Origin: a virus | Lineage: Duplodnaviria; Caudoviricetes | IMG/VR virus record: IMGVR_UViG_2690315653_000003 | Location: 12,181 to 76,180 of that record | DNA length: 64,000 nucleotides | Reading direction: 5' to 3' (one strand) | In this document: one piece after another, positions 1-64,000 of the stretch | Position numbering within the stretch: position 1 is the first letter of the stretch | Layout of the letters: each line of letters opens with the position of its first letter | Notes under the pieces: generated by a model | Database searches by the model: none | Seen by the model: only the letters and a program-made list of their open reading frames with translations | Told to the model about the DNA's origin: nothing | Program-made: the position numbers and the translations under genes

Positions 1-2
1 CC

Positions 3-755
3 CAGGAAAAACAGCGGGGTGCAGTGCAGCTTCTTGAAAACATTCTTTCCAATTATGGACCTGAATACAGGCAGGCTTTTGATGCTATCTATATCAATGG
101 GGTAAGTCCCCGTGATTATTTTGTTCAGGCTGAGCAGGTGGCTACTCTTCAGGATCTGGATCTGACTATCCCAGACAACCAGAAACAGGTGCTACGCAGA
201 CATTACCAGACACTGGGCTGGGATGCAGGTAAGATTCGGGCCAAAATTGAAAAGCTGGAAAATTATCAGGATCTGGAGGAAGAAGCCCGTGATATACATG
301 CCTCACTGGTTTTGAAAGAAAAGGATGCCCTGGTACAAAAGGAAAATGACAGGAAACAGGAGCTATCCAAAAAGGCTGCACAGGAACAGGAACATCAAAT
401 CAGTGTCGGACGCATCATCACTGAGAAATTAAAGGCCAAAGACTTTGATGGTATTCCACTGGATGAAAAAACGGCTCGCTCCCTGGGCGCTTATATGCTG
501 CAAAAGAAATGGCAGCTGGGAGAAAATCAGATCTCAGACTATGAAAAGGATATTTTAGATCTCTCGCGCCCGGAAAACAGACAAGCCCAGGTTAAGATAG
601 CCCTGTTGATGCAGCTATTGAAAGTAGACCCAACGCTTTCACGTCTTGGGCGAAAAGCGGAAACGGACAAATCAAATAAATTATTTTCCTTTCTGCAGAG
701 AGAGGAATCAACACAGAAAAAACAAGGTAAAAAGAGTACCAACTTTTTTGAGTAA
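3..755 (+). CDS. conserved crAss-like protein upstream of MCP (putative scaffold), 5'-truncated
   Basis: Frame is open from position 3 (QEKQRGAVQLLEN...), so the start is outside the window; charged, coiled-coil-like; directly before MCP. Confidence 0.65.
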   Translation, partial: QEKQRGAVQLLENILSNYGPEYRQAFDAIYINGVSPRDYFVQAEQVATLQDLDLTIPDNQKQVLRRHYQTLGWDAGKIRAKIEKLENYQDLEEEARDIHASLVLKEKDALVQKENDRKQELSKKAAQEQEHQISVGRIITEKLKAKDFDGIPLDEKTARSLGAYMLQKKWQLGENQISDYEKDILDLSRPENRQAQVKIALLMQLLKVDPTLSRLGRKAETDKSNKLFSFLQREESTQKKQGKKSTNFFE

Positions 756-824
756 TAACCCATTGTTTGTTAACCTATACTTACCCTGATCTAACCCGCC
801 AGGGAAGACCTATCCCTATTAAAA

Positions 825-2375
825 ATGCTTCAGACAATCCCAGGCTTCACCGGATTTAAGTACGGTCGGTATGCCAGCATGGAAGGACGCGCCATCGGTA
901 AGTTCACCGACTCCAACCACCTATCCACCCTGCGTAGTGAAAGACCGGCAGACTATGATAAAAAGATCATTGACATATATACTGAAACGCAGCTGTACAG
1001 CAACGATTTTCTAAATATGATCAATAAGGCCACCCCTTATTACATAGAAGGAAATACAGATTCCTTCCAGTGGGAAATTGCCGCACCATTCTTATTCCCC
1101 CAGGTAATAGAAGTGCCGGCTACAACCTTAAATCAGGATCGTATAGGCGTTGACGGTAAAGAGTTTCATTTGGTGTTAGACACTTCTGAGTTTGCCAAAA
1201 ATTCCGTCATTGTGTTAGGCCATAAAATGTTTGGCCCCAGGTTGTATGTGACCAAGGATCCACAGCCGTATACCATGGGCTACCTGTATGAATTCACGCT
1301 GGTCGCCGCAAATCCTCGCATTCAGTTCCTGGATAAACAGTGGATTCTCCCTGGTACCAGTTGCCAGTTAATCGATGTGGTGATAGGAGAGTTTGATCAG
1401 GATCTGGGTGGATTACCTCGTCTGGGCCGCACTATTAAAATGTTCGATTCTCTGGGAGCCAGTTATGGTTTTCAGCACAAAAATACCAAATGGGCGGATC
1501 AGAGAGTGCTGAAGGATTCAGTAACCGGAAAGCCACTTGACATCTTGTATTACGCAAAGATGGGGCAGAGAGGTGAATTGCCCACCAGTATCGCCAATAT
1601 CAGATGGGAACCTACCATTGAATTTTTGATCAGAAAGCAGATGCTGGAAACGAAAGTCCAGCGAATGATCTGGAGTACGCCTGGTACCGTTAAAACTGGT
1701 GGTAATAAACAAGAATTAAAGAAGATTTCTGGTGGTGTCTATTATAAAATGAAGCACTACGGAAACTACTTCCCGTACCATAAAGGAGAGCTATCTCCAG
1801 GACTTCTGCGAAGCATCTTCGGTGATTTATTCTATCGCCGGGTAGACATGAGCAAACGTAGAGTCGTGATGTTCACCAATGAAGCTGGATTCGATGTTTT
1901 CAACGAAGCGCTTAAACAGGATTTGATGAACCTGGGGCTTACTGTTATTGCCGATTCCAGGTTTATTGAAGGCTCTGGTCAGAACATGTCTGTGAATTTC
2001 GGTTTCAATAGTATGGTCTCCCGTGAGACAGGACGCGTAGAACTCAAACATCTGCAGGAACTGGATCTGCCACAACATAATCGGGAGTTTGGGCAAAACA
2101 AAAAGTCCACCCCAATATTTATGATTTTCGATGTCAGTCCTGAAAGTGATGGCACGTTCACTGATCGTATTCGCGAAGTACGTCAGGCAGGCGCACCATC
2201 GATGACTTACGGATACATAGATGGCAGGCAATCTCACCTGGGACACCAGGCATCTCAAGGTATGAATTCTGCATCGATGGATCCCGGATACATGCTTTGG
2301 ATGGAAGACCGCGCCGACATCTTTATAGAAGATCTCTCAAGGACAGTACTCATTGAAGAGATTCCACAATATTAA
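825..2375 (+). CDS. major capsid protein (crAss-like)
   Basis: 516 aa; position at head of structural block; sequence style (TDSNHL near N-term, C-term 'DIFIEDLSRTVLIEEIP') recognised as crAss-type MCP. Confidence 0.85.
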   Translation: MLQTIPGFTGFKYGRYASMEGRAIGKFTDSNHLSTLRSERPADYDKKIIDIYTETQLYSNDFLNMINKATPYYIEGNTDSFQWEIAAPFLFPQVIEVPATTLNQDRIGVDGKEFHLVLDTSEFAKNSVIVLGHKMFGPRLYVTKDPQPYTMGYLYEFTLVAANPRIQFLDKQWILPGTSCQLIDVVIGEFDQDLGGLPRLGRTIKMFDSLGASYGFQHKNTKWADQRVLKDSVTGKPLDILYYAKMGQRGELPTSIANIRWEPTIEFLIRKQMLETKVQRMIWSTPGTVKTGGNKQELKKISGGVYYKMKHYGNYFPYHKGELSPGLLRSIFGDLFYRRVDMSKRRVVMFTNEAGFDVFNEALKQDLMNLGLTVIADSRFIEGSGQNMSVNFGFNSMVSRETGRVELKHLQELDLPQHNREFGQNKKSTPIFMIFDVSPESDGTFTDRIREVRQAGAPSMTYGYIDGRQSHLGHQASQGMNSASMDPGYMLWMEDRADIFIEDLSRTVLIEEIPQY

Positions 2376-2398
2376 TTCCTATAACCCCCTTACAGCAC

Positions 2399-2438
2399 GG
2401 TTGCTACGGCGTTCCCGCTTACCGGCAACCTCCCTTTT
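2399..2438 (+). terminator. possible hairpin/terminator after MCP
   Basis: GGTTGC..CGG...CCG.GCAACC imperfect stem followed by CCCTTTT. Confidence 0.35.
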
Positions 2439-2452
2439 ATAAAATTTAGCTA

Positions 2453-3409
2453 ATGAGTAAAGTAGGTGTTATCTCAAGTATTCCTCTTTCAGAGGCAACA
2501 ACAGGTTACGAAGGTGCCCTGGCTGCTGTTAACTTAACCAGAGCGCCTGGTACCGGTACAATGTTTCTTCCCTATAAGGAAAAGAATAATGAATACAGAA
2601 CCGGACTGGATGCTGAGGCAGTCTATATCAGACGTATCTCCGATGGACATGCGCAGAAAATTGAAAAGGAAAAAGTCACCAAAGAAAGGCAACGGTTAGA
2701 GCAGATTTTAAAGCTGGATTTAAGCCCACGGTCTGATTACTATAATATCTCTACCTGGTCGCCGACAGCCAAAAACAGGCCGGTTATTGAACCTGTAAAA
2801 CTTGGTGATGGTAAAACATATTTCAATCTTGAAGATCCTTTGCAGGCTGTGGCTTACGCTTTTCTAAGAGTGCATCCACATATTGCTACCTCTATGGAAG
2901 CCTACCAGCGGGGAGATTTTCCCGATGCCCGGTTTTATGTGATGGATGATGAAGTGGAGCAGGAAATTACCTATCGAAAGAAGACACATCTCAACAAAGC
3001 CATTTTTACACTGGATAATCTGTCGCTGGAGAAACGGAAAAAAATAGCAAGGCAATGCTCCCTTCCTGTCAGTGATGCCGATAAAGAGCAGGTGGTGTAC
3101 AACCAACTGGACAGCTTTATAAAGCAGGGCGTTATTAAATCAGGTCCCTTTGAGGGCGTAGCCGGAGTAGATATATTCATGCGCTTTATAACAATTTCTG
3201 ATGAGGTCCTGCATGTAAAAGATCTGGTACGCCAGGCTATCACACATTCAATCTACCGGCGCGATAAGCTCTCCAAACTTTTTGAGGGTGAAATTGAAAT
3301 TGCCAAATCAGAAGAACAGTTGGTGGACTACCTGCTCGATGAAAAAAATCAGGCCGATATATTAATGCTGGAAGATAAACTGAGAGCAAAAAAATCAATT
3401 CTGGCATGA
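2453..3409 (+). CDS. conserved crAss-like virion protein following MCP
   Basis: 318 aa ORF in the conserved position after MCP; overlaps next gene by ATGA. Confidence 0.65.
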   Translation: MSKVGVISSIPLSEATTGYEGALAAVNLTRAPGTGTMFLPYKEKNNEYRTGLDAEAVYIRRISDGHAQKIEKEKVTKERQRLEQILKLDLSPRSDYYNISTWSPTAKNRPVIEPVKLGDGKTYFNLEDPLQAVAYAFLRVHPHIATSMEAYQRGDFPDARFYVMDDEVEQEITYRKKTHLNKAIFTLDNLSLEKRKKIARQCSLPVSDADKEQVVYNQLDSFIKQGVIKSGPFEGVAGVDIFMRFITISDEVLHVKDLVRQAITHSIYRRDKLSKLFEGEIEIAKSEEQLVDYLLDEKNQADILMLEDKLRAKKSILA

Positions 3410-4122
3410 TAGCAGTACAGCAGCTATTATATGATATAGACCTAAAGTTAAATAAGGTAGCTACCAGTAGTCACCAATTTATTTCGTTAGAGGATAAGCT
3501 GATAGCCATTAACGATGCCCAGTATTTGCTGATAAAACAAAAAGTAGCTGGCTCTGTCAACACAGCAGGGCTGGATGGAAATAAGAGAAGATATGATGAT
3601 CTGGAAAATCTGATTGTACCACATACAATGCTGCCGGTATTTGAAGATAATTCAGATGGACTACCTGGTTATTATTCAGATTTATCGGGTCTTTCCCTTC
3701 CTTATATGTTTTTTATAGATGCTTTTTTTATTTGTAAAAAAGGTACATGTAAGGATAGGGTGGTACATGGATTCAGAATCAAGCATGCTGATTTGCAGCA
3801 GGTTTTAAAGAATTCAAACATCTGCCCCTCTTTTGAATACCAGGAAATGCCATTTACAGTTACATCTGGCAGATTATACGGATTTACAGATGGGACTTAT
3901 ACTGTGGATCACACTTATCTATCCTATATCCGTTATCCATCCCGTGTTGATATGGAAGGATACATTGATTTTAATGGCGCACCTTCTGTTACTACCGACT
4001 GTGAACTAAAGCAATATCTCAAAGATGAGTTAGTAGATATCGCCACCGGGCAACTGGCGATGAATACTGAAAATACTCCAGCCGCCGGATACGCGCAGGC
4101 AAGAATACATCAACAACCCTAA
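3406..4122 (+). CDS. head-tail ring/adaptor protein
   Basis: 238 aa; 'IDLKLNKV', 'YIRYP', 'CEL...DELVDIA' pattern typical of crAss ring/adaptor proteins. Confidence 0.65.
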   Translation: MIAVQQLLYDIDLKLNKVATSSHQFISLEDKLIAINDAQYLLIKQKVAGSVNTAGLDGNKRRYDDLENLIVPHTMLPVFEDNSDGLPGYYSDLSGLSLPYMFFIDAFFICKKGTCKDRVVHGFRIKHADLQQVLKNSNICPSFEYQEMPFTVTSGRLYGFTDGTYTVDHTYLSYIRYPSRVDMEGYIDFNGAPSVTTDCELKQYLKDELVDIATGQLAMNTENTPAAGYAQARIHQQP

Positions 4123-4149
4123 ATCCTATTAACCCTATAAGCCAATACC

Positions 4150-5268
4150 ATGGATTTTTCACTTACTACCATGTTTGTATTACCCCCTAATAACACTTTG
4201 CCGGTAGCCGGATCCACTGAGGATCTTCTTCCAAAACAATTTGGGGTATTTGGGGCTGCCTACCAGCCTTATTCTTCTGTCAATGAACCATATCTGTACC
4301 TGGCTCAGGGAAGGTTAGAGAATGTTCCAAATACAGGATCAAAGAAATCCGGAAAAATTGCAAAAAATAAGATCGTCTCCTGGTATAAGGTAACTGCAGA
4401 ACCTAATACATACGATCAATCTACCATTGTTTCTGATTTTCAGGTCAAATGCGGTGACCAGATGACTATTACCATCAGAGCCCATAGCAACTATATTGAT
4501 AGCGGTTTTGCTAATGGCTATACGCAATCTGTAACCGTGGAGGCACCTTGCTGCGGATGCGGAGCTGATCCCTGCACAAACACAGATCCCGCTGACGTTC
4601 AGCTCATGCTCGATGATGCTATCGCCAAATTTATGGTCTCTGGCCCATTTATGGGTAGTGTGCTTTCAAACTACATCGATGTTACCCGTGAGGGGGAAGG
4701 TGCCGATGCCAAACTTATCATTAATGGTAAACCACTTACCCCGGATGGAAGGATTTGTGATGTGAGTGCTAACCCATGGGAATATGACAGGTTATGGTAC
4801 GCCGTTTTTGTAACCAAAGGGGCAGATACCACGCAGGATCCGCTGGTCTATGACAGATGTGAGCAGATTGCCACCGTTACAACGACCCCTCAATATGGAT
4901 TTATCAGAGGAAATTCTGAACAGATATACCAGATGGAGAAATATTACTATTCCTATCAGTCCCCGGAGTTTAAAACCCTGGTAAACAATCCTGGATGGAA
5001 TGGAGCCTATGAAAGCTATGTAGTTGATGGGCAATATTACGATACCTATTACCTGAAATTTCTGTCAGTAGATGATCTGGGAACCTGGGATAATTCTCTG
5101 CCTCAGGATCAGACGGTAATTATTGCCATTCCTATCACTCAGAGCGCTCCGTTCGAGACAATAATGACAGCCTATCTGGGGGCCGCTCCAACAAATGTAT
5201 CTCCTGTAGTGAGAACAACTACCACAACTAGTAGTTCTACTACCAGCACGTTCACTTCATTTAACTGA
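4150..5268 (+). CDS. capsid auxiliary/decoration-type structural protein with C-terminal Thr/Ser tract
   Basis: 372 aa, beta-rich; CCGC motif; ends RTTTTTSSSTTSTFTSFN. Confidence 0.6.
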   Translation: MDFSLTTMFVLPPNNTLPVAGSTEDLLPKQFGVFGAAYQPYSSVNEPYLYLAQGRLENVPNTGSKKSGKIAKNKIVSWYKVTAEPNTYDQSTIVSDFQVKCGDQMTITIRAHSNYIDSGFANGYTQSVTVEAPCCGCGADPCTNTDPADVQLMLDDAIAKFMVSGPFMGSVLSNYIDVTREGEGADAKLIINGKPLTPDGRICDVSANPWEYDRLWYAVFVTKGADTTQDPLVYDRCEQIATVTTTPQYGFIRGNSEQIYQMEKYYYSYQSPEFKTLVNNPGWNGAYESYVVDGQYYDTYYLKFLSVDDLGTWDNSLPQDQTVIIAIPITQSAPFETIMTAYLGAAPTNVSPVVRTTTTTSSSTTSTFTSFN

Positions 5269-5276
5269 CGACTCTA

Positions 5277-5735
5277 ATGGAAAAGTTAACCCTTGAAAGA
5301 ATTGAAACACTCCATCCCCGCGTACGTTCTCAGGTAAAGGAAATTCTGGAAGAGTTGGAGTTACCAGACAATGTTCAGGTTCGTATTACCCAGGCACTCA
5401 GAACTTTTAAAGAGCAGGATGGACTGTTTGCGCAAGGCAGAACCAAGCCGGGATCCAAAGTGACCAATGCTGCCGGCGGTGAGAGCATTCACAATTATGG
5501 TCTTGCTTTCGACTATGCGCTTTTGATCGATACCAAAATATCCTGGAAGGTGGATGAGAACTGGAAAAAAGTGGCGCAGGCATTCAAAGCTAAAGGATGG
5601 ACCTGGGGTGGGGAGTGGAAATCTATCAAAGACTATCCACATCTGGAAAACACATTTGGGTATACCTGGCAAAAGTTGCTGGAAAAATATAAGAAAGGAG
5701 ATTTTATAAAAGGTACCCAATATGTTAACCTATGA
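5277..5735 (+). CDS. M15-family peptidoglycan endopeptidase (L-Ala-D-Glu peptidase-like; endolysin candidate)
   Basis: Motifs R.FKEQDGLFAQGRT, VTNA.GG.S.HNYGLAFD, WGG.W...KDYPHLE (Zn ligands H, D, H). Confidence 0.92.
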   Translation: MEKLTLERIETLHPRVRSQVKEILEELELPDNVQVRITQALRTFKEQDGLFAQGRTKPGSKVTNAAGGESIHNYGLAFDYALLIDTKISWKVDENWKKVAQAFKAKGWTWGGEWKSIKDYPHLENTFGYTWQKLLEKYKKGDFIKGTQYVNL

Positions 5736-6244
5736 TCATCCTGGATATTGACCTGATTGAGACTTATAATAGCTCCATATTAGCCATCGCAGATGTAAGC
5801 AGCTATCCACCAGAAAAAAATATTGAAAACCCATTTATTGAAATCACCCCACCGGGATTTTCAAAAGTGGGTCTTTCTTTTATCCCAAAAACGGTGAACC
5901 TGTTTAACAGCACCAGCATAGAGCTAACCAACCCGGAAGTAAAACCAGCGCCGCTGCCGGACGGTATTTATCACCTGAAGTACTCCGTTAGACCCAATTA
6001 TGAAATATATACTCAGAAAACCTTTTTAAAAACAAATGGGATCAGGGAACGCTTTGATATTGCTTTTCTGAAGGCAGATGTAAGTAACTGTGACAGTAGA
6101 AGTGCTGCCAGGTTCAGATCTAAACTGGATCTGATTTCATTTTACCTGCAATATGCCATGGCAGCCGCTAATATCTGCAATGAAAAACTAGCCATGGATC
6201 TGTACCGAAAAGCTCAGCGACTTCTTGATAAGTTTGATTGTTAA
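5732..6244 (+). CDS. conserved phage structural protein
   Basis: 170 aa; 'LPDGIYHLKYSV' motif; ATGA-coupled to upstream gene. Confidence 0.6.
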   Translation: MIILDIDLIETYNSSILAIADVSSYPPEKNIENPFIEITPPGFSKVGLSFIPKTVNLFNSTSIELTNPEVKPAPLPDGIYHLKYSVRPNYEIYTQKTFLKTNGIRERFDIAFLKADVSNCDSRSAARFRSKLDLISFYLQYAMAAANICNEKLAMDLYRKAQRLLDKFDC

Positions 6245-6266
6245 CCTGAAAAAAAACAAAATAAGT

Positions 6267-6383
6267 ATGGCCAGCTGTAAGATATGTGGTACTGCTATCT
6301 GTGATTGTAAAATAGTGTGTGATGCCTGCTCTCAGACTAACCTTACCCCTGAAGCAACAGTCGCTCCTGTAAAACCCGCGTAA
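6267..6383 (+). CDS. small Cys-rich (Zn-ribbon-like) protein, 38 aa, not in the ORF track
   Basis: ATG at 6267 after an A-rich leader; MASCKICGTAICDCKIVCDACSQTNLTPEATVAPVKPA*; fills the gap between two genes. Confidence 0.7.
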   Translation: MASCKICGTAICDCKIVCDACSQTNLTPEATVAPVKPA

Positions 6384-6388
6384 GGAAT

Positions 6389-6679
6389 ATGAATCTGTTT
6401 ATTACCAGTAATCTCCATCCATGTCCTGGATGTCAGGATAGCCGCAATCTCATTTGTCTGATTGATAAACACCTTTCTGCCAGCGGATATAACCTATTAA
6501 GTAATTCCCGGTTGGGTTTAAGTAACCCGGTAGATATGACCACCGATAAAAGGCTTTTAATATACCGGCACATACTTTCTGCCCGAATGATTAATCCTGA
6601 TTATGCCGCCGGTTTGTCCACCAGTGAGATTATCAGCCGGACATCTCAACTCCTTTATAGCTATGGGCTGCGATTGTAA
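6389..6679 (+). CDS. hypothetical structural-module protein
   Basis: 96 aa, CPGC near N-term, co-oriented and tightly packed. Confidence 0.55.
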   Translation: MNLFITSNLHPCPGCQDSRNLICLIDKHLSASGYNLLSNSRLGLSNPVDMTTDKRLLIYRHILSARMINPDYAAGLSTSEIISRTSQLLYSYGLRL

Positions 6680-7772
6680 TAAAACCAACTATGAATGTAA
6701 TGGCGTCAATGTTTCCTCAGATTGTGTTATCTGGCGGGGAGATCCTATTCCACTACTGGGTATTTGCACCGGGGATCCGCTGACATTTCTGGAAATGCAG
6801 ATCATTGATAAGATCGCTGAGCTGTTGGATAAAGAAGATAAGACGCTGGAAGATTTTGATGTCTCTACCTGTCCGGCCCTAAGCAGTAAGCTACTTGGAA
6901 AAGAGCCACAGATCGCCTCCCTGCTGCAAATTATCTGGACAAATCAGTGCAGCCTCGGGCAGGCAATTACCCAGTTACAACAAAAAGTAGATGCTGAAAA
7001 ACCTACCCCTTATCCATTCCAGTTAGTATGTATCACTCCTCCCGGAGGGGGAAGTTCCAGCGATGCCATTTTACAGGGTGTTTTAAATAAAGTATGTGAG
7101 CTGCAAACGCAATTAGCAACGGTTGCTCCAGCGGTAGAGGAAGCAACAAAGATAATGATAACTGAGTATCTGGGACAGGTATTAAGGGGACTTGGGAGCA
7201 GAGGAATAGTAAAATCGGGAACAGGAAGTAATCAGTCTTTCCTGTTTAACTCATTTGTCCCTCCATATTGTCCGTTGCCGTACTATGGACCAGTGACTAA
7301 TTTTGATGCTACCGGAAAGGGACTCGTTGGTACTGCTTATGAAGGGTGGTATTTTATGAGTGGACTTAATGGTATTCCTGATTTAAGAGGAAGAACACTG
7401 GTGGCAGCAGTAAAAGATATTCCTGGTCTTGCCCTGGACAGTGAAATAGATCCTACAAAGGCTGATAATGCCGGTACTAACTATATACCTGGTCAGAAAT
7501 TCGGATACAGCTTTGTAAAACTACTGGCAACCCAGATGCCTGTACATAACCATGGAGTTGTTGATCCTGGACATTATCACCAAAGTATATATCCAACACC
7601 GGAAAAATTTTCAGGGAATAAATTTGATTCTGCCAATCAGAGTAATACCACTCTCAAGGATACTTCAATTGCCAAAACGGGTATAACAATAGCTAATAGT
7701 GGAGGAGGGCAGTCCCATGATAATCGTCAACCCAGCTTTACCATTACCGGATACATAATGAGAATTGACTAA
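6663..7772 (+). CDS. tail fibre/collar protein (tail-collar domain at C-terminus)
   Basis: Start moved to ATG 6663 (MGCDCNK); 'GLNGIPDLRGRT', 'MPVHNHGVVDPGHYH', 'GGGQSHDNRQP...YIMRI' are tail-collar/short-fibre motifs. Confidence 0.8.
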   Translation: MGCDCNKTNYECNGVNVSSDCVIWRGDPIPLLGICTGDPLTFLEMQIIDKIAELLDKEDKTLEDFDVSTCPALSSKLLGKEPQIASLLQIIWTNQCSLGQAITQLQQKVDAEKPTPYPFQLVCITPPGGGSSSDAILQGVLNKVCELQTQLATVAPAVEEATKIMITEYLGQVLRGLGSRGIVKSGTGSNQSFLFNSFVPPYCPLPYYGPVTNFDATGKGLVGTAYEGWYFMSGLNGIPDLRGRTLVAAVKDIPGLALDSEIDPTKADNAGTNYIPGQKFGYSFVKLLATQMPVHNHGVVDPGHYHQSIYPTPEKFSGNKFDSANQSNTTLKDTSIAKTGITIANSGGGQSHDNRQPSFTITGYIMRID

Positions 7773-7789
7773 CCATTAAATTTAAATCA

Positions 7790-9151
7790 GTGCCTTGTCC
7801 AGACTGCCATCCATCCGGCCCCATATATGCTTTCCCATTTCCTGATGCCCCATGTAATGATCCCGGTAATCCAGATTGTTGCGAACATATAATTAAGGCC
7901 AGCTGTATTGAAAATGATGGTCTTCCTCTTAACTGTATAGTATCTGACACGAAGGAAAAGTTGGATATCATTTTGCAAAAGATTGATCAGAAGATTTGTG
8001 AGATCACAGGTAGTAGCGATCCTTTTAATAATTATAGTCTTCTGTGCCTGGAACCGGTAAGTAGCCAAAAAGTATTTGCCGAAAAAACGGCTGCAATGCT
8101 TTGCCAACTGAGGTCTACTGTGGTGAACTTTACTACCAACATTTTTCCTGCAGAAATTACGGCTATCAGAAATGATATTACTACGTTAAATAAAGCTGGC
8201 TTCAATTATGAATGTCCAGTATTAAACATTGCCCAGGCCGATTCCATTGCGGAAACTTTATTTAAGCTTGCCAATGCTATTTGTAACGTTTATTCCTCTC
8301 AGCTAGACTTGTCCAGTGTAGACTGGAACAATTGCTCTTCGGCTGAACCTGTACCACAGACCATTCAGGAGGGCTTTAACTTTCTGTTAGATCAAATTTG
8401 TGCTTTGACCACCGGGGGACAGACTCTTCCTACTTTTGATAATACCGGAACATGTCTTACTGCAGGTACAGCGCTTGATAGCCTTTCAGATACCATTACA
8501 AAAATTCGTGCACGTTTGTGTAGTCTGCCCACATTCTCTGTTTCGGCATTAACTAGTTCCTGTATCAACTTTTCGGGGGTTACGAGCCTTGAAGGAACAT
8601 TATCAAAAATATTTGAGGCGATAGATCTGCTTACCAAAAATACGATCAGACAGGTTGATACTGATATGTTCAATATTTCTGATGCCGATGGAACGCAGCC
8701 CTGCCTGGGAAAGAAAATATCGCTTTCAGGGCAGGTTGCAGGATCTGATAGACTTGTTGCTGTATCTGCGGCAGATAGTAATCCAGGGACTCTTGAAGAT
8801 AAACTTGAACAGGGAGAAGGAATAATTTTGGATACATTTACCACTTCTGGCAAAATTATTATCAAAACTTCTTCCCAACCGGAATACAAAGTAAAGTCTA
8901 CCTCTTCTGATGCTGCAGCCGGCTTTCTGGATGAAAAAATTATAGGATCAAATGGAACAATTAATACTGCTGTATCCCCAAACAGTGGCAAGTTACAGAT
9001 ATCGTCTTCAATAGATTACGATTTATTAATAGATCGTCTCTTTGATATAATGGAGACAGATGCAGATATCAAGGCAAGGTTTTGCGCTTTGGTTTCATCC
9101 TGTCCTTCTCCTTGCGCTCCACCTACTAATGTTCAGGCAATACCAGCATAA
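7790..9151 (+). CDS. Cys-rich fibre/structural protein with internal repeats
   Basis: 453 aa; repeated helix-ending-in-Cys modules; two 'V.....D...G.L..K' repeats. Confidence 0.6.
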   Translation: MPCPDCHPSGPIYAFPFPDAPCNDPGNPDCCEHIIKASCIENDGLPLNCIVSDTKEKLDIILQKIDQKICEITGSSDPFNNYSLLCLEPVSSQKVFAEKTAAMLCQLRSTVVNFTTNIFPAEITAIRNDITTLNKAGFNYECPVLNIAQADSIAETLFKLANAICNVYSSQLDLSSVDWNNCSSAEPVPQTIQEGFNFLLDQICALTTGGQTLPTFDNTGTCLTAGTALDSLSDTITKIRARLCSLPTFSVSALTSSCINFSGVTSLEGTLSKIFEAIDLLTKNTIRQVDTDMFNISDADGTQPCLGKKISLSGQVAGSDRLVAVSAADSNPGTLEDKLEQGEGIILDTFTTSGKIIIKTSSQPEYKVKSTSSDAAAGFLDEKIIGSNGTINTAVSPNSGKLQISSSIDYDLLIDRLFDIMETDADIKARFCALVSSCPSPCAPPTNVQAIPA

Positions 9152-10255
9152 ATGACTGCTCCCTATATAATAAAGTTTACGCCCACAGCCGGTGCCACCG
9201 GAACGCTCATTGAATACCGGCAGGCCGGTTCCTCTGTATGGATTACCCCAACAAGTACCCCTAACCCCACCACAGGCAGCCAGTACCCACTGGATCTTGA
9301 AAAGGGCAAATCCTATTATGTATCCGTATCAGCAATTAGTCCAAATTGTAGAAGACGAAAAGCGATTATTACCGTGGTTGTACCTGCAGGCCCAGATCTG
9401 CCGTGCTGTCCTTCCGGGTTTACATTATCTCCGGATAATACTTTTTGTTACAAGGAAGAAACAATGCCCCCCGAAATTCTTTCTTCCGGTATGTGTTTAG
9501 CCTATTCCAAAGAATCAGGAGCATATTCGGGCGATGGAGCCAGACTTTATGATCCTGGATTTTCAATTCACCTGCCTTCTTCCAATACATATACTGCACT
9601 TACAGGGGCCTATTGGACGGGAACTCCTGCGGGCTATGGTGATCCTAATAATAGTGGTTCTTCCGCTAATGAGAGCGTTATGAATAGGGACAGTGTGTGG
9701 ATAGATGCTGATTGCGATGGTACAAAGGATGCACTGGCTGCATGTTCGGTATTGCAGTTTACCTATTTGCTCAATCTCTCGTCCCCAAAAAGAGTTTATG
9801 TCGGGCTGGGAGGGGATAATACATTCAGGTTAGATATCAATAACAATATTATTGTTCAATGTGAAGCTGGCCCAAGTGGAATCGTAGCATCAGGAGGCAC
9901 CGTATGTGCTACTGCACCTGCAGCTTCTTCCAGTAATGTCAGTAACAGCAATTTTAACCTCTGGCATATTATCCCGGTAGATCTGCCCTCCGGTCCAAAC
10001 TATCTCAATTTCCAGGCTACCGGTGATGGATCAGTAAACGATGCTTTCGCAGCGATTGTATATGATAATACTGCCCAGCAAATAGCTGCCGCCACAAGCG
10101 ATGCAGCGCTAAATATCCTTTTTCGAACTGGAGACTTTAAAGGTGAACGCCTTGATATAGCTGTCTGTGAAGCCGGGTGGCAACTGGACACCAGCGCAGG
10201 TATTGGCAATTATGTGTGTCGGAAAATAACGCAATCGCCCACTATTTCCTGTTAA
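9152..10255 (+). CDS. putative fibre/receptor-binding protein (FnIII-like N-terminus, beta-sandwich body)
   Basis: 367 aa; 'IEYRQAGSSVW...LEKGKSYYVSVSA' is FnIII-like; 'GGDNTFRLDIN' is PA14-like; Cys-bracketed. Confidence 0.5.
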   Translation: MTAPYIIKFTPTAGATGTLIEYRQAGSSVWITPTSTPNPTTGSQYPLDLEKGKSYYVSVSAISPNCRRRKAIITVVVPAGPDLPCCPSGFTLSPDNTFCYKEETMPPEILSSGMCLAYSKESGAYSGDGARLYDPGFSIHLPSSNTYTALTGAYWTGTPAGYGDPNNSGSSANESVMNRDSVWIDADCDGTKDALAACSVLQFTYLLNLSSPKRVYVGLGGDNTFRLDINNNIIVQCEAGPSGIVASGGTVCATAPAASSSNVSNSNFNLWHIIPVDLPSGPNYLNFQATGDGSVNDAFAAIVYDNTAQQIAAATSDAALNILFRTGDFKGERLDIAVCEAGWQLDTSAGIGNYVCRKITQSPTISC

Positions 10256-10271
10256 CCCCAATATTTTAAAA

Positions 10272-10514
10272 ATGCCAGATGTTTCTACTGGAACCACCAT
10301 GATTAAGTTTGGTTCGTCTTTACGCATAGGATATCGGGCAGAAGGTTCAGCCTCTGCTTTTACCTACCTGCCTCAATATTACTCTCAGGCTCAATTACCG
10401 CTAACTTTTACTGTTCCCTCTTCCGGGAGTTGGGAAATAGAATATTCCGAAATCTGCCCGAACTGTAGCGGGGGAATATATTCTGACAGTGTAATAACTA
10501 TTGTAAATGTATGA
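10272..10514 (+). CDS. small beta-rich hypothetical protein
   Basis: 80 aa ORF, CPNC, co-oriented. Confidence 0.55.
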   Translation: MPDVSTGTTMIKFGSSLRIGYRAEGSASAFTYLPQYYSQAQLPLTFTVPSSGSWEIEYSEICPNCSGGIYSDSVITIVNV

Positions 10515-10620
10515 TAGGTATTGATGTTTTGACTCTCACGTAATTCAACTATTCAGAAAATCAAAAATCCTGATTTCTTTAACTTGTTAGATTGAAGAAA
10601 TGGCCTGTGTTTAATTATCT

Positions 10621-10642
10621 GCTGTTTAATGTTTTAATTTTA
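10621..10642 (+). promoter_or_regulatory. candidate promoter element GCTGTT-N4-GTTTTAATTTTA
   Basis: Intergenic; nearly identical to 20024-20044; contains a near match to the Bacteroidota -7 element TAnnTTTG. Confidence 0.4.
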
Positions 10643-10677
10643 CAGGTAAGAATTCTCGTTGTTAACCCATAACCCCT

Positions 10678-11361
10678 ATGACCCTACGCCAGATTGTATC
10701 TGACCTCAGATCCATGCTCAAGCAGGTAAGTGCAGATAGTGTACTCACCGATAGAATGCTGGCATCTGAATTACGTAGTGCCGCCGCTTTACTCATCAGA
10801 AGGGATTTGCTATTGCGAAGGCTATGGAATACCCCAACTCTTTTTACCCAGATCAGATGTCTGAAACTCTGTGAGGTGCCTGTAGCAGAGTGCTGTAACT
10901 ATTCGGCCCCCTGCACAATCCGCCGTTCCCAGTGCAGAATTAAGGGCATTGCAGATCTTGGAACATTCGGGCTGGCCATCCAGGGAATTTTTACCATTGA
11001 TGGTAGGAAGAAGTTCAAAGAAGCTAATCCTTCCAGGTATGAAAATATTTTACGATTAAACATACCCAATAAAAAAGGGTATTACTGGTTACTGGATGGT
11101 TATCTGTATATCACTGATCCTGATCTGGAAGCCATTAACCTGGTAGCTTATTTTGAAGAGGGAGTAACCTTTGAGGGGACAGACTGCCAGTGCGCAGATG
11201 CGACTGTGGATCAAAGTTGTCTCAATCCCCTTGATGAAGATTTTAAATGTCCTCAGTACTTAATTGAAAATGCGAAAAATGCTGTCTATGAAAAACTCGG
11301 AAGATTGTTTAAATCATCTTTAGCAGATCCGGTGAGTAACGAAAAAGAAGAAGCGCGATGA
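10678..11361 (+). CDS. tail ring/tubular-type structural protein
   Basis: 227 aa; 'YYWLLDGYLY...FEE' and 'DEDFKCP' pattern; first gene of the tail block. Confidence 0.6.
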   Translation: MTLRQIVSDLRSMLKQVSADSVLTDRMLASELRSAAALLIRRDLLLRRLWNTPTLFTQIRCLKLCEVPVAECCNYSAPCTIRRSQCRIKGIADLGTFGLAIQGIFTIDGRKKFKEANPSRYENILRLNIPNKKGYYWLLDGYLYITDPDLEAINLVAYFEEGVTFEGTDCQCADATVDQSCLNPLDEDFKCPQYLIENAKNAVYEKLGRLFKSSLADPVSNEKEEAR

Positions 11362-11849
11362 GACCTCGAATTGATTATAGAAGTACCAGTAAAGCAGCAT
11401 ATAATGATTTTTGCAGCCAGCATCCTAATGAACAGATTTCTTTTATCCAGTACAAAGAAATTATTTTGGGATTTAATACGTTACTGGCAGATCATGTCCT
11501 TGAAACCGGTGAGCGCATAAAACTCCCATTTGGACTTGGAGAAATAAGTATTGCCAAGTTTCGCCCTCCCAGACAGAAAACATTTTTAAACAAAACTGGA
11601 AAAGCTGTAACGATTACCGGCCTACCCATTAACTGGCAGAAAACCCGAGAGCATAAAAAGATCATATATCACCTGAACGCTCACACTGATGGTAATAAAT
11701 ATCGCTGGAAGTGGTTTGTTAAAAATGCCCGTTTTGCCGGTGCTGGTTGTTTTAGTTTCAGAGCTAACAGAATCCCTTCAAGAAAATTAGCCCAGTATTT
11801 AAAGTCAGACCCTAAATACGCTCAAATATATCGCCAATGGCAGGATTAA
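11358..11849 (+). CDS. IHF/HU-like DNA-binding protein of crAss-like tail module
   Basis: Basic 163 aa; 'GERIKLPFGLGEISI' resembles the HU/IHF beta arm; canonical position before tail tubular gene. Confidence 0.65.
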   Translation: MRPRIDYRSTSKAAYNDFCSQHPNEQISFIQYKEIILGFNTLLADHVLETGERIKLPFGLGEISIAKFRPPRQKTFLNKTGKAVTITGLPINWQKTREHKKIIYHLNAHTDGNKYRWKWFVKNARFAGAGCFSFRANRIPSRKLAQYLKSDPKYAQIYRQWQD

Positions 11850-12712
11850 CCCATCCATCCTATTATTATCCCTACGAATTTATCTCCCCCTCATCTATGT
11901 ATGCAGAAATTAAAGAGGAGATGAAAAGTTATTTTGCTACCGGGGTGGTGGATGATACCATGTTTCCTATATATACGGAGAGTGCTTTAAAGAAAATTGG
12001 GAGAGCAACCTACAAAATAGATGAAGTTATTGTTGAGCTGAGTAATCTTTCTGCATGCCTTCCAGCCGATTTCAGTTTCATCCGCGAAGTATGGTCCTGC
12101 CAGTCTTCTTATTTTACTATGCCCAACCCAGGAGCACTATATAGTAGTAATACCTATGTCATCTCTCCGGGCGGTGATTTTGACTCCTGTAATCCATGTT
12201 CATGTCCTGAGACTTGCGATAAAAAATTCCAGGTAGTAAGTAAAACGACCACACAGACCATTCTGACTTTTAATCACTCCTACCGGCTTAAGCCAGGAAA
12301 CAGAAATGTCTTAAACCTATGCAGCAAGGATTGTGATGCTATCAGCAAAGATGCTCCAGATATCTTTGATATCCGGGATGGAAAAATATTTACCGGATTT
12401 ACGGAAGGTACCCTGCACATCATCTTTTATAAAAAAGAATTTGACGATTCTGAGTTCCAACTCATACCAGATAACCACCGAATCATAGAATACATCAAGG
12501 CATTTTTAAAATACAAGATGTATGAACAGATCTTCAATGAGGTAGCTGATGAATCTTTTAACCAGGCAGAGCGAAAATATCAGCTATATAAACAAGAATA
12601 CTATGATGCCTATATCAATGCAGACGCGGAGGTAAAGAAACAAACCATTGGCCAGAAAATCAGCAGCATACATGCTGCCAGCCGTCGCATGAACAAATAT
12701 ATTATCAGGTGA
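11837..12712 (+). CDS. tail tubular protein
   Basis: 291 aa; position between IHF-like and stabilisation genes; 'LPADF', 'LIPD...YI' motifs. Confidence 0.7.
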   Translation: MAGLTHPSYYYPYEFISPSSMYAEIKEEMKSYFATGVVDDTMFPIYTESALKKIGRATYKIDEVIVELSNLSACLPADFSFIREVWSCQSSYFTMPNPGALYSSNTYVISPGGDFDSCNPCSCPETCDKKFQVVSKTTTQTILTFNHSYRLKPGNRNVLNLCSKDCDAISKDAPDIFDIRDGKIFTGFTEGTLHIIFYKKEFDDSEFQLIPDNHRIIEYIKAFLKYKMYEQIFNEVADESFNQAERKYQLYKQEYYDAYINADAEVKKQTIGQKISSIHAASRRMNKYIIR

Positions 12713-15700
12713 GAAGCGATAACCCCTATACCGCAAATACAGCCCAGCTGGGAATGAATACTGACGCTGCAATTTCAGCAATGAAAGAAGGGCAGCTGAC
12801 TTTCGCGCGAAATGCAGTACTCCAGAATTTTGACGGGAAGATGCTTTGCTATCAAAACGAGCAATCTAACGAGCTTTGCGGCCAGTTAAAGCCTGGTTTT
12901 AAAGTCATAGGGTTAAAAAATATTATTGAGCAGCAGCGCTCCGTCTTTTTCATGGTTAACCCTGATTCCGGAGATTGTGAAATCTGCCAGCAAACCCATG
13001 GCCAGTGTACCTATGCAACGATCATAAATGCCCGTTGTTTAAACTTTAATATTTCATTTCCAATACACAAAGTAATAGTTAAAACATCAAACTGCAGCAC
13101 CCAACTATTTTGGACTGACGGGCTTAATCCTCCACGATGGATAGATCTGGAGGAGCTTCCCTGGTTAGAGCTGCCGGATCCGGCTGACAGCACTAAAAAA
13201 ATAAAACAGGAAGGAACAGCCGACTGTAATAAGCTGCTTGTTCAACCTAATTTTTCCATTCCGGTAATTACCCCCACAGCTTCAACTGTAGGTGGATCTT
13301 TAAGAATGGGTAGCTACCAATTTGCCGTTCAGTATGCAGGCAGTCTGGGTAGTGGACTCACTGGATTTTATGGCATTACCAACGCCATTGGTATTTGGGA
13401 GTCCCGTTACACCCAGGACACCGATCTTTTAAGCGATAAAGCAATTGCCTTATCAATAACCGGACTTGATAGAAGTGGTCTGTATGACTACTTTAACCTG
13501 GTTTTAATAAAAACGATTAATAATATCGCCAACGTGGAGCTGGTCGGAACTTATCCTGTTGGTAGTGGAAGCGTACAATTGATTTATTCCGGAGAAAGTA
13601 AATCAGATGTCAGGCTTACTATGGAAGATATTTTTGAACGATTCCCCTATTATGATACCGCTCAGGATGTGACTACCAGTGATAATGCCCTTATTTGGGC
13701 AGATATGGCTGTCCATCAGAAAATCAATTACCAACAGATATGGTCTAAAGTGAAATTGTTTTGGGAAACCTGGAAGATTCCTGTTACCAAATTTGAAGGA
13801 TACAATAATCCCATTAACACATCGCAGTACAGAGGATATATGGGCGATGAGGTGTACGCCTTTGAGGGGTGCTTTATTTTACGAAATGGAAAAATCACTG
13901 AAAAGTTTCATATCCCTGGTAGATTGCCTACTGATTATGATCTTCAGATTATTACCGGCGATGATGTCATTGTATATGACGAGAACCCTTGTGCTGATCC
14001 AAAGCCCACCCTGCGCTGGCAGGTGTATAACACGGCTACTTTTATTGCTCACAGCGAAGACTTTATAGATCGTGGAGCAGATAACTGTTATATAGGCCCC
14101 TATCAATATGGTCTATTCGGATATCATGAGTCCACTGAGCTATACCCTGATAATAGATATATATGGGGAGATCTGGCCGGAAAACCTATTCGTCATCACC
14201 GCTTTCCAGATGCCGTCGTTTGCCCGATTCATGACGATAATACTACCGGTAATGTCGGATTTCAGCATAGTATATATCCTAAAGGAGTCCGGGTAGACCT
14301 GCGCAGCCTTTATGATGCCATTGATAACTCCGATTTAAGCGATGCTGACAAATCCCAGATTGCCGGCTTTAAAATCACTCGTGCTAACAGAGCAAGTCAT
14401 AAGTCTGTAGTAGCAAAGGGGTTGCTTTTTAATGTGGGCACGTATAATTATCAAGGTACAACGAGTTTCTATCCAAATTATCCGCTAAACGATCTTCGTC
14501 CTGATCCTTTTCTGGCAGCAGAGAAAATTACGGCTAAATCCGGAGATAATCCGACAGCCCGTCTGGATGGATTTTCCAGTCAGGAAAGTAAACAACGGTA
14601 TACCTTCCATTCTCCTGATACTCACTTTTATCAGCCCTATGGGGTAGATAGTGGTTATCTGAAACTGGAAAGCGTCGAATATGGTAAATCCCGATCACAT
14701 TTTGTAGAGGTAAAAGATAATGCGAAATATAAATTTTTAACCAAAGATGCTACTAAGCTGGCTTTCGCAGCCGGAATGGCGAGCGTAATAACTTTAGACA
14801 TCGGGGGTGGTTTCGGAACCCAGGCATTCCAGGCGCAAGCTGGATTACAGCTGCAGGCTGTAATTCCTTCTTTCACTTCTACGCTTGAAGTGATTAAAAA
14901 TATCACACCAGCGGTAAATTATGGCTGGCAGTTAAATGTGGTAGGAAATTATTCCAGATCTGTTCCGGTTGAAAATAGTGGTTCGAAAATTCGCCGTATT
15001 GATATCGGCGGCTATCTCACTGCCGGTATGCAGCATTTGGGAGATATTCATACCATTAACAATTTACGACGGGAAAGCAGCGTGTATTTAAAAGTAGCGG
15101 GTCCCTTACCATTTCCCCATGAAGTTTCTGAAGACATCGCCGCTGATAATTCCAGGTACCTGATCTCTGAATCCGGATGCTCAAAATCTCCTTCTGAAAT
15201 TGAAGAAAGGAATATTTGCGCATATTATGGAGCAATAAAAAGGATCGTTCCCGGACAATATGGAAGGATGTACTCTTATGAGAGCGTAGATACCGGATAC
15301 TACCAACCACTGTCAGATGAAAATGGAGTAAGGCTGTATAAGTTTGCTACCGTTTTTGGCGGGGACTGCTTCATTAACCGGTTTGCACTGAAAAGAAAAC
15401 TCGCATTTTTTCTTGATGAAACAGTAAATAAAGGTGAAGGAACGGATATAAACTTAGATGATCTCTCCAATATTGGATATCCTATGTTTTGGTATTCTAC
15501 CAAACCAATAGATGTCGATGCTGATTTGTCCGGACTTGAAAGTGAAATGAACACCTTAACGGATTTTGGTTTTTGGACAGTACTCGGAAATCTGGTTAGT
15601 GGTGGAACAAAACCGCTGCGTGCAGGACTTACAATTCTTAATAAACTTTTCCAGGCTTACCTGGAAGTATTAGGTGTGGCTAATATCAACCTGGATTGTG

Positions 15701-17340
15701 CTGCCACAAAGAATATGAACGAGATAGGAAAAGCCTATCTGTTTGCTTATGGCATCCCATACTTTTTTACGGAATCAGAAGTAAATACTGATTACCGCCA
15801 GGCTATCAATATTAAGGAAGGGGACTATTTCCCAAATGTTGGAGCCGATATTCCCGATGACTGGTTACAGGAAACCTTTGTTCCGATTGCAAACGATAAT
15901 CTTTACGTTTATAATAAGAGCTATTCCAAGCAAAACAAAGAAACCTATTTCCACCCTCTCCAGGAGAATTTTGATCCCACAAAAACCTGTCAGACACATT
16001 TTGCCAACCGGATCATTTATTCAGAAAAAGCAAATATGGAGGAGCTGAAAAATAACTGGTTAGTGTACAGACCCGTTAGTTATTTTGATTTGCCGAAAAA
16101 CTATGGCCCACTAACCGCTGTCGATGGTATTGAAGACAGGCGTCTGCTGGTCAGGTTAAGACATAAAAGCCTTATATATAATGTAATGGCAACGCTGGAT
16201 ACACAGGCTGGGATTGCCCAACTTGGAAACCCTGCTTTCTTTTCAGGGCCCCCTGTTGATTTTATAGAAAGCGATTACGGATACGCTGGTAGCGCTCACA
16301 AACTGCTGATTAAATGTCCATATGGCAATATCTGGGTAGACACTATCCGGGGACAGGTGTTGCTCCATAAAGGCACTAGCATAGAGGATCTGGCTTTAAA
16401 AGGAATGAATAGCTGGCTTATGAATAATCTGCCTTTTCAGATTACTTCCCTGTTTAAGGAAATAGGTACTGACAATCATTTTAATCACATAGGGCTTACC
16501 GGGATCTTTGATACCAGGTATAATCGTTTGCTTTTGACAAAAAAGGACTTTCTTCCTTTGAACGCCGGTATTGAGTATTCAAATGGAAAATTCTTCCTGG
16601 ATAATAAACAGGTTCAGCTTTCAGATGCTCAGTATTTCTGCAATAAATCCTGGACGCTATCCTATAGCTTTATCACCGGAGCATGGGTAGCTTACCATAG
16701 CTATATTCCTGATTACTACATAGGTCATCCGGCATTTTTCCAGACAGGATTTTCCGGTGGGCAATATGATCATGGAACCGCCTACACTTATGGTAGCTTC
16801 TATGGCCTGCCAGCTGAATATATACTGGAGTATCCGCTGCAATTTGGTGGACAGGAAACCATTATAGGATCTGTCCATGATTATACTACTGTATTAAAAT
16901 ATACCAGTGCAGAATCTTACCATGAGGTTGAAAATGATATTTATTTTAATCATGCCGTTATTTATTCTGACTCTCAATGCTCTGGAATATTGAATCTGAA
17001 ACCAAAGCCCAGAGGGAACCTGAAAGCTTACCTGTCATATCCTAAATTCAATACTGATTCCAAAGATATTCTGGTTACAAAATCTGATCACCTGTTTAAC
17101 TTCAATCAGTTTTGGGATATCGTTTCTTCCAGAAACCTGCCATTTTTTTCCCGCTCCTGTCAGCTACCCTCCGTGGACAGGATCTTCATCAAAGAAAATC
17201 TTGACTATGGGATGCGGCCACATACAAAATCAAGGATACGTTCTAAAGATGCACGTATCAGACTTATCTATGATAGCCAGGGGCCGTATAAGCTTATCAC
17301 CAATTTTTTGTTAACCAATACCCAAGACTCTTTCAAATAA
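12709..17340 (+). CDS. tail stabilisation (muzzle) protein
   Basis: 1543 aa, beta-rich; 'GMNTD', 'FWTDGLNPPR', 'IRHHRFPD', 'GGDCFINRF', 'SWTLSYS...W..YHSY.P' recognised from crAss stabilisation proteins. Confidence 0.8.
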   Translation: MRSDNPYTANTAQLGMNTDAAISAMKEGQLTFARNAVLQNFDGKMLCYQNEQSNELCGQLKPGFKVIGLKNIIEQQRSVFFMVNPDSGDCEICQQTHGQCTYATIINARCLNFNISFPIHKVIVKTSNCSTQLFWTDGLNPPRWIDLEELPWLELPDPADSTKKIKQEGTADCNKLLVQPNFSIPVITPTASTVGGSLRMGSYQFAVQYAGSLGSGLTGFYGITNAIGIWESRYTQDTDLLSDKAIALSITGLDRSGLYDYFNLVLIKTINNIANVELVGTYPVGSGSVQLIYSGESKSDVRLTMEDIFERFPYYDTAQDVTTSDNALIWADMAVHQKINYQQIWSKVKLFWETWKIPVTKFEGYNNPINTSQYRGYMGDEVYAFEGCFILRNGKITEKFHIPGRLPTDYDLQIITGDDVIVYDENPCADPKPTLRWQVYNTATFIAHSEDFIDRGADNCYIGPYQYGLFGYHESTELYPDNRYIWGDLAGKPIRHHRFPDAVVCPIHDDNTTGNVGFQHSIYPKGVRVDLRSLYDAIDNSDLSDADKSQIAGFKITRANRASHKSVVAKGLLFNVGTYNYQGTTSFYPNYPLNDLRPDPFLAAEKITAKSGDNPTARLDGFSSQESKQRYTFHSPDTHFYQPYGVDSGYLKLESVEYGKSRSHFVEVKDNAKYKFLTKDATKLAFAAGMASVITLDIGGGFGTQAFQAQAGLQLQAVIPSFTSTLEVIKNITPAVNYGWQLNVVGNYSRSVPVENSGSKIRRIDIGGYLTAGMQHLGDIHTINNLRRESSVYLKVAGPLPFPHEVSEDIAADNSRYLISESGCSKSPSEIEERNICAYYGAIKRIVPGQYGRMYSYESVDTGYYQPLSDENGVRLYKFATVFGGDCFINRFALKRKLAFFLDETVNKGEGTDINLDDLSNIGYPMFWYSTKPIDVDADLSGLESEMNTLTDFGFWTVLGNLVSGGTKPLRAGLTILNKLFQAYLEVLGVANINLDCAATKNMNEIGKAYLFAYGIPYFFTESEVNTDYRQAINIKEGDYFPNVGADIPDDWLQETFVPIANDNLYVYNKSYSKQNKETYFHPLQENFDPTKTCQTHFANRIIYSEKANMEELKNNWLVYRPVSYFDLPKNYGPLTAVDGIEDRRLLVRLRHKSLIYNVMATLDTQAGIAQLGNPAFFSGPPVDFIESDYGYAGSAHKLLIKCPYGNIWVDTIRGQVLLHKGTSIEDLALKGMNSWLMNNLPFQITSLFKEIGTDNHFNHIGLTGIFDTRYNRLLLTKKDFLPLNAGIEYSNGKFFLDNKQVQLSDAQYFCNKSWTLSYSFITGAWVAYHSYIPDYYIGHPAFFQTGFSGGQYDHGTAYTYGSFYGLPAEYILEYPLQFGGQETIIGSVHDYTTVLKYTSAESYHEVENDIYFNHAVIYSDSQCSGILNLKPKPRGNLKAYLSYPKFNTDSKDILVTKSDHLFNFNQFWDIVSSRNLPFFSRSCQLPSVDRIFIKENLDYGMRPHTKSRIRSKDARIRLIYDSQGPYKLITNFLLTNTQDSFK

Positions 17341-19991
17341 TGCCTGACGATTTACAAGCCCTGCGAAAAAAGAAATTTGAACCAACCCGTGTAAGCCGCA
17401 TCCAGCAGTTGGCAAAGCAATGGAATGTACCTACCCAGAATATACATACCACAGTTAATTGGGGTTATGATACTGGCATAGATATTCCGGATAGAACTGA
17501 TTATTTTACGTTAGACTCTTTGGGAGCACTCACCAATCGTAAAATTGATTACGCTCCCGTTAAGGGTTATCCTGCCGGTACCTATATCCCTGCGGGCAAA
17601 CCCATACCTGTAATGGATCCGGCAGCCGTTTTGCCAGGAATGACTCCGATTGGGAAATTACCACCTGTTAAGCTTCCCCCCGGCGTAAAACCAGTAATGA
17701 AAAAGGGCGGTGCAATCAAAAATGGTAGAAAGGCCCAGTATGGAGATATCCTGCCAGTTGGAAGAAACCGGAAAATATCCAGTGAGCTGGAAAATACACC
17801 CGTGTCTCCATTACCGGTCAGGGATATGCAGATTGCAGATTATTTTAACAATCCTCAGAATCGTCGTCTTATTCCCAATGACGCCTCTGTCAATGGCCCA
17901 GAGCCGGAAGATCAACAATACTACATTGATGGGAAAAATGGACAGATGTACCAGGACGGAGATCAAGGCCCCGTGCCAATTGCTGCAAATGCTGGCCGAT
18001 CCGGATTTAATATGAGCCTTAATGCCGGCGCTGTGATAACAGGTGTAAATTCTGCCATTAATTCCTTGTATGATAAAAGCAGGGGCATCAAAGAGTTTTC
18101 CCGTCTTAAAAGAAAGCAGCTACAGGATAGTGGTTATAATCCCTATCAGTATGGAACTGGTTCACAGGCCATCTATAGAAATGGTGGAAGCCTGACACCG
18201 GTTGGAGGGAACTCTATTTCCGGTAATAATCCGATGTTGCAATTTAATGGCCCCTCGCATGAAAATGGTGGTATCCCAATTAATTATGCCGGGCAAAATG
18301 TGGAAGTAGAAGGAGGGGAAACAGCCTATCAGGATAGAGCCGGCGATCTTAACATTTTCGGAGACCTCACCATTCCAGGCAGCACTATGAAGTTTAAGAC
18401 TGCAGGGAAAAAAATCGGCGCACTGGAAGCCATGCTGTCAAAGAAGTTATCCAAGGCAAAGAGTTTAATGGCCGAAAATGATCCGACTGATAAGTTTGAA
18501 CGCCTTTCATATAATACGGGCAAATTGCAAATAGCTGGAGCCAGCAGGGATCAGGCAGTTCTCACATCGCTAAAGGAGAATTTATCCCATCTCCAGGAGA
18601 AGGCATTACTGGCAGACGGCAATAATTCCGGAAGCAAGGCAAAACATGGCTATATTATTGCGCAGGATGGTACCAAGGTGCGTAAACCCTCCATGGCTGA
18701 AAGACATAATAATCCCGGTAATATCAAATATGCCGGATGGCTTGCGAAAAAATACGGTGCTACCAAAGGAGATAAATCTTCTGACGGAGATAACTTCGCC
18801 GTTTTCCCATCAAAGCAGGCTGGTTTGCAAGCAATGAAAGCGCTGCTGAAAGGTCCTGGATATAAGTCCCGTAGCGTAGAAGATGCCATCAGCCGTTGGA
18901 CAAACTCTGAAGGCTATAAAATTGATATCGGTGACCTGAAAGGTAAAAAGGTTGGCAGCTTAAATAATGCCGAGCTGGAACACATGATGAATGTGATTAC
19001 ACAAGGGGAAGATAGTAAGCTCTATGATCTGGATTTTCTTTTTACTAATAAGCCAAAGGATCCTGTAATTGATGCGAGCATTCATCCTCCGAAAATGACC
19101 GTTGCTCCTTTAAACCTTCCGCAGGGACCTGGTACCTATACTAACAATCCGCCAGATAGCCCAGAACAGGCAAAAGTTCCCGGTAAAAATAAGGTCCCAC
19201 TCACAGATATTGATAATCCTGGATCTCCTGCTCGCCCCGGTCATCCAAATCCACTGGCCTTTTCTCAATATGGCCCAGAGCTTTTAGCGCTGGGAGAAAG
19301 ACCTGATTTTGTTCCCGGACAAAGATATGAGCCTAATTTATTTGCTCCTTACCAGGTAACATTTCAGGATAAGTTAAATGAAAACGCAGCCACTTTTAAT
19401 CGTGTTGCCATGCAGTCGGGAAATAATCCTTCTGCATTAAGTATTCTGGCTGGTCAGAAATATATAGCTGATTCGGCAGTGCTGGGGGATGAGTTTAGAA
19501 CCAATCAGGGAATAACTAATGATATCACAAACAAAAACATTTCGTTACTAAATGACGCGCAGCTTAAAAATTTACAGCTGGCAGATACGCAGTTTGTAAG
19601 GCAGTCGCAGGCTGTAGCCAATACACGCCAAAATATTAATAATGCTATTAATTCCATTTCATCGAAGATTGCTCAAAACAGGCTGGAGACAAGAGGATAT
19701 AACGCGCTGTCTTCTATGTTTCCTCAATATAATTTTGATAATAATGGAAATATTGAATACCAGCCAAATGAGGAGATGTCTTTTGGAGCTGGTGCAGATA
19801 TTAGCTCACCTGAACAGTATTATCAGCGCACCAGAAACGAGTATGATGGAAGTGGAAAGTTGAGGAAGAAAGTGGTGAACACCCCATCTGATGCCGAGCA
19901 AGCCAAACTGGAATATCAAAACTGGAATAATAGCTTGAAAAAACGAATGTCGCTGCTTACTACATCGCGCAGATTAAAATCAACTTCATAG
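17340..19991 (+). CDS. virion cargo/ejection protein with lysozyme-like (NNPGNI) domain
   Basis: 883 aa; 'GPSHENGGI...EVEGGE' motif; 'RHNNPGNIKY...FAVFPS...GLQAM..LL...I.RW' domain; Pro-rich linkers. Confidence 0.65.
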   Translation: MPDDLQALRKKKFEPTRVSRIQQLAKQWNVPTQNIHTTVNWGYDTGIDIPDRTDYFTLDSLGALTNRKIDYAPVKGYPAGTYIPAGKPIPVMDPAAVLPGMTPIGKLPPVKLPPGVKPVMKKGGAIKNGRKAQYGDILPVGRNRKISSELENTPVSPLPVRDMQIADYFNNPQNRRLIPNDASVNGPEPEDQQYYIDGKNGQMYQDGDQGPVPIAANAGRSGFNMSLNAGAVITGVNSAINSLYDKSRGIKEFSRLKRKQLQDSGYNPYQYGTGSQAIYRNGGSLTPVGGNSISGNNPMLQFNGPSHENGGIPINYAGQNVEVEGGETAYQDRAGDLNIFGDLTIPGSTMKFKTAGKKIGALEAMLSKKLSKAKSLMAENDPTDKFERLSYNTGKLQIAGASRDQAVLTSLKENLSHLQEKALLADGNNSGSKAKHGYIIAQDGTKVRKPSMAERHNNPGNIKYAGWLAKKYGATKGDKSSDGDNFAVFPSKQAGLQAMKALLKGPGYKSRSVEDAISRWTNSEGYKIDIGDLKGKKVGSLNNAELEHMMNVITQGEDSKLYDLDFLFTNKPKDPVIDASIHPPKMTVAPLNLPQGPGTYTNNPPDSPEQAKVPGKNKVPLTDIDNPGSPARPGHPNPLAFSQYGPELLALGERPDFVPGQRYEPNLFAPYQVTFQDKLNENAATFNRVAMQSGNNPSALSILAGQKYIADSAVLGDEFRTNQGITNDITNKNISLLNDAQLKNLQLADTQFVRQSQAVANTRQNINNAINSISSKIAQNRLETRGYNALSSMFPQYNFDNNGNIEYQPNEEMSFGAGADISSPEQYYQRTRNEYDGSGKLRKKVVNTPSDAEQAKLEYQNWNNSLKKRMSLLTTSRRLKSTS

Positions 19992-20023
19992 GTTAAACAT
20001 CGTTAACCAGCATGGTGATAGCA

Positions 20024-20044
20024 GCTGTTATAGTTTTAATTTTG
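20024..20044 (+). promoter_or_regulatory. candidate Bacteroidota-type promoter (-7 element TAATTTTG at 20037-20044)
   Basis: Exact TAnnTTTG match 21 nt before ATG 20065, in an intergenic gap. Confidence 0.5.
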
Positions 20045-20064
20045 TTCCAACCCGATTAACCCTA

Positions 20065-22752
20065 ATGGCAAATTTTTTAGAACAACCACGCCAGTTTAAC
20101 CCATATATTCAACAAATTCCCATGGATATTTATGCCACTGTGGGAATGCAACGGCAACAGCAGTACGAACAGGGAGTCCAAAAAGTTAATAGCTACCTGG
20201 ATTCCTTATCAGGATTAAATATTGCCAGGCAGGTAGATTCAGATTATCTGCAGGGAAGAATTGGTGAATTAGCAGAAAAGGTAAACAAGGTCGCTTCTGC
20301 TGACTGGTCGGGCAGGGGCATTGTTAATCAGGTTGGAAAACTTGCCGGTATCGTTGCAAATGATCCGGTAATAAAGAATGCGGTGATCGGTACCCAGAAA
20401 TACCTCAAAGACGAAAGTGACATCGCAGAAGCAAAGAAAAATGGTAAATGGGCACCGGAAAACGAATGGCTTTTGAGAAGAGAGATGTCTTCCTGGATGA
20501 ATGCTCCACAACCTGGAGTCAGCTACCAAACCGGCGGCTACAAACCCTATGAAGACGTGGCTGCTGAAGTTATTAAATCCTGGAAAGATGCCAAACCCAA
20601 CTCTACACTCGTGCAGCGACCCAACGGTGATTTCTACGCTTATGAAACTGTTAATAATGAAACGGTTGGCAAAGATGGACGCACTTTGATAGAAACGAGC
20701 GTAAAAGAATTACGTCCTGACCAGATTGCAGATCAGATAAATGGTCTGCTTACCGGGGGACAGCGCGAGCAGCTGGCTTTCTCCGGATTATATCAACATA
20801 GAAATATTAATTCTCCAGATGATCTTAACAAACTTATTGATGGACATTTTAAAACGACTGAAGGCACTTATCAGCGGCTGTTGGATAATGAAAACCTTGA
20901 AATGTCTTTACAGGCGGGCAACGCAGGAAAGATTGCAGAAATAAAAGAACGGATTGCCGCCATTGAAAAGAAGAGATCAGAGCTTTCCGGCTCGAAAAAA
21001 TCCTATAAAGAAGCAGCGCTCACCAATCCCGATGGGATTAAAAGTTCTATATACTATGAGTCCTGGTTAGGAGGTGTGAGTAATATGCTGGGCTTTTCGG
21101 AAACATCCACAAAGGTGGTTGACAATCCCAGCTACAAAGCAATGTTTGAAGAGTTCAAAGTATGGGCTGATTTACAAAAGGCGCAGATGGCTGCCACTGT
21201 AAGTATGGCACATAAATCTTCTGCTAAAAGCAAAAAAAGTGATGATGAAGAAGGCGGTGGATGGTCTCCTGTCACTGCCACTGTACTTCCCTTAAGCGAA
21301 AAAGACAGACGGGGTATTACCCTTGATAGTTTTAGAGGCAGACTTCAATCCGTTGGTGACCAGATGGATCAGAGCATGATGGGGCTTCTCTATAGAAAAT
21401 TCGGAGAGTCCTATGTTAACAGAACGGTCAAAGATCTTAATGGCGATGGTATTACTGAAGATGTTTATTCGATAAAGAAGGGTAGCGAAGGAGCTGCGAT
21501 TCGCGCCCAGGCGGAGTGGTGGGATGCTTACCGGAAGGGAGATCCTGGGCTTGATATTACCATAAAGGAAACACTAAAAGATGCAGATGAGAAAAGACTG
21601 GTTTCCACAAAGCTGGCAAAGGTTTTAAATGATGTGGAGGGCAAAGCCGATAATTATGTAAGGACAACGAGTCAGTTTCAGGCATATAAAAATGCTGAAA
21701 ACCGATTTAATTCTCAGCCTGCTGTTCAGATATATGGTAGTATGATATCTCCTGGAGATCTGAAAGCCTATGAATCCTTAAGAATTTCAACCTCCATATC
21801 GACCCCCTCTCTTGGAATAGGATCTCCTGGTGGAACATATACGCCGGCTCCTGATGCTAAAACTCTTGCCCAGTATGGTTTGACACCGGAAAAATACAAT
21901 GCTATTCTGAAAGCGGAAGGTAGTGATGACACGCCTGAAGGAGCTCATCTTTCTTCACTTAGAAATTTATACCAGCAGACAATTAAGCCACTTTCCAGGG
22001 TAAATGCTGATAAAGCGGCATATATAAAGGATGAGATAAAAAAGTACGCAGGTATTTTTAATGAAGTCGCCCTCACTCTTCCCAGCGCTAAACCTGATGA
22101 GCTTAGGCCCATAGCCAATTTTGTAAGTACCCTCGCAGCAAATGCCAGAGAAACAGAAATGGGAGGGGCCACCAACTGGAAAAAAGTAAGGGAGATGATT
22201 AATGGTGATCACCTTAAAGAAACTGCTTATTCCTACGTTCAGGACAAAGATGGTAATGTACGCCTTAGGATAAGTAATCCGGATGTTGATAAAAACAATC
22301 CCCAGGAAATTGTTGTAGATTCTCAGACTGCCAGAATAAATAATTTCTCCGTCCCCGACTTCCTGTCCTCTACCAGGTCCCTGCTGGAACTGGGTGAAAA
22401 TATCCGTACCGGAAACTCCTTTGAAGAAAGTATCCCTACATCCAATGAACTCACTGGCCGCTACCAGGTTCGCCATGAGGTTGAAAATTTTAACGGAAGA
22501 TATAAGGTTAAGTTATACATATCTGATCCCCAAAACAAAGAGATAAATGCCAGAGAAGTTCCCATCAACAACGTTTTATTTTCTGATTGGAACCAACTGA
22601 CAGCGTTTTTGAAAAATGATGTTACAGAAAGGTTCATTACCTCTCTGCTCGCCCCTGCACAAAGTAGTCCGGCAGGGACTTCCGGTTACAATTTCCAGAA
22701 TAACTTTTTTTCTACCAACCCCCTCATACCAGGTTATAACCCGACACGGTAA
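20065..22752 (+). CDS. virion cargo/ejection protein
   Basis: 895 aa, helical N-terminus 'FNPYIQQIP...QQQYEQG'; directly upstream of the vRNAP gene as in crAss-like phages. Confidence 0.65.
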   Translation: MANFLEQPRQFNPYIQQIPMDIYATVGMQRQQQYEQGVQKVNSYLDSLSGLNIARQVDSDYLQGRIGELAEKVNKVASADWSGRGIVNQVGKLAGIVANDPVIKNAVIGTQKYLKDESDIAEAKKNGKWAPENEWLLRREMSSWMNAPQPGVSYQTGGYKPYEDVAAEVIKSWKDAKPNSTLVQRPNGDFYAYETVNNETVGKDGRTLIETSVKELRPDQIADQINGLLTGGQREQLAFSGLYQHRNINSPDDLNKLIDGHFKTTEGTYQRLLDNENLEMSLQAGNAGKIAEIKERIAAIEKKRSELSGSKKSYKEAALTNPDGIKSSIYYESWLGGVSNMLGFSETSTKVVDNPSYKAMFEEFKVWADLQKAQMAATVSMAHKSSAKSKKSDDEEGGGWSPVTATVLPLSEKDRRGITLDSFRGRLQSVGDQMDQSMMGLLYRKFGESYVNRTVKDLNGDGITEDVYSIKKGSEGAAIRAQAEWWDAYRKGDPGLDITIKETLKDADEKRLVSTKLAKVLNDVEGKADNYVRTTSQFQAYKNAENRFNSQPAVQIYGSMISPGDLKAYESLRISTSISTPSLGIGSPGGTYTPAPDAKTLAQYGLTPEKYNAILKAEGSDDTPEGAHLSSLRNLYQQTIKPLSRVNADKAAYIKDEIKKYAGIFNEVALTLPSAKPDELRPIANFVSTLAANARETEMGGATNWKKVREMINGDHLKETAYSYVQDKDGNVRLRISNPDVDKNNPQEIVVDSQTARINNFSVPDFLSSTRSLLELGENIRTGNSFEESIPTSNELTGRYQVRHEVENFNGRYKVKLYISDPQNKEINAREVPINNVLFSDWNQLTAFLKNDVTERFITSLLAPAQSSPAGTSGYNFQNNFFSTNPLIPGYNPTR

Positions 22753-22757
22753 ATATC

Positions 22758-25700
22758 ATGATAGATAAGAATGTACTTCAAGGTAGCAGCGACCTTTCGC
22801 TGCTTCAGTCCAATTATGTTAACGGAGATCCAACTACCGATTATGCAAACAGCGTTTTAAATAAGTATAAACCCTCTACAAAGGCTTCTACCGGGTTAAC
22901 TCCATTTTCCGGAGGGACGACTCCTGCCACTCAGGTGCCTACAGGTTCTGATGGTGCCCGTTATCCATACTATTCCCCTTTTGTTCCCAGTAACGAAGAC
23001 TTATACGCATCTTATCAATCCTGGTACTCTAAAGCCGGCAATGGAATAATGAAAGGTGCCGGACTTGCGGGGACAACATTTTTAAATGGTACTGCAGGTC
23101 TTATTGTTGGTATTGGTAGCGCGGTATCAGATGGAAAAATGTCTAGTTTTTATGATAATGAATTTACCCGCTCACTGGACGATATCAATAAGTACATGGA
23201 GGATCGCCTCCCCAATTATTATACTACAAAGGAGCAAAATGCGGACTGGTATTCCCCTTCCAATTTATTTACTGCTAATTTCCTGTTCGATAAGGTTATC
23301 AAAAATCTTGGATTCTCCGTTGGAGCCATCGGAGCAGGCTTAACTTATGGGGCGGCGCTAAGGTCGCTGGGGTTATTTTCCAAAGTTGCTTCCGCAGGCG
23401 GGCTTGCCAGAGCGGCAGAACTAAGTGAGCAAATGGCTTCCGCCGTACCCCAAATGCAACAGGGTGCAGCTGCCACTAACAGTATTCGGGTAGCAGCCGG
23501 AGAGTTTCTTTCAGGGTTTAATACACTTAATACTGCACAACGAGCTGTGGTCTCAGGTCTTTCAACCATTGGAGAGGCTAATTTCGAGGCGCTTTTGCAA
23601 TTAAATGATTACCGCCGCGAGCTGATTTCCAATTATGTAACAGAGAATGGGGTAAGACCTACCGGCAAGGATCTGGACCAGATCAATCAATATGCAGAAA
23701 AAGCGGGTAATACCATATTTGCACTCAATGTTCCCCTCTTAACAGCAACTAATTACATTCAACTACCCAAAATATTAGGGTCTTCCTATCAGGCAGAGAA
23801 AAGTATCTTTTCTTCAGGTGTCAGGAATGCGAGCGCTGTAGCTTTTGATAAAGAGGCAGGCAAGTTTACCTCTACCATTGCTCAAAAAGGATTTGGGAAA
23901 ATGCTAAATCGGGCTAAAAATGTTGCTGGGTTGTTTTTTGCCCCATCAGAAGCATTTGAGGAATTAAGCCAGACCTCATTTAATTTCGGAGTTGAAAATT
24001 ATTATAATAAAGCCAGGCAGGGAAAAGATACAGACTTCTTCTCAGATCTGCTGGGAGAGGGCTACCGGCAGGGGATTACTACCAAAGAGGGATTGGAGTC
24101 TGCTTTGATTGGAGGTCTCAGCGGTGGTATTTTTGAGTTAAGACATCAAATCAAAGAACGTGGATTTACCGGTTATGGTGGCAGCCAGGCCGCCACTAAT
24201 AAGGCGGCCATCAATTTATTCAATAATAAACTTTTCTCTGGCTTCCTTTCAGATACCCGTGACGCTGTAGACCGTGGTGGTATTATCCAGATGCAGCGAA
24301 TGGAAGCTATTCGCAGAGGCGATTTTCTTGAAGCTAAAGAGCTTCAGACTGATTTTACGCTCAATTATCTGGCCCCCAGGATAAAATATGGTCGTTTTGA
24401 CCTGGTAAAAGATGATATCTCCACCTACCGTCAGCTGGCTTCTACTCCCGAAGGACTCAGGCAGTTAAAAGATCAGGGTATCATCGCTGATGATACTACC
24501 AGTGAGCAGTTACTTTCCCGTATCAGCAATATGGAAACCCATGCTGATAATGTGAACCATTTATACCAATCCTTAAATATCCGGTACAGTGGACAAAAGG
24601 ATAAAGATGGAAAGCGTATTTATCCAGATGAAGTTATCGACAAAATGGTTTATGCTGCAGCAAAGGTGAGTGATTATGACATGAGGGTACCAGCTTTATC
24701 TTCCAGTCTGATAGATGCCAGCATCAACGTTCAGCCTATCCTTGATGAAATGGCACAGAGCGATCATCCCTCGGAGGCTACTATCCGTCCTGCTATAGAG
24801 CAGATTAAGAACCTGAATATATTAGCTGATAAGAAAGATGATATACGCGCCGATCTGAGAGATCTTGTTGAACTGACGATGAGAAGAAAACAGTTTCTGA
24901 AGGAATATGACAGCTTGAAAAATAAACCGGAAGAATATATCACTAAGAAATATGGGCCTGTAGTTACTCAAAACGGGGATACTGAAATTATTATTCCTCA
25001 GGTAGATCAGGATGGCAAAAGTTATGATTATAAGGTTAAAACAGGTAGTAAGTACGGTACTTCCACTACTTACCAGCGAAATGGGAATGCTTTTGTTGTA
25101 AATCCTGAGTTAAATATTGTCGAGACCAATCCACTTGGAGAAATACGAACAACTCTACCTGACGGGCAGACAAAGTTTTTATTTCCGGCAGAAATGTCTG
25201 GTTATAAGTTATCAGATCCTCTCACTGAAATTGAAGCGCAAGTCCTGGAATCAAAAATGAATGATGCTATCGATCAGACGGTAAAACTTCCGGCATTCGA
25301 TCATTTAGAGCAGGAAATGAAAAATAAGACACTTGCCGAAAAGCTTGACATTATTAATTTTCTTGACGATAAACAGCTGGCAGATGAGCTGGAGAAAGCA
25401 TTTGGCATCATTAACAGCGATTTTGAAAATACACGAAAGAGTATTCAAAAGTTAACTGAGGACCCAGTTGTGAGTACTCAGGTAGACAAAGGTTTTGCAG
25501 AAGCAGACGGGCTTGCCGGTACAACGCAGACTACTGATCCTGCGGAAGATAAAGAAATCATAGATCAGGTAAATGAAGATCAGGGAGCAAAAAAACATAT
25601 CACTACCTTATTTCGCTCATCAACATCAGAAAATTCAGCCATTTCCGGTGTCGGAGAAAATGATGACTTTCATCGCAGGGCAAATAAGTTATTAAATAAT

Positions 25701-28700
25701 ATCGACGATATAACAGATAAAGAAAACATCCGTGTTGCAGTTGTAACTTTTGCTAATCAGAAGCAGCTTGGCCTAGAGGGGTTAATTCCTGATAAAGTAC
25801 CCGGCTCCACGACTTCTTCGGCTGATATTAATGAAGGTATTATCAGGCTTGTATTTATTCGTTCCACATCTGCCGGAGACTATTTTGTAGACCAGGGTGG
25901 AAATAACATGGAAAAAGTGGGTACAAAACCAGACTTTAATAAGCTGGTATACACCACAATGCCCAGTACTTCGCTTACCTGGAAAAACTATGAATTACGA
26001 TATATATCAACTGGGAAAAGGGCTTCTACTCCTGCCCAGGCAGGGACTTATCAGGATGCCTACAGGATTAAAAGAACTTCCTTATTATCCAGGGCAACCG
26101 GCTATGAAGTATTTCCGTTCTCTGTATCGAAAGGATTTGCATCTTATGATAAAACCGGTAACTCATATGCTGTTACGGAGTCTCTTGTTCCGACCAGGGA
26201 GCTCAGTAATAAATTACTAATAATTCCAACGCAGCAAACAGAAGAAGTAAATGGTAAAAAAGCGGGTAGCATCATTCATAATGATCAGACCATTTATTTA
26301 CCATTAGGTAGGCCCATTCTTCAGCGCGGAGCAACCCTTGTTCCTCTTAATAACAGAAAACTTACCGGCAAAGAAAAGCAGGTTATAAAAAAGCTGATCG
26401 TAAAACTAGCTGATGGAGCCTCTAAAGGCACTGTCGATAAGGCAATTCTTAATTATTTTCAAGGTCTTTTATATTGGAAAAAGCCCAGTGATACCAAAGC
26501 TGCCACCAAAGGGCAGATATGGTATAGTAAAGGTTACCTGTATCTGGGGAGTAGTACAAATAAAACCCCATTTCTGCCCCAATTGCTTTCCTCTTCGCCG
26601 CAGCTGGAAAAGTTCCTGGACGATGTTTATGTAAGTGCCAATAATTTTCTGCTTACTCAGCGCTTTTCTCAGCCATTTAATGAAATCGTTGATATTGATA
26701 GCCAGGATAATCCAGTACAAGTCCAGTGGAAGAGCTATCAGCACTTTCTGCTATCGGGTTCATATATTACCACCGTAGATGATACTTCGGGTTTAGCCGG
26801 AACTGCAAGAGCTACTGACCAGATACCTTTCACAACTGATATTGCACCTGTTGCTGCTACATCTGATAAGTATGCTGCTACTTTTCAGGGAAGATATGTT
26901 ACGCTCCAGAATTTTGACATATTCCCCCACACAGCTACTCAGCAGGCGGGTACTACAACGTCTGCAACCGTTACTCCCCTTGCTCAGCAAAGTCCTCCTC
27001 CTGGAGAAAGTATTACTCCAGTGGCTGAAACCGCAGATTTTGAACCTATAATAAAAGCAGGTGATTTTGTACTTGATGGGGTCACGCTGAACCTGATTTC
27101 CTTTGAGGGTAAAAAACTGGCGAGCGTGGCGGCAACTTTTTCCGCTGAAGGTGTGCAGTTTACCGATTATAAACACTTGCGGAAAAAAGCGCTTACAGAA
27201 GACTTTAAGGCAAGCGTTCTACAAATTGCTACTGTTCAAATTAACCAGGCAGTACTTGCCGAAATCGAGAAACGTACCTCTGCAGCTGAACAATTAACTG
27301 TTAGCCCCGAAAGTAATGCTCCTTCCCCTGCTGTTGCCCCTATAGCGCAAACAGCAGATTTAAATGCCACGGAAGCAACTAATACAGGCCCGCAGGCGGA
27401 AAGTAATGTGTCTGGTAAAACTGCTGAAGAGATTTTTAAAAACCTGCGTCCAAACAGATCAGGAAATGACATCGCTGGTGGTCAGTACAGGATTATCAGC
27501 CATCTTCCTAGCTCCAGGGAGAATATTCCGGCGTTCAAAGACTATTTAAGTAAAGTGCTGCCGGCAGTACCGCTTCGCGTAGTAGACAACCTTATATCCA
27601 CAACAGATGGAGGATACGCATGGGGTGTTTTCCGGGATAATGCTATCTACCTGTATGAAGGGGCTGAAATAGGTACCGGTTATCACGAGGCATTTGAGGC
27701 AGTATATGGTATGTTTTTATCCTCCAGACAACAGCAGGAGATTATAAAGGAATTTAAAAAACGATCCGGATCATTTATAGACAGGGTTAGTAGTAATCAA
27801 GTTTCCTATAATAAAGCAACTGATCACCAGGCCAAGGAACAAATTGCTGAAGAATTCAGAGAATTTAATCTTAGCGGAACACTTCCAGAGAGGCCGGCAG
27901 CCGATGGTTTTTTCAAGCGGCTTTTAAATTTTATTAAATCAGTTCTGCTTGGAAAGGCAGCAAGTATGCGAGAGATATTTTCCAGAATTAATGAGGGTTA
28001 TTATTCCCGCATGACTCCTCCCTATGCCAATAGGGTCTCAGCAGAGCAGTACAGCAGGTTTATTCCCGGATTAAATACCAGATTTATTCAACAGGTGATG
28101 GAAGGGATGACATCGATGGTATTTGAAGAGTTGTTTTCAGAAAACAGAAGTCTGGTGGAGTTTGATGAATATCATCTTTCGGTTTCCGATCTCTATAAAA
28201 AGGTTTATGACCGGATGCAGGTGTATTTTGATACTTCGCTCCCTGAGGGTTTGTTGGCAGATATTGAAGATGCTAAACTAGATCAGAAAGAAGCTGAAAA
28301 AACGATAGCGCTTTATACTGACTTTTATAATAAAACCTGGCTACCCATAAGTAACAACTGGCAAAAGCTTTTGCAGATTAATGAATCTTTCCTGAAGCCT
28401 TTTAATCTGATTTTTGAAACTGATCTGAACCAGGAAGAACTGGAGGCCGCTATCAATAATCCAGGTAAAAACCAGCGTGATTATGAGCGAGACATCTTAA
28501 AAATCAGTGCGCGAAAGAATGCCGCATCTTCTATAAAATTATTATTTGCTACCCTCACTCAGGTAGAAGATGACGGTTATAATTCGGCAAAACAGGATGT
28601 GCTGATTGCGCCAGCAAAAAAACTCTCCTCTATCAAACTCCCACAGCTCGTCAATTATGCTAGAACCTTCAACAGGATGCTATATGAGGTCGTAGGGTCT

Positions 28701-31700
28701 ATCTCCCCAAGCGATATGATATCGAAGATTAAAGGGCTGGCCAGAAAAGATAAAACCTACATACGGCTATATAATCGACTCAAAACGGGGACTGGTTATG
28801 ATAATCTTTCACTTTATGACTGGAAATTATTAATCAAACTGTATAGCGTCTCTGCCAAACAAAGACCTGACTTTTTCATCCAGATTCAGGATGAGGGAGG
28901 CCGGACTTATCTTGCCGGTGCAAATGAAAACCGGCAGACCAGCCAGGTAATAAGCTCATGGCTAAATAACCTGAAAGCCAATGCCGGCAATGACAAACTA
29001 ATTTATGTAGATACTAATAGATACAGGGTTAATCCAAAAAAATTAGCTCCATTTACCGAAGCTGTAAAGCAGCCATCAGGTAAAATATCATTTTTAAATT
29101 CCCTGGGTATTGATTTTACCAGTCAGGCTTATGACTTACTTTCCGATAAGGATAAAAGGAAATTTAATGATGCTACCCAGCGGTTATTTAACCAGCTATT
29201 AAAGACTGCCGATATCGCCACCCTTTCGGGTAGATCCTTAGGGATTACAGGTGCACTTACAAAACTGGCAGAGGTTTATGTAAAAGCAAATGGAGAAAGT
29301 GCTGAAAGCCAGCATTTTAATATTGATGGTGAACCTGTCCAAAATCTGCTTTTGCACAATTATGTATCCACCATATTAAATGATCTGAATTATTATCCGA
29401 CAAAATCTGACCTGGTAAATGCTTTACCGCATCTTTCAGATTCTTTTTCTACTGGTTCCTTACTTCTGGAAAACGGTGGTGTATTGTTTGACGATGACGG
29501 TAACCGAAGGCCAGATCCTATTAATATTTCTATCATAGAGGGAATGAAACCAGTAGGTCCCCGGGCAGGAACCTCCACGGAAAAATTAAGCCTTTCAGGA
29601 AGACGTCTGCAGGAGTTTAACCAGAATTTGAATGGTATTTATTATGTGTTGCTACCAGCAGATTCCCGGACTGAATGGAGTTTGAATCTTGATAAGTTTC
29701 ATTATATCCCTTATTCGGATTTATCCAATCCTGGAGTCCTATCAAATAAAGTCTTCCGGATTTTTGGTGGATATCTTCAGGCGGAAATGGAGCTGGTATC
29801 AAAATTTAAAGATCGCTCTCACATCAAAAATATTAGGAAACAGGGAACCGATCTCCGGTTTTTTAAGGGGATCTTAGGCCAGGATCTACATGCCAAAGCT
29901 ATTGCTGCTATTAATACTGGCTATGATCACAAAACATGGATTAGTGATAACCGCACAGCCATCGGCCAGCAGATTAAAGAATGGTTTGATAAGCGGGAAG
30001 ATGAATTATTTAATTACTTCAGGGATTATGAAGTGATAAAGCCTGAAAATGAAAACCTGTATACATTCTCCGGGCTTGATAGTGATTTTAAGGATGACAA
30101 TAAGATACCTGAAAAATTGACTGAAGCTGAAATCCGTTCTATTATTCGGTTCCGCACGTTGAACTACAGTATTCAGAATACAGAATTTCACAAGATATTT
30201 TTCGGAGACCCTGCTTTATATTCAGATCCGACCAAAAGAATCAAATCTTTCCTATCCGGAAGAGAGACTACTTATCATTCGGATCCTTATTTTAATACGT
30301 TTGCCAACAACCGATTGAATGCCACTTCGTTATCCGATGATAGGATTATGCTAAAGCTATCAGATCCTGGTTACTGGGAGTTTAAGGACTATATGGTCAC
30401 TGCAACCGTGGCAGATATTGAGATCGTAGGGTCGTTGGCATTAGATCATTCTATTCCAGAAAACTTAAGAGCTGCATATGAGAATGCCAACGAAGCCGAC
30501 GCTCAAAGTTGGATAACGCTACCGGCCTATCGTGAATTGTTGCTAAAAAGTGGCGGTAGGTGGACGGATGCGATGGAGCGACAGTATCAGTATGAGATGG
30601 CCTATGAAAGACTGGGCAGATCCAAAACTAATGGATTCTCCTATGAAAACAGGGGAGACTTGAGAAAACACGATGAAGATCTTGTTAAAAAGGGTAATCC
30701 GCAGTCAGGTATTTTTCATGTTATAAAACCGATTGGAACTGGCGTAAAAGCAGGAGCTGCGTTTGCCGATATCTTTTTAGATAAAACTTCTGCTATGCCT
30801 ATATATTATAGGATGTCAGAGGGTAGAGGTCTGGGCAAACTCTATGGTAAAATGAGCGCCGCAGGTATTTCCTATGCAATTATGGAAAGTGGCCGTAAAG
30901 TAGGTGCTGAATTCCTGAATCCTGTTTACCAGACAAACGGCGATTTTAATCCGGAGCCATTTTCTGGCAACGTGAATGTTCCATTTAAGTACTTTGGAAT
31001 ACAGCTGGAAACAGCCGGCACAAAACATAAACAGACCAGGGGAACCCAACTGACAAAGCTTGCCATCATTAATTTACTTGCATCCGGCATCCCTCAGGAT
31101 ATTTCCATGGATGCAGCTGCGTGGAATAAACTTTCAGAAACCGAAAAGATACAGCTATCTCCTTCCTATAAGTTAATCTCAGCTAACATTGCCATATTGA
31201 AGGCGATGGCTGATAAAGGCTATCAGCAGGTACTGGACCAACTGGGAATTTCGGAGACAGAAAATGGCTTTCACATTGCCGATAAAAAACTTGTGGCAGC
31301 TTTTATTTCCCGAGAGGCGGAAGCCAGGGACTTACCTGATAATTTCAAGAGTGCTATCGGAATAGATGCAGAGACGGGGGACTTTAAAATTTCATTAGAG
31401 GCAATCAGTAATTACAGGGCAGTAAAATCTATTATTTATTCTATCGTAGATAAAAAGTTATTGTCGCCTAAAATGCCTGGTGGGCCAAAGGTGCAGGTAA
31501 GTTCTGCTCTTTTTGAACGCAATAATCGCCAGGCGGTGTATAAGCCGGCAGGAGCCAAAACAGCTAATTGGGAAAGGGTCACAGATTTTGATAAACTAAC
31601 CGACCAGGAGAAAAGTTCCGTCAGACTTACTTCCAGCGATTTAAAGTTCTATACCAGAGACGCCCCTTATATAGAAGTATATATGCCTCACTGGTTTCGG

Positions 31701-34700
31701 GAGAAACTACTTGAAAGGGGATCTGGTAAAACTGACCAGGAGTTAATAGATTATCTGAACTCAAAAGGTTCTGATTTGCTTACTGGTATTGGATTTCGTA
31801 TTCCTACCCAGGAACTTAACTCCGTTGAGCATATAAAAATTAAAGGTTTTTTACCCCAGGAGATGGGCGATACAATTATAGTCCCCTCCGAAATCGTACT
31901 CAAAGCCGGCAGTGACTTTGACATTGATAAGCTGAATACTTATTTAAAAAACTTTTACATCGGTAAAAACGGATTCCCTGAACCGATATCTTTTGTGCAT
32001 GCTGATACCCAGACTGACGAAGGACTTAAGGTTTTGTATAATCATATCTTTGGAACTACCGAAAACATCCTACGCATTGCTCATCGGCAGCTTGCCGAGC
32101 AGGCGGAAAGAGGACAACTAAAGGCGCAAAACAAAATAGGGTTTTCAGAGGAGCATTCCAGATTAATAGAGAGTGTATTTTCCAGCCTGGCAGAACAGTT
32201 AAAAGAAGCAGGAATTAATGAAAAGTCTTACCAGCGTGCAATTGAAAAATATATACCCTTTGATAAGTTTTCCAGCATGGTCTCAGGTAAAAATATTTAC
32301 CAGATTTATTCCATGTTTGATTCCGCTGCTCTGGAAAATGAATATATAAGGACACTTCAGCAGTTATTATCCCTGCCCGAAAATTTTGAAAGGCTTATAC
32401 AGCCTAACAGTGCCGATGAGTTGGTAGCTCTTCGGGGGGAACTCAACCAGGCGCTAGGTATAGGTGCTGAGGAAACAAAAGGAAATTTTTCATTACTGCT
32501 GGATCCATTTTATATGTCACAAACCAGGCATAATTTTCTGAGTGGAAAGGATGGAGTAGGTATTGCAGCACTTCAGCAAACCAATACTGCCTTAAGCCAA
32601 CTAGCCGGAATTGTCCTTGATCACAGAAATTTTAATAACAAACTTTCCAATGCAGAAAAATCAGTTGTCAAAAATATAACCGTTCAGTTGCCTCATAATA
32701 CCGTGAGTGTGGATGGTGAGGAATTTATCAGTATTTCGGCCATTAAGGATACTATTGGAAAATATATTTCAGATAAGATCAGCTCGTACATAAATGGTTA
32801 TGTAGACGTGGCAAAAGATCCCTTTATCATTGAACTTGGGGCCAGTCTCAATGTTGCCAGCACATACATGTTCCTGGAAAAAATCGGGGTGCCGACCAGG
32901 GATGTGATCTTTTTTATGAACCAACCCATCATTAAGGATTATTTGAGATTGCTTTCCATCAAAGGTTTTAATACTGTTTTTTCTGAAAAGACAATCAGGT
33001 ACATTAATCAGGCAAAAGGTTTGTATCCTACCGGAAAAGTTGCTGTCGGCGCAATTGACACCAGCAATTTAAAAACCTTTATTGAGAAAAAAAGTAGAGG
33101 GAAGAAGTTCTCAGATATTGAAAATGGTATTCAGCAGCAAATACTCGATGAATTTCTAAAATACTCGGTCTTTTCAGGTCACCTTTTTAAATTAACGCAA
33201 GGTAGTAATTACGACACCGATTATTTTAGTGACGCTTCCCTGGTCTTTAGAAAGCAGACTTTCACCAGACAGGCAAGAGAAGGGAATCTTTTTAATAGCA
33301 TTGATAAATTACTGGATAAGTCTTTTATTGGCACCATTGCCCAGTATCTGGGAAAAGTTAAATCAGCTTTAGGAGAAATATTTCTTTTTGACAGGCCATC
33401 TACCATGCAGGGTTTTGAGCAAATTCTATCCTATTATTTGCCTAAAGATGGAGCAGTGTCAGAAGATGATTTTCTCACTATCGCTTCAAAACTCCAGAGC
33501 AGTTTCCTGGACTTTATCACTCAACTGGCTTCAGAAAACAGTCTGAATACAAAAATTCAGGATCTGTTACTCGGACAGGATGCCGTGGCAGCAGAACTGG
33601 TGGCCTTTAAAAAAGCAATTCCAGCCGGGAGTGATCTTTCCGAAAACACAATACTTAAGTTACTGGAACCTGTTTACGATGATGCTTCCACCATTGAGCC
33701 ACAAAATGTTAAGCTGACTGAGAAAGCATATGATAGCTATACTTCCAATCTTTACACGGAAGCCATGCGTGAGCTCAGAGACAACGTGCATTCTGCAGGT
33801 CTGTATAAACGACTGATCTTGTTATCGCTGGTGCAATCAGGATCGAGAAGATCTCCAATATCATTTACAGATATTATTCCTGTAGAGGACTACGCGCCGA
33901 TAGTGACTCGCGCCCTCGAAAATTTAAGCAAAGGTAACTTTATCCGTGATTTTGTTTCCAGCTTTGCATTCCAGCGAGTTCATTATTGGGATGAGCGCGT
34001 TGTCCCCACTGTTGAACCAAAGGAAATATCTACCTACTACGGCTCATTTACCCCTCTTTATGAGGTGCCAACACGACTTTACAAGAATTTAAGCATAGTA
34101 GATGGATCTTACCAATTTATCCAGCTAAGTACTCATTTCCAGTCCAGAGAAAGTAATTACCCGGTTGTAAAGATCAGGCAGATAGCCATTAACCCGGTAA
34201 CGAAAGCACCATACACTCCTGTAGAACAAGCACAGATGAGGAAGAACGGTGATTATTCCTTTTTTTCTATTAAGCTTTTTCAGAAAGTAATGATGGAGGA
34301 TACAAATGGAAATGACGTTGCACTCTCATATGATGATGATCAGGTGAAGCGACCTGGCGCAAAATTTTACATTTACAAACAGATCAATGCCTGGGGAAAA
34401 CCAGGACTTGTGCTGGAATATTATGATCACCCTCGCGTCTCTGTACTGCCTTCCAACCAAAAAATAGATGAATTTTCTGATGCCCAGGTTATCGGTGCTT
34501 TTCAAAACAGGGATGAAAAGATGCTGCAGTTAAATGATTCTAATGTAGATACAACCATCCCATCAAAAGCAGGAAAGCAAACGCTCGATAAAGTTTACAA
34601 TTTCCTTGAAAAAATCGGGGTACAAATAAAGGATGTTAATCAGATCGTTGTAAATGGAAAACGGATAGATGCCAGTGCAGTAGCCGATATTTTGAATAAA

Positions 34701-37700
34701 ACCATTCAGGTTGTAAACGGTAAACATGATACAGCCCTCCCGGAGGAGGCTATGCACTTTGCCGTAGAGCTAGTTCAGCAGTCTAATCCGCAGTTTTTTA
34801 AAGGGCTGCTCAGAGATATAGGAAAGTTCAGGCTGTATAACGATATATTATCTCTCTATGGAAATGAGCCGTTATATCAAAAGGATGGAAAGCCAGATAT
34901 CTTAAAACTCAAAAAAGAAGCAATCGCCAGAGTCCTGGTAGAGGTAATCATTAATAAGTCAGAAGGCATCAATGAAAAACCTGAATTACTGGCCCAGGTG
35001 GGATCATGGTGGGAAAGGATAATTAGTTTCCTAAAGAATCTTTTCTCCAAAGGCCCCTTAAATTTATTTGAAACTGCTGCAGGCAATATTTTAAATGGAC
35101 AATTTAGTGATGAACCAATAACAGGTCAGAATGAAGTCTTTTTTCAATTGAATAAAGACACTCATCAGAGCCAGCTTTCTGACAAGCTTTTAAATCTTCA
35201 TTCCCAACTTTCTAAAGAAGTTTCAGCTACCAATGGTCAGGATAGTTACTATGTTATTGGGGGGAAAAGGGTAAGTGAGCGTGTAACCAATCTATCAAAA
35301 CTTTATTACGAACGTAAGTTTCGCAATAAACAAATCTCTGAAACAGAGCTTCAGAAGGCAATCAATGATCAGAAGAAGGAAAAGGGAACAGATGGACACG
35401 CTGATCTGGAGGATATTTTTCACCGCATGATTGGTGATGACGGGTTTTTAAGAAATGAGGAGCTTTTACAAACCATTCCTTCCCGTTTGTCTCCTACAGA
35501 CAACTCTTTTTATAGGACATTGGAAAACAACATGCGGGAGCGTCTTCGCAGCTTTAAGGCCGGTACCAGATTCTTTAGTGAGCTAATGATTTATGACGAG
35601 GAGAAAGATATGGCCGGTACCATCGACTTTCTTGCCATTGAGCCAGATAACGCTGACGGAACACCTGGAAAGATCCATATTCTCGACTGGAAGTTTGTAA
35701 ATTTAAAAGAGCAGGCCACAGATATTCCTTTCTACAAGAAAGAAGCCTGGAATATCCAGATATCTGAATATTTAAAAATGCTTTCCCGCCCTGTATATGG
35801 CGCAGTAAAGGATAATTTTGGTATGACCAGAGCTATACCCATAAAGGCTCTATATTCCTTTGAGGATAATGAACGCACCAAATTAAAGTTATTTGGTGTA
35901 GAAATCGGAAATGTTAATGTCAAAGCTATTACTGATGATACTTTACTTCCTGTTCCAACAAAGTACGAAAGTACTGGTAACAAGGATTTGGATAAGTTGA
36001 TATTTGCCCTCAATAGCCTTCATGAAAAGATTTTTGATACCAGGTCTGATCCCGGAGCAGAGTATCTGAAAAACCAGCGGCTTAATGACATCACAACTGC
36101 TATCCGCAGACTACAAATGAAGAAGGAGACGGAGACGCTTTTCAAATTTGCCAAAAATGATATTTACAACTTCAATGCTTTCTTCCGTAAATATTTTGAA
36201 TTGCTGGACTCCGGCAAACAGGAGCTGAATGCAACTGATGTTAATGAACTTTCCGGAAAGATCCTGGATGCTGAGGATGTACTCACCCTTTATAAAGACT
36301 TCAATGTTACATTCCGGAAGATATTCTCATACAAGGACGCTGAAAGCAAGCCAATTCTTCAGGAGTCTGAAATGATAAGTGATGACGCAGAGCTGGTATT
36401 AAGCAGGATTATAACTCTTGCCAATAACCTGCGTGTCAATAGCATCGCTCGTGGTCTTGAAGTGGAAGATGTCCTGGAGCCAGAAAAAGTGGTTACCTGG
36501 TATCAGAAATGGGTCAGGTCACTTTCTCAAGGTGCCACAAAAGCCACGGAGATCCTTTGGGAGATCGTGAAAAATATCAATACCCGTATTCAGATTGAGT
36601 TTTCAGAGGAAATTGAGAAGCTTATCTCGTTAGAAAAGAAAGTGAGCGAATGGCTTCGTACAAGCGGGCTTTCTTTTAAGGAATTACAGGATATGATTTT
36701 TCAGAAAGATGCAAAAGGCAGATGGAACGGAAAAGTAATATCTACAACAAGTCCAGAGTTTTATGCTGAAATGACCGATGCGCTTACTAAGAAGAATGCC
36801 TCATGGGTAATGGGCAATATTGATCTGGAAGCCTATAACAAATGGTATAAAGAGGAGATGGATCTTCGTAAGAAGAATTTTGAGACATCCAGGTTGCATG
36901 AGGACGAAAAAGAAGATGCTGCCCTTAAAATAGCCAGGCTACAGGACTTTAAAAAGCATTTTGATATCATGGATAATCCAGATACGGCTATAAGTCTTGC
37001 TAATTATAAGCTAAAAGCCTATCCTGACTTAAATATCTGGAAATCCAAAGAATTCGCTCGTTTACATGAACCCCACAATGAACCTGTTTTAGCGTTATAT
37101 AATTTCTGGATAGCTAAGCTGGAAGAGTCCTATAAATTAGGAATGTTAAAATCCTGGGAGAGAAAAACATTTTTTCCTAATGTAAGAAAGGATTTTTTGG
37201 ATAAGATTGTTTTTGGAGCCGAGTCCGGCGTGGTCAAAAGTGCAAATCTGAACTTTTTGAATTCAGTCCGAATCGATAATAACGATGAAGTTTTCGGTTA
37301 TACTGATATCAACGGAAATCCTCAAGACAAGCTCTCATCACTTTATCATTATGACCTGGGCGAAAAAATCCTTGATAAGGACGGGGAGTTATTCAGTGAT
37401 TATGCAAATAAAAGCACGGATATATTTAAGGTGATGGCCCTTTGGGAAAAGGAAATTATCAAGTATCGCCACAAATCTGAAGTAGTAGATACTGTTAGAT
37501 TGCTTCATTTTACGGAAAAAAACAGGCAGGCTATATCCAGGTCAAAGAGGACAGGAGGTATTGCTATCAAAGAGGACGGAGAGCCTGTTTTAATAGATAA
37601 CGTAGAAAATACTGAATACTTCAAAAACTACATGGATTATTACTTCTATGGTAAGCGTCTTTCCGAAGGGCAGGATGTAACTTTTCAGTTTAAATATAAC

Positions 37701-39215
37701 CGGCTGGCAAAAAAAGTAAATGAATTTTTTAAGTCGGACCTGATGCCTGTCTCCAGTGAAGAGGAAATTACCATTTCCGGGAAGAAAATGATCCGAGCAA
37801 CAAATCGTTTCTTTCAGATGAAAGTGCTGGGTCTCAACCTGGCTACTGCTTTAACTAACTATCTGGGAGGTAAAGCCAATGCCTATATGCTCGCTGGAAA
37901 GTATTTCACAAAATCCGATTATACAAAAGGAGCGTTACAGCTGGCCAGTGCGAAATTTCATACTGAAGAAGGGAAAATACATGCCGGCCTGCTGAACTAT
38001 TTTCTTCCCCTGACAGAAGATCGTACTGGTGAGCAGATTAAACAGCTTTCTGTTTCCAAAGCCGTCAAACTGCTCTCCAGTGATCATTTGTTTTATCTGA
38101 TGCGAACATCTGATAAAGGAGTCCAATATCCAGCAGCCCTGGCCATGTTTAGTAATACGATGGTTAACGATGGTAAGCTGGTAAATATTCGTCAGCACGT
38201 AAAAGACCTCAATAATTACGGGAGTATTTATAGCTTAAGTGGCCCTGATCAGCAGGCGCTCCGTGCAAAAATTGAAACAGAGATTGAGCAGTTAAAAAAT
38301 ACAAAATCTTTGCCTGTAGTTGCAAAAATCGAGAATGATAAAATTGTACTGGATGGCATTACCCGAAACTCCAAAACAGTAGCGGATCTACGCAATAATA
38401 TTCAGCAGTTTAGCAAGGATGCTTTGGGCAACATGAGCGAGGACGATATTTCCCAATACCGTATGACGCTTTTAGGGCAGTCATTTATGATGTTTAAAAA
38501 CTGGATACCCAGGATGGCCGATGTCAGATTCGGTGAATTCCGCTACCAGATTGGTACTGATAGCTATGAATGGGGTAGGGTAGCTATGCTTTTTAATGCA
38601 CTAAGGCATGGAATACTTACAGGTGCCAAAGCTTCTATAGCATCACTTGCTGGTAAAAACGAAGGTCTTATTGATATTGCCAGAAAAGTTTACCTGGAGA
38701 AAAAGCGTCAGGCGGAAGCTACCGGCAGACCATTCAAAATGACGGAGGCTGATTTTGTTGATATGTATGTTAAGGGTATCCGTACCCAGCTCAAAGAAGT
38801 AGGACTAATGATGTCTATGCTGGGAATGCTAATGTTTGCCAAATCAGAAGTTCCAGATGACGATGATGACAGGACGACAGGCGTTTATAAATGGCTTACC
38901 AGAACACTTGATAAAATGACAGATGAATTGGGATTTTTCTTAAATCCGCTTTCTTTTACGGCCATTGCCAATGGTAGTGTTTTCCCATCAGTGCAGCTTA
39001 TTAATGATATTGTCAGGTTTACCAGCGGAATGACAATGGAATCCTATTTCCTACTCATTGGAGATGAAAAGGGCGCTGAAAAGAACAAGGTTATGAAATA
39101 CCTGTTTAAAACATTTCCGGTATCAAAAGAGCTGATGACCTATGTTGCTATGTTTAATGAAGATCTGGCCAGGGAGTATGGTATTACTATAACTTCCCGT
39201 GCAAGAATAAGATAA
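22758..39215 (+). CDS. giant virion-packaged DNA-dependent RNA polymerase polyprotein
   Basis: 5485 aa; 'GFRIPTQ' followed by catalytic 'GSDFDIDK' (DFDIDK at 31914-31931); 'YVDVAKDP'; zincin-like and PD-(D/E)xK domains. Confidence 0.92.
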   Translation: MIDKNVLQGSSDLSLLQSNYVNGDPTTDYANSVLNKYKPSTKASTGLTPFSGGTTPATQVPTGSDGARYPYYSPFVPSNEDLYASYQSWYSKAGNGIMKGAGLAGTTFLNGTAGLIVGIGSAVSDGKMSSFYDNEFTRSLDDINKYMEDRLPNYYTTKEQNADWYSPSNLFTANFLFDKVIKNLGFSVGAIGAGLTYGAALRSLGLFSKVASAGGLARAAELSEQMASAVPQMQQGAAATNSIRVAAGEFLSGFNTLNTAQRAVVSGLSTIGEANFEALLQLNDYRRELISNYVTENGVRPTGKDLDQINQYAEKAGNTIFALNVPLLTATNYIQLPKILGSSYQAEKSIFSSGVRNASAVAFDKEAGKFTSTIAQKGFGKMLNRAKNVAGLFFAPSEAFEELSQTSFNFGVENYYNKARQGKDTDFFSDLLGEGYRQGITTKEGLESALIGGLSGGIFELRHQIKERGFTGYGGSQAATNKAAINLFNNKLFSGFLSDTRDAVDRGGIIQMQRMEAIRRGDFLEAKELQTDFTLNYLAPRIKYGRFDLVKDDISTYRQLASTPEGLRQLKDQGIIADDTTSEQLLSRISNMETHADNVNHLYQSLNIRYSGQKDKDGKRIYPDEVIDKMVYAAAKVSDYDMRVPALSSSLIDASINVQPILDEMAQSDHPSEATIRPAIEQIKNLNILADKKDDIRADLRDLVELTMRRKQFLKEYDSLKNKPEEYITKKYGPVVTQNGDTEIIIPQVDQDGKSYDYKVKTGSKYGTSTTYQRNGNAFVVNPELNIVETNPLGEIRTTLPDGQTKFLFPAEMSGYKLSDPLTEIEAQVLESKMNDAIDQTVKLPAFDHLEQEMKNKTLAEKLDIINFLDDKQLADELEKAFGIINSDFENTRKSIQKLTEDPVVSTQVDKGFAEADGLAGTTQTTDPAEDKEIIDQVNEDQGAKKHITTLFRSSTSENSAISGVGENDDFHRRANKLLNNIDDITDKENIRVAVVTFANQKQLGLEGLIPDKVPGSTTSSADINEGIIRLVFIRSTSAGDYFVDQGGNNMEKVGTKPDFNKLVYTTMPSTSLTWKNYELRYISTGKRASTPAQAGTYQDAYRIKRTSLLSRATGYEVFPFSVSKGFASYDKTGNSYAVTESLVPTRELSNKLLIIPTQQTEEVNGKKAGSIIHNDQTIYLPLGRPILQRGATLVPLNNRKLTGKEKQVIKKLIVKLADGASKGTVDKAILNYFQGLLYWKKPSDTKAATKGQIWYSKGYLYLGSSTNKTPFLPQLLSSSPQLEKFLDDVYVSANNFLLTQRFSQPFNEIVDIDSQDNPVQVQWKSYQHFLLSGSYITTVDDTSGLAGTARATDQIPFTTDIAPVAATSDKYAATFQGRYVTLQNFDIFPHTATQQAGTTTSATVTPLAQQSPPPGESITPVAETADFEPIIKAGDFVLDGVTLNLISFEGKKLASVAATFSAEGVQFTDYKHLRKKALTEDFKASVLQIATVQINQAVLAEIEKRTSAAEQLTVSPESNAPSPAVAPIAQTADLNATEATNTGPQAESNVSGKTAEEIFKNLRPNRSGNDIAGGQYRIISHLPSSRENIPAFKDYLSKVLPAVPLRVVDNLISTTDGGYAWGVFRDNAIYLYEGAEIGTGYHEAFEAVYGMFLSSRQQQEIIKEFKKRSGSFIDRVSSNQVSYNKATDHQAKEQIAEEFREFNLSGTLPERPAADGFFKRLLNFIKSVLLGKAASMREIFSRINEGYYSRMTPPYANRVSAEQYSRFIPGLNTRFIQQVMEGMTSMVFEELFSENRSLVEFDEYHLSVSDLYKKVYDRMQVYFDTSLPEGLLADIEDAKLDQKEAEKTIALYTDFYNKTWLPISNNWQKLLQINESFLKPFNLIFETDLNQEELEAAINNPGKNQRDYERDILKISARKNAASSIKLLFATLTQVEDDGYNSAKQDVLIAPAKKLSSIKLPQLVNYARTFNRMLYEVVGSISPSDMISKIKGLARKDKTYIRLYNRLKTGTGYDNLSLYDWKLLIKLYSVSAKQRPDFFIQIQDEGGRTYLAGANENRQTSQVISSWLNNLKANAGNDKLIYVDTNRYRVNPKKLAPFTEAVKQPSGKISFLNSLGIDFTSQAYDLLSDKDKRKFNDATQRLFNQLLKTADIATLSGRSLGITGALTKLAEVYVKANGESAESQHFNIDGEPVQNLLLHNYVSTILNDLNYYPTKSDLVNALPHLSDSFSTGSLLLENGGVLFDDDGNRRPDPINISIIEGMKPVGPRAGTSTEKLSLSGRRLQEFNQNLNGIYYVLLPADSRTEWSLNLDKFHYIPYSDLSNPGVLSNKVFRIFGGYLQAEMELVSKFKDRSHIKNIRKQGTDLRFFKGILGQDLHAKAIAAINTGYDHKTWISDNRTAIGQQIKEWFDKREDELFNYFRDYEVIKPENENLYTFSGLDSDFKDDNKIPEKLTEAEIRSIIRFRTLNYSIQNTEFHKIFFGDPALYSDPTKRIKSFLSGRETTYHSDPYFNTFANNRLNATSLSDDRIMLKLSDPGYWEFKDYMVTATVADIEIVGSLALDHSIPENLRAAYENANEADAQSWITLPAYRELLLKSGGRWTDAMERQYQYEMAYERLGRSKTNGFSYENRGDLRKHDEDLVKKGNPQSGIFHVIKPIGTGVKAGAAFADIFLDKTSAMPIYYRMSEGRGLGKLYGKMSAAGISYAIMESGRKVGAEFLNPVYQTNGDFNPEPFSGNVNVPFKYFGIQLETAGTKHKQTRGTQLTKLAIINLLASGIPQDISMDAAAWNKLSETEKIQLSPSYKLISANIAILKAMADKGYQQVLDQLGISETENGFHIADKKLVAAFISREAEARDLPDNFKSAIGIDAETGDFKISLEAISNYRAVKSIIYSIVDKKLLSPKMPGGPKVQVSSALFERNNRQAVYKPAGAKTANWERVTDFDKLTDQEKSSVRLTSSDLKFYTRDAPYIEVYMPHWFREKLLERGSGKTDQELIDYLNSKGSDLLTGIGFRIPTQELNSVEHIKIKGFLPQEMGDTIIVPSEIVLKAGSDFDIDKLNTYLKNFYIGKNGFPEPISFVHADTQTDEGLKVLYNHIFGTTENILRIAHRQLAEQAERGQLKAQNKIGFSEEHSRLIESVFSSLAEQLKEAGINEKSYQRAIEKYIPFDKFSSMVSGKNIYQIYSMFDSAALENEYIRTLQQLLSLPENFERLIQPNSADELVALRGELNQALGIGAEETKGNFSLLLDPFYMSQTRHNFLSGKDGVGIAALQQTNTALSQLAGIVLDHRNFNNKLSNAEKSVVKNITVQLPHNTVSVDGEEFISISAIKDTIGKYISDKISSYINGYVDVAKDPFIIELGASLNVASTYMFLEKIGVPTRDVIFFMNQPIIKDYLRLLSIKGFNTVFSEKTIRYINQAKGLYPTGKVAVGAIDTSNLKTFIEKKSRGKKFSDIENGIQQQILDEFLKYSVFSGHLFKLTQGSNYDTDYFSDASLVFRKQTFTRQAREGNLFNSIDKLLDKSFIGTIAQYLGKVKSALGEIFLFDRPSTMQGFEQILSYYLPKDGAVSEDDFLTIASKLQSSFLDFITQLASENSLNTKIQDLLLGQDAVAAELVAFKKAIPAGSDLSENTILKLLEPVYDDASTIEPQNVKLTEKAYDSYTSNLYTEAMRELRDNVHSAGLYKRLILLSLVQSGSRRSPISFTDIIPVEDYAPIVTRALENLSKGNFIRDFVSSFAFQRVHYWDERVVPTVEPKEISTYYGSFTPLYEVPTRLYKNLSIVDGSYQFIQLSTHFQSRESNYPVVKIRQIAINPVTKAPYTPVEQAQMRKNGDYSFFSIKLFQKVMMEDTNGNDVALSYDDDQVKRPGAKFYIYKQINAWGKPGLVLEYYDHPRVSVLPSNQKIDEFSDAQVIGAFQNRDEKMLQLNDSNVDTTIPSKAGKQTLDKVYNFLEKIGVQIKDVNQIVVNGKRIDASAVADILNKTIQVVNGKHDTALPEEAMHFAVELVQQSNPQFFKGLLRDIGKFRLYNDILSLYGNEPLYQKDGKPDILKLKKEAIARVLVEVIINKSEGINEKPELLAQVGSWWERIISFLKNLFSKGPLNLFETAAGNILNGQFSDEPITGQNEVFFQLNKDTHQSQLSDKLLNLHSQLSKEVSATNGQDSYYVIGGKRVSERVTNLSKLYYERKFRNKQISETELQKAINDQKKEKGTDGHADLEDIFHRMIGDDGFLRNEELLQTIPSRLSPTDNSFYRTLENNMRERLRSFKAGTRFFSELMIYDEEKDMAGTIDFLAIEPDNADGTPGKIHILDWKFVNLKEQATDIPFYKKEAWNIQISEYLKMLSRPVYGAVKDNFGMTRAIPIKALYSFEDNERTKLKLFGVEIGNVNVKAITDDTLLPVPTKYESTGNKDLDKLIFALNSLHEKIFDTRSDPGAEYLKNQRLNDITTAIRRLQMKKETETLFKFAKNDIYNFNAFFRKYFELLDSGKQELNATDVNELSGKILDAEDVLTLYKDFNVTFRKIFSYKDAESKPILQESEMISDDAELVLSRIITLANNLRVNSIARGLEVEDVLEPEKVVTWYQKWVRSLSQGATKATEILWEIVKNINTRIQIEFSEEIEKLISLEKKVSEWLRTSGLSFKELQDMIFQKDAKGRWNGKVISTTSPEFYAEMTDALTKKNASWVMGNIDLEAYNKWYKEEMDLRKKNFETSRLHEDEKEDAALKIARLQDFKKHFDIMDNPDTAISLANYKLKAYPDLNIWKSKEFARLHEPHNEPVLALYNFWIAKLEESYKLGMLKSWERKTFFPNVRKDFLDKIVFGAESGVVKSANLNFLNSVRIDNNDEVFGYTDINGNPQDKLSSLYHYDLGEKILDKDGELFSDYANKSTDIFKVMALWEKEIIKYRHKSEVVDTVRLLHFTEKNRQAISRSKRTGGIAIKEDGEPVLIDNVENTEYFKNYMDYYFYGKRLSEGQDVTFQFKYNRLAKKVNEFFKSDLMPVSSEEEITISGKKMIRATNRFFQMKVLGLNLATALTNYLGGKANAYMLAGKYFTKSDYTKGALQLASAKFHTEEGKIHAGLLNYFLPLTEDRTGEQIKQLSVSKAVKLLSSDHLFYLMRTSDKGVQYPAALAMFSNTMVNDGKLVNIRQHVKDLNNYGSIYSLSGPDQQALRAKIETEIEQLKNTKSLPVVAKIENDKIVLDGITRNSKTVADLRNNIQQFSKDALGNMSEDDISQYRMTLLGQSFMMFKNWIPRMADVRFGEFRYQIGTDSYEWGRVAMLFNALRHGILTGAKASIASLAGKNEGLIDIARKVYLEKKRQAEATGRPFKMTEADFVDMYVKGIRTQLKEVGLMMSMLGMLMFAKSEVPDDDDDRTTGVYKWLTRTLDKMTDELGFFLNPLSFTAIANGSVFPSVQLINDIVRFTSGMTMESYFLLIGDEKGAEKNKVMKYLFKTFPVSKELMTYVAMFNEDLAREYGITITSRARIR

Positions 39216-39226
39216 AAACTGTTACT

Positions 39227-40210
39227 ATGCCTACTATGAGGAATTGTCAGCCCTGCAATTATATTTCCGGTAATGAATGTACCCAGTATACCGGACCCAC
39301 TTCCCAGGATTGCGGACTGGTAAACGGAAACTGGTATATTATCGACGACCTTATAAGCGCATTAACCTGCGCCGGCTTCAGCACAACTACTACGTCGTCC
39401 ACTACCATAAGTGACCAGGAGGGAGGATGTATAACCTTGCTGGTGGAAGGTTTTAATCAGATCTATAGCTTTGGGGGTAACGGTTTTGCTACCTTAGTTT
39501 ATAAGTTATATGGTGACATGGACAAGACGCAGTTAATCTATGAGAAAAGTATAGAACATGGGAATGCAGATGCTTATACTCTTTTTAATGCTCAAAATAT
39601 TCCAGGCCCTATTTATCCAGTTATTTCAGCGTTCATGACTTCTCCTGATGGCAATCCATATTACAGCTATGGTAGTGGTCTTGACCTGATTATTGTTACC
39701 AATGATATGATAAGATATGCCAGAACAATACCAATGCCTGTTGAGGGTAATAATATTTTTCCGGCGCTACCGGCCCTTCCCAGGGGTAGAACTAAAATCT
39801 ACCTGAACCTAAATGCTTTTGATTCTAACAGCAATCCTGGACAAGGTATTATTGCTTTAGGTGGCAGTAAACTTATAAGTTCCTATTTTGAAGTAAACAC
39901 GATATTAAATAATGGCGGGGATGTTGGGACACCCAAAATGATTTGGCCGGATACTGTGTACAATTTAACAGATTACATGTATTGCGACTTTGATACTGTT
40001 AGATTTGGCTCTGCTGCCACATCGATGACTCTTAGCATAACGGGATCAAATAACGAGAGTGTGCCCGTCAAAGTTGAATTTACTGCCTCTGACGACCCTT
40101 CTTTGTCATTTACCGATACTGTCGCTGTCGGCCAGTCTTATGAGAAAGTATTAGACCTTACTATCCCGCAAGTTACCATAAATGATTTCCTGATAAGAAT
40201 ATTGAAATAA
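39227..40210 (+). CDS. putative virion surface/fibre protein with Thr/Ser tract
   Basis: 327 aa; Cys-rich N-module resembling those of 6663 and 7790, then STTTTSSTT, then a beta-rich domain. Confidence 0.5.
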   Translation: MPTMRNCQPCNYISGNECTQYTGPTSQDCGLVNGNWYIIDDLISALTCAGFSTTTTSSTTISDQEGGCITLLVEGFNQIYSFGGNGFATLVYKLYGDMDKTQLIYEKSIEHGNADAYTLFNAQNIPGPIYPVISAFMTSPDGNPYYSYGSGLDLIIVTNDMIRYARTIPMPVEGNNIFPALPALPRGRTKIYLNLNAFDSNSNPGQGIIALGGSKLISSYFEVNTILNNGGDVGTPKMIWPDTVYNLTDYMYCDFDTVRFGSAATSMTLSITGSNNESVPVKVEFTASDDPSLSFTDTVAVGQSYEKVLDLTIPQVTINDFLIRILK

Positions 40211-40217
40211 ACTGGAA

Positions 40218-41036
40218 ATGAAGTTCATATGTGCCCAACCTGATAAACCTTTATTTATCTGGCAATTGAAAACGCTGTTGGTTTCCCTTATCAAGCTAGG
40301 AGTGAATAAGGAAGATATTTATTTCCTCACTCTCCTGGAGGAGGGAGTACCTGCCAGCCTGGAGATAAAATCGTTAGAGAAATACGCCAGCATATTTTAT
40401 TACCCGGAGCGATCAGAAGGGCGGATATATCCAGCTAGTTCAAAACCGTATTTATTTGCCAGGTTCTGGGAGCAATTCCCGGAAAATAAGGAGCGCCACT
40501 TTCTATTCATTGAATCTGATATGCTGGTATATCAGATACCAAACCTTCCTGAAGATGAAAACTGGTATTGGAGTGAGGCCGGCAAGTATTTGGATACCGG
40601 CAAATTTGAGTATTTGCTCGGATGTCCTGATAGCATTTCAAAAGCATTTGGATTTCATTGTTTCGGGAAAGGAGCTGATGCGGACTTTTGGTACCAGGTA
40701 GAAAAAGAATCCATAGATCTTTATATTAAGATGATAGCCCTAAACCTGCCGGGGAATAAATGGATTTGTGAGATGCGAACCTGGATGTGGAATGCGGGAA
40801 GGAAGTTTAACAATGTCATTTCCCCGGAACTACTTTTTAATGACGGTACAGGACCCAGAAAGCATGGAGCAACACTTTACCATCAGCTATCAAGTAAAGT
40901 ATTCCGTAAAAGAGATTACACGTATACTGAGCCCTTTGATATTGAAATTAGAGTTGACCCTAAGTTTTGCGTTTACGATTACCTGCAGGCAATAAGAACT
41001 GCTGGTTCTATATTTAAAATTAATTCTGAAAGTTAA
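40218..41036 (+). CDS. glycosyltransferase-like protein (GT-A fold, GT95/GT96-like), paralogue 1
   Basis: 'AQPD...WQ', 'YPASSKP', 'FIESDM' (DxD-like), 'WICEM'. Confidence 0.6.
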   Translation: MKFICAQPDKPLFIWQLKTLLVSLIKLGVNKEDIYFLTLLEEGVPASLEIKSLEKYASIFYYPERSEGRIYPASSKPYLFARFWEQFPENKERHFLFIESDMLVYQIPNLPEDENWYWSEAGKYLDTGKFEYLLGCPDSISKAFGFHCFGKGADADFWYQVEKESIDLYIKMIALNLPGNKWICEMRTWMWNAGRKFNNVISPELLFNDGTGPRKHGATLYHQLSSKVFRKRDYTYTEPFDIEIRVDPKFCVYDYLQAIRTAGSIFKINSES

Positions 41037-41076
41037 TAATAAGCTCTTAGGCCGTCCTTTTAACGGTAGTAATTGA

Positions 41077-41084
41077 TAATTTTG
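41077..41084 (+). promoter_or_regulatory. candidate -7 element TAATTTTG
   Basis: TAnnTTTG match in the gap between the two glycosyltransferase-like genes. Confidence 0.35.
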
Positions 41085-41161
41085 ATTGACCCTATCCGCG
41101 CCCAACATCTTGTTTAAGAAAGCTCCTAAAGGAAGGTTTGCTCTATTTGTTCCCTTTACCT

Positions 41162-42193
41162 ATGAAAGACCTTGTGTTTATGTCGGCTCAACCTGATGAT
41201 ATGGTGTTTAGCTGGCAAATTGAATTGTTCATTGAAAATATCCGGGATCTTGGTTATCAAAATGAAATCCAGGTGCTATTGTTTACGCCGGCAGATAGGA
41301 TGTATAACAGAAATCCGAGTCGGTTTAAAGCTCTGGAGAAAAAATATAGCGGAAACAATGTTAAATTCTATTGGTATCCCGATGTTGCTAACTTATTAAC
41401 CTACGGCATTATACCAATAAACTATATCCCGCTCTTAAGGCCACATATACTTAAGCAGCATTTTAAAAGATTTCCGGATTTGAAAGAGAAAGCCATTTTC
41501 TATCATGATTCTGACATCATTTTTACCCAATACCTGGATTTTAGCCCATACTTAAGTGACGATATCTGCTATCTGTCAAATACCGGCAATTATATGAACG
41601 TAGGGTATTTTGAAAGTAAAACAAAACAGGTTCTTACTCATAAAGCTCAGGAATATGAACAGATAGACATATTAGACCAGTGTTGCCGGTTTGCAGGAAT
41701 TACCAGGGAGATCTGCGAAAAAAATGATGAGGTGTGTGGTGGTGCCCAGTATCTGCTAAAAAATATTGATAGTGACTTCTGGGAGGATGTGGAAAGGGGT
41801 GCCTACAGAATAAGAAATTACCTGGCCTACGAACTGGCTGGTATAAACCTTCGCTTCTTTAAAGATGAAAACGATGGTTTCCAAAGCTGGTGCGCTGACA
41901 TGTGGGCATTACTCTGGAATCTATGGAATCGAGCATATAAAACCAGCGTGCCGGAAGACTTTGGCTTTGCATGGGCAACGGATAAAATTGAGAAATGGAA
42001 CCAGGTGTATTTTTATCATGATGCCGGCGTTGGTGCCAAAAATGAATTTTACTTATTTAACAAACGTCGCCCAAACTATATTTCAAACCAGCTTTTACCT
42101 TACCATGATGACTTAAGCCACGTATCAGCGGGGTTTTGCTCTTATAAGTATGTCCAACACATCAGGGCGGTAAAAGAAAAGAATAAATATTAA
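41162..42193 (+). CDS. glycosyltransferase-like protein (GT-A fold, GT95/GT96-like), paralogue 2
   Basis: Start moved to ATG 41162 (MKDLVFMSAQPD) to match paralogue 1; 'WQ', 'YIPLLRP', 'FYHDSDIIF' (DxD), 'GGAQY', 'WCADMW', 'HDAG'. Confidence 0.7.
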   Translation: MKDLVFMSAQPDDMVFSWQIELFIENIRDLGYQNEIQVLLFTPADRMYNRNPSRFKALEKKYSGNNVKFYWYPDVANLLTYGIIPINYIPLLRPHILKQHFKRFPDLKEKAIFYHDSDIIFTQYLDFSPYLSDDICYLSNTGNYMNVGYFESKTKQVLTHKAQEYEQIDILDQCCRFAGITREICEKNDEVCGGAQYLLKNIDSDFWEDVERGAYRIRNYLAYELAGINLRFFKDENDGFQSWCADMWALLWNLWNRAYKTSVPEDFGFAWATDKIEKWNQVYFYHDAGVGAKNEFYLFNKRRPNYISNQLLPYHDDLSHVSAGFCSYKYVQHIRAVKEKNKY

Positions 42194-42197
42194 TCCT

Positions 42198-42482
42198 ATG
42201 TCTCCCAAAGCTTTTATTAAATATAGTTCAGCCGATATGCTTACAAGCGGTGTATTGGTAATTAATGATGCTATACCCACCGGACTCGGATGGATAGAAG
42301 TGCCTTACACCAACTGTTGTAGTCAGGTTGGATTTCCGGCTATGCCAGCATCGTCTTTAAAAAAGAGAGGATATATCAAATATTCTAAATCTGGGCAGGT
42401 TGTTGCCGGTTCCACAATTATCAGAAATAAAAAACCAAAGAATGGCTACTGGCAAGAAGTTCCCCTTAAAAGATGCTGCTAA
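42198..42482 (+). CDS. small protein made of two tandem ~38-aa repeats ending in CC
   Basis: KAFIKYS...G..I...P.G.GWIEVP...CC and RGYIKYS...G..I...P..GYWQEVP...CC. Confidence 0.65.
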   Translation: MSPKAFIKYSSADMLTSGVLVINDAIPTGLGWIEVPYTNCCSQVGFPAMPASSLKKRGYIKYSKSGQVVAGSTIIRNKKPKNGYWQEVPLKRCC

Positions 42483-42483
42483 T

Positions 42484-42744
42484 ATGATCGATAAACTTCC
42501 TGTTATCCAGCGGTTCCTGCTATTCTTATCGAAAAACGTGGTGGCTTTAATGTTGGTATTACTGGCCACTTCAGTGACAGCAAACGTTTATTTAATCAAA
42601 GAGATCATCAGGGTAGGAGCAAATAGTGATGCTTTTAAAAATGCTACAATCGACTATGAAAGAAGGCGAGGTGAAAAACTGGAAGAAATCTTGCATCAGG
42701 AAGTAAAGCGGGAAACACTAATAAAACAAAATAGCCATGAGTAA
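42484..42744 (+). CDS. membrane protein, holin-like candidate
   Basis: ATG 42484 directly after the previous stop; one hydrophobic helix (VVALMLVLLATSVTANVYL) plus a charged C-terminus. Confidence 0.5.
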   Translation: MIDKLPVIQRFLLFLSKNVVALMLVLLATSVTANVYLIKEIIRVGANSDAFKNATIDYERRRGEKLEEILHQEVKRETLIKQNSHE

Positions 42745-42967
42745 AATCAGAATCATTCTGTCATTAACAATTGTCTGCCTGCTCATTATTTTCTCAGGAC
42801 AAACTCCCGCCCCAGGAAATAAACCTTTTTATCTCTCCTCTGATCTGCCAAAGGACTCCGTGATAAGGATCCTGCGTGAAGAAAATATGCGAACGCTTGG
42901 ATTTATAGAGGATAAATCAAGAAAATATGATTCAATACATCCTCCGGTGGATACAATCAAACGGTAA
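42737..42967 (+). CDS. small membrane-anchored protein
   Basis: N-terminal hydrophobic stretch IILSLTIVCLLIIF; overlaps its neighbours. Confidence 0.5.
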   Translation: MSKIRIILSLTIVCLLIIFSGQTPAPGNKPFYLSSDLPKDSVIRILREENMRTLGFIEDKSRKYDSIHPPVDTIKR

Positions 42968-43613
42968 TAAAGTTAAATACCTACTGGTACTGATTGTTAT
43001 TCTTATTCTGTGCCATTTTACCTGTAGAAAGCTAATTGGTGTCCTTTCTCCATCAGATACGGCCACAAGCACCCTGGAACCTGTTCGCAATATTACTGAT
43101 AACAACGGAAAAATACTCGCCGTGATCAGGTCTCAGGAATTAAAGCTGCTCGAAAATAAACTACTTATTGATTCTCTTGCTGGTGCTTTAAGGATTAAAC
43201 CCACAGCAGTAAAATCCATTGAAAGGTACGTAGTAAGAACCGATACTGTAATACGCACAGATGTAAAATACGTCAGAACAGCCGACTCAGTAATTCTCTC
43301 AAAGGATGATAGCTATTTGCATCTTTTGGCGGTGGGCAAGGATTCAGGGATCTCTTATTTCAGACTGAAACATACTGATACAATCTGTCGTGTTGAGGTT
43401 ATTAAAGCACCTCTACTGAGGCGTGCTTATACCGATATTTACCTCCGTAGCGCAAGTCCTTATAATACTATTGTATCAGGAAATTCGATAAGGGTAATTT
43501 CCCCCCAGCCCTTTCTAACAATAGGTCCTTATATTGGATATGATCCATTTGTAAATAAGATGTCATTTGGGCTGTCAGTTCAATACCCAGTTATAAAAAT
43601 ATACAAGAAATAA
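42927..43613 (+). CDS. spanin-like/lysis accessory membrane protein
   Basis: N-terminal TM; 'TDTVI..D' repeats; C-terminal beta hairpin 'IGPYIGYD...FGLSVQY' typical of Bacteroidota phage lysis-region proteins. Confidence 0.5.
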   Translation: MIQYILRWIQSNGNKVKYLLVLIVILILCHFTCRKLIGVLSPSDTATSTLEPVRNITDNNGKILAVIRSQELKLLENKLLIDSLAGALRIKPTAVKSIERYVVRTDTVIRTDVKYVRTADSVILSKDDSYLHLLAVGKDSGISYFRLKHTDTICRVEVIKAPLLRRAYTDIYLRSASPYNTIVSGNSIRVISPQPFLTIGPYIGYDPFVNKMSFGLSVQYPVIKIYKK

Positions 43614-43616
43614 TTA

Positions 43617-44297
43617 TCATGACAGATATTTTCCTGGTCTCATTGAAAAGTTGATCTCCTTTTCCAAATCGGCTATAATCCTGTATGCTTCTGGATCATA
43701 CTGTTTTACTTCAGATAAATCATGATCGTTCATAAAAATACATATCCTACAGCTGAACCTGCGAAGATGCCTGTAGATAGGATGAAGGGGTATATTCCTT
43801 TTTTCCAGGTAATCAAGTACTTCCATTTCATTCCAGTGATGAATCGGAAGCCAGTCCCAAACAGTTCTTTTGCTATTGGTTAAAGCTTTATTTCTTTTCA
43901 GAGGATTTAATTTGCCTCTTGACCTGCTTTCCTGAGCTCTCATTCCCATACAATTGATTATTGTAGTGGACTTTATATTCCTGCGAATCCATGTCTGTAT
44001 AGGGCCTCTTTTTAAGTCTGAGGTGCATTGCCTGGTTGTCGCTGATGGGAATTTTCGACGCTTTCGGATCATAGATAAAAAGGTTTTATTTTCATTACGA
44101 CAAACATCCAGCTGCAAACCCATTAATGCCACAATTTTCTTGCACCACTCTACCGCATCTTTATGCTCCCAGCCAGTATCGGCCATAATAATTCTCTTTT
44201 TTACTTGAGGGTAGTGCTCACAAAGATAGGCCAGCATTGCAGAGGAGTCTTTTCCTCCTGAGAAATTGATAACTAATTCAATATTTTGATGTTTCAT
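43617..44297 (-). CDS. PAPS-reductase-family (PP-loop) protein
   Basis: 'FSGGKDS', 'DTGWE', 'R.CT..LK..P', 'G.RA.ES..R', 'PI..W', 'R.SC..C'. Confidence 0.9.
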   Translation of the reverse strand: MKHQNIELVINFSGGKDSSAMLAYLCEHYPQVKKRIIMADTGWEHKDAVEWCKKIVALMGLQLDVCRNENKTFLSMIRKRRKFPSATTRQCTSDLKRGPIQTWIRRNIKSTTIINCMGMRAQESRSRGKLNPLKRNKALTNSKRTVWDWLPIHHWNEMEVLDYLEKRNIPLHPIYRHLRRFSCRICIFMNDHDLSEVKQYDPEAYRIIADLEKEINFSMRPGKYLS

Positions 44298-44308
44298 TGG
44301 CTATAGAT

Positions 44309-44350
44309 AAAAAAGGCCGATAGCAGGAATAAATCCGCTACCGGCCTTTT
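44309..44350. terminator. bidirectional intrinsic terminator
   Basis: AAAAAAGGCCG-A-TAGC...GCTA-C-CGGCCTTTT; T-tract follows the stem on both strands. Confidence 0.75.
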
Positions 44351-44352
44351 GA

Positions 44353-44703
44353 TTATAATACGAAGACCACGAGGGCCATAAGCTCCTCGAATTTCTTTTT
44401 TGCTGCAGGTACTTTATCTATATCCTGCTCAATCTGCTGATGTATCTCAGGCTTTACCATCATTATATTCCATTTACAATACCGAAACTGGGGATATTTT
44501 GCCTTTGGCAATAAATGATGAAACATTGTGGAAAGTGGTTCAGTTCCCAGTGATTGGCCAGTTATTTCACAAATCCCGTTGCGTTCCTCCCAGATTTCCT
44601 GATAAAATTCACTATCCAGGATATACCTTCCGGATTGCTGTTTCTTTTTTGCCCGCTGTTTCTCGCTGATTGGCGAGAAGGGTTTATACCGTTTTAATGC
44701 CAT
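44353..44703 (-). CDS. HNH/NinG-like nuclease-fold protein
   Basis: 'CEITG...HHLLPK..YP..R....NI......H' pattern. Confidence 0.65.
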   Translation of the reverse strand: MALKRYKPFSPISEKQRAKKKQQSGRYILDSEFYQEIWEERNGICEITGQSLGTEPLSTMFHHLLPKAKYPQFRYCKWNIMMVKPEIHQQIEQDIDKVPAAKKKFEELMALVVFVL

Positions 44704-44705
44704 AT

Positions 44706-45092
44706 TTATGCCTCCAGTTCCATACGATATTGCTTTTCACGAATCAGCATTACTAGCACTCTTGTGCGTTTCATAGGCATATTGGTCATCAGCCAACTTA
44801 TCGCTTTATCCAGCCATGCAGTTTTTATATCCTTAAGCCTTAAGACCATCAATTTTCCTTCTTTCAGCGCCTTCAGGACGAATCCATATTCCCGGACCGT
44901 TTCATAGTCATCCCATACATGCAGGGATATAGGTTGTATCAGATTTATATCAACTCCAGAGAATTGTTGGTAGTGTAACCCACCATCAACAGTCGTTTTA
45001 TTAGAACAACCACAGGTTTTTGCCTCGTGTCTATATTTGGATTCCACCACCATGCCACATTTCAGGCATCTGGCTGCATTATATACTAACAT
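44706..45092 (-). CDS. phage Zn-ribbon protein
   Basis: 'NAARCLKCG..VES..RH....CGC....VDGG' motif common in phages. Confidence 0.7.
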   Translation of the reverse strand: MLVYNAARCLKCGMVVESKYRHEAKTCGCSNKTTVDGGLHYQQFSGVDINLIQPISLHVWDDYETVREYGFVLKALKEGKLMVLRLKDIKTAWLDKAISWLMTNMPMKRTRVLVMLIREKQYRMELEA

Positions 45093-45093
45093 A

Positions 45094-45474
45094 TTATTTG
45101 TTGCGTTTTATCACAGTTACTACAATATTGTCTCTCACTTTAACTAAGAAATCGTCTACGGGGTAGGTGCCGTTGCCCAGCGTTAGTACCATGTTTTTTA
45201 ACGAAGGCGTTAAAATCCTGGCTGCCACTTCAGAAGGTGGAAGAGGCTGCACTCTCTCAATGAATCGTAGAATAGCATGCTCAGAAACAATAACATTGTT
45301 ACGTTTCATCAGCCGTAGCATCTTTTCTGTTTTATTAATATTATTGTTGACTTCTCCTAATTGCTGATTTAGCCCGTTAATTTTAAACAGTATAATATCG
45401 CGCTCTCCATTTAGAGAATGCAAATGGGACTGTAGCCCTTTAAGAGAACGATTATTCACAACCACGTCATCCAT
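45094..45474 (-). CDS. hypothetical protein (coiled coil plus 'SEHAILRFIER' domain)
   Basis: 126 aa, tightly packed; C-terminal 'VRDNIVVTV'. Confidence 0.6.
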   Translation of the reverse strand: MDDVVVNNRSLKGLQSHLHSLNGERDIILFKINGLNQQLGEVNNNINKTEKMLRLMKRNNVIVSEHAILRFIERVQPLPPSEVAARILTPSLKNMVLTLGNGTYPVDDFLVKVRDNIVVTVIKRNK

Positions 45475-45484
45475 CTCTATCCGT

Positions 45485-46456
45485 TTATTTGAGGTTTATT
45501 ACTTTGGCTTCCACCTCCCTATAAAGCTCCTCATTATCTTCAAGGAGTTTTCGCAGCGAATCTTCTCCCTGGCCCAACTGCGATCCTGCATAAGAATACC
45601 AGCTTCCGGATTTTTGGATGATATCGGCCTCGACAGCCAGGGCTATCACTTCTCTTATCCGGCTGATACCTTTTCCCCATTCCAGGTAAACCAAAGCTTC
45701 CTTAAAGGGAGCTGCCATTTTGTTTTTTATAATCTTTACTTTGATTTTATTTCCCCCGCCATCCTTATCCATCTGCGATCTTCTCATATCGATCCTAACA
45801 GATGAATAGAATTTAAGCGCTTCCCCTCCAGATCCAGTCTCCGGTGACCCATATAGTACGCCAACTTTTATACGTATCTGATTTATGAAAATGATAAGAG
45901 TGCCTGTTTTCTCTGCTATCGGAACAAGCATCCTGAGCGCCTGTGACATCATCCATGCCTGTCTGCCAATATTACTGTCGCCAACTTCTCCTTCCAGTTC
46001 TTTTTTAGGAACTAGGGCAGACACAGAATCGACAACTATTACTCCCAGTCGGCCAGATTCAGTTAAAGTTTTAACAATATTTAATGCCTGCTCCCCATAA
46101 TCGGGCTGACTAATAAATAAGGTATTAATATCCACGCCCAGGCTTTTTGCATAATTTGTATCCAGTGCGTGTTCCATATCTATATAGGCAGCAGATAGCC
46201 CCATACTTTGGGCGCAGGCAACAGTTTGCAGACACACCGTTGTCTTGCCAGCACTTTCCGGTGCTAATATTTCGACAATTCTTCCCCGGGGTAAACCATT
46301 AATGCCTATTGCCTGATCAATTAATAAACTGCCGGTACTGACAACCGGAACAATAGCTCCTTTTTCATTGGCAGTAATAATGGTGCCTTTGCCATATGTT
46401 TTATTAATCCTTAACATCACTTCCTGCAGCGCAGGGCCTTTCTCTTCAGAAATCAT
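45485..46456 (-). CDS. recA: RecA recombinase
   Basis: 'STGSL..D.A.G..GLPRGRIVEI.APESAGKTT', 'IDMEHALD', 'SQPDYGEQAL', 'VVDSV.ALVP..E', 'IFINQIR', 'GGEALKFYSSVR', 'KNK.A.PF'. Confidence 0.97.
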   Translation of the reverse strand: MISEEKGPALQEVMLRINKTYGKGTIITANEKGAIVPVVSTGSLLIDQAIGINGLPRGRIVEILAPESAGKTTVCLQTVACAQSMGLSAAYIDMEHALDTNYAKSLGVDINTLFISQPDYGEQALNIVKTLTESGRLGVIVVDSVSALVPKKELEGEVGDSNIGRQAWMMSQALRMLVPIAEKTGTLIIFINQIRIKVGVLYGSPETGSGGEALKFYSSVRIDMRRSQMDKDGGGNKIKVKIIKNKMAAPFKEALVYLEWGKGISRIREVIALAVEADIIQKSGSWYSYAGSQLGQGEDSLRKLLEDNEELYREVEAKVINLK

Positions 46457-46563
46457 TTTACTGGGTTAAGTTTGGGTCTTACCGGAAGTGCGCCGGCACT
46501 TAAAAAAGGGGATCTATATTATTGGATTACAAAATGGGATCAGTAAAGGGGAATATGCTGTGA

Positions 46564-46983
46564 TTATTTATCCAGATAATATGTATGATTTTTTTCGATA
46601 AATTCCATTATTTCCAATAGCACTATACTGGTTAATGGCTCGCTTTCTAACTGATTTTCAAATTTCCGATAGGAGTTTATGATGGTAGTATGTTCTTTGC
46701 CGGTATATCCTGCCAGCTTCAGAAGGGAATAGCCTGCCTTTACCATGATAAAGTATATCAATCCACGCCTGAAAATAAATTGAGATCTGCGTGATTCTGT
46801 AAAGACTTGCTCCCAGCTCCAGTCAGCGGCATCCAATATCATATTTATAACAATGGGCATTTCAATCTGAATCGGTAGCTGGCATGCTGACTCCCACCTG
46901 CTGCATACAGTGATCTTGAGATTTTTCCCTGTCTTAGTGGTAAAATCCTTTTTGTATCCGGCTATAAGATCATACTCTTTCAT
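46564..46983 (-). CDS. DnaA domain IV-like HTH DNA-binding protein
   Basis: 'SRR.....R.......GYSL..LA...GKEHTTIINS' matches the DnaA C-terminal pattern (GxDHTTV). Confidence 0.65.
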   Translation of the reverse strand: MKEYDLIAGYKKDFTTKTGKNLKITVCSRWESACQLPIQIEMPIVINMILDAADWSWEQVFTESRRSQFIFRRGLIYFIMVKAGYSLLKLAGYTGKEHTTIINSYRKFENQLESEPLTSIVLLEIMEFIEKNHTYYLDK

Positions 46984-47353
46984 TGTGATGAGCTATCGGG
47001 TTACTTTCAAGGATTTGAAATGCTGCTAACATACCTTCTTCCTCCGCCAGTATTCTGTCTCCATATTTTTTCTCATGGACAGAGACTACATCAGAGGTTA
47101 CTTTGTATTGCCAGATACCATCAGCCTCCCAGAGGACACATATCCGTATTTGTATTTCATCAAAAAAATCGTAGAGAAATCTTCCTGGGCTGTTAAATAA
47201 CAATGCTCTGATAGATCGTTCAATATCTTTTATTGAAAAATCTATACTCGGGATAGTTGATATCTGCGATTTTTCTTCATACCATTTGAGCATCCTATTA
47301 TAGGCACCAGGACAATTTTCTATTATATAGTTCACTTTTGCTGCGTCCATCAC
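46970..47353 (-). CDS. hypothetical protein
   Basis: 127 aa; overlaps neighbours in the operon. Confidence 0.6.
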   Translation of the reverse strand: MMDAAKVNYIIENCPGAYNRMLKWYEEKSQISTIPSIDFSIKDIERSIRALLFNSPGRFLYDFFDEIQIRICVLWEADGIWQYKVTSDVVSVHEKKYGDRILAEEEGMLAAFQILESNPIAHHNERV

Positions 47354-47913
47354 TGTTTATTTAATTTTTTACGGATTGACTCAATATTTAGTGTTTCTCG
47401 CTTTATATCTGGAATAGACCAACATTCGTCCGCAAGTACGTCATCAACTATTTCTTCCATCGTTGCGATAAAAGCGGGAACTTTAAATATTACCATTAGC
47501 TGCAATGACATGTTAACAACATTGGATCCATCCGGTGATTTTTCATAAGCAGGAAGAAGAGGGACATATTCCGGGCTGAACTTAGAATACTCTCCTTTTA
47601 TAAATCGCCGGTATACCCTTTCGAAACTGGTTGGAAATTTATAAACAAGGACAACAAATCCGCCGGCATAATCATAGTCGGCCAGGATTCCAGTATTGTC
47701 TTTATATTCTTTATCTACAAATTCCTGAAAGCTTTCAAATTCAGGTGGCATAAAAAGCAGGTATACAGGATATTTACAAGGAGCATCCTTTCCGGTTTCT
47801 TTCAGGAAACCGTTAATGAATCCGTACTTACTCTTTACATCTTCTACATTAATACTCAACCCCGGCACCAGAAACAACGTTGTGTTTGTTGATTTCCCCA
47901 CTATCATCAGCAT
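47350..47913 (-). CDS. conserved phage hypothetical protein
   Basis: 187 aa; 'TLFLVP', 'YLLF.P', 'F.KGEYSKFS..Y'. Confidence 0.65.
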   Translation of the reverse strand: MLMIVGKSTNTTLFLVPGLSINVEDVKSKYGFINGFLKETGKDAPCKYPVYLLFMPPEFESFQEFVDKEYKDNTGILADYDYAGGFVVLVYKFPTSFERVYRRFIKGEYSKFSPEYVPLLPAYEKSPDGSNVVNMSLQLMVIFKVPAFIATMEEIVDDVLADECWSIPDIKRETLNIESIRKKLNKQ

Positions 47914-48955
47914 AAATTTTTATGGTACAATCACCTTTGTTTTCAAAATTTCGCATAGATATATCCCAGATTTCTGAGTCTCTATGCCATTTAAGGGCTG
48001 AAATGGCTTCGTTGACACCCATATACCATTTGTTTCCATCGGCAAATCCATCTCTGGCATTAATCATGTTTCCTTTTCCGATTCTGAAAATAAGAGGAGC
48101 AATTTGGGCTTTAGAATGAGCGACAATAAACCGCATGGGTATGATGCGATAATTTCCATATCCATTTTCTTTTGCCCACTGGCGAATGGCCATGTAATAC
48201 AGAAATGCCTGTATGTAGTATCTGAATTTGCGATAGGAGAAGTTAAATAGCTCAACATCGAAAGTGACCTTCAGGTCAAATATTTCAATAATTTTCAAGT
48301 CATGATCTACGGAGACCATATCCAATTTGGACTTCATTTTTATTCCCAGATATTCATAGAGTACTACCAGCTGATAGTGAATATTATATCTTTCGTTAGA
48401 CTTACGACATACGATATTTGACGTTTTCCAATGTTTCTGAAGCTGCGCTATACAATTGTCTGCATATTTCAGGTCGGTAGGTCCTACCAGATATTTGTCA
48501 GAATTGGCCAGCATTTCTTTATAGTAACGTTCCTGTTCACTACCCTCAAACTCCATAAGAACTGTTTCATACGACGTTTTCTTGAGTTTTTCTCTAATAC
48601 CCTTTGAATTGAACGCGACTGCATTGAAGGCATCGGCTAATAATTCAGTAAAATCCCTCGTAACAACCCCTTCCGGTGATAGAGCAGCAATGGTATAATT
48701 GTACAATTTTTCTATTACCTCACCCATTTGTCCCTTAGGCTTATTATTTGTTGCCTCTTTAAATAATTCATGATAAACATCCGGCGTCCAAAGTTTAGTT
48801 TCTACCAATGTTCCAAATGTCATATCATAGGTTTGCTCCTCCACTTTTCTTATTCTCAGCTCATGTTTTTCATAGTATTTCCACCGGTCTTCTATAAAAT
48901 CTTTCAGTGAACTGTACGATAATCTGTTTATCGCCCTATACTCTCTTTCTGTCAT
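47849..48955 (-). CDS. PD-(D/E)xK exonuclease (RecE/exonuclease VIII-like)
   Basis: Start moved to MTEREY; 'LSYSSLKDF', 'FGT.V', 'KSKLD', 'IFDLK', 'YYIQA..Y'. Confidence 0.8.
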   Translation of the reverse strand: MTEREYRAINRLSYSSLKDFIEDRWKYYEKHELRIRKVEEQTYDMTFGTLVETKLWTPDVYHELFKEATNNKPKGQMGEVIEKLYNYTIAALSPEGVVTRDFTELLADAFNAVAFNSKGIREKLKKTSYETVLMEFEGSEQERYYKEMLANSDKYLVGPTDLKYADNCIAQLQKHWKTSNIVCRKSNERYNIHYQLVVLYEYLGIKMKSKLDMVSVDHDLKIIEIFDLKVTFDVELFNFSYRKFRYYIQAFLYYMAIRQWAKENGYGNYRIIPMRFIVAHSKAQIAPLIFRIGKGNMINARDGFADGNKWYMGVNEAISALKWHRDSEIWDISMRNFENKGDCTIKIYADDSGEINKHNVVSGAGVEY

Positions 48956-48977
48956 CACTATTAGTTTTATCAGATGA

Positions 48978-49265
48978 TCAATTATATACCACAGTGGATA
49001 TTGTATTGGGGAAAACCTCCATAAGTTCTTCTTCATCAAGAATGTCGGGCCAGCTATTTTCCGCCCTCGTTCTGTGTTTTACATGCTTCCAGAACACGCC
49101 GGTATAGTAAAATATGTCGGCCTTTTCCTCAGTTTGCCTCCCCTCAATCTCCTTCCAGTTTCCTTTTGAAATTATAGATAGTCCCATCTGCGGAACAGGT
49201 TTGCAGGTCATTATTCCATATCTGATCATATCAGGGAGGTCTGCGAGTCTTAGAATGTTTCTCAT
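48978..49265 (-). CDS. hypothetical protein
   Basis: 95 aa, ATGA-coupled to the resolvase gene. Confidence 0.55.
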   Translation of the reverse strand: MRNILRLADLPDMIRYGIMTCKPVPQMGLSIISKGNWKEIEGRQTEEKADIFYYTGVFWKHVKHRTRAENSWPDILDEEELMEVFPNTISTVVYN

Positions 49266-49753
49266 GTTTCAAAAAATTTATTTCTTATGCAAAAAGCCAT
49301 CAGCCGGCACCAATCATCAAACATCATGGAAACAATGTGATGCTCCGGTGCTCGTCCGTCCAGCTTGTGAAATAAAAAAGTCATCCTACTATGAATTGGA
49401 TCATCACCAGGGAAATTTTTAATAAGCTGTTCCTTTATATTTTTGAATATTTCTTCCGGCTTAGGTCTCGACTTTCGATACCCGGTTTTGAGTGAAGCAT
49501 TAAAAGGAATGCCGCTTAAATCAATACCGGAATTATCGAGCAGTCGGGACGCTTGCCTGGAAGTTTTACAATAATTAAAGGCAAATAAATCCCTGAGTTG
49601 TTTTGCAACCCATCTTTCGTAAGTATTTCCTTTCTGTTTACTGTTAATACGCTGCTTCCTTGGATATGCAGCATCATCTACGAGGGTAGATTTTTTCGGG
49701 GTTTTCAATGGATAGGGGGGATTAACTAAATAAAAGTAGGATAATGATTTCAT
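49262..49753 (-). CDS. Holliday junction resolvase (Hjc-like PD-(D/E)xK)
   Basis: 'NSKQKGNTYER.VA..L', 'GIDL', '.SLK'. Confidence 0.7.
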   Translation of the reverse strand: MKSLSYFYLVNPPYPLKTPKKSTLVDDAAYPRKQRINSKQKGNTYERWVAKQLRDLFAFNYCKTSRQASRLLDNSGIDLSGIPFNASLKTGYRKSRPKPEEIFKNIKEQLIKNFPGDDPIHSRMTFLFHKLDGRAPEHHIVSMMFDDWCRLMAFCIRNKFFET

Positions 49754-49760
49754 TATTTTA

Positions 49761-50396
49761 CTACTCTATAACCTGGGAGATTAAAACGTTTTCTATTACA
49801 TCGGTCGTAAACTTTTCAATGTATTCCTTACGCTCTTCCATTGTGGAGAAATAAGGGACTTTCAAATGAACAAAGGACTCATATTCAGGGTTTTTTGTAA
49901 AGTGAAGGTTTATGGTTTGACCTTTGTATAGTTTTCTGAATTTAGCATACAACGTTTTAAACTCTTTCTGTTTCTCAAATTTATTGCTGATTACAAGCGT
50001 AAAATGTTTGGATATGTGATCTGGTAACAGTTCAGTGAACTCCATATAAAAATGATAGAATTCTTCAGTAACAGTGAGCATTGCAAGGATATTAAACTCG
50101 CTATCCATGATGATGCCTTTGCCGACATAATAAACTCTGTTTCTAATTGGAATTTTAATGATTTCAGATCCGTCCTGAAAAATCTGAATGACAATATCAG
50201 TATCAAATAATCTCTTGTAGCCATTTGGGCCGCTAGGAAGCGTTAAGTATCCCAGTGATGTAAAACATAGAATAAAGGGTATTCTATTGCCCGCAGAAGC
50301 AATGAATTTGCATGAATTTGAAATTGTCTGATCTGGAACCAAACTGATAGTTCTTTCACCTATCCGAATTGTTGATAGAAAATTTTGGTTCACCAT
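49761..50396 (-). CDS. hypothetical protein directly downstream of the E1 gene
   Basis: 211 aa; 'YYVGKGIIMD..FNIL'; 11 nt after the ThiF gene stop. Confidence 0.6.
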   Translation of the reverse strand: MVNQNFLSTIRIGERTISLVPDQTISNSCKFIASAGNRIPFILCFTSLGYLTLPSGPNGYKRLFDTDIVIQIFQDGSEIIKIPIRNRVYYVGKGIIMDSEFNILAMLTVTEEFYHFYMEFTELLPDHISKHFTLVISNKFEKQKEFKTLYAKFRKLYKGQTINLHFTKNPEYESFVHLKVPYFSTMEERKEYIEKFTTDVIENVLISQVIE

Positions 50397-50407
50397 GACT
50401 TTAATAT

Positions 50408-51154
50408 TTAATATTCTATGTCATACTTATCAAGTGGAATAAGGAATTCGTAACTAAAAGGGACGTTACGAATTATCTTACCTTTTTTTACATTGGACAA
50501 CCAGTTCGTGATATAAAATATCATGTGTGCAGCGATTCCAGCTGCGGTAGGTGTTGTTTGAGTGTAGGTACATGAAGGCGTATCCGATTCATCAGGTTTT
50601 TCCAGACAATTATTGTAATATTTCTCCATTAGATCTGGCCTATCACCTGGTACGTTGTAGATCCACATTTGTTCTGCAAGCAATCTTCCGTCTTGAAAGA
50701 AGAACTCGCTGCGTTCGTGCTCAGGCGTTCTGTTCACATATGCAGCCCACTTTTCGAATGCGAGTCTTCTTACCTCTATTTTATCCGGGCCACAAAGCAC
50801 AATTTTTGATGTTTCACTGGTACGGGTATACTCTCCATGTGTCTCTATTTCGCAATCCGGGCTAAAGGAACTGATTGTATTTTTTATGGCCTCTACCTTT
50901 TTTTGCCCTACATTAGTGTCAAACATAACCTGGCCACCATTATGGTCCTCGAAAATATCCTTATCGTATACATGAAGACGTACTCCTGTTCTGGAGAGTA
51001 GTAATGACAACCAGGACCCAATCCCCCCCTGACCTATTATGACGATATCCCTTTTGTAGATAGCGTCAAACCAAAAGGCACCTTTAGACCTTCCATATAT
51101 GGCAGGGGTGATCATTTTTTCACTTTCTGTTAATACATTATTTTCATTTGTCAT
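50408..51154 (-). CDS. E1/ThiF-family adenylating enzyme
   Basis: 'IIGQGGIGSW' (GxGGxG), 'YDKD.FE.HN', 'K..A', 'GPD....R', 'DGRL', single Cys in 'TPSCTY'. Confidence 0.9.
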   Translation of the reverse strand: MTNENNVLTESEKMITPAIYGRSKGAFWFDAIYKRDIVIIGQGGIGSWLSLLLSRTGVRLHVYDKDIFEDHNGGQVMFDTNVGQKKVEAIKNTISSFSPDCEIETHGEYTRTSETSKIVLCGPDKIEVRRLAFEKWAAYVNRTPEHERSEFFFQDGRLLAEQMWIYNVPGDRPDLMEKYYNNCLEKPDESDTPSCTYTQTTPTAAGIAAHMIFYITNWLSNVKKGKIIRNVPFSYEFLIPLDKYDIEY

Positions 51155-52077
51155 TTTTTGTCGTTTTGTCGATAAGTGGTAAATAGGTGACTATTTTCTT
51201 TTTTTCCTTTGGATATGTCCTTAGCCGCTTTGGAAACAACCTTTTTAGGTGCCCGTGTTTTTGATTTTGGCTTTTTCTCAGCGATATTTCCTTCTGGGAA
51301 TAATTGAAGTTTTTTTAATGCTTTGGCCTTACGAGGTTTTGGTGCCGTGGGTAATGATGGTAAAACAGGTTCCCTAGTTAGTTCAAAACAACGAGACCTG
51401 AAATCCTCGTCGATTTGACTTTCGTGGTGAACAATATTACATTCATATATACCTATAATCTCCTCTTCTGAATTGGTGTCGCTCATCACTTTAGTTGAAT
51501 GCACTCCATTATTACCCAGGTAATTTAAAGTTGAATTTGATGTTGTTTTTTGGGTTGCAAAAACGCTCATCTTACCAATAATGTCATAGCTGTTATTTAC
51601 AATAATTGATAAATAGTAATTATGATTTGGCGCATTTATATGTATATCCTTTTTGTCAGTATCGGAAAAGAATACCGGCATATTGTTATGGGAGTGAATC
51701 ATGCCTTGTCTACAATATCTGTTTAAAGGATTATCATCCAGGTACGTAGCAAGTTTTCCAGTGAAAACTGGTGCAGTCATCACTGAGGAGCCCATATCCA
51801 TTAGAAGTACGTCTTCTAACACGCACTTGAAGTTTTTTTCTCCGAAATCTCCTATTGTCCTATAGAATAGAACTGCGCTCCATTCCAGATCCTGTATCTC
51901 AGAACATAGAAATCGGACTTTATCCATAAAATGACTAGGCACATATACCGGAATTGATTGGGAGAAGAGAATTTCGTTGTAACGCGTAACTATTGAATCT
52001 GTCAGAAAGTTGGGTGTTAATAAATCTGGTGAATTCTGGGTCGGGATATTTCCGAATTTCATTGCTTGCGTTTTCAT
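51151..52077 (-). CDS. JAB/JAMM metallo-isopeptidase (start uncertain)
   Basis: 'EWSAVLFY' Glu plus exact HxH-x7-S-x2-D (HSHNNMPVFFSDTD); alternative starts are GTG 51942 or ATG 51927; Lys-rich C-terminal tail. Confidence 0.85.
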   Translation of the reverse strand: MKTQAMKFGNIPTQNSPDLLTPNFLTDSIVTRYNEILFSQSIPVYVPSHFMDKVRFLCSEIQDLEWSAVLFYRTIGDFGEKNFKCVLEDVLLMDMGSSVMTAPVFTGKLATYLDDNPLNRYCRQGMIHSHNNMPVFFSDTDKKDIHINAPNHNYYLSIIVNNSYDIIGKMSVFATQKTTSNSTLNYLGNNGVHSTKVMSDTNSEEEIIGIYECNIVHHESQIDEDFRSRCFELTREPVLPSLPTAPKPRKAKALKKLQLFPEGNIAEKKPKSKTRAPKKVVSKAAKDISKGKKENSHLFTTYRQNDKK

Positions 52078-53107
52078 AATCAACAATTTTGAAATTTATT
52101 GGTTTGTTTTGAAAATAAAGTATTGGTTCGGTCATCTTATATTGGGTCGTATCGATTTCAAACGGAGAAATACGGATTAGTTTACCCTGATGGTTTTTTA
52201 CCGCGTAACATTGCAAAGGAAGATTCATACGCTCCATTACAGTAACTATTTCTTTTTGTCCACGATCAGTTAGCTCAACATCGAATTTGTCTTCAATGAT
52301 TTTTACAGAGAACATATCTCTGATCACTTGTGGTCGAAGGGAACTCAAATGGAAGAGGAAATGATTGCAAATTATTGGAATTTGTTCTGCCGGGAAATCT
52401 TCTGCAGGACCAGAGGTTGTGTGCTCAGAAACTCCAATTTCAGAAATGTAGCGATATGGAACGCCTGAAATAGATTCCCATTTGACCAGCTCTTTTATAT
52501 GCAAGCAAAATAGCTCCATTCCATCCTCATAAAATCTGTGCTTAAGCTGAAGAATAACATCTAAAATAGATCCCGTTCCCAAACAAAAATGTCCATCGTA
52601 ATTCTCTCGGTAATCTACTCTCGGAAGGTGAGAATGTGCATAGTTATACTTGAGTTCATCTACGGTAACTGTGGAACGGATACCATTTAAAAAGGAATCA
52701 TCGACACTGAACAAACATCCTTGGAAGTTAATATTAAAGCTTACGAATAGATCTCGTATTATATGAGAAGCATCATGCTCATTTTTTATTTCAACTTCTG
52801 GAAAACGTATGACTACTTCATAAAATAGGTATTTATCTACCACCTCCAGGAGGTGTTCAATATTGGTGTCATCCGGATTATTTTCATCGCCGTCGGGTCC
52901 TAAAGAGATACCTAAGTAATTTAATGCAAGATCAATAGCCTGTGACTCATTTATATTGACTATTTCATTATTAAGCTCGCCAAAATGAGTGTTTAATATT
53001 TTCTTTATTTGATTAAGTATTCCGCTTTCACCAGTAATCCTTCGCCCTTCTTTGGCCTTTAGATAAACTGCCCGGCGAAGCATCGCAGCTTTTGAAATTT
53101 CAGCCAT
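51935..53107 (-). CDS. prokaryotic E2-like (UBC-fold) protein
   Basis: 'HSHLP...GHFCLGTG' parallels the E2 HPN...G.ICL catalytic-Cys motif; sits between the Ubl and JAB genes. Confidence 0.6.
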   Translation of the reverse strand: MAEISKAAMLRRAVYLKAKEGRRITGESGILNQIKKILNTHFGELNNEIVNINESQAIDLALNYLGISLGPDGDENNPDDTNIEHLLEVVDKYLFYEVVIRFPEVEIKNEHDASHIIRDLFVSFNINFQGCLFSVDDSFLNGIRSTVTVDELKYNYAHSHLPRVDYRENYDGHFCLGTGSILDVILQLKHRFYEDGMELFCLHIKELVKWESISGVPYRYISEIGVSEHTTSGPAEDFPAEQIPIICNHFLFHLSSLRPQVIRDMFSVKIIEDKFDVELTDRGQKEIVTVMERMNLPLQCYAVKNHQGKLIRISPFEIDTTQYKMTEPILYFQNKPINFKIVDYENASNEIRKYPDPEFTRFINTQLSDRFNSYALQRNSLLPINSGICA

Positions 53108-53122
53108 TTCAATTGGTTTTTG

Positions 53123-53157
53123 AAAAAGGAGAAGTGAATAATATCTCTTCTCCTTTT
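53123..53157 (-). terminator. intrinsic terminator between the Ubl and E2-like genes
   Basis: AAAAGGAGAAG...CTTCTCCTTTT inverted repeat; TTTTT follows the stem on the - strand. Confidence 0.7.
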
Positions 53158-53170
53158 ATTTACTGGAATT

Positions 53171-53413
53171 TTATTTCCTTCCTAATTCGGATTTCTGTTG
53201 AACGATATAGACAACGATATTTCCGGTAGGCAGTATCGTTGATGGGTCAACAAGAGGCTTAGAGTGACCTCTCAGCACGATACTCATTCCTTCATACCTG
53301 ACTCCTCGTTCTTCAAAGACCTGCTGGACTTCTTTAAGGGTCTCTCCTTCGAATTCGTCGATTTCAATTTCATCAACTCCCCTGGTGTTAAATACTGTCA
53401 ATGATCTGGTCAT
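53171..53413 (-). CDS. ubiquitin-like (beta-grasp) protein
   Basis: 80 aa; beta-beta-alpha pattern 'RSLTVFNT..EIEI...ETLKEVQQVFEERGV.Y.GM', 'L.....LP.GN.VVY', C-terminus SELGRK; first gene of the E2-JAB-E1 cluster. Confidence 0.7.
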   Translation of the reverse strand: MTRSLTVFNTRGVDEIEIDEFEGETLKEVQQVFEERGVRYEGMSIVLRGHSKPLVDPSTILPTGNIVVYIVQQKSELGRK

Positions 53414-53464
53414 TTCTTTTTGATTTTAAATTTTGAATAATCGTTTTATTTTGTACAGTACCGC

Positions 53465-54193
53465 CTATGCGGTACAGATTTCATTGAACCATTTTATACC
53501 CTCAAATTCCGGATGATTATCTTTTATTATTATATCAACCTTATTTAGAAAACGGTTGCTTTGCCATGATTCTGTCTCTGGAAATAATTCGGGATCGTCC
53601 AGTTCAAATGAGATATTGTTGAATGGTGCAACCAGTTGTGTATAGGATTTCGCGTTTTCTCCCATAAATACAATTGGTAAAGAAGAAGGGTAATAGTTAA
53701 TGATTTCAATAAAGAAATACTTCATGAATGGTCGCCAGAGGTCATAATGAGATCCCGGTTTATTTTGTTCTGCTGTTAAAGCTGAATTTAGCAATAGGAT
53801 GCCCTGACGAGCGAGGAAGCCTAAATCAGGTTCATCTATCATGTCCACATTAAAGCCTGAGGAGTATTCCTGTTCAATAGCTCTGTAAAGCCGGTGAAGA
53901 CCTCTGGGGATAGTCTGGGTATTTGAAACACTTAATGATAGCCCATCGGCCATACTTTTACCATTTACAACGCTACTATATGGTCCATCAATGAAAAAGA
54001 CTGCCTTTAGGTTACTGTAGGCAGTTTCACTAAAACATCTAAATGTTTGTTCCTTGAATGGACATACCGTGCGGCCTCTTTTCGAGAGCCCTTTTAAAGT
54101 CCTGATAATAATATCAAACTCTTCGGTTTCAATAAACCCCTTAAATAGTGGTGCCCAAGTCGAGAATTTATCTTTTATGAGATCGTAGTTCAT
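53465..54193 (-). CDS. uracil-DNA glycosylase family 1-like protein with altered catalytic motifs
   Basis: 'P.....FR.F', 'ADGLS.S', 'LARQGILLLNSALT', 'PGSH..LW.PF'; GQDPY appears as IDGPY and HPS is absent. Confidence 0.8.
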   Translation of the reverse strand: MNYDLIKDKFSTWAPLFKGFIETEEFDIIIRTLKGLSKRGRTVCPFKEQTFRCFSETAYSNLKAVFFIDGPYSSVVNGKSMADGLSLSVSNTQTIPRGLHRLYRAIEQEYSSGFNVDMIDEPDLGFLARQGILLLNSALTAEQNKPGSHYDLWRPFMKYFFIEIINYYPSSLPIVFMGENAKSYTQLVAPFNNISFELDDPELFPETESWQSNRFLNKVDIIIKDNHPEFEGIKWFNEICTA

Positions 54194-54196
54194 AAA

Positions 54197-54406
54197 TTAC
54201 CTGATTACGGTTTTATTAATTGTGTAAGTACGGGTTGGTTCAAGCCAGTTCAGGTCATAGAAATCAACTTCATAATTTGCCCTTTCCGCAAGCGGAATAT
54301 TCTGTCTTATAACGTTTGTTGGAAAGTGATTCCAGATATACCTCTGCGCCCTACCTAATCTTACATAATCACCAGTAATCCTGTTCCTTATAGCATAGAT
54401 CTTCAT
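54197..54406 (-). CDS. small hypothetical protein
   Basis: 69 aa 'MKIYAIRNRITGDY'; ATGA-coupled to primase. Confidence 0.6.
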   Translation of the reverse strand: MKIYAIRNRITGDYVRLGRAQRYIWNHFPTNVIRQNIPLAERANYEVDFYDLNWLEPTRTYTINKTVIR

Positions 54407-55425
54407 AGTGTTTCTATATTTTTAATTATTATTCGCTCTACTGTTCCTGGTCCGTAGTGCCTTGCAATGTCAGCAAGATCCTTTCGAATGGGTGGTGTTA
54501 TGTAGGATGAGGGAATTATAAATGGTTTAAACTTATTATTCAGGCTGGTATAGTATTCTGTTGCCTTTTTTCCTGCTTCATCTGGGTCGTTGCATATAAG
54601 TATCCATGGAAAGGTTAGCAGGTATTTCATGTCAGCCTCGCCTATAACATTATTACCTTCATACTGAATACCATAGCAATTATCGTAGAACTTTGAAGCA
54701 ACTTTAAAGTCTTTGACTGCTTTTATCTGAAAAGCGCCTTTTGACGGGTTAAGAGATTTGATTCCATAGAGCTGATCATGGGGGACGTTACATCTCCATT
54801 TATCTTTTTTATTTTCGGCGAGAGGTCTATATATTTTCCATTTCCCACCTTCAAAAAGAAACCCATATACTAATTCATTCGAACCAATTTCTATTTTTAT
54901 TTTATCTATATACAATGCTCCTACTCGATATACCACTGGTTCTTTCTTTAGGTCACTTTTATCCAGGTGATACATACCCCAAAATTTGAAATCTTCGCTG
55001 CAAAATGGTTTAGGGGTTACCTGGATAAGTTTAAAGGATTGGTAGTCATCGGTATACCCAACTTGATCAGTTATTGTTCGCCTGATGGGTTTTGAAGGAG
55101 CTTTTCCATTGGTAATACCCAGATTTAGGTCATTGTCAATTTGATGCAGAATATCATTGAAATTGCTTCCAGGATAAATGTTCCTGAGAAAGTCAATGAT
55201 TTTACCTCGAAATCCTCCAGGACCGAAATCTGTAAAGTATAATCTTCCAAATTTTGTTTTAATAATGGAAGCTGACGGGTTATCGTCTTTATGTCTAAGA
55301 GGTGACCTGAATGGTTTGCCCAACTTAAAATCATGCCCTAAGTAGTGCCGGAAGATATCATATTCACTTACGTGCTCGAATATTGTGTCTAAAGTCAGTT
55401 CTGTCCTCTGGCGACCCTGTATCAT
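54403..55425 (-). CDS. DNA primase (crAss-type, TOPRIM)
   Basis: 'FRSPLR..D.NPS', 'FTDFG', 'KIYRP', 'K..KD', TOPRIM 'NDPDEAG', 'KDLAD'. Confidence 0.85.
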   Translation of the reverse strand: MIQGRQRTELTLDTIFEHVSEYDIFRHYLGHDFKLGKPFRSPLRHKDDNPSASIIKTKFGRLYFTDFGPGGFRGKIIDFLRNIYPGSNFNDILHQIDNDLNLGITNGKAPSKPIRRTITDQVGYTDDYQSFKLIQVTPKPFCSEDFKFWGMYHLDKSDLKKEPVVYRVGALYIDKIKIEIGSNELVYGFLFEGGKWKIYRPLAENKKDKWRCNVPHDQLYGIKSLNPSKGAFQIKAVKDFKVASKFYDNCYGIQYEGNNVIGEADMKYLLTFPWILICNDPDEAGKKATEYYTSLNNKFKPFIIPSSYITPPIRKDLADIARHYGPGTVERIIIKNIETL

Positions 55426-55457
55426 TTGTATAGATTTTATCCTTGGTTAAAGGATAG

Positions 55458-55493
55458 GAATGCCCTGCTTGAATAAGTACAAGCAGGGCATTC
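55458..55493. terminator. perfect 14-bp hairpin between the SSB and primase genes
   Basis: GAATGCCCTGCTTG-aataagta-CAAGCAGGGCATTC; T-run on the + side, weak tail on the - side. Confidence 0.6.
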
Positions 55494-55503
55494 GATTTTT
55501 AAA

Positions 55504-56421
55504 TCAATAATCACTATCCATTAAGTCGAGGTCGTCATCCATATCTGGAAAAGCTCCCATTGGATCATCCTCAACATTATCGCCATCCGGAGTTGGAATG
55601 TTATCATCCGTAATGATGGGACTGTCAGATAAAAGTTTATTTTGTGCTGGATCATAGTCGTGGGCCAATTCCAATACTCTGTTAGCCCCGAAAAAATCCT
55701 TACATCCATGTTCGGGGTGGAGGATCTGACTGAGAAAGAAGGCTAACTTTCTATCTTTAATTTCAGTAATAGGAATAGTACTTTTATAGTATCCAAAGTT
55801 GCTTACTGATAAGAACTCCCTGTTGTAAATAGTCTGAAATTCCTTAAATTCATCGCCCACTTTAGCGAGCCTTACAGCATACAGCCCGACAATGTTAGTG
55901 GAAAAGCTTTGACCACGGATTTCATTAATTTCACTAACATCGCCCTTCATTAATTTTTTCCAGTCAAGTACCCGGGAAACTTCCGGGCTTTTCTCCCTAA
56001 GTTCCCCTGTATGGGCTCTTAAGAATTTATACAACTCTACTTCACCTGATCTGGCAACCCATGGATTATTTTCTTTAAACCAGGATTGGAAATTATCAGT
56101 GTTTTCAACCCAGAAAGTGCTGGTGCCTTTTTTATCGATATAGCGTTTTTTTCCTTTCTCTGAGGTAGCTATCTGATCTTTGAGGCGAATCTGTATTTTA
56201 TGTTTTTTGCCTGTGGATAGATCCTTCACCCAGATTTCGAGTTTTAATGATTTTACACCATTATCATTGATAACATATTCCGGATCTTTTTCACTTTCCC
56301 ATCCCAGAATTTCTTTGATCTCTTTTTTTGTTGGATTTACGATTAGTGGTTCCAGCACACCAAGTCCTACTCTGAATCCGGAACTTGCACGGGGCTCTCT
56401 TGTTGGTCCTACAATACTCAT
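55504..56421 (-). CDS. putative single-stranded DNA-binding protein
   Basis: 305 aa; highly acidic C-tail (DDPMGAFPDMDDDLDLMDSDY); lies between AAA ATPase and primase as in crAss-like phages. Confidence 0.6.
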   Translation of the reverse strand: MSIVGPTREPRASSGFRVGLGVLEPLIVNPTKKEIKEILGWESEKDPEYVINDNGVKSLKLEIWVKDLSTGKKHKIQIRLKDQIATSEKGKKRYIDKKGTSTFWVENTDNFQSWFKENNPWVARSGEVELYKFLRAHTGELREKSPEVSRVLDWKKLMKGDVSEINEIRGQSFSTNIVGLYAVRLAKVGDEFKEFQTIYNREFLSVSNFGYYKSTIPITEIKDRKLAFFLSQILHPEHGCKDFFGANRVLELAHDYDPAQNKLLSDSPIITDDNIPTPDGDNVEDDPMGAFPDMDDDLDLMDSDY

Positions 56422-56453
56422 AGTATTATAATTTTAATTGTAATGAATGATGA

Positions 56454-57404
56454 TTAAAATATCAGGTCGGGATATATTTCCTGCCAGTAACGTGTGGGAT
56501 ATACCTTTGGGTCAGTCTGAAAGTCAGCAATTTTTATTATTTTATTTCGTAAATGAACGGGTCTTGCTCCCAGGTCAGTTTCTGTGCGTTTATTAAAATC
56601 GAGGAAGCATCCTTCATTATTTCGATTAAAAATAGCAACAGCTGACATGAGCCGAGTGATTGTATAAGGTGCAATTCCATCCAGGGCAACGTCGAGTGGA
56701 GTTAGGTCGTCTGTATCTTTACCGATAACATCTTTTTTATTCTTTACATGTGCAACATATATGATAAAAGGGGCTGCGTAACTTTCGATGTATTCTAGGA
56801 TTCCAAAGAAATTGGGACGAGTATAGTTAACTCCGCTGTATTTATCAACTTTCCGAATATCCATTTTGGGAGGATCAGGTCTAACTTCCAAATTATAAGC
56901 ATGCAGAGTTGCTGAATAATTCATCTCCTGCAGCTGCGTTAAATTATCTAATGCGAAGATTGGCCAACGCATTTTTGCGATATGTTCTTTTAGAGCATTA
57001 AATATTTTTACCTTTTCTTCAGGTACATGTGCAAGATCCAGCCTTTGTTGAAGTTTACGATACTCGTCCATACAATTGGTATGATATAGATCATTGACAA
57101 CTTCTGCTAATCCCATTGGTATATAGACTCCATTTTTTAGCTTCTTATACGGATCCTTACTTTTCTTCACAGAAAGATGGACTTTGTTTGTACACTCGAA
57201 ATATTTTGTCTCAGTGAGAGTGTCACCAATCATTATTTTTTTTGTGTTCACCATAGTCATAGTCTTTCCCATGAGTGTATGTCCCATCATTATCATTTTT
57301 GCCGGGGACTGTATCGTGAATTCCTGCCTATCAATGATGTTATTATCTTCATCCATAGGCAGCCTTCTTATTCTGTTCTCTTCTCGCTGTGTTTGTGCTG
57401 ACAT
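56454..57404 (-). CDS. AAA/P-loop ATPase (Sak4/AAA_24-like)
   Basis: Walker A GHTLMGKT, Walker B FALDNLT, 'IYVAHVK', 'GARP.HL'. Confidence 0.7.
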   Translation of the reverse strand: MSAQTQREENRIRRLPMDEDNNIIDRQEFTIQSPAKMIMMGHTLMGKTMTMVNTKKIMIGDTLTETKYFECTNKVHLSVKKSKDPYKKLKNGVYIPMGLAEVVNDLYHTNCMDEYRKLQQRLDLAHVPEEKVKIFNALKEHIAKMRWPIFALDNLTQLQEMNYSATLHAYNLEVRPDPPKMDIRKVDKYSGVNYTRPNFFGILEYIESYAAPFIIYVAHVKNKKDVIGKDTDDLTPLDVALDGIAPYTITRLMSAVAIFNRNNEGCFLDFNKRTETDLGARPVHLRNKIIKIADFQTDPKVYPTRYWQEIYPDLIF

Positions 57405-57534
57405 TATTAAATATTTAAGACAATAATTTCCCTATCCACTTCTTAAAGCAGATTTAACAGGTGTTACATAAGAGTTCTAATTTTTAAGGATACAATACCA
57501 CTGCGTAGAGAATACTCACGGCTGGTAGCATCCT

Positions 57535-57728
57535 CAGGGATATCGCTCAATTTCTATGGTTGTCACATATCTGATATATTAAAACTGTGTCCGATTTTGA
57601 TACTCATTTCTATGAAACAATCTCTATAGCCAGGGATAATTATCGCATTAGGTGTTTGTTATTTCGATTCCTTAATATCAATAGTATAAATAAAGATGAT
57701 TGTAAACTTTTGTATAGTATCGCATTAG
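57535..57728. repeat. short direct repeats in AT-rich intergenic region
   Basis: TATCGCATTAG at 57641 and 57718; CAGGGATA at 57535 and 57631; CTCA(A)TTTCTATG at 57546 and 57603. Confidence 0.55.
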
Positions 57729-57898
57729 TCTAATTCTGACACTATAATACGTATAAATGCTGTTTTAACATAGAAATCTATAACGCTAACCCATATATGA
57801 TTTATTTTAATCAAGAACAGTGCATTTTATTAGTTGAAAAATATTAATGTGGCGTTATGACATGTAATATTAAAATCAGAAAAAGCGAAATACCATTT

Positions 57899-59008
57899 TT
57901 AATGTTTAAATATTGTATAGTTAATTACAGATTCATAATCTGCGCTTGTCATTGTATTTGACGGTGGAAGACCTTTGAAAATGCCTGTCTGTGGAAGGAA
58001 TGCTAGACCTATTCTAATCCCTTCAGTATCATAAGAGCTTTTGAGAATATTAAACAGTCTATACATTTTGGCACCATCAGCGCTGCGCAGTTTATTCAAA
58101 TCATATCCGTTAGGGTCGAGCACTTTATACCTCCATGGATCAAAAATACTCATTACCAAATCTGCATCTTCCGTAAGGTCACCTGTATTTTTGAAATCCT
58201 CTAATCTGGGTTCTACATCTCCATTTTTCAACCTGAATGGATTAGCAATATCCCTGTTGAATTGAGACAGGATAACAGCTGAATGTCCAAACAAATCCCT
58301 CGTATAATTAGAGGTATCATCAGAAAAGCTATCTATAGTTTCCTTTAGATTCTTCCCATTCTCACCTTTTAGCTTACCAACGTGGTCGAAAATATGCAAC
58401 CAGGTAATTGAAGGATCACTCGGCTTATAAACTCGTTCAAACTGATTTAGATTCCTCAGATCTCCATTTTCCTCTGCAATCCTTTGAATCTCCTTTCTAA
58501 TGCCAGTAGGATTTTGACGGCCATCAATAATCCTTATATATTTGAACATATTGTCAAAGTACTCTTTGCAGCCTCTGACGATCTCCTGTTCCTGTTCGTT
58601 AAGCCTTTGTTCTTTACGAACCCAACCGAGCAGCCTTTTCATAGGGATGATCCTACCGGTATCCTTGAAGATTTTGTGTGATACCCATTTTGCTACTTTA
58701 AAAACTTTTTTCCTTTCCATACTCCAATAAATAATCCGGAGCTTTTCCGGTTTACCGTTTCGGAGCATGTAGTCATATGGATTCAAAACAAAAAGATCGT
58801 CCACTAAAGATGTCTTAGCTGAGCCAGTATAGCCTCCTAAAACATAAAGCATACTTTTCCTCAAAGAAAGATACTCGTCCAGTTTTTCAATCCCAATTGG
58901 AATTCCCTCATGTATCCCATCTAATCCCTGATCTACATAGATCATAAAGGAGTCAAATAATCCAATGCCGGCGTCTTCTTCGGACTCTCCTGTATTTATA
59001 TTTTGCAT
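57899..59008 (-). CDS. DnaB-like replicative helicase
   Basis: Walker A GYTGSAKT, 'SME', Walker B 'IFDH', 'LSQFNR', 'P.LEDFK.TG...EDAD.V', 'LKS'. Confidence 0.88.
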   Translation of the reverse strand: MQNINTGESEEDAGIGLFDSFMIYVDQGLDGIHEGIPIGIEKLDEYLSLRKSMLYVLGGYTGSAKTSLVDDLFVLNPYDYMLRNGKPEKLRIIYWSMERKKVFKVAKWVSHKIFKDTGRIIPMKRLLGWVRKEQRLNEQEQEIVRGCKEYFDNMFKYIRIIDGRQNPTGIRKEIQRIAEENGDLRNLNQFERVYKPSDPSITWLHIFDHVGKLKGENGKNLKETIDSFSDDTSNYTRDLFGHSAVILSQFNRDIANPFRLKNGDVEPRLEDFKNTGDLTEDADLVMSIFDPWRYKVLDPNGYDLNKLRSADGAKMYRLFNILKSSYDTEGIRIGLAFLPQTGIFKGLPPSNTMTSADYESVINYTIFKH

Positions 59009-59206
59009 ACATCGTGATTACTCACGAAGCAGGGCGATTATTTAGCCATTATAATTTTTACAATGAACGCTATGTTTTAAAGTTGGAAAAATAACCGGCT
59101 ACTCCGTTGTCGTTAAAGCAAATGATTATTGATTTTGCTTCAACTTTACCGGCTCCCGCCGGCCTGACTATAGCCTTGCTATAACCCTGAGGCATATATT
59201 GTTTTA

Positions 59207-60013
59207 TCATATACTGAATGTGAATGGATCTGATTGAATATTGTTATTATTTAATCTTTTATTTCGGCCAGCTTCTATAAAAGGGGTGAAGCTTCTTATA
59301 TAAAGATACCTTGGACAGTTAGGGATATAGTGGAGTTCACTTCTGCCGGATTGTAAGGATAATTGTTTAGCATTTTCCATCTGACAGATTGTGGCCCAAT
59401 AGATATCATCAGTACTATACTCACCTTCGTTGATTATGTTCCAATAATATTTTCTGGATTGTTCTTTGTCAAGGTTTTTCTTTTGATGACCGGCAAATTG
59501 TCTACCGGAAATTTCAAACATATCTGTGGTCGGATAGGCATTTTTCCACCAATATTCGAAGGGATCATCGTGTTTTGAGTATTGAGGATCTGGTATTTCC
59601 TCTCCAAACCGAACCTGCTTTAATACCTTTTTTCCCTTAATGGTAATTTTATAATCTGATGTCAGGTAGCTTTTTCTGATTAGTGTTTGACACCAATCTG
59701 CAATTTTTCCGGTGACCGGCAACAAATTATTCTGATAAGCTAACTCCAAAACATATAGCAGGTTAAAATCTAAATTTTCTTTCAATAAAATTCTGCGCCC
59801 CTCTGAGCGGATGTTGAAAAGATAGGCTTCCGTATCTTCAATATCTAAGTGCAGATTGTTGCTTTCTGATTTTCCGTCACTCATATTGGTAGTCCCTTTA
59901 ACCTGTGAATTTAATTCCAGATACATCTGGTGTTCGTATTCCATCTCATGATGTAACTCATCGTCACTGCACTGCTGCAAACATTCGTCGTGATATAGAT
60001 CTTCGCTTCCCAT
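59207..60013 (-). CDS. putative replication initiator/replisome organiser
   Basis: wHTH-like 'LIRKSYL...ITIKGK' plus 'FEYWW..YP' and 'YIPN..RYL' typical of phage initiator C-domains; upstream of DnaB. Confidence 0.55.
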   Translation of the reverse strand: MGSEDLYHDECLQQCSDDELHHEMEYEHQMYLELNSQVKGTTNMSDGKSESNNLHLDIEDTEAYLFNIRSEGRRILLKENLDFNLLYVLELAYQNNLLPVTGKIADWCQTLIRKSYLTSDYKITIKGKKVLKQVRFGEEIPDPQYSKHDDPFEYWWKNAYPTTDMFEISGRQFAGHQKKNLDKEQSRKYYWNIINEGEYSTDDIYWATICQMENAKQLSLQSGRSELHYIPNCPRYLYIRSFTPFIEAGRNKRLNNNNIQSDPFTFSI

Positions 60014-60428
60014 TCAAGTACTGATTTATTGGTACTTCATTCTCGACTCTAAAGCAGTATTTCTTAGGCGCTGGAACAAGCGTTCCGTCCGACTTTTTTA
60101 ATAGCCATTGTGTGCGACTAATATTATCGACTATAGTACCGGTGTAAAAGTGATTAATCTTTCCCAGCGTATAGCTTGTATCGTAATAGACAGTAGCCTG
60201 ATCATTGACTTTTAAATCAAAACAGCAATGATACAGAGTCACCTTACATACACTTAAGAAATGAAACGCATTTACTGATTTACTACTCAATATCATATTC
60301 TCAGAATTCGTTCCAGTACAAAAGTGTACGGTTGCGTAATCCTGGTGCTTTGGATTAGTGACAATAAATAGATTCCCCCTTCCTATTGTTTCGCCCGCAA
60401 TTGGCAAACATATAATTCTGTTTATCAT
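59964..60428 (-). CDS. hypothetical protein
   Basis: Likely start MINRII; beta-rich; co-oriented. Confidence 0.5.
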   Translation of the reverse strand: MINRIICLPIAGETIGRGNLFIVTNPKHQDYATVHFCTGTNSENMILSSKSVNAFHFLSVCKVTLYHCCFDLKVNDQATVYYDTSYTLGKINHFYTGTIVDNISRTQWLLKKSDGTLVPAPKKYCFRVENEVPINQYLNGKRRSISRRMFAAVQ

Positions 60429-60805
60429 GGAATATTTTTTATTTTTCCCAATAGATGTGCTATAATAGCAACTTTGTATGCTACTTTTAGGACACATTTA
60501 TACACATCTAGTTGATAGATGTGTACTGAATTTATAGGTAAATAAATTTGATTAAGGCAAATGACAGCTGGAAGTTGCGCCTGATATGCGCAATAAGTCC
60601 GTCGGCCCTTACAGGTCAATATTCAAATGGGTTACTTTATACCCCTGTTTTTGATGTGTATTATTCGGGCATTCACATTGCTTGTTTTTGCAATGGAAAT
60701 ATTTTTAAAGTTCGCATGTCGGAAAACGATTGTTTAGCAGATATTCACGGTCTTTTTTTTATATGATTTAATACACCTCAGATATTTGCTTTACAAACAG
60801 TTAAA

Positions 60806-60813
60806 CAAAATTA
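60806..60813 (-). promoter_or_regulatory. candidate -7 element TAATTTTG facing the replication block
   Basis: CAAAATTA on the + strand within an AT-rich gap; could occur by chance in such sequence. Confidence 0.3.
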
Positions 60814-61035
60814 TAAAATTGTTTTAGGTTTAGTTCTTAAGAGTTAAAAAATAGAAAAAATCAAATCATACTGCATTCAAAACCTTTTTTCGATGCAAAG
60901 AACTAGTAGTTTTTGAACCAGTAGATTAGATAACATTAAATAAATTGGGGTTGAATACAAAACACGATAATCTATGAAAAGAGAATTACGGCCTTAATTG
61001 ATAATTGAATAAAAGGGGCTAACAGTTGTATGGTC

Positions 61036-61578
61036 CTATCGGAATGATCCGCAATTGTTACATTTTATCAGTGCTATAAGGTATTCTTTAGCATTATCAA
61101 TCTGACTGTTCACTTCAGCATTGTATTTCCTGGTAGTGCCTGAATTATTATTACAAACCAAAAACTTTACGCAATCACTGGTAATTTTTTCCAAAGGTTT
61201 TATAAAACTGACATGATGTGAAATCTCAGCCACTTTTTTAAATACCTGACCAATAGGAACCTCTTTAATTTTGCCGCTTGTAAAGTAAACATTGTCATTG
61301 GCAATCTTTTTAATCTTTCTGGGAGCTTTTCTGGGATCAAATTCGTAAACCAGGTCTCCAGCTTTCAGGTCACTAAATGTGCAAAGTGAGAAATTTACCC
61401 TTTGGATTTTGGCTTCTGTGGGAGCAGTGATAATATGACCAAAACTATCGGTTATGATAAGTTTCCCCATGTCCTGGCTGATATTTACCAATTCTTTTAT
61501 TTCACCACTATAAATGATTGCCTTCTCTCCAGGTTGAATGTTTCCTTTCTGATAAGTGTAATAAGCAAAGAAATTCAT
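61036..61578 (-). CDS. hypothetical protein (SH3/KOW-like repeats, C-terminal CxxC)
   Basis: 180 aa; 'IQPGEKA', 'LKAGDLV'; ends KCNNCG. Confidence 0.55.
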   Translation of the reverse strand: MNFFAYYTYQKGNIQPGEKAIIYSGEIKELVNISQDMGKLIITDSFGHIITAPTEAKIQRVNFSLCTFSDLKAGDLVYEFDPRKAPRKIKKIANDNVYFTSGKIKEVPIGQVFKKVAEISHHVSFIKPLEKITSDCVKFLVCNNNSGTTRKYNAEVNSQIDNAKEYLIALIKCNNCGSFR

Positions 61579-62086
61579 CGTCGTAAGTTCTTTTAATTGA
61601 TCAAATAATAATATGAAGTATAAAACTGACTAATGTTTAATCAGATCTATTTCAATGTTCACCGTATAGTGTTATTATGGAATTTGTCAGTGTATAAGCT
61701 CAATGATGAAATGTATTATTCATATGGCCTTAGGTTCCCTCTCTCTTGGAGATGGATGTAAATATTTAGGGATAAAATACCATTTGGAAAATAACGCGTC
61801 ATGCTATAGTTACGGAATTTCTTGAATTTGGGATTGCCATTTTGGTATTACCAGGCTTTTAAATAGAATAGTGTCAGAATCATTTCAGGATATTCAGGTA
61901 CAGATATTATAGTAAATATAGAAAACAAATTCCCCATTTCGTTCATTCTACATAATTTATTATTGAATGTTGTGACATCTTTTTGCCTCAGTTTTATATA
62001 TTGGGTTTGGAGTATTTCTATCCACCTTAAATAATGTTGTATTTGTATATCCTCGTGATTTTATTGACTGAATGATGCTTTGCTCT

Positions 62087-64000
62087 CTATAGATCAACCT
62101 GTGGTGGAATGATTTTTTCATTGTATTGACTAGCCAACATACGGAGCCATTCGTTGGCAAATTGAGTAAGGTATACTGATACACCACTAAAAGCCTTTAC
62201 AATTTTATTATCCTTGAATACAATTGCAAATTCTTTTCTGGCAGGATGATGTATTAGTTTACATACATAAACTTTTGGAGACCTGTTTTTAATTCGTCCT
62301 ACAGTTGAATCGTGAACTACGTAGAATTCCATTTCACATGCCGGCACCCAAATACTGCCATTTGAAAATCCTTCACTGAACTTATAAAGTGTTCCTATTC
62401 CCAGATGAGATTCAATATTACTACTGATGCACATGATATTAATGTGAAAAGAATTCTCAGACGGTATAACAATCATTGATTTATCTTCCAGCGTGCCTAA
62501 AAACTGTTTGATGATATTTATACTATCAGCAGTAAGTGAAGGGAGAAGTAATTTATTCGCTTCTTTGGCGGGTATTGGGCTACCATCTATAAATGCAGAT
62601 CTTCTGGCAAACGGAACAACGACATTTTTAAGATCTTCCCTACGCCTTTCCTCCTCATTGAAGGCATAAATCTCTGTTGTAGAGTCATATTCATGACTAT
62701 TCTGTTCCTTGGCGTGCTGTAGGGATAGTGTTTTTGCTATTCTGTCACTATAAAGATGCTTGAGCTTATACATGTCCTTATCGATACCCAATTCCTTTTT
62801 TACATATTTCTTCCACCGCCGCCCAAATTGGTCTGGTCTGATGGAGTAAAATTGGGGTTTCATGAATTTGCTAAATATAAATACTTCACCGGTCTTTTCT
62901 GGTACTCCGCATTTAGTTGCATATTCCTGGCAATCCGATAATATTTCTTTCCAGATATGGAGTGTATGGATGGGAATCGGTTTTATTACCTCCCGGTGGA
63001 TCTTTCCTTTCAATACCCATACGGTAAACTGCCTTTTCTTTATATCCACGTTGCCTACCTTTACTAAGGCCAGCTCGGTCTCTCTACTGCCAGATGCGTA
63101 GAAAACTATCACATATCGCCAGAAATGATAGTAATTGGCCTTTAAATATTCATCAATGGTGATAATCTCCTCTTCTTCCAGAACCCGTGGTAAGGGCTCA
63201 TCTTCCGGAAGAATCGGAATTTCCAGGATAAAATTTGATTTTACGACTCTGGCTAGTGCCAGTTCCTTAAACAATGAAAGCAGAAAAGACCTATACTTAT
63301 TACGTGACTTTGGTGAAAATTTGGGATTGATCTTGGCGATAACCTCAAAGCTTAAGGTAATATGTTGTGGAGTTATTCTGCTGATAGGTGTTTGAAGATA
63401 TTCTAAGAGGAATGCTGCACGATTCATCGCCCGGATGGCGCCTCGTACACTGCTCAGGTGTCCTGGAACTCCCTTTATTTTGCGATATGCTTTCCAAAGC
63501 GCATCAATAAAAGGCAGATCTGGGGTCAGGATATGAATAGTTATTTTATCGGAGCTTATTTCCTCCTTCAACTTCTGGGCTTTTTCGGTTTCTAGTGCGA
63601 CTTTATTTGCTACAGCGAGGAGCTGTGGTGAAATATCGATCTGAGTTTTAGTGACAACATCATGAAATGGATCATGTGCCTGTTCTTTTGGTTGTTGGTT
63701 ATAATATTCATTTGGTTTTAGGGTTTGTTTGGTGATAGGGTTATATCCACTTTCGAGCTTTTCTTTAATATTTTTTAGTGCCTTTCTAACCAGCTTTCTT
63801 CGCTCATCGAGTGTTTTTGCCCCGGCAAAGCCTTTCTTAAAATTGCACCGTTTTCCTCTTGGGAGTGTACTTTTAAAACTGGGATCAAAGAACCAATATT
63901 CAATGTACCATTCGGTGTCTAAAAATGCGTCTGGCAGATCCCAATCGAAGGGATTGACGTATGGCTTGGTGTAGCTACATCCATTTGGAAGTTCAATCAT
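62087..64000 (-). CDS. tyrosine recombinase/integrase (Bacteroidota type) with C-terminal extension
   Basis: N-terminal 'WYIEY...DP....R...K.G.....ERR.......L..GYNP'; catalytic R (GSRETEL), K (KGK), YKLKH, H (NSHE), Y (TEIYA). Confidence 0.9.
   Translation of the reverse strand: MIELPNGCSYTKPYVNPFDWDLPDAFLDTEWYIEYWFFDPSFKSTLPRGKRCNFKKGFAGAKTLDERRKLVRKALKNIKEKLESGYNPITKQTLKPNEYYNQQPKEQAHDPFHDVVTKTQIDISPQLLAVANKVALETEKAQKLKEEISSDKITIHILTPDLPFIDALWKAYRKIKGVPGHLSSVRGAIRAMNRAAFLLEYLQTPISRITPQHITLSFEVIAKINPKFSPKSRNKYRSFLLSLFKELALARVVKSNFILEIPILPEDEPLPRVLEEEEIITIDEYLKANYYHFWRYVIVFYASGSRETELALVKVGNVDIKKRQFTVWVLKGKIHREVIKPIPIHTLHIWKEILSDCQEYATKCGVPEKTGEVFIFSKFMKPQFYSIRPDQFGRRWKKYVKKELGIDKDMYKLKHLYSDRIAKTLSLQHAKEQNSHEYDSTTEIYAFNEEERRREDLKNVVVPFARRSAFIDGSPIPAKEANKLLLPSLTADSINIIKQFLGTLEDKSMIVIPSENSFHINIMCISSNIESHLGIGTLYKFSEGFSNGSIWVPACEMEFYVVHDSTVGRIKNRSPKVYVCKLIHHPARKEFAIVFKDNKIVKAFSGVSVYLTQFANEWLRMLASQYNEKIIPPQVDL

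Follow-up and report, generated by a model that had tools for sequence, protein, structure and literature searches.

Tandem glycosyltransferase-like genes in a prophage virion operon and the linkage of their family to poly-threonine virion proteins

Introduction

What would a phage do with two adjacent glycosyltransferase-like genes encoded among its virion proteins? The window analyzed here, a stretch of 64,000 nt from an IMG/VR virus record (IMGVR_UViG_2690315653_000003, positions 12,181 to 76,180), carries such a pair on the plus strand, ORF A (40218..41036, 272 aa) and ORF B (41162..42193, 343 aa). The start of ORF B was placed at the ATG at 41162 by consensus of 65 related sequences, the listed frame (41138-42193) beginning at a TTG. 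A first-pass annotation of the DNA had proposed that both products resemble plant protein O-glycosyltransferases and glycosylate virion proteins. We therefore examined the family to which they belong, the genes that accompany it in other phages and the proteins in the window that could serve as acceptors.

Results

ORF A and ORF B are paralogs with a shared motif series

An end-to-end comparison of ORF A with ORF B (BLASTP, single comparison) gave 75 identical residues of 334 (22%; 50.4 bits, E = 9e-12), and all motifs on which the first-pass annotation had based its claim of two tandem paralogs are present and aligned. The AQPD..WQ motif reads CAQPDKPLFIWQ in ORF A and SAQPDDMVFSWQ in ORF B, the Y(P/I)xxx(K/R)P motif YPASSKP and YIPLLRP, the (E/D)SD motif ESD and DSD, and the Wxx(E/D)M motif WICEM and WCADM, respectively, while the late His lies within LYH in ORF A and FYHDAG in ORF B. 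The D-x-D motif of GT-A enzymes is present in ORF B as D116-S-D118, accompanied by H286, and ORF A has a conservative variant, E99-S-D101. Across 88 diverse family members, Y88, D118 and H286 of ORF B are invariant, and R93, D116, Q196 and D246 are conserved in at least 90%. ORF A belongs to a narrow clade in which E99-S100-D101, H147 and H222 are invariant in all 16 members. Judged from the sequences, motif conservation in the family and in the ORF A clade exceeds chance by far. Neither translation shows a signal peptide or a membrane segment, and ORF A and ORF B are the sole phrog_4417-type family members in their own 8.07 Mb genome.

ORF B is predicted to be a GT-A fold glycosyltransferase

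The HMM of phrog_4417, a family annotated as 'unknown function', matched ORF B at E = 1.9e-47 (positions 3-292 of 293) and ORF A at 6.1e-29 (mainly residues 1-129). A Pfam scan returned no match for either protein, Glyco_transf_8 (GT8) and GT6 included, and sequence searches of PDB chains with ORF A, ORF B and an ORF B profile yielded chance-level matches only. The AF2 model of ORF B (pLDDT 96.1, pTM 0.92) consists of a single Rossmann-like alpha/beta/alpha GT-A domain. When this model was compared with the PDB by Foldseek, GT6, GT8, GT24 and WbbM structures were matched at E ~1e-6; among the best 500 chains at least 326 had E <= 0.001, and the best 50 were all GT-A glycosyltransferases, with TM of only 0.38-0.56 and identity of 8-13% to the best solved structures. 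By its modeled structure ORF B is a GT-A fold glycosyltransferase, as the first-pass annotation had expected, and ORF A probably falls in the same class through its paralogy to ORF B alone. The family is large: clustering at 50% identity leaves 893 representatives, and at least 547 viral contigs carry a member, ORF B being of the widespread type. Among ten fused relatives scanned, five bear a methyltransferase domain and/or a second GT domain (GT2, GT6), as would be anticipated of proteins that build glycans.

The proposed likeness to plant protein O-glycosyltransferases was echoed once, by a structural match, and membership of the corresponding Pfam family was not supported. In the Atlas structure search, ORF B matched the Streptophyta cluster 'Peptidyl serine alpha-galactosyltransferase' with a TM of 0.70 by query over 293 aligned residues, in one row without alignment or E-value; PF23452 HPAT is found in 100% of the members of this cluster. 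The nearest feature clusters of ORF A contain HPAT in 16%, 10% and 58% of their members. In contrast, the PF23452 model matched neither ORF A nor ORF B at E <= 1, none of 88 relatives at E <= 0.01 and none of 10 further relatives at E <= 1. PF23452 searches of the own genome (E <= 10) and of 401 Bacteroidota genomes were empty, and as the controls were also silent, these searches are uninformative on absence. The plant peptidyl-Ser galactosyltransferase and Hyp arabinosyltransferase of PF23452 correspond to CAZy GT96 and GT95, respectively.

The pair is located in the late virion operon

Head, tail and virion-structural genes precede ORF A and ORF B on their strand, and the switch of strand into the replication block comes after the pair. 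This gene order agrees with the earlier placement of the pair on the late strand among structural genes, outside the DNA-metabolism block. The late operon is closed by three small ORFs with hydrophobic N-terminal segments (42400..43613, plus strand), which have a weak DUF6549 match only and are possibly lysis genes.

Phage glycosyltransferases are classically DNA-modifying, according to excerpts of PMC12619734, and the GT gene of two Herelleviridae phages, Bacchae and 521B, is located in the replication region, near DNA polymerase and recombinase genes. ORF A and ORF B could accordingly be thought to glycosylate hypermodified bases of the phage DNA for restriction escape. We consider such a role extremely unlikely, because the prophage has no thymidylate-synthase-type hydroxymethylase, the only PF00303 match of the genome being at C8:4354481, ~586 kb from the window, and no hydroxymethylase was found by Pfam scan among 20 ORFs of the replication block. 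In small temperate siphophages, moreover, structural genes flank the GT gene, with the capsid or tail-tube gene on one side and the next structural gene on the other.

The window belongs to an integrated crAss-like phage, with an integrase encoded at 62087-64000 and a contig of 4.83 Mb, and the nearest solved folds include LPS/O-antigen enzymes of the WbbM and GT8 type; both observations would suit lysogenic conversion, in which the enzymes modify LPS, capsule or wall polysaccharide on the host surface. This is very improbable given that the two genes are inside the late virion operon, away from the integrase or immunity region, that no flippase or membrane partner adjoins them and that virulent phages (VPE25-like, Herelleviridae) also carry the family frequently. 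Neither a DNA target nor a host glycan target explains the link between the GT and Thr-run proteins described below.

Thr runs are concentrated around the GT gene in the crAss-like clade

We analyzed the surroundings of the GT gene in 80 IMG/VR loci of the crAss-like clade that carry a related GT. An iterated HMM search detected a gene with a conserved N-terminal module downstream of the GT in 78 of the 80 loci, beginning a few tens of bases after it. Thr runs are present in 96 of the 149 module ORFs versus 103 of 6715 other ORFs, and most of these 103 represent a second family encoded just upstream of the GT. Up to 1 kb from the GT, Thr6+ ORFs reach a density of 0.92-0.95 per kb, against at most 0.12 per kb farther away; in 12 of the 80 loci, no Thr6 ORF lies closer to the GT than 1.5 kb. 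Long forms of the module protein carry lectin-like, LRR or Fib_succ_major domains behind the Thr linker.

The module HMM had no match in the loci of Firmicutes phages or of MA9V-3, so that what the lineages have in common is the Thr run, not the module. Glycocin-like S-glycosylation of the conserved CC pair in the module was also considered and seems less probable, as the Firmicutes phages without the module still have Thr runs.

The association recurs across phage lineages

Of ten cultured phage lineages with the GT that we examined, nine have Thr runs in their capsid or tail-tube proteins or in proteins encoded next to the GT, for the most part at or near the C-terminus. They are located in the capsid, tail and gp8 proteins of iLp84, in the tail protein of VPE25, in GT-adjacent or virion proteins of phiCTP1 and Bacchae, and in the capsid and tail proteins of phiFL1A, and are also present in PT94 and the Lactococcus phages 1706 and bIL285 (tail). 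The runs of MA9V-3 are internal, and phage 521B has PTTV repeats only. The phages phiFL1A, PT94, 1706 and bIL285 represent four positives among five lineages that were examined as a test after the idea had been formed.

Several comparisons served to gauge this association. A Thr6 ORF was found in none of 16 loci holding distant capsid relatives without a GT. Among close relatives of the iLp84 capsid protein, the GT is present in all 37 loci with a Thr tail and absent from all 17 without one; on the capsid-gene tree this contrast comprises only three GT-state changes and 2-3 pairs that are independent, so that the Fisher p is inflated and is not read as a probability here, a sign test giving p = 0.5-1, and as the capsid tail and GT are adjacent in this set, they may move together. 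Two complete or near-complete proviruses encode a poly-Thr tail on the tail-tube protein but no GT, in a search accompanied by a positive control. Conversely, two GT-bearing loci of the same prophage set have a tail-tube protein without a poly-Thr tail.

It is conceivable that the Thr runs are merely flexible linkers or spacers and that the GT hitch-hikes with them in a mobile cassette while acting on an unrelated substrate. The adjacency of tail and GT in several lineages, which makes them inheritable as one block, the small number (2-3) of independent gain or loss events in the best-sampled lineage and the two proviruses retaining the tail without a GT are all in keeping with such a scenario. 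We nevertheless regard it as unlikely, as the association recurs where the position of the GT differs between lineages (behind the capsid or the tail-tube gene, at the end of the operon or in the replication region) and also holds for tails remote from the GT, namely the tail-tube tail of iLp84 at ~2.5 kb and the auxiliary capsid tail in the window at 36 kb.

The window encodes candidate acceptors

The ORF at 4150..5268 on the plus strand encodes a homolog of the auxiliary (outer-layer) capsid protein gp36 of crAss001, identified from its fold alone, since it has no PDB match by sequence. Its AF2 model (pLDDT 78.7) matched phicrAss001 capsid chain 7qof_a as the top Foldseek hit (E = 6.3e-10, TM 0.57/0.62, length 333) and, weakly, FliD domains. 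A PDB match by sequence was likewise not found for the capsid protein of the window. The last 18 residues of the auxiliary capsid protein (~5212-5265) form a Thr/Ser tail, and a poly-Ser/Thr tail closes 117 of the 120 family members listed, the window copy counted. This protein is the likeliest candidate acceptor in the window.

The next candidate is the product of the 327-aa ORF immediately 5' of ORF A (39227..40210, plus strand), in which a Ser/Thr window scan detected an internal STTTTSSTT tract at about residues 52-62; this ORF has no Pfam, PHROG or PDB sequence match. Immediately 3' of ORF B, a 94-aa ORF (42198..42482, plus strand) encodes two beta-rich modules of ~46 aa, each ending in CC, and is the sole match to the module HMM in the window. 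It carries no Thr run, whereas the module copies in related phages usually have poly-Thr tails.

ORF A forms a separate branch of the family

In the family tree, ORF A is a long separate branch outside all other members. Its 16 homologs occur only in the nearest relatives, on contigs equal in length to those that bear the top ORF B matches, a search of viral contigs found no relatives of ORF A, and its clade has ESD and FGFH in place of the DSD and GGAQ of the rest of the family, both being invariant inside the clade. None of the 80 related viral contigs has a second family copy within 10 kb, indicating that most relatives manage with a single enzyme. Distant ORF A-type genes in five Chitinophaga genomes are solitary and lie beside a homolog of the window ORF 9152-10255 and tail-fibre-like genes; Ser/Thr tracts were found within 8 kb of these genes in none of the five.

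The first-pass annotation had suggested that the tandem enzymes could initiate and extend a glycan. The divergence and narrow distribution of ORF A, its clade-specific residues, the solitary genes beside tail-fibre-like genes and the dispensability of a second copy in the related contigs suggest another arrangement, in which the two enzymes serve different acceptors: ORF B would act on poly-Thr tails, and ORF A on something else, for example tail-fibre proteins or Ser-rich tracts, or ORF A would be a non-catalytic helper of ORF B. We consider this arrangement possible but doubtful, because neighboring co-oriented paralogs would fit a two-step pathway too and fused relatives couple the phrog_4417-type domain with other GTs.

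Discussion

The paralogy of ORF A and ORF B, the modeled GT-A fold of ORF B, the motif conservation and the recurrent linkage of the family to poly-Thr virion proteins are what the analysis shows. On the basis of the sequences, we think it likely that ORF A/ORF B-type enzymes glycosylate Thr/Ser runs of virion proteins and thereby provide the virion with a sugar coat. A virion-protein target, as first proposed for this locus, is strongly favored by the poly-Thr neighbors in many lineages together with the Thr/Ser tail of the auxiliary capsid protein.

In the mechanism that we propose, ORF B and probably ORF A would be metal-dependent GT-A glycosyltransferases that reside in the cytoplasm and are produced late in infection. 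They would transfer sugar from a host nucleotide-sugar to hydroxyls in the Thr/Ser runs of virion proteins, before or during assembly, and the outcome would be a mucin-like sugar coat on the particle. In this prophage the sugar would most probably be received by the Thr/Ser tail at the C-terminus of the outer auxiliary capsid protein (4150-5268); in its relatives, capsid, tail-tube and small fibre-like proteins whose genes adjoin the GT would receive it on their poly-Thr tails. Catalysis, acceptor, sugar, stereochemistry and the contribution of ORF A are the elements of this scheme that we infer.

A broader reading, about which our own judgment is evenly divided, is that these genes represent a widespread, undescribed phage system combining a soluble GT related to plant extensin enzymes with poly-Thr 'mucin-like' virion tails. 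Taken as a whole, this reading would embrace crAss-like phages of Bacteroidota and many phages that infect lactic acid bacteria, enterococci, staphylococci and clostridia, with the tails borne by capsid, auxiliary capsid, tail-tube and head-fibre-like proteins. The crAss-like GT would be the hub of an interchangeable fibre cassette composed of an anchor module, a glycosylated Thr stalk and a lectin or LRR head, and the tandem second enzyme of the present prophage would extend or diversify the glycan. A full-text literature search, conducted mostly outside subscription journals and supplements, found no description of a GT/poly-Thr system.

If the family does glycosylate poly-Thr tails, sugar-coated virions would be common, including those of dairy, gut and environmental phages. 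Such a coat would bear on the adhesion of phages to mucus and polysaccharide matrices, on particle stability and on immune recognition in phage therapy, and also on the masses that proteomics records for structural proteins and on how these proteins look in cryo-EM. The plant protein O-glycosyltransferases would gain relatives in bacterial viruses, and the enzyme and its tag would offer a simple pair for glyco-engineering. The idea is directly testable, because the GT is carried by cultured phages: iLp84/PLE3, phiFL1A, VPE25, the Lactococcus phages 1706 and bIL285, phiCTP1 and MA9V-3.

Among known systems, the closest solved folds to ORF B are those of the retaining GT-A enzymes of GT8, GT6 (GTA/GTB) and GT24 (UGGT) and of WbbM, with which it has the D-x-D motif and C-terminal His in common; in GT8 enzymes these residues form the metal-binding set. 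The likeness to GT8 (glycogenin, XXYLT1) is at the fold level only (TM 0.39-0.56), since the Pfam Glyco_transf_8 model does not match. Plant HPAT-type enzymes act on extended hydroxyl-rich tracts of extensins, at Ser or Hyp in Ser-Hyp4 repeats. A GT-A type domain, the motif series noted in the first-pass annotation and a hydroxyl-rich protein tract as acceptor, proposed in the case of the phages, link the plant and phage enzymes, but the phage proteins are short and soluble, without a membrane anchor or extra domains, and their proposed acceptors are Thr runs, not Ser or Hyp in Ser-Hyp4.

In crAss001, gp36 is the auxiliary capsid protein with FliD-like domains, and gp21 and gp29 are head fibres held in hexon pockets by their residues 1-38 or 1-58, as described in excerpts of PMC10172136. 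The ORF at 4150-5268 shares with gp36 the 7qof_a fold and the weak FliD likeness; those excerpts mention neither a C-terminal Thr tail nor glycosylation of gp36. The small GT-adjacent proteins have the same layout as gp21 and gp29, that is, a short N-terminal module, a linker and a variable binding domain, and by analogy may be head fibres.

The experimental precedent comes from mycobacteriophages. In Che8, Corndog and Myrna, phage-encoded GTs are reported to glycosylate capsid and tail-tube proteins at their C-termini (Freeman et al., 2023, as cited in excerpts of PMC12619734, PMC11256854 and PMC12363180). Mycobacteriophages are the only phages for which virion glycosylation by phage enzymes is known from experiment, and there it is reported to shield the particles from antibodies. 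The known enzymes, such as Che8 gp110 and Corndog gp38, have no detectable relation to ORF B at the sensitivity of tblastn at E <= 1e-5, as none of the 77 phage records matched by ORF B is a Mycobacterium phage. Moreover, the Che8 capsid protein gp6 and tail-tube protein gp11 end without a Thr run, whereas the phrog_4417-type GT accompanies long poly-Thr tracts, and the hosts here are Bacteroidota and Bacillota. A phage-encoded GT together with virion subunits that bear a C-terminal candidate acceptor region is found both in the GT-bearing phages and in the window, and the candidate acceptor tails of the capsid, tail-tube and auxiliary capsid proteins parallel the C-termini reported to bear glycans in the mycobacteriophage systems.

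A candidate glycosyltransferase pair at the end of a crAss-like late operon

The + strand of the window carries the late operon of a crAss-like phage, encoding a major head protein (825-2375, +; phrog_11589) together with tail-fibre and virion structural proteins. A 5485-aa ORF in a single reading frame (22758-39215, +) lies directly upstream of the glycosyltransferase (GT) cassette, in which a 327-aa ORF (39227-40210, +) is followed by the two candidate glycosyltransferase genes, ORF A (40218-41036, +) and ORF B (41162-42193, +), and by a 94-aa ORF (42198-42482, +). Three small overlapping ORFs with hydrophobic N-terminal segments (42400-43613, +), which may be a lysis cassette, are located between the GT cassette and the strand switch. 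The replication block after the switch carries, among others, genes for a PAPS-reductase-like protein (43617-44297, -; PF01507, 2.4e-22; phrog_424), a PD-(D/E)XK nuclease, a ThiF-family E1-like protein (50408-51154, -; 4e-15) and DnaB, and ends in a 636-aa tyrosine-integrase-family ORF (62087-64000, -). This layout agrees with the virion-operon position proposed in the first-pass annotation, as both genes lie on the late + strand downstream of structural genes and before the switch to the replication block. The PAPS-reductase-like and ThiF-family proteins could belong to a nucleic-acid or protein modification pathway.

The bacterial genome in which the window occupies C8:3704251-3768250 measures 8.07 Mb (contig of 4.83 Mb), and the phage is therefore integrated; it is a temperate crAss-like phage. 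It combines a crAss001-type auxiliary capsid protein, the 5485-aa virion ORF and the terminal integrase, and its closest protein relatives bear Chitinophaga names. We compared the window proteins with the best 80 of at least 547 IMG/VR stretches that carry the family. The C-terminus of the giant protein is found 4-9 kb upstream of the GT (here the phrog_4417-type enzyme of any phage) in about 21 of the 80 loci, and a RecA-like gene lies downstream of the GT on the opposite strand in related loci, so that the terminal location of the GT in the late operon is conserved. The C-terminal 400-1600 residues of the 5485-aa ORF are conserved at 25-38% identity in about 21 related viral contigs.

The GT could instead modify DNA, but this is unlikely: no thymidylate-synthase-family gene was found among 20 replication-block ORFs scanned with Pfam, the only one of the genome lies about 586 kb from the window, and in small temperate siphophages the GT gene is enclosed by structural genes.

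ORF A and ORF B are paralogues, and ORF B is predicted to adopt a GT-A fold

The alignment of ORF A with ORF B is full-length, at 22% identity (BLASTP, E 9e-12); both match phrog_4417 ('unknown function'), and they are the only family members in the 8.07 Mb genome. All five motifs that the first-pass annotation listed as shared by the two genes are present and aligned in both. Y88, D118, Y144, F269, H286 and K301 of ORF B are invariant across 88 diverse relatives, in which D116, R93, Q196 and D246 are at least 90% conserved; E99-S-D101, F144-G-F-H147 and H222 are invariant in the ORF A clade (n=16).

Pfam and PDB sequence searches gave neither protein a name. A confident AlphaFold2 model of ORF B from an alignment of 65 sequences (pLDDT 96.1, pTM 0.92) was matched by Foldseek to GT-A glycosyltransferases in the PDB, namely GT6 (GTA/GTB), WbbM, UGGT (GT24), and glycogenin and XXYLT1 (GT8), with E values around 1e-6, TM-scores of 0.38-0.56 and 8-13% identity; a GT-A fold is thus predicted for ORF B. 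In BFVD, the model matched an uncultured phage protein (E 1.6e-31), Orf49 of Lactobacillus phage LP65 (E 2.9e-16) and giant-virus GT8-like enzymes.

The motif series had also been likened to plant O-glycosyltransferases of the GT96 and GT95 types. An Atlas entry identical to ORF B at every residue led by structure search to a plant cluster named 'Peptidyl serine alpha-galactosyltransferase' (TM 0.70 over 293 residues), all members of which contain the HPAT domain PF23452. In the feature clusters nearest to ORF A, HPAT is present in 16%, 10% and 58% of members; DUF7164 is present in 92%. The PF23452 model itself matched neither ORF A nor ORF B, nothing else in the 8.07 Mb genome, 0/88 relatives and 0/10 further relatives including Firmicutes phage proteins. 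The likeness to the plant enzymes therefore stands as one independent structural trace, but not as membership of PF23452.

The family is large, with 1170 proteins at E <= 1e-3 in a word-indexed search and 893 representatives at 50% identity, 497 of them with E <= 1e-30, in an exhaustive profile search. It occurs in 77 deposited phage genomes, of Lactobacillus (23), Enterococcus (21), Staphylococcus (11), Lactococcus (8), Clostridium (3) and other hosts; none of the 77 is a Mycobacterium phage. In a 72-sequence tree, the ORF A clade formed a long branch outside all others, ORF B fell within a well-supported clade of eight among crAss-like types, and four Firmicutes phage proteins clustered together. 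Five of the 10 longer fused relatives scanned carry extra domains (P0020, P0026, P0171, P0187 and P0191), which are Methyltransf_24, GT2 with a class I methyltransferase, GT6 and two weak GT2 matches; the other five carry none. These domain contents suggest that methylated or multi-sugar glycans are made in some lineages.

Thr runs accompany the GT in unrelated cultured phages

The position of the GT varies among cultured phages, and Thr runs still accompany it. Lactobacillus phage iLp84 has the GT gene between those for the major capsid protein and the head-tail connector. T7 (a run of seven Thr) ends both its capsid and its major tail protein, and a small gene that separates the capsid gene from the GT encodes almost entirely Thr. 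Enterococcus phage VPE25 has a Thr run at the end of its major tail protein, and Chryseobacterium phage MA9V-3 has a long Thr tract in the gene immediately upstream of the GT. In Clostridium phage phiCTP1, Thr runs end both gp11 and gp18, the latter encoded directly 5′ of the GT and ahead of the genes for the chaperone and the tape measure, and gp4 has runs near its end. The herellevirus Lactobacillus phage Bacchae has its GT near polymerase and RecA genes, where three small flanking ORFs have Thr-rich tails.

Five further lineages were fetched as a test after the idea of a Thr-run link had formed, and four of them conformed. Thr runs end both the major head and major tail proteins of phiFL1A, a T14 run is present in the ORF just upstream of the GT in Staphylococcus phage PT94, T9-10 ends the major tail protein and orf10 of Lactococcus phage 1706, and T9 ends the major tail protein of bIL285. 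Lactobacillus phage 521B has no T5 run, only PTTV repeats in an upstream Ig-domain protein. This recurrence in 9/10 cultured lineages, together with a Thr/Ser-tailed capsid homologue in the window, favours the virion-protein target that had been proposed for the enzymes. Conversion of host glycans by the GT is very improbable, since it would leave the late-operon position, the presence in virulent phages and the link with Thr runs unexplained. Within lineages, the run is followed by conserved residues (HHD or RHD in the lactococcal phages 1706 and bIL285; SHG, SHV, SHA or SK in casei-group prophages), which may be a capping or recognition motif.

An IMG/VR search with the iLp84 capsid protein gave 75 loci, of which five were dropped (three with a truncated capsid gene, two with <2 kb downstream). 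Among close relatives (>=94% identity), a Thr-tailed capsid adjoins the GT in 37/37 loci and a capsid without the tail is accompanied by no GT in 17/17; neither feature occurs in any of the 16 more distant relatives (51-62% identity). In the close relatives, the tail-tube gene is about 2.5 kb away; its product has a tail alongside the GT in 32 loci, both are missing in 15, and 2 + 2 loci are discordant. Thr6 ORFs number 75/3919 in the 37 GT-bearing loci, with at least one in every locus, and 3/3201 in the 38 GT-lacking loci, in three of them. Two exceptions, L128 and L132 (records G401 and G402), are complete or near-complete Lacticaseibacillus-type proviruses with poly-Thr on the major tail protein and no GT of the family anywhere in the whole proviruses (positive control 3/3), which may reflect recent loss or recombination. 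The loci are close kin: a capsid-gene tree built without the tail shows just three changes in GT state, leaving 2-3 independent pairs (sign test, p 0.5-1), so that Fisher values for this contrast are not readable as probabilities. Among relatives of the VPE25 tail protein, the tail is present in 4/4 GT-bearing loci and no T5+ run was found in three distant GT-lacking loci, two of whose tail-tube C-termini were read directly and have none. As the counts are limited by kinship, the weight of the argument lies in recurrence across unrelated lineages and across gene positions.

Small Thr-tract proteins flank the GT in the crAss-like clade

The window 94-aa ORF consists of two copies of a beta-rich module of about 46 aa ending in CC, which an iterated HMM detected in 78/80 loci. 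With few exceptions, its start is some tens of bases 3′ of the GT, and tandem arrays of 2-4 module genes are common. The short forms (55-91 aa) mostly run directly into tracts such as one to four copies of T7-xAP; in longer forms, other domains replace or follow the tract. In many loci, the ORF ending just 5′ of the GT belongs to a second family, with a helical N-terminal module, the same Thr tracts and optional C-terminal domains. In the genes that flank position 10001-11000 of each of the 80 loci (L004-L083), the beta-rich module ends in ECC and the helical module, of about 35 aa, reads IGWS..NLLWQISKQL; both families show T7-xAP repeats and long forms with Fib_succ_major, LRR, BspA-LRR or ConA-like lectin domains. 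The two families look like an exchangeable set of fibre proteins. Pfam domains in ten long forms were Fib_succ_major (3), LRR types (2), Laminin_G_3 (1) and an LCIB-type carbonic-anhydrase domain (1), with nothing in three. The LCIB-type beta-carbonic-anhydrase-like domain (PF18599, 1.6e-17), fused to a partial N-terminal module at L008:13995-14990 and also found in L029 and L005, is odd cargo for a phage late operon.

When ORFs of at least 35 aa were counted in all six frames, Thr-rich runs occurred in 96/149 module ORFs versus 103/6715 other ORFs, and 65/80 loci had a module gene with a Thr run. Within 1 kb of the GT and on its strand, Thr6+ ORFs had a density of 0.92 per kb on the upstream side and 0.95 per kb on the downstream side, falling to 0 to 0.12 per kb farther out; 68/80 loci had such an ORF within 1.5 kb of the GT and 12/80 had none. 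The most serious neutral alternative is that this nearness reflects hitch-hiking of linker-rich cassettes, against which stand the tails encoded far from the GT and the varied positions of the GT gene.

In the GT-flanking proteins, a Thr stalk joins a short anchor to a variable binding head. Passages of PMC10172136 describe the same layout in the crAss001 head fibres, the first 38 or 58 residues of which are seated in capsid hexon pockets. By analogy, the GT-flanking proteins may be head fibres.

Candidate acceptors in the window

Scanning every window ORF of at least 60 aa for Ser/Thr-rich stretches singled out two real genes. ORF 4150-5268 (+) has 14 Ser/Thr in its last 20 residues, and ORF 39227-40210 (+) has an internal STTTTSSTT tract. 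A poly-Ser/Thr tail ends 117/120 listed members of the ORF 4150-5268 family, the window copy included, with differing tail sequences. The ORF 4150-5268 model (pLDDT 78.7) matched chain a of the phicrAss001 capsid entry 7qof (E 6.3e-10, TM 0.57/0.62, 333 residues) and, weakly, the D2-D3 domains of FliD. From length and fold, we infer that this chain is gp36, which passages of PMC10172136 describe as an auxiliary capsid protein (residues 1-333, a PH domain and a FliD-like domain) that forms the outer capsid layer, with nine copies in each asymmetric unit. The window phage would therefore carry the Thr/Ser tail on an abundant protein of its outer capsid.

The tandem pair and the role of ORF A

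A second family copy within 10 kb was found in 0/80 related loci. ORF A-type proteins number 16 in all, and seven are on contigs with the sizes of top ORF B matches (110469, 517797, 88207, 117396, 51501, 105971 and 128859), five of which recur among the auxiliary capsid matches; the 517797 contig comes from a record of Chitinophaga polysaccharea. These matches suggest that only the nearest relatives conserve the tandem pair. In five Chitinophaga genomes (L168-L172, position 8001-8798), more distant genes of the ORF A type (38-46% identity) are single copies. Their neighbours there are a homologue of window ORF 9152-10255 and large genes resembling those for tail fibres or baseplates, a setting that differs from that in the window. 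No Ser/Thr tract was found within 8 kb of these five genes, and ORF A may therefore act on another acceptor or in another role. The initiating and extending pair envisaged in the first-pass annotation is possible but unsupported by these results.

Comparison with known virion glycosylation systems

Glycosylation of virion proteins is probably the function of ORF B, with a lower probability for ORF A. No paper found in our full-text literature search deals with the phrog_4417-type family, with phage enzymes resembling HPAT or with poly-Thr tails serving as sites of glycosylation in phages. The closest known system, as described in citing passages, is virion glycosylation in mycobacteriophages, whose enzymes are not detectably related to the window family at the sensitivity of the search (Mycobacterium phages make up 0/77 phage genomes matched by ORF B). 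The capsid and tail-tube C-termini of mycobacteriophage Che8 have no Thr run, whereas long poly-Thr tracts accompany the family described here. Set beside this system, the tandem genes most likely represent a virion protein O-glycosylation system of a new type.

What the first reader, a model, noticed from the sequence alone, without database searches (positions are those of the whole stretch)
50408..53413. Complete phage-encoded ubiquitin-like conjugation cassette: Ubl, E2, JAB, E1
Seen: four contiguous co-oriented genes encode an 80-aa beta-grasp-like protein, a protein with HSH...FCLG (E2-like catalytic Cys), a JAMM protease with exact E...HxH-x7-S-x2-D, and a ThiF/E1 with GxGGxG and one candidate catalytic Cys (PSC) but no Zn-binding CxxC pairs. 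Established: E1+E2+JAB+Ubl is the minimal ubiquitination machinery, and bacteria use it in antiphage systems (CBASS Cap2/Cap3, Bil). Inference: here the phage carries it inside its replication/recombination block with no thiamine or molybdopterin genes, so it probably conjugates Ubl to phage or host proteins (host takeover, replisome control, or countering host Ubl-type defence). ThiF genes are known in crAss-like genomes, so the open question is function and targets, not mere presence.
Basis: partly seen in the sequence, partly recalled or inferred. Interest (0 to 1): 0.92.

Follow-up and report, generated by a model that had tools for sequence, protein, structure and literature searches.

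The report
Prophage ubiquitin-like tagging gene cassette
A crAss-like prophage carries four adjacent genes that look like a small ubiquitin-style protein-tagging kit, and the same kit sits beside the primase gene in a large group of crAss-like phages, where it has so far been labelled only as thiamine synthesis or unknown.

Summary
Four co-oriented minus-strand genes (53413-50408) encode:
- an 80-aa protein with a family-invariant Gly78 followed by Arg-Lys;
- a 390-aa protein with invariant H-S-H and Cys175;
- a peptidase with the full JAMM motif;
- a 248-aa ThiF/E1 with invariant Cys195.

How well each assignment is supported:
- E1: secure (Pfam 56 bits; UBA5 5.5e-13).
- JAMM: rests on a complete, family-invariant motif.
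- Ubl: rests on ThiS/SAMP2-like structural neighbours of an Atlas model, plus the invariant Gly before tails of 1-217 aa.

The cassette is not a one-off:
- 84 IMG/VR loci keep primase>Ubl>E2-like>JAB>E1, and every absence lies at a contig end.
- The E2-like family has 3146 cluster representatives.
- phiCrAss001 (Gp79-76) and Flavobacterium FpV4 carry it, annotated "hypothetical", "metalloprotease" and "thiamine biosynthesis".
- My paper searches found no description of it as a conjugation system.

The element is an integrated prophage.

Best reading (about 0.55): JAMM-matured Ubl is activated by E1 and passed to a new UBC-fold enzyme. Targets are unknown. I rate it a new variant of a known kind, interest 0.74.

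The parts
53171..53413 (-). Pro-Ubl, 80 aa. Beta-grasp-like domain of residues 1-78 ending in Gly78 (codon 53180-53182), followed by Arg-Lys and the stop codon.
   Evidence: ORF. Gly78 is invariant in 71 of 71 trimmed homologues. Tails after the Gly range from 1 to 217 aa. The Atlas model's structural neighbours are ThiS (TM 0.64/0.73), SAMP2/ThiS (0.60/0.67) and an RBD. The window protein has no Pfam hit.
53108..53170 (-). Spacer between the Ubl and E2-like genes, holding a hairpin followed by a U-run.
   Evidence: strand folding gave -19.5 kcal/mol, z -2.38, with an 11-pair stem followed by UUUUU. The simple terminator scan did not list it.
52403..53050 (-). UBC/RWD-like core of the 390-aa protein (residues about 20-235). 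It includes H158-S159-H160 (52628-52636) and Cys175 (52583-52585).
51935..52402 (-). C-terminal domain of the 390-aa protein (residues about 236-390), possibly winged-helix-like.
51151..52086 (-). JAMM/JAB metallopeptidase, 311 aa from TTG 52086 (alternative ATG starts at 52077 and 52062). E68 is at 51883-51885 and H131..D144 at 51655-51696. The C-terminal tail (about residues 240-311) is Lys-rich.
   Evidence: Motif read. E, H, H, S and D are invariant in 41 sequences. Pfam Prok-JAB scored only 15.5 bits against a cut-off of 25. The profile search of the PDB gave weak hits to JAMM1 (E 0.025) and CSN5 (E 0.04-0.34) on the motif region. The phiCrAss001 homologue Gp77 is annotated as containing a metalloprotease domain.
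50408..51154 (-). ThiF/E1-type adenylation enzyme, 248 aa. GxGGxG lies at 51017-51034 and the invariant Cys195 at 50570-50572.
   Evidence: Pfam ThiF 56.1 bits, E 4e-15. The PDB profile search gave UBA5 5.5e-13, then MccB, PaaA, ThiF, UBA6 and Cap2. Invariant residues are R22, G41, G43, G44, D64, D66, N72, G74, Q75, K86, D124, R129, D155, R157 and C195.
49761..50396 (-). Conserved downstream neighbour of unknown function (211 aa); a possible accessory component.
   Evidence: A homologue follows the E1 gene in 65 of 84 viral loci. It has no Pfam or PHROG hit.

Best explanation
The four genes form a prophage-borne ubiquitin-like activation and transfer module.

Proposed steps, all inferred:
1. 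The 80-aa product is a pro-Ubl. The JAMM peptidase removes what follows the invariant Gly78. That is Arg-Lys here, and a domain of 100-217 aa in most relatives.
2. The 248-aa ThiF-type E1 adenylates the freed Gly carboxylate, and may hold it on the invariant Cys195.
3. The Ubl passes to the invariant Cys175 of the 390-aa UBC-fold protein, or possibly to the invariant Ser159 as an oxyester, as in Bub. The neighbouring H-S-H takes the place of the E2 HPN motif.
4. The Ubl is then attached to target proteins, perhaps chosen by the C-terminal domain of the 390-aa protein.
5. The JAMM enzyme may also reverse the tag.

What is shown: the sequence features, their conservation, the predicted fold resemblance and the gene linkage. 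No biochemical step is shown.

The module sits in the replication and recombination block, directly after the primase gene in relatives. This points to a role during phage DNA replication or host takeover. The targets are unknown.
For: E1:
- Pfam ThiF 56 bits.
- Profile hits to UBA5 5.5e-13, ThiF, UBA6/UBA1, Cap2 and MoeB. The alignment runs from the Rossmann motif to the D-N-x-x-x-R motif.
- 25 invariant columns including Cys195.

JAMM:
- Complete E...HxH-x7-S-x2-D motif, invariant in 41 sequences.
- 12 of the 20 weak PDB rows are JAMM1 or CSN5, all on the motif region.

Ubl:
- Gly78 invariant in 71 of 71 sequences.
- Tails after it vary from 1 to 217 aa, as expected if the Gly is the functional C-terminus.
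- ThiS, SAMP2 and RBD clusters are the structural neighbours of the Atlas model.
- Sub-threshold hits are all to beta-grasp families: ThiS, DUF348, DIX and DWNN.

E2-like protein:
- Deep-alignment AF2 model with pLDDT 83.7.
- The strand-strand-strand, loop with HSH...Cys, then helices order matches E2 topology.

Linkage:
- In 84 IMG/VR loci the order primase>Ubl>E2-like>JAB>E1 is kept.
- All missing genes fall at contig ends. One Ubl was missed by jackhmmer but seen by eye.
- The same phage records hold the E2-like gene (72 records) and the E1 (74 records).

Precedent:
- In Type I Bub operons a JAB domain cuts a Ubl-E2 fusion at a conserved Gly before E1/E2 action. I read sections 5 and 9 of 10.1101/2024.11.21.623953.
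Against: - The E2 assignment has no sequence support. There was no Pfam, NCBIfam, PADLOC or PDB sequence hit. hhalign against 7 Cap2 E2 domains gave probability 0.1. Foldseek on the PDB found nothing at E<=0.001.
- I could not see the model coordinates. So the position of Cys175 relative to an E2 active site is untested. H158, H160, Cys175 and the 94%-conserved Cys201 could instead bind a metal.
- The E1 has Gly74 where PaaA and UBA5 have the Arg of the N-x-x-R-Q motif (alignments). It also lacks a separate Cys domain and a UFD.
- The Ubl ends in Ser/Leu-Gly, not Gly-Gly.
- The Atlas model of the Ubl is only moderate (pLDDT 0.66).
- A PAPS-reductase-like gene lies at 43617-44297.
- There are no expression or biochemical data.
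Confidence: 0.55

Rival explanations
1. Conjugation or activation happens without a true E2. The Ubl, JAMM and E1 work as in archaeal SAMP/UbaA-type systems, where E1 alone suffices. The 390-aa protein is then a non-catalytic UBC/UEV/RWD-like adaptor, or a His/Cys metal-binding protein that recruits targets or DNA.
For: - There is no sequence-level link to E2 families.
- H158, H160, C175 (invariant) and C201 (94%) are typical metal ligands.
- The C-terminal domain weakly resembles DNA-binding winged-helix domains.
Against: - An invariant Cys in the loop between the last sheet strand and the following helix, about 15 residues after an invariant His motif, is the E2 arrangement.
- Non-catalytic UEV/RWD domains are not expected to keep such invariant polar residues. 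This point is inference.
Confidence: 0.17
2. The module is a sulfur-carrier pathway. JAMM trims the Ubl, E1 adenylates it, and it is converted to a thiocarboxylate, as for QbsE, CysO or TtuB. This donates sulfur for a nucleic-acid or metabolite modification. Here that could involve the PAPS-reductase-like PP-loop protein.
For: - Ubl+JAB+E1 clusters together with PAPS reductase are a known sulfur-assimilation neighbourhood (passages of PMC1779556).
- A PAPS_reduct gene (80 bits) lies at 43617-44297 in the same minus-strand block.
- A two-residue cap after the Gly resembles capped sulfur carriers. That comparison is from recall.
- GenBank annotators call the E1 'thiamine biosynthesis protein'.
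Against: - Nothing found in the neighbours scanned (no rhodanese, cysteine desulfurase or thiamine/Moco gene).
- The PAPS-reductase-like gene does not travel with the cassette. Its 133 phage records are mostly Salmonella, Burkholderia and others. By the organism tallies, none is a Flavobacterium FpV-type or B. intestinalis crAss001-type record.
- The family ends in Ser-Gly, not the Gly-Gly of ThiS/MoaD.
- A UBC-fold partner is always present.
- Most Ubls carry tails of 100-217 aa.
Confidence: 0.1
3. The E1 acts as a peptide or protein C-terminus modifying enzyme of the MccB/PaaA type, or the Ubl-JAMM pair acts as a cleavable assembly or delivery tag like lambda TAPI/TAPK. The real product would be a modified or released protein, namely the tail domain, rather than a conjugate.
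For: - PaaA is the best single-sequence PDB hit of the E1 (3.8e-07). MccB and PaaA rank just behind UBA5 with the profile.
- 75 of 79 Ubls are fused to large tails. One group carries a ribosomal L7/L12 C-terminal domain (2.9e-12).
- Phage TAPI (a Ubl with a C-terminal domain after a Gly) plus a JAB-containing TAPK is an established phage pairing without E1 or E2 (passages of PMC1779556).
Against: - The window's own Ubl has no cargo: its tail is Arg-Lys. L005 has a one-residue tail. Yet both keep the whole cassette.
- MccB/PaaA substrates are short peptides, not beta-grasp proteins. That point is from knowledge.
- This reading does not explain the invariant UBC-fold partner.
Confidence: 0.08

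Closest known systems
Bil (BilABCD) antiphage ubiquitination-like operons
   Same: It has the same four roles in separate genes: Ubl, E2, JAB/JAMM peptidase and E1. No E3 is present, and the E2 is proposed to pick the targets. This is as described in section 5 of 10.1101/2024.11.21.623953.
   Different: [quoted passage not shown] Here the E1 is a single 248-aa adenylation domain.
- PADLOC models matched only the Rossmann part of the E1, and only via Cap2-type E1-E2 models.
- The carrier is a phage or prophage replication module, not a host defence island.
- The E2-like protein belongs to no known E2 family by sequence.
Bub (6E/DUF6527) operons, Type I
   Same: - A JAB domain cleaves a Ubl precursor at a conserved single Gly before activation.
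- The E1 is compact and has no Cys domain.
- The E2 active site uses a Ser-x-His pair (BubB S333/H335). The phage protein has an invariant H-S-H.
   Different: - Bub fuses Ubl to E2 and JAB to E1, and adds the BubE serine protease. Here the four genes are separate, and no DUF6527 hit was seen among the neighbours scanned.
- The phage protein also keeps an invariant Cys175.
CBASS Cap2/Cap3
   Same: - It combines E1 and E2 chemistry with a JAB peptidase in a minimal prokaryotic system.
- Cap2 E1 appears among the E1 profile hits (1.1e-07).
   Different: - Cap2 is an E2-E1 fusion whose substrate is a CD-NTase, not a Ubl. There is no CD-NTase here.
- hhalign of the phage family against 7 Cap2 E2 domains gave probability 0.1.
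Lambda/T1 tail assembly proteins TAPI (Ubl) and TAPK (JAB)
   Same: It is a phage-encoded beta-grasp domain with a conserved C-terminal Gly, followed by a further domain. It is paired with a JAB peptidase that is predicted to cut at that Gly (passages of PMC1779556).
   Different: - It has no E1 and no E2.
- It lies in the tail module, not the replication module.
phiCrAss001 Gp79-Gp76 and Flavobacterium phage FpV4 gp53-gp50
   Same: - These are true homologues in the same order.
- FpV4 shares the window's order primase>UDG>Ubl>E2-like>JAB>ThiF.
   Different: - They are annotated as hypothetical, 'metalloprotease domain' and 'thiamine biosynthesis protein ThiF'.
- Their proteins are longer: Gp79 is 225 aa with a 135-aa tail after the Gly, and Gp76 is 383 aa.
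- Identity to the window proteins is about 25-35%.

Membership tests
ThiF/E1 adenylation domain (PF00899) | Score over the Pfam gathering cut-off, with a Rossmann GxGxxG nucleotide loop. | tested here: met
   56.1 bits against a cut-off of 28.1. G41, G43, G44 and G46 are invariant or nearly invariant.
ThiF/E1 adenylation domain (PF00899) | Acidic residue and Arg of the D-N-x-x-x-R motif (Mg/ATP site). | tested here: met
   The profile alignment to UBA5 runs to this motif. D124 and R129 are invariant.
ThiF/E1 adenylation domain (PF00899) | Arg of the N-x-x-R-Q phosphate-binding motif. | tested here: not met
   Gly74 is invariant where PaaA and UBA5 have Arg (alignments). The role of that Arg is recalled, not tested.
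Canonical thioester-forming E1 | Catalytic Cys in the crossover loop or a Cys domain. | tested here: inconclusive
   Cys195 is invariant in 54 of 54 sequences. However, no alignment to a solved E1 reached it. There is no separate Cys domain in 248 aa.
JAMM/JAB metallopeptidase | E...HxH-x7-S-x2-D metal and catalytic motif. | tested here: met
   E68, H131, H133, S141 and D144 are invariant in 41 sequences.
JAMM/JAB metallopeptidase | Significant match to a curated JAB model or a solved JAMM protein. | tested here: inconclusive
   Prok-JAB scored 15.5 bits against a cut-off of 25. JAMM1 scored E 0.025 and CSN5 E 0.04-0.34 with the family profile.
E2/UBC superfamily | UBC fold. | tested here: inconclusive
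E2/UBC superfamily | HPN motif followed by a catalytic Cys. | tested here: inconclusive
   There is no HPN. An invariant H-S-H is followed 15 residues later by the invariant Cys175. Structural equivalence could not be checked because coordinates are not shown.
Known E2 sequence families (UQ_con, Prok-E2_A-E) | Sequence or profile similarity. | tested here: not met
   No Pfam family at E<=1. hhalign against Cap2 (Prok-E2_B) domains gave probability 0.1. Other Prok-E2 families were not compared profile to profile.
Ubiquitin-like beta-grasp modifiers (ThiS/MoaD/Ub) | Beta-grasp fold. | tested here: inconclusive
   The Atlas model (pLDDT 0.66) has ThiS (TM 0.64/0.73) and SAMP2 (0.60/0.67) clusters as neighbours. 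No Pfam hit for the window protein. I could not fold it myself.
Ubiquitin-like beta-grasp modifiers (ThiS/MoaD/Ub) | Conserved C-terminal Gly (Gly-Gly in the classical families). | tested here: met
   A single Gly is invariant in 71 of 71 sequences. The residue before it is Ser in 76 of 78 relatives and Leu in the window. So the Gly-Gly form is not met.
Bil system | E1 with IAD-AAD-CYS architecture (as defined in 10.1101/2024.11.21.623953, section 5). | tested here: not met
   The E1 is one adenylation domain of 248 aa.
Bub system | Ubl-E2 and JAB-E1 fusions plus the DUF6527 protease. | tested here: not met
   The four genes are separate. No such family appeared among the neighbours scanned with Pfam. 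No fused E2-like form of 787 aa or more was found (weak evidence).

The most novel reading that the evidence does not exclude
A large clade of crAss-like phages, including the cultured phiCrAss001 and FpV4, encodes its own complete ubiquitination-like system as a fixed part of the replication module.
- It is built around a previously unrecognised E2 family with an invariant H-S-H...Cys site.
- Its pro-Ubl is cut by a JAMM peptidase.
- In most members this cut also releases a separate cargo domain. In one group that domain is a ribosomal L7/L12 C-terminal domain.
- The virus would tag phage replisome or host proteins during takeover.

This would be the viral counterpart of the host Bil, Bub and CBASS systems.
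Probability: 0.4. Interest if true: 0.88.

Novelty: new variant of a known kind. Interest (0 to 1): 0.74.

Why it matters
In the papers I read, prokaryotic ubiquitination-like systems (CBASS Cap2/Cap3, Bil, Bub) are described as host defences against phages. Here the same four roles sit in a phage, at a fixed place in the replication module. The group concerned includes abundant human-gut crAss-like phages and fish-pathogen phages that can be grown in the laboratory.

If the cassette conjugates its Ubl, two things follow:
- Phages would be using ubiquitin-style tagging for their own replication or host takeover.
- It would add a new E2-like enzyme family and a minimal 248-aa E1.

It would also correct a widespread annotation ("thiamine biosynthesis protein"). 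The question is directly testable in phiCrAss001 (Gp79-76) and in FpV4.

Tried and rejected
- Nucleotide search. blastn of the 3-kb stretch against deposited phages found no match. The relatives are too distant at the DNA level.
- First fold. AF2 with the 14-sequence alignment A1 gave pLDDT 48.3 and was not used.
- Foldseek. The good model had no PDB match at E<=0.001. In BFVD it found only uncharacterised crAss-like relatives.
- ESM Atlas for the 390-aa protein. Its own model is poor (pLDDT 0.44) and the neighbours are uninformative. One row was a UQ_con cluster at TM 0.25/0.45.
- Sequence searches of the PDB. There was no hit for the 390-aa protein alone or as a profile. The Ubl profile gave only chance-level rows, including an RBBP6 DWNN domain at E 0.36.
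- PADLOC. Nothing for the Ubl, E2-like protein or JAB.
- Known E2 comparison set. A search for Prok-E2_B in 301 genomes of the phylum found 3 Cap2-like genes. A word-based homologue search added 5 proteins. hhalign of the E2-like core against these 7 domains gave probability 0.1.
- Fused forms. No E2-like protein of 787-2245 aa was found. The tool calls this weak evidence.
- Genome scans. The genome-contig scan gave 5 loci, all on MAG contigs, and used a single peptide pattern that the window's own protein does not fit. Among 301 genomes of the host's order, 2 matched, one of them the window's own genome.
- Expression. No RNA holder was listed for this stretch.
- Prophage ends. Only a 15-base exact repeat was found, at window coordinates -26492 and 64324. 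This is not enough to call the att sites.
- Literature. These searches found no paper describing the cassette: crAss-like+ThiF+ubiquitin, Crassvirales+ThiF, crAss+ubiquitin-like+JAB, crAssphage+ubiquitin, crAss001+thiamine biosynthesis+metalloprotease, crAss-like+ubiquitin, Crassvirales+ubiquitin and phages+E1-like+E2-like+JAB+Ubl. The nearest was one passage in bioRxiv 10.64898/2026.03.05.709809. It notes a gut-phage protein family that structurally matches UBA5.
- Supplements. Table S1 of the Bub preprint could list phage-borne operons that I could not see.
- Considered and rejected. I considered a thiamine or molybdopterin biosynthesis role. It lacks partner genes, a UBC-fold partner is always present, and the Ubl precursors carry large tails.

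Full report
WHAT IS THERE.
On the minus strand lie four ORFs: 53171-53413 (80 aa), 51935-53107 (390 aa), 51151-52086 (311 aa from the first TTG; ATGs at codons 4 and 9) and 50408-51154 (248 aa).
- 390-aa protein: H158-S159-H160 and F-C175-L-G.
- Peptidase: E68 ... H131-S-H133-x7-S141-x2-D144.
- E1: G41-Q-G-G-I-G46 and P-S-C195, with no CxxC pair.

The genes are tightly packed rather than simply contiguous.
- The peptidase ORF overlaps the end of the 390-aa gene by 128-152 nt.
- Homology to relatives extends upstream of the internal Met54, so the overlap is real.
- The peptidase and E1 genes overlap by 4 nt.
- A 63-nt spacer after the small gene holds a hairpin plus a U-run (-19.5 kcal/mol, z -2.38).

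CONTEXT.
The window is C8:3704251-3768250 of an 8.07-Mb, 8-contig bacterial genome.
- It carries a 5485-aa ORF and other large plus-strand ORFs.
- The minus-strand block around the cassette encodes:
  - a primase (PHROG 12622) and a UDG-like protein (PHROG 12143);
  - PD-(D/E)XK nucleases and RecA (343 bits);
  - a DnaB-like helicase and a PAPS-reductase-like protein;
  - a tyrosine integrase at 62087-64000.
- A tRNA-Gln gene lies 114 bases beyond the window's end, followed by large ORFs that I did not annotate.

So this is an integrated crAss-like prophage. No thiamine or molybdopterin gene was found among the neighbours scanned.

THE E1.
- Pfam ThiF scores 56.1 bits, E 4e-15.
- A 54-sequence family profile hits UBA5 at 5.5e-13. 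Behind it come MccB, PaaA, ThiF, UBA6, TcdA, UBA1, UBA3, Cap2, MoeB and SAE2. The alignment runs from the Rossmann loop to the D-N-x-x-x-R motif.
- Twenty-five columns are invariant, including R22, D64, D66, K86, D124, R129 and Cys195.
- Two departures stand out. Gly74 is invariant where PaaA and UBA5 have the Arg of N-x-x-R-Q. The protein is also a bare adenylation domain. Relatives are longer, with a median of 319 aa.
- I recall that UBA5's catalytic Cys precedes a similar helix. No alignment here reached Cys195, so that equivalence is untested.

THE PEPTIDASE.
- Curated models barely see it: Prok-JAB scores 15.5 bits against a cut-off of 25.
- Even so, E, H, H, S and D of the JAMM motif are invariant in 41 sequences.
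- The family profile's weak PDB rows on that region are JAMM1 (E 0.025) and CSN5 (E 0.04-0.34). These make up 12 of 20 rows.

THE SMALL PROTEIN.
- No family model matches the window protein.
- In 84 viral loci a homologous ORF precedes the 390-aa gene in 82. One more was found by eye, and the last locus is cut at the contig end.
- When trimmed at the conserved Gly, 71 distinct sequences share an invariant Gly.
- The residue before the Gly is Ser in 76 of 78 relatives.
- What follows the Gly varies from 1 to 217 residues. 75 of 79 sequences have a tail of at least 100 residues. The window has Arg-Lys.
- In one group the tail contains a ribosomal L7/L12 C-terminal domain (47 bits, 2.9e-12).
- The ESM Atlas holds the window protein (pLDDT 0.66). 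After its phage relatives, its structural neighbours are ThiS (TM 0.64/0.73), SAMP2/ThiS (0.60/0.67) and a Ras-binding domain. All of these are beta-grasp folds.
- An invariant Gly with a freely variable tail is what a processed Ubl precursor should look like. A JAB cutting a Ubl fusion at a conserved Gly has been shown for BubAB/BubCD (sections 5 and 9 of 10.1101/2024.11.21.623953). It was also predicted for phage TAPI/TAPK (passages of PMC1779556).

THE 390-aa PROTEIN.
This is the crux of the finding.
- Size of the family.
  - It has no Pfam, NCBIfam, PADLOC or PDB sequence match. Its only family hit is PHROG 15310, of unknown function.
  - The family is very large. A profile search of 1.84 billion cluster representatives gave 3146 hits at E<=0.001 and 931 at E<=1e-30.
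- Conserved residues. In 148 sequences N109, S159, H160, C175, G177, G179, E211, S212, G215 and P217 are invariant. H158 and Y156 are invariant in the 82 viral-locus sequences.
- Model. With the deep alignment, AF2 gave pLDDT 83.7.
- Structural searches.
  - Foldseek found nothing in the PDB.
  - About seven more rows are UBC-like by my recall (BRISC, FTS, FANCL, Knl1, VPS37A, Yih1). All align to model residues of about 19-225.
  - A second look at Foldseek's top 1000 chains gave the same picture, adding Atg3 and a CBASS CdnG-E2 complex.
- Topology. Helix, three long strands, a loop carrying H-S-H and Cys175, then two helices. This fits E2 topology.
- Evidence against.
  - hhalign of the core against 7 Cap2 E2 domains gave probability 0.1.
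  - I could not inspect coordinates. So Cys175's position, and the alternative that H158, H160, C175 and C201 bind a metal, remain open.
- C-terminal domain. It gives only weak winged-helix or DNA-binding-type matches.

LINKAGE AND DISTRIBUTION.
- In the 84 IMG/VR loci (contigs mostly 75-117 kb) the commonest order is primase>Ubl>E2-like>JAB>E1>unknown>UDG, seen in 58 loci.
- JAB was found in 81 loci and E1 in 77. All absences lie in loci that end at a contig edge.
- Among 50,697 deposited phage records, 72 hold the E2-like gene and 74 the E1. The organism tallies are nearly the same: Flavobacterium 29, Bacteroides 29, and 'uncultured' 10 against 12.
- They include phiCrAss001: Gp79 is the Ubl with a 135-aa tail, Gp78 the E2-like protein, Gp77 'metalloprotease domain' and Gp76 'thiamine biosynthesis protein, ThiF'.
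- They also include three other Steigviridae genera whose records I opened: Kolpuevirus, Kahnovirus and Mahstovirus.
- Flavobacterium phage FpV4 shares the window's gene order.
- One record calls the E1 an 'E1 enzyme family protein'.
- The window's version is the most stripped-down form: a 2-residue tail, a 248-aa E1 and a 311-aa peptidase. This helps to define the core of the system.

RIVALS.
- A sulfur-carrier pathway is kept alive here by the PAPS-reductase-like gene. But that gene does not co-occur with the cassette in deposited phages. The family ends in Ser-Gly, and no sulfurtransferase was seen.
- An E1-only or adaptor model, and an MccB/PaaA-like or TAPI-like processing model, are given with their evidence in the Rival explanations section.

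LITERATURE.
The eight full-text searches found no description of this cassette. One 2026 preprint notes a gut-phage protein family matching UBA5 (passage read). The two 2024 Nature papers on Bil are known to me only through citations in the texts I read. Supplements were not available.

VERDICT.
I classify it as a new variant of a known kind: a prokaryotic Ubl-E2-JAB-E1 system, here virus-borne with a new E2-like family. It is directly testable in cultured phages.

Noticed in passing
window 1-64000 and flanks (G000:C8; L095 114-185): The crAss-like element is integrated in a 4.83-Mb bacterial contig. A tyrosine integrase (PF00589, 32 bits) lies at 62087-64000. A tRNA-Gln(CTG) gene lies 114-185 bases past the window end, followed by large ORFs that I did not annotate. 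A 15-base exact repeat at window coordinates -26492 and 64324 would give an element of about 90.8 kb, but it is too short to be sure.
   Followed up: partly
L035 3777-4715 (and L046, L050, L053, L059, L062 and L063, which have the same 307-312 aa form): In one group of crAss-like phages the tail after the Ubl's conserved Gly contains a ribosomal protein L7/L12 C-terminal domain (PF00542, 47.2 bits, 2.9e-12).
   Followed up: partly
window 51935-52086: The JAB gene overlaps the 3' end of the E2-like gene by 128-152 nt in another frame. Annotated relatives also overlap: 62 nt in phiCrAss001 and cr126_1, and 125 nt in FpV4. This could mean translational coupling or a frameshift product. It was not tested.
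   Followed up: no
window 53108-53170: A hairpin with an 11-pair stem followed by UUUUU lies between the Ubl and E2-like genes (z -2.38). The consensus terminator scan did not list it.
   Followed up: partly
window 43617-44297: A PAPS-reductase-domain protein (PF01507, 80 bits) sits at the end of the minus-strand block. Its relatives are in unrelated phages (133 records) and, by the organism tallies, not in the FpV-type or crAss001-type records that hold the cassette.
   Followed up: partly
window 45485-46456: A full-length RecA (PF00154, 343 bits, plus the RecA_C domain) lies inside the prophage replication and recombination block.
   Followed up: no
window 49761-50396: A 211-aa protein with no family hit follows the E1 gene. 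A homologue holds that place in 65 of 84 viral loci (Gp75 position in phiCrAss001). It may be a fifth component.
   Followed up: partly
P0013 (348 aa, metagenome protein; alignment A1): The N-terminal half aligns with the E2-like core. The C-terminal half looks like the second half of the ThiF/E1 (the D-N..R, D-G-R and C..Q-T motifs). This may be a natural E2-E1 fusion, a deletion or an assembly artefact.
   Followed up: no
L049, L080, L086 and L070: In L049, L080 and L086 the JAB match is only a fragment of about 98-108 aa. In L049, L070 and L080 the E1 lies 1.1-1.5 kb further downstream than usual. This suggests an inserted gene (intron or homing element?) in or after the JAB gene.
   Followed up: no
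window 22758-39215: A single 5485-aa ORF on the plus strand, flanked by further ORFs of 883-1543 aa. Giant virion proteins are typical of crAss-like phages (recall).
   Followed up: no

Follow-up and report, generated by a model that had tools for sequence, protein, structure and literature searches.

An integrated crAss-like phage genome with its own integrase gene at a tRNA-Gln gene of a soil-type Bacteroidota

The stretch of DNA analysed here (64,000 nucleotides; hereafter the window) lies within a contig of a bacterial chromosome, G000:C8 (4,830,363 bp), in a soil-type Bacteroidota genome of 8.07 Mb (8 contigs, 99.99% complete). The window very probably belongs to a prophage of the extended crAss-like assemblage, 127,151 bp in length, whose own tyrosine integrase inserted it site-specifically into a tRNA-Gln(CTG) gene of the chromosome, within the 3′ part. 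The element is integrated, as evident by its terminal repeats, its target gene, the collinear host flanks, the crAss-type hallmark genes that it encloses and the gene order that is recovered when its two ends are joined. The original prediction, made from an integrase gene at the end of the window, was that this DNA represents a prophage or a temperate lineage. Its first part is supported by the chromosomal contig, the repeats at the tRNA gene, the flanks shared with a related genome and the enclosed phage genes, whereas the word ‘temperate’ reflects only the integrated state and the intactness of the genes.

Integration at a tRNA-Gln gene

Coordinates are given on the scale of the window and are extended beyond its ends where features lie outside. 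The integrase gene (62,087-64,000, minus strand) begins with the last three bases of the window (ATG, 64,000-63,998). An attachment site had been expected just beyond this point, and it is present: an intact tRNA-Gln(CTG) gene (64,114-64,185, minus strand, outside the window) presents its 3′ end to the integrase gene, with its end 113 bp beyond the integrase start. The 3′ 42 bp of this tRNA (64,114-64,155; C8:3768364-3768405) recur as a perfect direct repeat on the far, left side (−63,037 to −62,996; C8:3641213-3641254), and the two copies are 127,151 bp apart from start to start. No third copy was found within ±150 kb by repeat search and self-comparison. The interval between the integrase start and the tRNA gene (64,001-64,113) forms a phage-side arm with TGGAGA-type motifs, and the left repeat marks a drop in G+C content from about 0.42 to about 0.36. 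This is the arrangement of a prophage at a tRNA gene, in which the integrase gene lies beside one att site, the repeats correspond to the 3′ part of the tRNA, and an intact tRNA gene stands at one end.

Inspection of the flanks for host genes, as had been proposed, yielded collinear host DNA on both sides in addition to the tRNA 3′ end and the 42-bp repeats. The closest relative genome (G014) is collinear with G000, at 89-93% nucleotide identity, as far as C8:3638444 on the left side and again from C8:3768333 onwards on the right, and the collinear blocks are separated by 4.7 kb in G014 versus 129.9 kb in G000. The host flanks are therefore contiguous in a relative, although the site there retains a 3.0-kb integrase-bearing element between 44-bp repeats at the same tRNA gene. 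This small element encodes an integrase 43% identical to that of G000, uses the same target, has a left arm that is homologous over about 95 bp and carries no crAss-like genes; perfect att duplications thus flank members of the integrase family in both genomes. None of the relatives showed a strictly empty tRNA-Gln site beside the left flank of G000. All 12 orthologous loci compared (the G000 locus included) have the same peptidase gene beside the tRNA gene, but neither the tRNA nor this right-flank peptidase gene was found at any of 13 close loci in relatives that hold the left-flank gene. Synteny of the left flank is therefore not conserved at the genus level, and G014 alone is informative. 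The gene beside the far att copy appears Nudix-like by eye and has homologues in 14 of 30 other genomes.

An integrated appearance could also arise if the assembler had joined to the chromosome a crAss-like phage that was in fact free (circular or plasmid-like) and had 42 bp in common with tRNA-Gln. The contigs of the probable source run form a graph in which the 42-bp core is indeed a node of its own with four neighbours, and such a graph cannot tell attL plus attR from attP plus attB, that is, the integrated from the excised form. The depths (320 for the core node, 167 for the phage contig and 165-171 for the host contigs) are likewise not equivalent to copy number. In addition, the prototypic crAssphage has been reported to be a phage-plasmid, according to excerpts of PMC10983915. 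However, 42 bp is shorter than ordinary reads, and an assembler can therefore resolve such a repeat. A phage with an exact tRNA 3′ part beside its integrase gene already bears the mark of an integrating phage, and G014 carries a recombination product at the same site. We consider an artefact of this kind very improbable.

Fifteen sequencing runs were listed, with no RNA run among them, and the whole stretch is present in only one, which may be the source. Three plant-metagenome runs cover the tRNA and peptidase side only, and their lack of the integrase part carries no weight. In one of these three runs, a contig ends in the core, and the 30 letters before the core are those of the G000 left flank, which is compatible with an unoccupied site but does not prove one.

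A crAss-like gene complement around an internal integrase

The genes enclosed by the repeats are organized as in the extended crAss-like assemblage, with a genome of about 100 kb or more in a Bacteroidota host and, as evident from ORF maps, two opposed blocks that carry structural and replication genes. The structural side, on the plus strand, includes the genes for TerL and portal (−9,549 to −4,864, outside the window), the major capsid protein (MCP; 825-2,375; phrog_11589), a virion structural protein of 1543 aa (12,709-17,340; phrog_37948, 2.8e-133) and an ORF of 5485 aa (22,758-39,215). TerL, portal, MCP, DNA polymerase and the 5485-aa ORF are each uninterrupted. TerL matches 150 phage records (E ≤ 1e-5) and portal 132, nearly all of them named as crAss-like or Crassvirales phages. 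The MCP is more weakly matched, by five records that include the distant Azobacteroides ProJPt-Bp1 and cr50_1. TerL, portal and MCP of the crAss type are thereby all present. The 5485-aa ORF received no RNA polymerase name from PHROGs, and its assignment comes from tblastn, in which it matches the annotated RNA polymerase subunits of crAss001-type phages (E 1e-35) and g066 of Cellulophaga phage phi14:2 (7e-16). By this homology to phi14:2 gp66, it is predicted to be the giant virion RNA polymerase of such phages. Two 883-aa/895-aa ORF pairs were considered as a possible duplicated pair of tail genes, and this was rejected since the pairs share no similarity at 1e-8.

In a TerL tree, the prophage groups with epsilon crAss-like phages, Cellulophaga phi17:2 and Leptolyngbya phage Lbo-JY46, and a split with 100/100 support separates it and unclassified Caudoviricetes from Steigviridae, Intestiviridae and Suoliviridae; this tree is midpoint-rooted without an outgroup, lacks Crevaviridae and includes three short rows. 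The best TerL match, and the closest isolated phage, is Lbo-JY46 (PP438436.1; unclassified Caudoviricetes), with 42% identity in TerL, 31% in portal and 25% in MCP and a genome of similar size (125 kb). It differs from the prophage in being a cyanobacterial phage with a free, linear and complete record, in which there is no PF00589 match and from which no tRNA integration is known. TerL relatives were not detected in 102 other genomes of the genus, and 400 genomes of the family yielded one partial match. Relatives are so scarce that lysogeny appears to be rare in this lineage. In species genomes, no TerL relative was detected with a single sequence, and four were detected with a profile, all on MAG contigs.

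The replication block lies on the minus strand and includes genes for a 268-aa protein (59,207-60,013), a DnaB-like replicative helicase (57,899-59,008; phrog_19 and phrog_15558) and a DNA primase (54,403-55,425; phrog_12622). The rest of the early/replication block (43,617-57,404) includes an exonuclease (47,849-49,039), a UvsX-like recombinase (45,485-46,456) and a PAPS-reductase-like protein (43,617-44,297). The DNA polymerase gene is at the other end of the integrated element (−57,076 to −55,058, minus strand, outside the window). As had been noted from the window, the integrase gene is co-oriented with this replication block.

The position of the integrase gene in the circular phage is revealed by comparison with viral contig G511, which is 75% complete, has a TerL 55% identical to that of the prophage and lacks a PF00589 match. 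There, one strand carries in order the genes for DNA polymerase, a 268-aa protein (about 1 kb after the polymerase gene), helicase (44-45% identical to that of G000), a 305-aa protein, primase and a 242-aa protein. In G000, the polymerase gene is located 6 kb from one att copy, and the other genes of this row are located 4-10 kb from the other copy. Joining of attL to attR recovers the gene order of G511, with the DNA polymerase gene beside those for helicase and primase, which places the integrase gene and attP inside the phage genome rather than in a neighbouring element. The earlier description of the integrase gene as standing at the head of the replication block consequently holds for the integrated form, but in the circular phage it lies within the block, between the polymerase and helicase genes.

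The same comparison bears on the possibility that the integrase is part of a different, small integrative element inserted at tRNA-Gln, with the crAss-like DNA merely beside or inside it. The 3-kb element of G014, with its related integrase, shared target and left arm but no crAss-like genes, provides a precedent, and short-form relatives of the integrase reside on viral contigs of 35-56 kb rather than on crAss-sized ones. However, there are two att copies only and no internal boundary was detected, phage genes extend to within 300 bp of the far att copy, and the att junction is precisely where the polymerase-helicase synteny of G511 is broken, as is expected only if attP and the integrase gene are inside the phage chromosome. 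A separate element, which the original prediction had itself named as a contrary outcome, is scarcely credible given the recovered gene order. A macro-domain gene near attL has a 40% homologue in viral contig L065.

A divergent tyrosine integrase and the state of the prophage

The integrase ORF encodes 637 aa and starts at the earliest possible ATG, as the open frame comprises only 638 codons. Its identification as a tyrosine recombinase is confirmed by a match to Pfam Phage_integrase (PF00589; 32.4 bits against a curated cut-off of 27.1; aa 276-449) and to PHROG integrase families phrog_1 (9.7e-16) and phrog_216. An AlphaFold2 model (mean pLDDT 81.3) resembles XerA, IntI4, lambda Int and Tn1549 Int (Foldseek; E 3e-9 to 2e-7, probability 1.00), with TM scores by target of 0.57-0.68 for lambda Int, and hence predicts the catalytic-domain fold of lambda Int, Xer and Cre.

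All six catalytic positions can be placed in the catalytic domain (aa 276-449; 62,654-63,175, minus strand), as had been claimed, but only four carry the canonical residue (R306, K331, H436 and Y445). The HxxR box reads Y411-x-x-K414, with Tyr for His and Lys for the second Arg, and the active site consequently departs from the canonical R-K-H-x-x-R-H/W-Y arrangement. This box was aligned with the LRH of three solved recombinases by a profile search, whereas phmmer against the PDB gave nothing useful. Arg-to-Lys changes in other tyrosine recombinases usually weaken catalysis, and R225K crystal constructs of the Tn1549 enzyme are among the structural matches. In the integrase family, however, Lys occupies the Arg-II position in 51 of 52 members and Tyr the His position in 47 of 52. 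The signature is thus family-wide and does not reflect decay of this one copy.

The protein also carries an additional C-terminal domain (aa about 478-626; 62,123-62,569, minus strand) composed of helix, beta-sheet and helix, which is missing in short-form relatives. Its sole fold match is DUF6908, for which our literature search returned no papers, and its sequence relatives are long-form integrases only (2 of 1.84 billion cluster representatives, E ≤ 0.001). Relatives of the integrase in viral, genome and metagenome contigs, sought by single-sequence and profile scans, are exclusively short-form, with matches that end by about aa 481. The named relatives come from Chitinophaga and Chitinophagaceae. 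Among the closest viral contigs, all of which are fragments, none of five carries an integrase.

From these features, we propose that the circular phage genome would carry attP beside the integrase gene, within the early/replication block and between the DNA polymerase gene and the helicase and primase genes, with a 42-bp core equal to the part of tRNA-Gln that runs from the anticodon loop through the 3′ end. Int would bind core and arm sites and recombine attP with the tRNA gene, using Y445 as the nucleophile with R306, K331, K414 and H436 arrayed around the scissile phosphate. This would restore the tRNA on the integrase side and leave 42 nt of it as a fragment at the far end. It seems likely that Int made the junction seen here, and the prophage may still be able to excise. 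Searches of 12 end-proximal ORFs with Pfam and PHROGs recognised no repressor, antirepressor or excisionase at either end, where several small ORFs lack an assigned function.

Alternatively, the prophage could be defective or domesticated, integrated as described but no longer able to excise or to form virions, and kept for its cargo. This cargo includes a SusC/SusD-type locus of 22 kb (−34,397 to −12,592, outside the window), with which sigma/anti-sigma pairs were also counted. The host-like nature of these 22 kb, the failure to recognise an excisionase or repressor and the non-canonical active site are all in keeping with loss of function, and G014 demonstrates that decay to a 3-kb remnant is possible at this site. 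Against this, both 42-bp repeats are perfect, the hallmark ORFs are all intact, including one of 5485 aa, and the Lys/Tyr signature is a property of the whole integrase family. The length of 127 kb differs by no more than about 10% from the roughly 115 kb that we calculate from the CheckV completeness of three relatives (86,339 bp at 75%, 66,082 bp at 57% and 53,543 bp at 46%), and is close to that of Lbo-JY46 (125,312 bp). We therefore view a defective prophage as unlikely, albeit a possibility of some weight.

Comparison with known phages and implications

Integration at tRNA genes by tyrosine integrases is textbook biology. The prophage resembles tRNA-integrating, lambda-type temperate phages in having an integrase gene beside attP, a core equal to the tRNA 3′ part and a regenerated tRNA, and its integrase resembles theirs in having N-terminal, core-binding and catalytic domains and a fold match to lambda Int. 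It differs in the YxxK replacement of HxxR, in the 150-aa C-terminal domain and in its carrier, a crAss-like phage of 127 kb.

Among crAss-like phages, the nearest parallels are the epsilon crAss-like phages (crAssE-Sib) and two incomplete Parabacteroides prophage sequences described in the available portions of PMC11054128, which share the same side of the TerL tree, a large genome, a suspected temperate habit and Bacteroidota hosts. That text reports a repressor and antirepressors, did not find an integrase, and leaves integration undecided. In contrast, the G000 prophage has an integrase, both att sites and a tRNA target but no recognised repressor, and the TerL proteins are only about 30% identical. 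Cellulophaga phages phi17:2 and phi4:1 (Lightbulbvirus) and the ICTV Crassvirales (crAss001, Carjivirus communis and Suoliviridae) share homologous TerL, portal and virion RNA polymerase and two divergent blocks, although the ICTV families sampled lie across the supported TerL split from the prophage. The ICTV members are described as lytic (excerpts of PMC10136315) or, for Carjivirus, as a phage-plasmid (excerpts of PMC10983915), and the passages of literature available describe none of these Cellulophaga or ICTV phages with an integrase and att sites.

More generally, crAss-like phages appear to be strictly lytic according to the excerpted 2023 review (PMC10136315), which finds no support for true lysogeny in the available evidence. 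Their persistence has been discussed in terms of phase variation, carrier states and the phage-plasmid state of the prototype (excerpts of PMC8375218 and PMC10983915). The presence of integrases in some crAss-like genomes has been ‘noted’ (PMC9980608 in part, citing Yutin 2021), but our search for crAss-like or Crassvirales prophages found no report with att sites, and the Guerin 2018 preprint mentions neither an integrase nor lysogeny. The assembly of a Chitinophaga isolate has, since 2018, been listed as the source of a crAss-like genome (PMC10136315 in part, citing Yutin et al. 2018). The likeness of that genome to the present case, to the extent of that review listing, is the association with Chitinophaga, the genus that, with other Chitinophagaceae, supplies the named relatives of the G000 integrase.

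In its most complete form, which we advance tentatively and at somewhat less than even chance, the proposal is of a still-inducible, integrase-dependent temperate crAss-like phage in a culturable soil or rhizosphere Bacteroidota, with a SusC/SusD polysaccharide-utilisation locus as lysogenic-conversion cargo. Its integrase family would combine a natural Lys at Arg II with a fused DUF6908-like C-terminal domain, perhaps a built-in directionality or regulatory module. Comparison with G511 shows the route by which a lytic-looking crAss-like backbone turned integrative, with an island of roughly 10 kb inserted between the genes for polymerase and helicase.

With the integrase, attL, attR and the tRNA target all defined and the host cultivable, lysogeny in this assemblage can be tested directly on this integrated crAss-like genome, which could also supply an integration module for Chitinophagaceae genetics. 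The SusC/SusD cargo of 22 kb would make this an unusual phage, one that moves a nutrient-uptake locus. If the prophage is still inducible, it would represent true lysogeny in a group that has been reviewed as incapable of it.

A tyrosine integrase with a non-canonical active site

The open reading frame at window positions 62087..64000, on the minus strand, encodes a 637-residue protein whose ATG is the final codon of the window, and because the frame spans 638 codons, a longer form of the integrase is impossible. The original prediction of a tyrosine recombinase at this location is upheld, as evident by a score of 32.4 bits against the Pfam Phage_integrase family PF00589 over residues 276-449 (curated cut-off 27.1) and by matches to the PHROG integrase families phrog_1 (9.7e-16) and phrog_216. 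Likewise, an AlphaFold2 model built from an alignment of 15 sequences (mean pLDDT 81.3) has XerA, IntI4, lambda Int and Tn1549 Int as its top PDB matches. The gene also has the predicted orientation, lying on the same strand as a minus-strand replication block that encodes a DnaB-like helicase, a primase, an exonuclease and a UvsX-like recombinase.

The active site was placed by aligning a profile of 15 family members to an archaeal XerC-like protein, IntI4 and XerD, all with solved structures. The expectation that every catalytic position would be recognizable holds in that all six can be placed, but two of them are non-canonical (Tyr for His and Lys for Arg II). R306 aligns within the GxRxxE box, K331 at the beta-hairpin position, and H436 and Y445 within the GHxxxxTTxxY box. 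At the HxxR box stands Y411-K-L-K414-H, in which K414 aligns with the conserved Arg and Y411 with the His. Of 52 family members (26 proteins and 26 loci), 51 have Lys at the Arg II position and 47 have Tyr at the His position; the Lys/Tyr active site is a family trait rather than decay of the copy carried by this prophage. This Y-x-x-K signature replaces H-x-x-R at window 62759-62770 (residues 411-414), and family members are still flanked by perfect att duplications in two genomes.

A C-terminal extension of ~170 residues is common to seven proteins of 626-655 residues, namely the prophage integrase and its long-form relatives P0002-P0007 (39-61% identity), and is absent from short-form integrases (355-476 residues), including that of the closest relative genome, G014. 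The AlphaFold2 model predicts with good confidence a helix, a beta-sheet and a long helix for this domain (window 62123-62569), and the corresponding region of an ESM Atlas model matches DUF6908 clusters with TM 0.64-0.65; DUF6908 is not detected in the integrase by Pfam sequence search. A search of 1.84 billion cluster representatives with this domain by itself retrieves only two proteins at E<=0.001, both long-form integrases. That the domain acts in directionality or regulation is speculative.

Integration at a tRNA-Gln gene

The window corresponds to C8:3704251-3768250, within a 4.83 Mb contig of a bacterial genome (G000; 8.07 Mb, 99.99% complete), and contains no tRNA genes. An att site had been anticipated just beyond position 64000, and a minus-strand tRNA-Gln(CTG) gene indeed lies at window-scale 64114-64185, with its 3′ end toward the integrase and 113 bp from the start codon. 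The att core comprises the 42 bases from the tRNA anticodon loop to the 3′ end (C8:3768364-3768405), and a perfect second copy is present 127,151 bp leftward (C8:3641213-3641254). No third copy occurs within ±150 kb, and self-comparison reveals no other long repeats inside the element. At the left copy, G+C falls from ~0.42 to ~0.36, and the hairpin-plus-T-run on its outer side is the arrangement that follows tRNA-Gln in relatives. The right flank also carries host genes of the kind that were to be sought there: beyond the tRNA are ordinary chromosomal genes, named by eye as a subtilisin-like peptidase and an RND efflux operon.

The spacer between integrase and core (L002:1-113, window-scale 64001-64113) holds three TGGAGA-type motifs, two of them inside a longer T-rich direct repeat and ~23 bp apart, and one CTGGAG occurs in the conserved left arm (L007:2233-2330). 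Read by eye, these are candidate arm-type sites. In the contig graph of the probable source sequencing run, the 42-bp core forms a separate node (L001:3528-3569) with a depth of 320 vs 165-171 in its four neighbours; this graph, from the sole run with the whole stretch and available as contigs only, cannot tell integrated from excised forms.

Comparison with other bacteria places the boundaries of the insertion. All 12 orthologous loci, counting that of the window, have the same peptidase gene next to tRNA-Gln(CTG). The left-flank gene is near a tRNA in none of 13 relatives' loci, and synteny on that side is therefore young. In G014, whose peptidase is 97% identical at the protein level, collinearity with G000 extends over C8:3600332-3638444 on the left, except for one small inverted block, and from C8:3768333 onward on the right, with 89-93% nucleotide identity. 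Between these blocks lie 4.7 kb in G014 vs 129.9 kb in G000. The tRNA-Gln site of G014 is itself occupied, as a 44-bp repeat of the tRNA end recurs 3.0 kb away. The resulting small element (G014:C22:389937-392998; L055:16938-19999, L023), either a remnant or a minimal integrative element, encodes between its direct repeats a 203-residue ORF and a short-form integrase 43% identical to the prophage integrase over residues 1-465, and ~95 bp of left arm are common to it and the prophage left end. From the att repeats and their family integrases, the same integrase family appears to use tRNA-Gln in both genomes, and the 127 kb are an insertion relative to G014.

A crAss-like backbone that owns the integrase

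Hallmark genes were compared by tblastn with 50,697 phage records. The large terminase (TerL; 695 residues; phrog_6681, 7.5e-89), the portal (865 residues; phrog_6547, 1.4e-90) and the DNA polymerase (phrog_1252, 6.7e-120) are encoded left of the window, and the major capsid protein at window 825-2375. TerL matches 150 records at E<=1e-5 and the portal 132 at E<=1e-10, and among those listed nearly all names are crAss-like or Crassvirales phages, including cr*_1 genomes, crAss001, PhiCrAssBcn, DAC15, Carjivirus communis, IAS virus, and Cellulophaga, Flavobacterium FpV-type and Azobacteroides phages. The top match is Leptolyngbya phage Lbo-JY46, an unclassified member of Caudoviricetes (TerL 42% identical). 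An uninterrupted ORF of 5485 residues (window 22758-39215) matches annotated RNA polymerase subunits of crAss001-type phages and gp66 of Cellulophaga phage phi14:2; it fuses regions homologous to separate crAss001-type subunit genes with a gp66-like region.

A maximum-likelihood TerL tree of 20 rows (midpoint-rooted without an outgroup, with Crevaviridae left out and three Suoliviridae rows being fragments of 205-237 residues) has one split at 100/100 support. The prophage falls with four IMG/VR contigs, Lbo-JY46, epsilon crAssE-Sib, Cellulophaga phi17:2 (Lightbulbvirus) and three MAG contigs, opposite Steigviridae, Intestiviridae, Suoliviridae and FpV4. By this tree and the hallmark matches, the element is crAss-like in an extended sense, an assignment that stops short of the ICTV order. 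All of its hallmark genes are intact, and its 127 kb are close both to the 125 kb of Lbo-JY46 and to the ~115 kb that CheckV results for three relatives imply. At the end of the early block lies a PAPS-reductase-like gene (phrog_424, 3e-50; window 43617-44297).

The original prediction recognized that the integrase might belong to a separate adjacent element. A related viral contig, G511 (86 kb, 75% complete by CheckV, TerL 55% identical), carries no PF00589 match, and its gene order bears on this alternative. On one strand it encodes the DNA polymerase (41-42% identical to that of the prophage), a homologue of the 268-residue gene (window 59207-60013), the helicase (44-45%), a 305-residue gene, the primase and a 242-residue gene, with ~1 kb from the polymerase to the next gene. 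In G000 these genes are all on the minus strand and divided between the two ends of the element: the polymerase is found 6 kb in from the far att copy, and the remaining five genes sit 4-10 kb in from the copy beside the integrase, such that joining the att ends restores the G511 order. The joined ends would leave ~10 kb between polymerase and 268-residue gene, occupied by attP and the integrase, a methyltransferase, three ~300-residue paralogues (C8:3643381-3646142, near the far att copy), a macro-domain protein, a DUF6965 protein and two ORFs of no assigned function. For the macro-domain gene, which also lies close to the far att copy, a 40% identical homologue exists in a further viral contig of this lineage. 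Given this homologue and the phage gene order restored across the att junction, it is for practical purposes excluded that the integrase forms part of an adjacent element, and the synteny shows where the phage acquired its integration module.

Between the early and structural blocks lie ~22 kb of host-like genes (window-scale -34397..-12592; C8:3669853-3691658; L004, L117). The region encodes two pairs of ECF-sigma and FecR proteins and two regulators of the AraC type. It also encodes a TonB-dependent transporter of SusC type, which carries STN and CarboxypepD_reg domains, as well as a SusD-like protein, a GH2 glycosidase and an S9 hydrolase. In the rest of G000 the best paralogues of these genes reach 25-52% identity, and the G+C of the region is phage-like (0.33-0.40). 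The 8-10 kb that lie upstream of TerL hold no such genes in three related viral contigs. The locus looks like carried cargo rather than a recent host insertion. It resembles a polysaccharide utilisation locus. A 55-bp direct repeat (91% identical) occurs at C8:3671527-3671581 and C8:3691691-3691745 (element 30315-30369 and 50479-50533), each copy just downstream of a FecR-like gene; the two encoded proteins are only ~25% identical.

Precedents and probable origin

In a 2023 review, crAss-like phages are said to seem strictly lytic, with true lysogeny unsupported by evidence, and a crAss-like genome from a Chitinophaga isolate is mentioned with Yutin 2018 as its source (PMC10136315). A paper on epsilon crAss-like phages describes a repressor, antirepressors and two incomplete Parabacteroides prophage sequences, and states that an integrase was sought and not found (PMC11054128). 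The prophage described here has the integrase, but no repressor, antirepressor or excisionase was recognized by Pfam and PHROGs among the 12 ORFs adjoining both ends, where further small unassigned ORFs are present. Metagenomic surveys assign 'crAss-like prophages' by clustering only (PMC11923282, PMC12454387), and a phrase search of the literature on crAss-like or Crassvirales prophages, whose reach stops short of supplementary annotations, found no att sites.

Neither the lineage TerL nor the long-form integrase was found in 102 other genomes of the genus. One partial TerL match occurs among 400 other genomes of the family, and a profile search of species genomes yields four MAG contigs. Short-form integrase relatives are present in 5 of the 102 genomes. 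Viral contigs carry them too, 15 in all, of which 14 span 35-56 kb and the other 15 kb. The picture is of an integrase/attP cassette, common in Chitinophagaceae temperate phages, that was captured by a crAss-like backbone.

The prophage originally proposed is borne out by the tRNA-Gln target, the att repeats, the collinear flanks in G014 and the crAss-type hallmark genes. This is an integrated and seemingly intact prophage of the extended crAss-like assemblage, equipped with a tyrosine integrase of its own and an att site at tRNA-Gln. The mechanism of integration is conventional; what is unusual is its pairing with a crAss-like backbone. Further interest attaches to the unusual catalytic residues of the integrase and its fused C-terminal domain, and to the SusC/SusD cargo.
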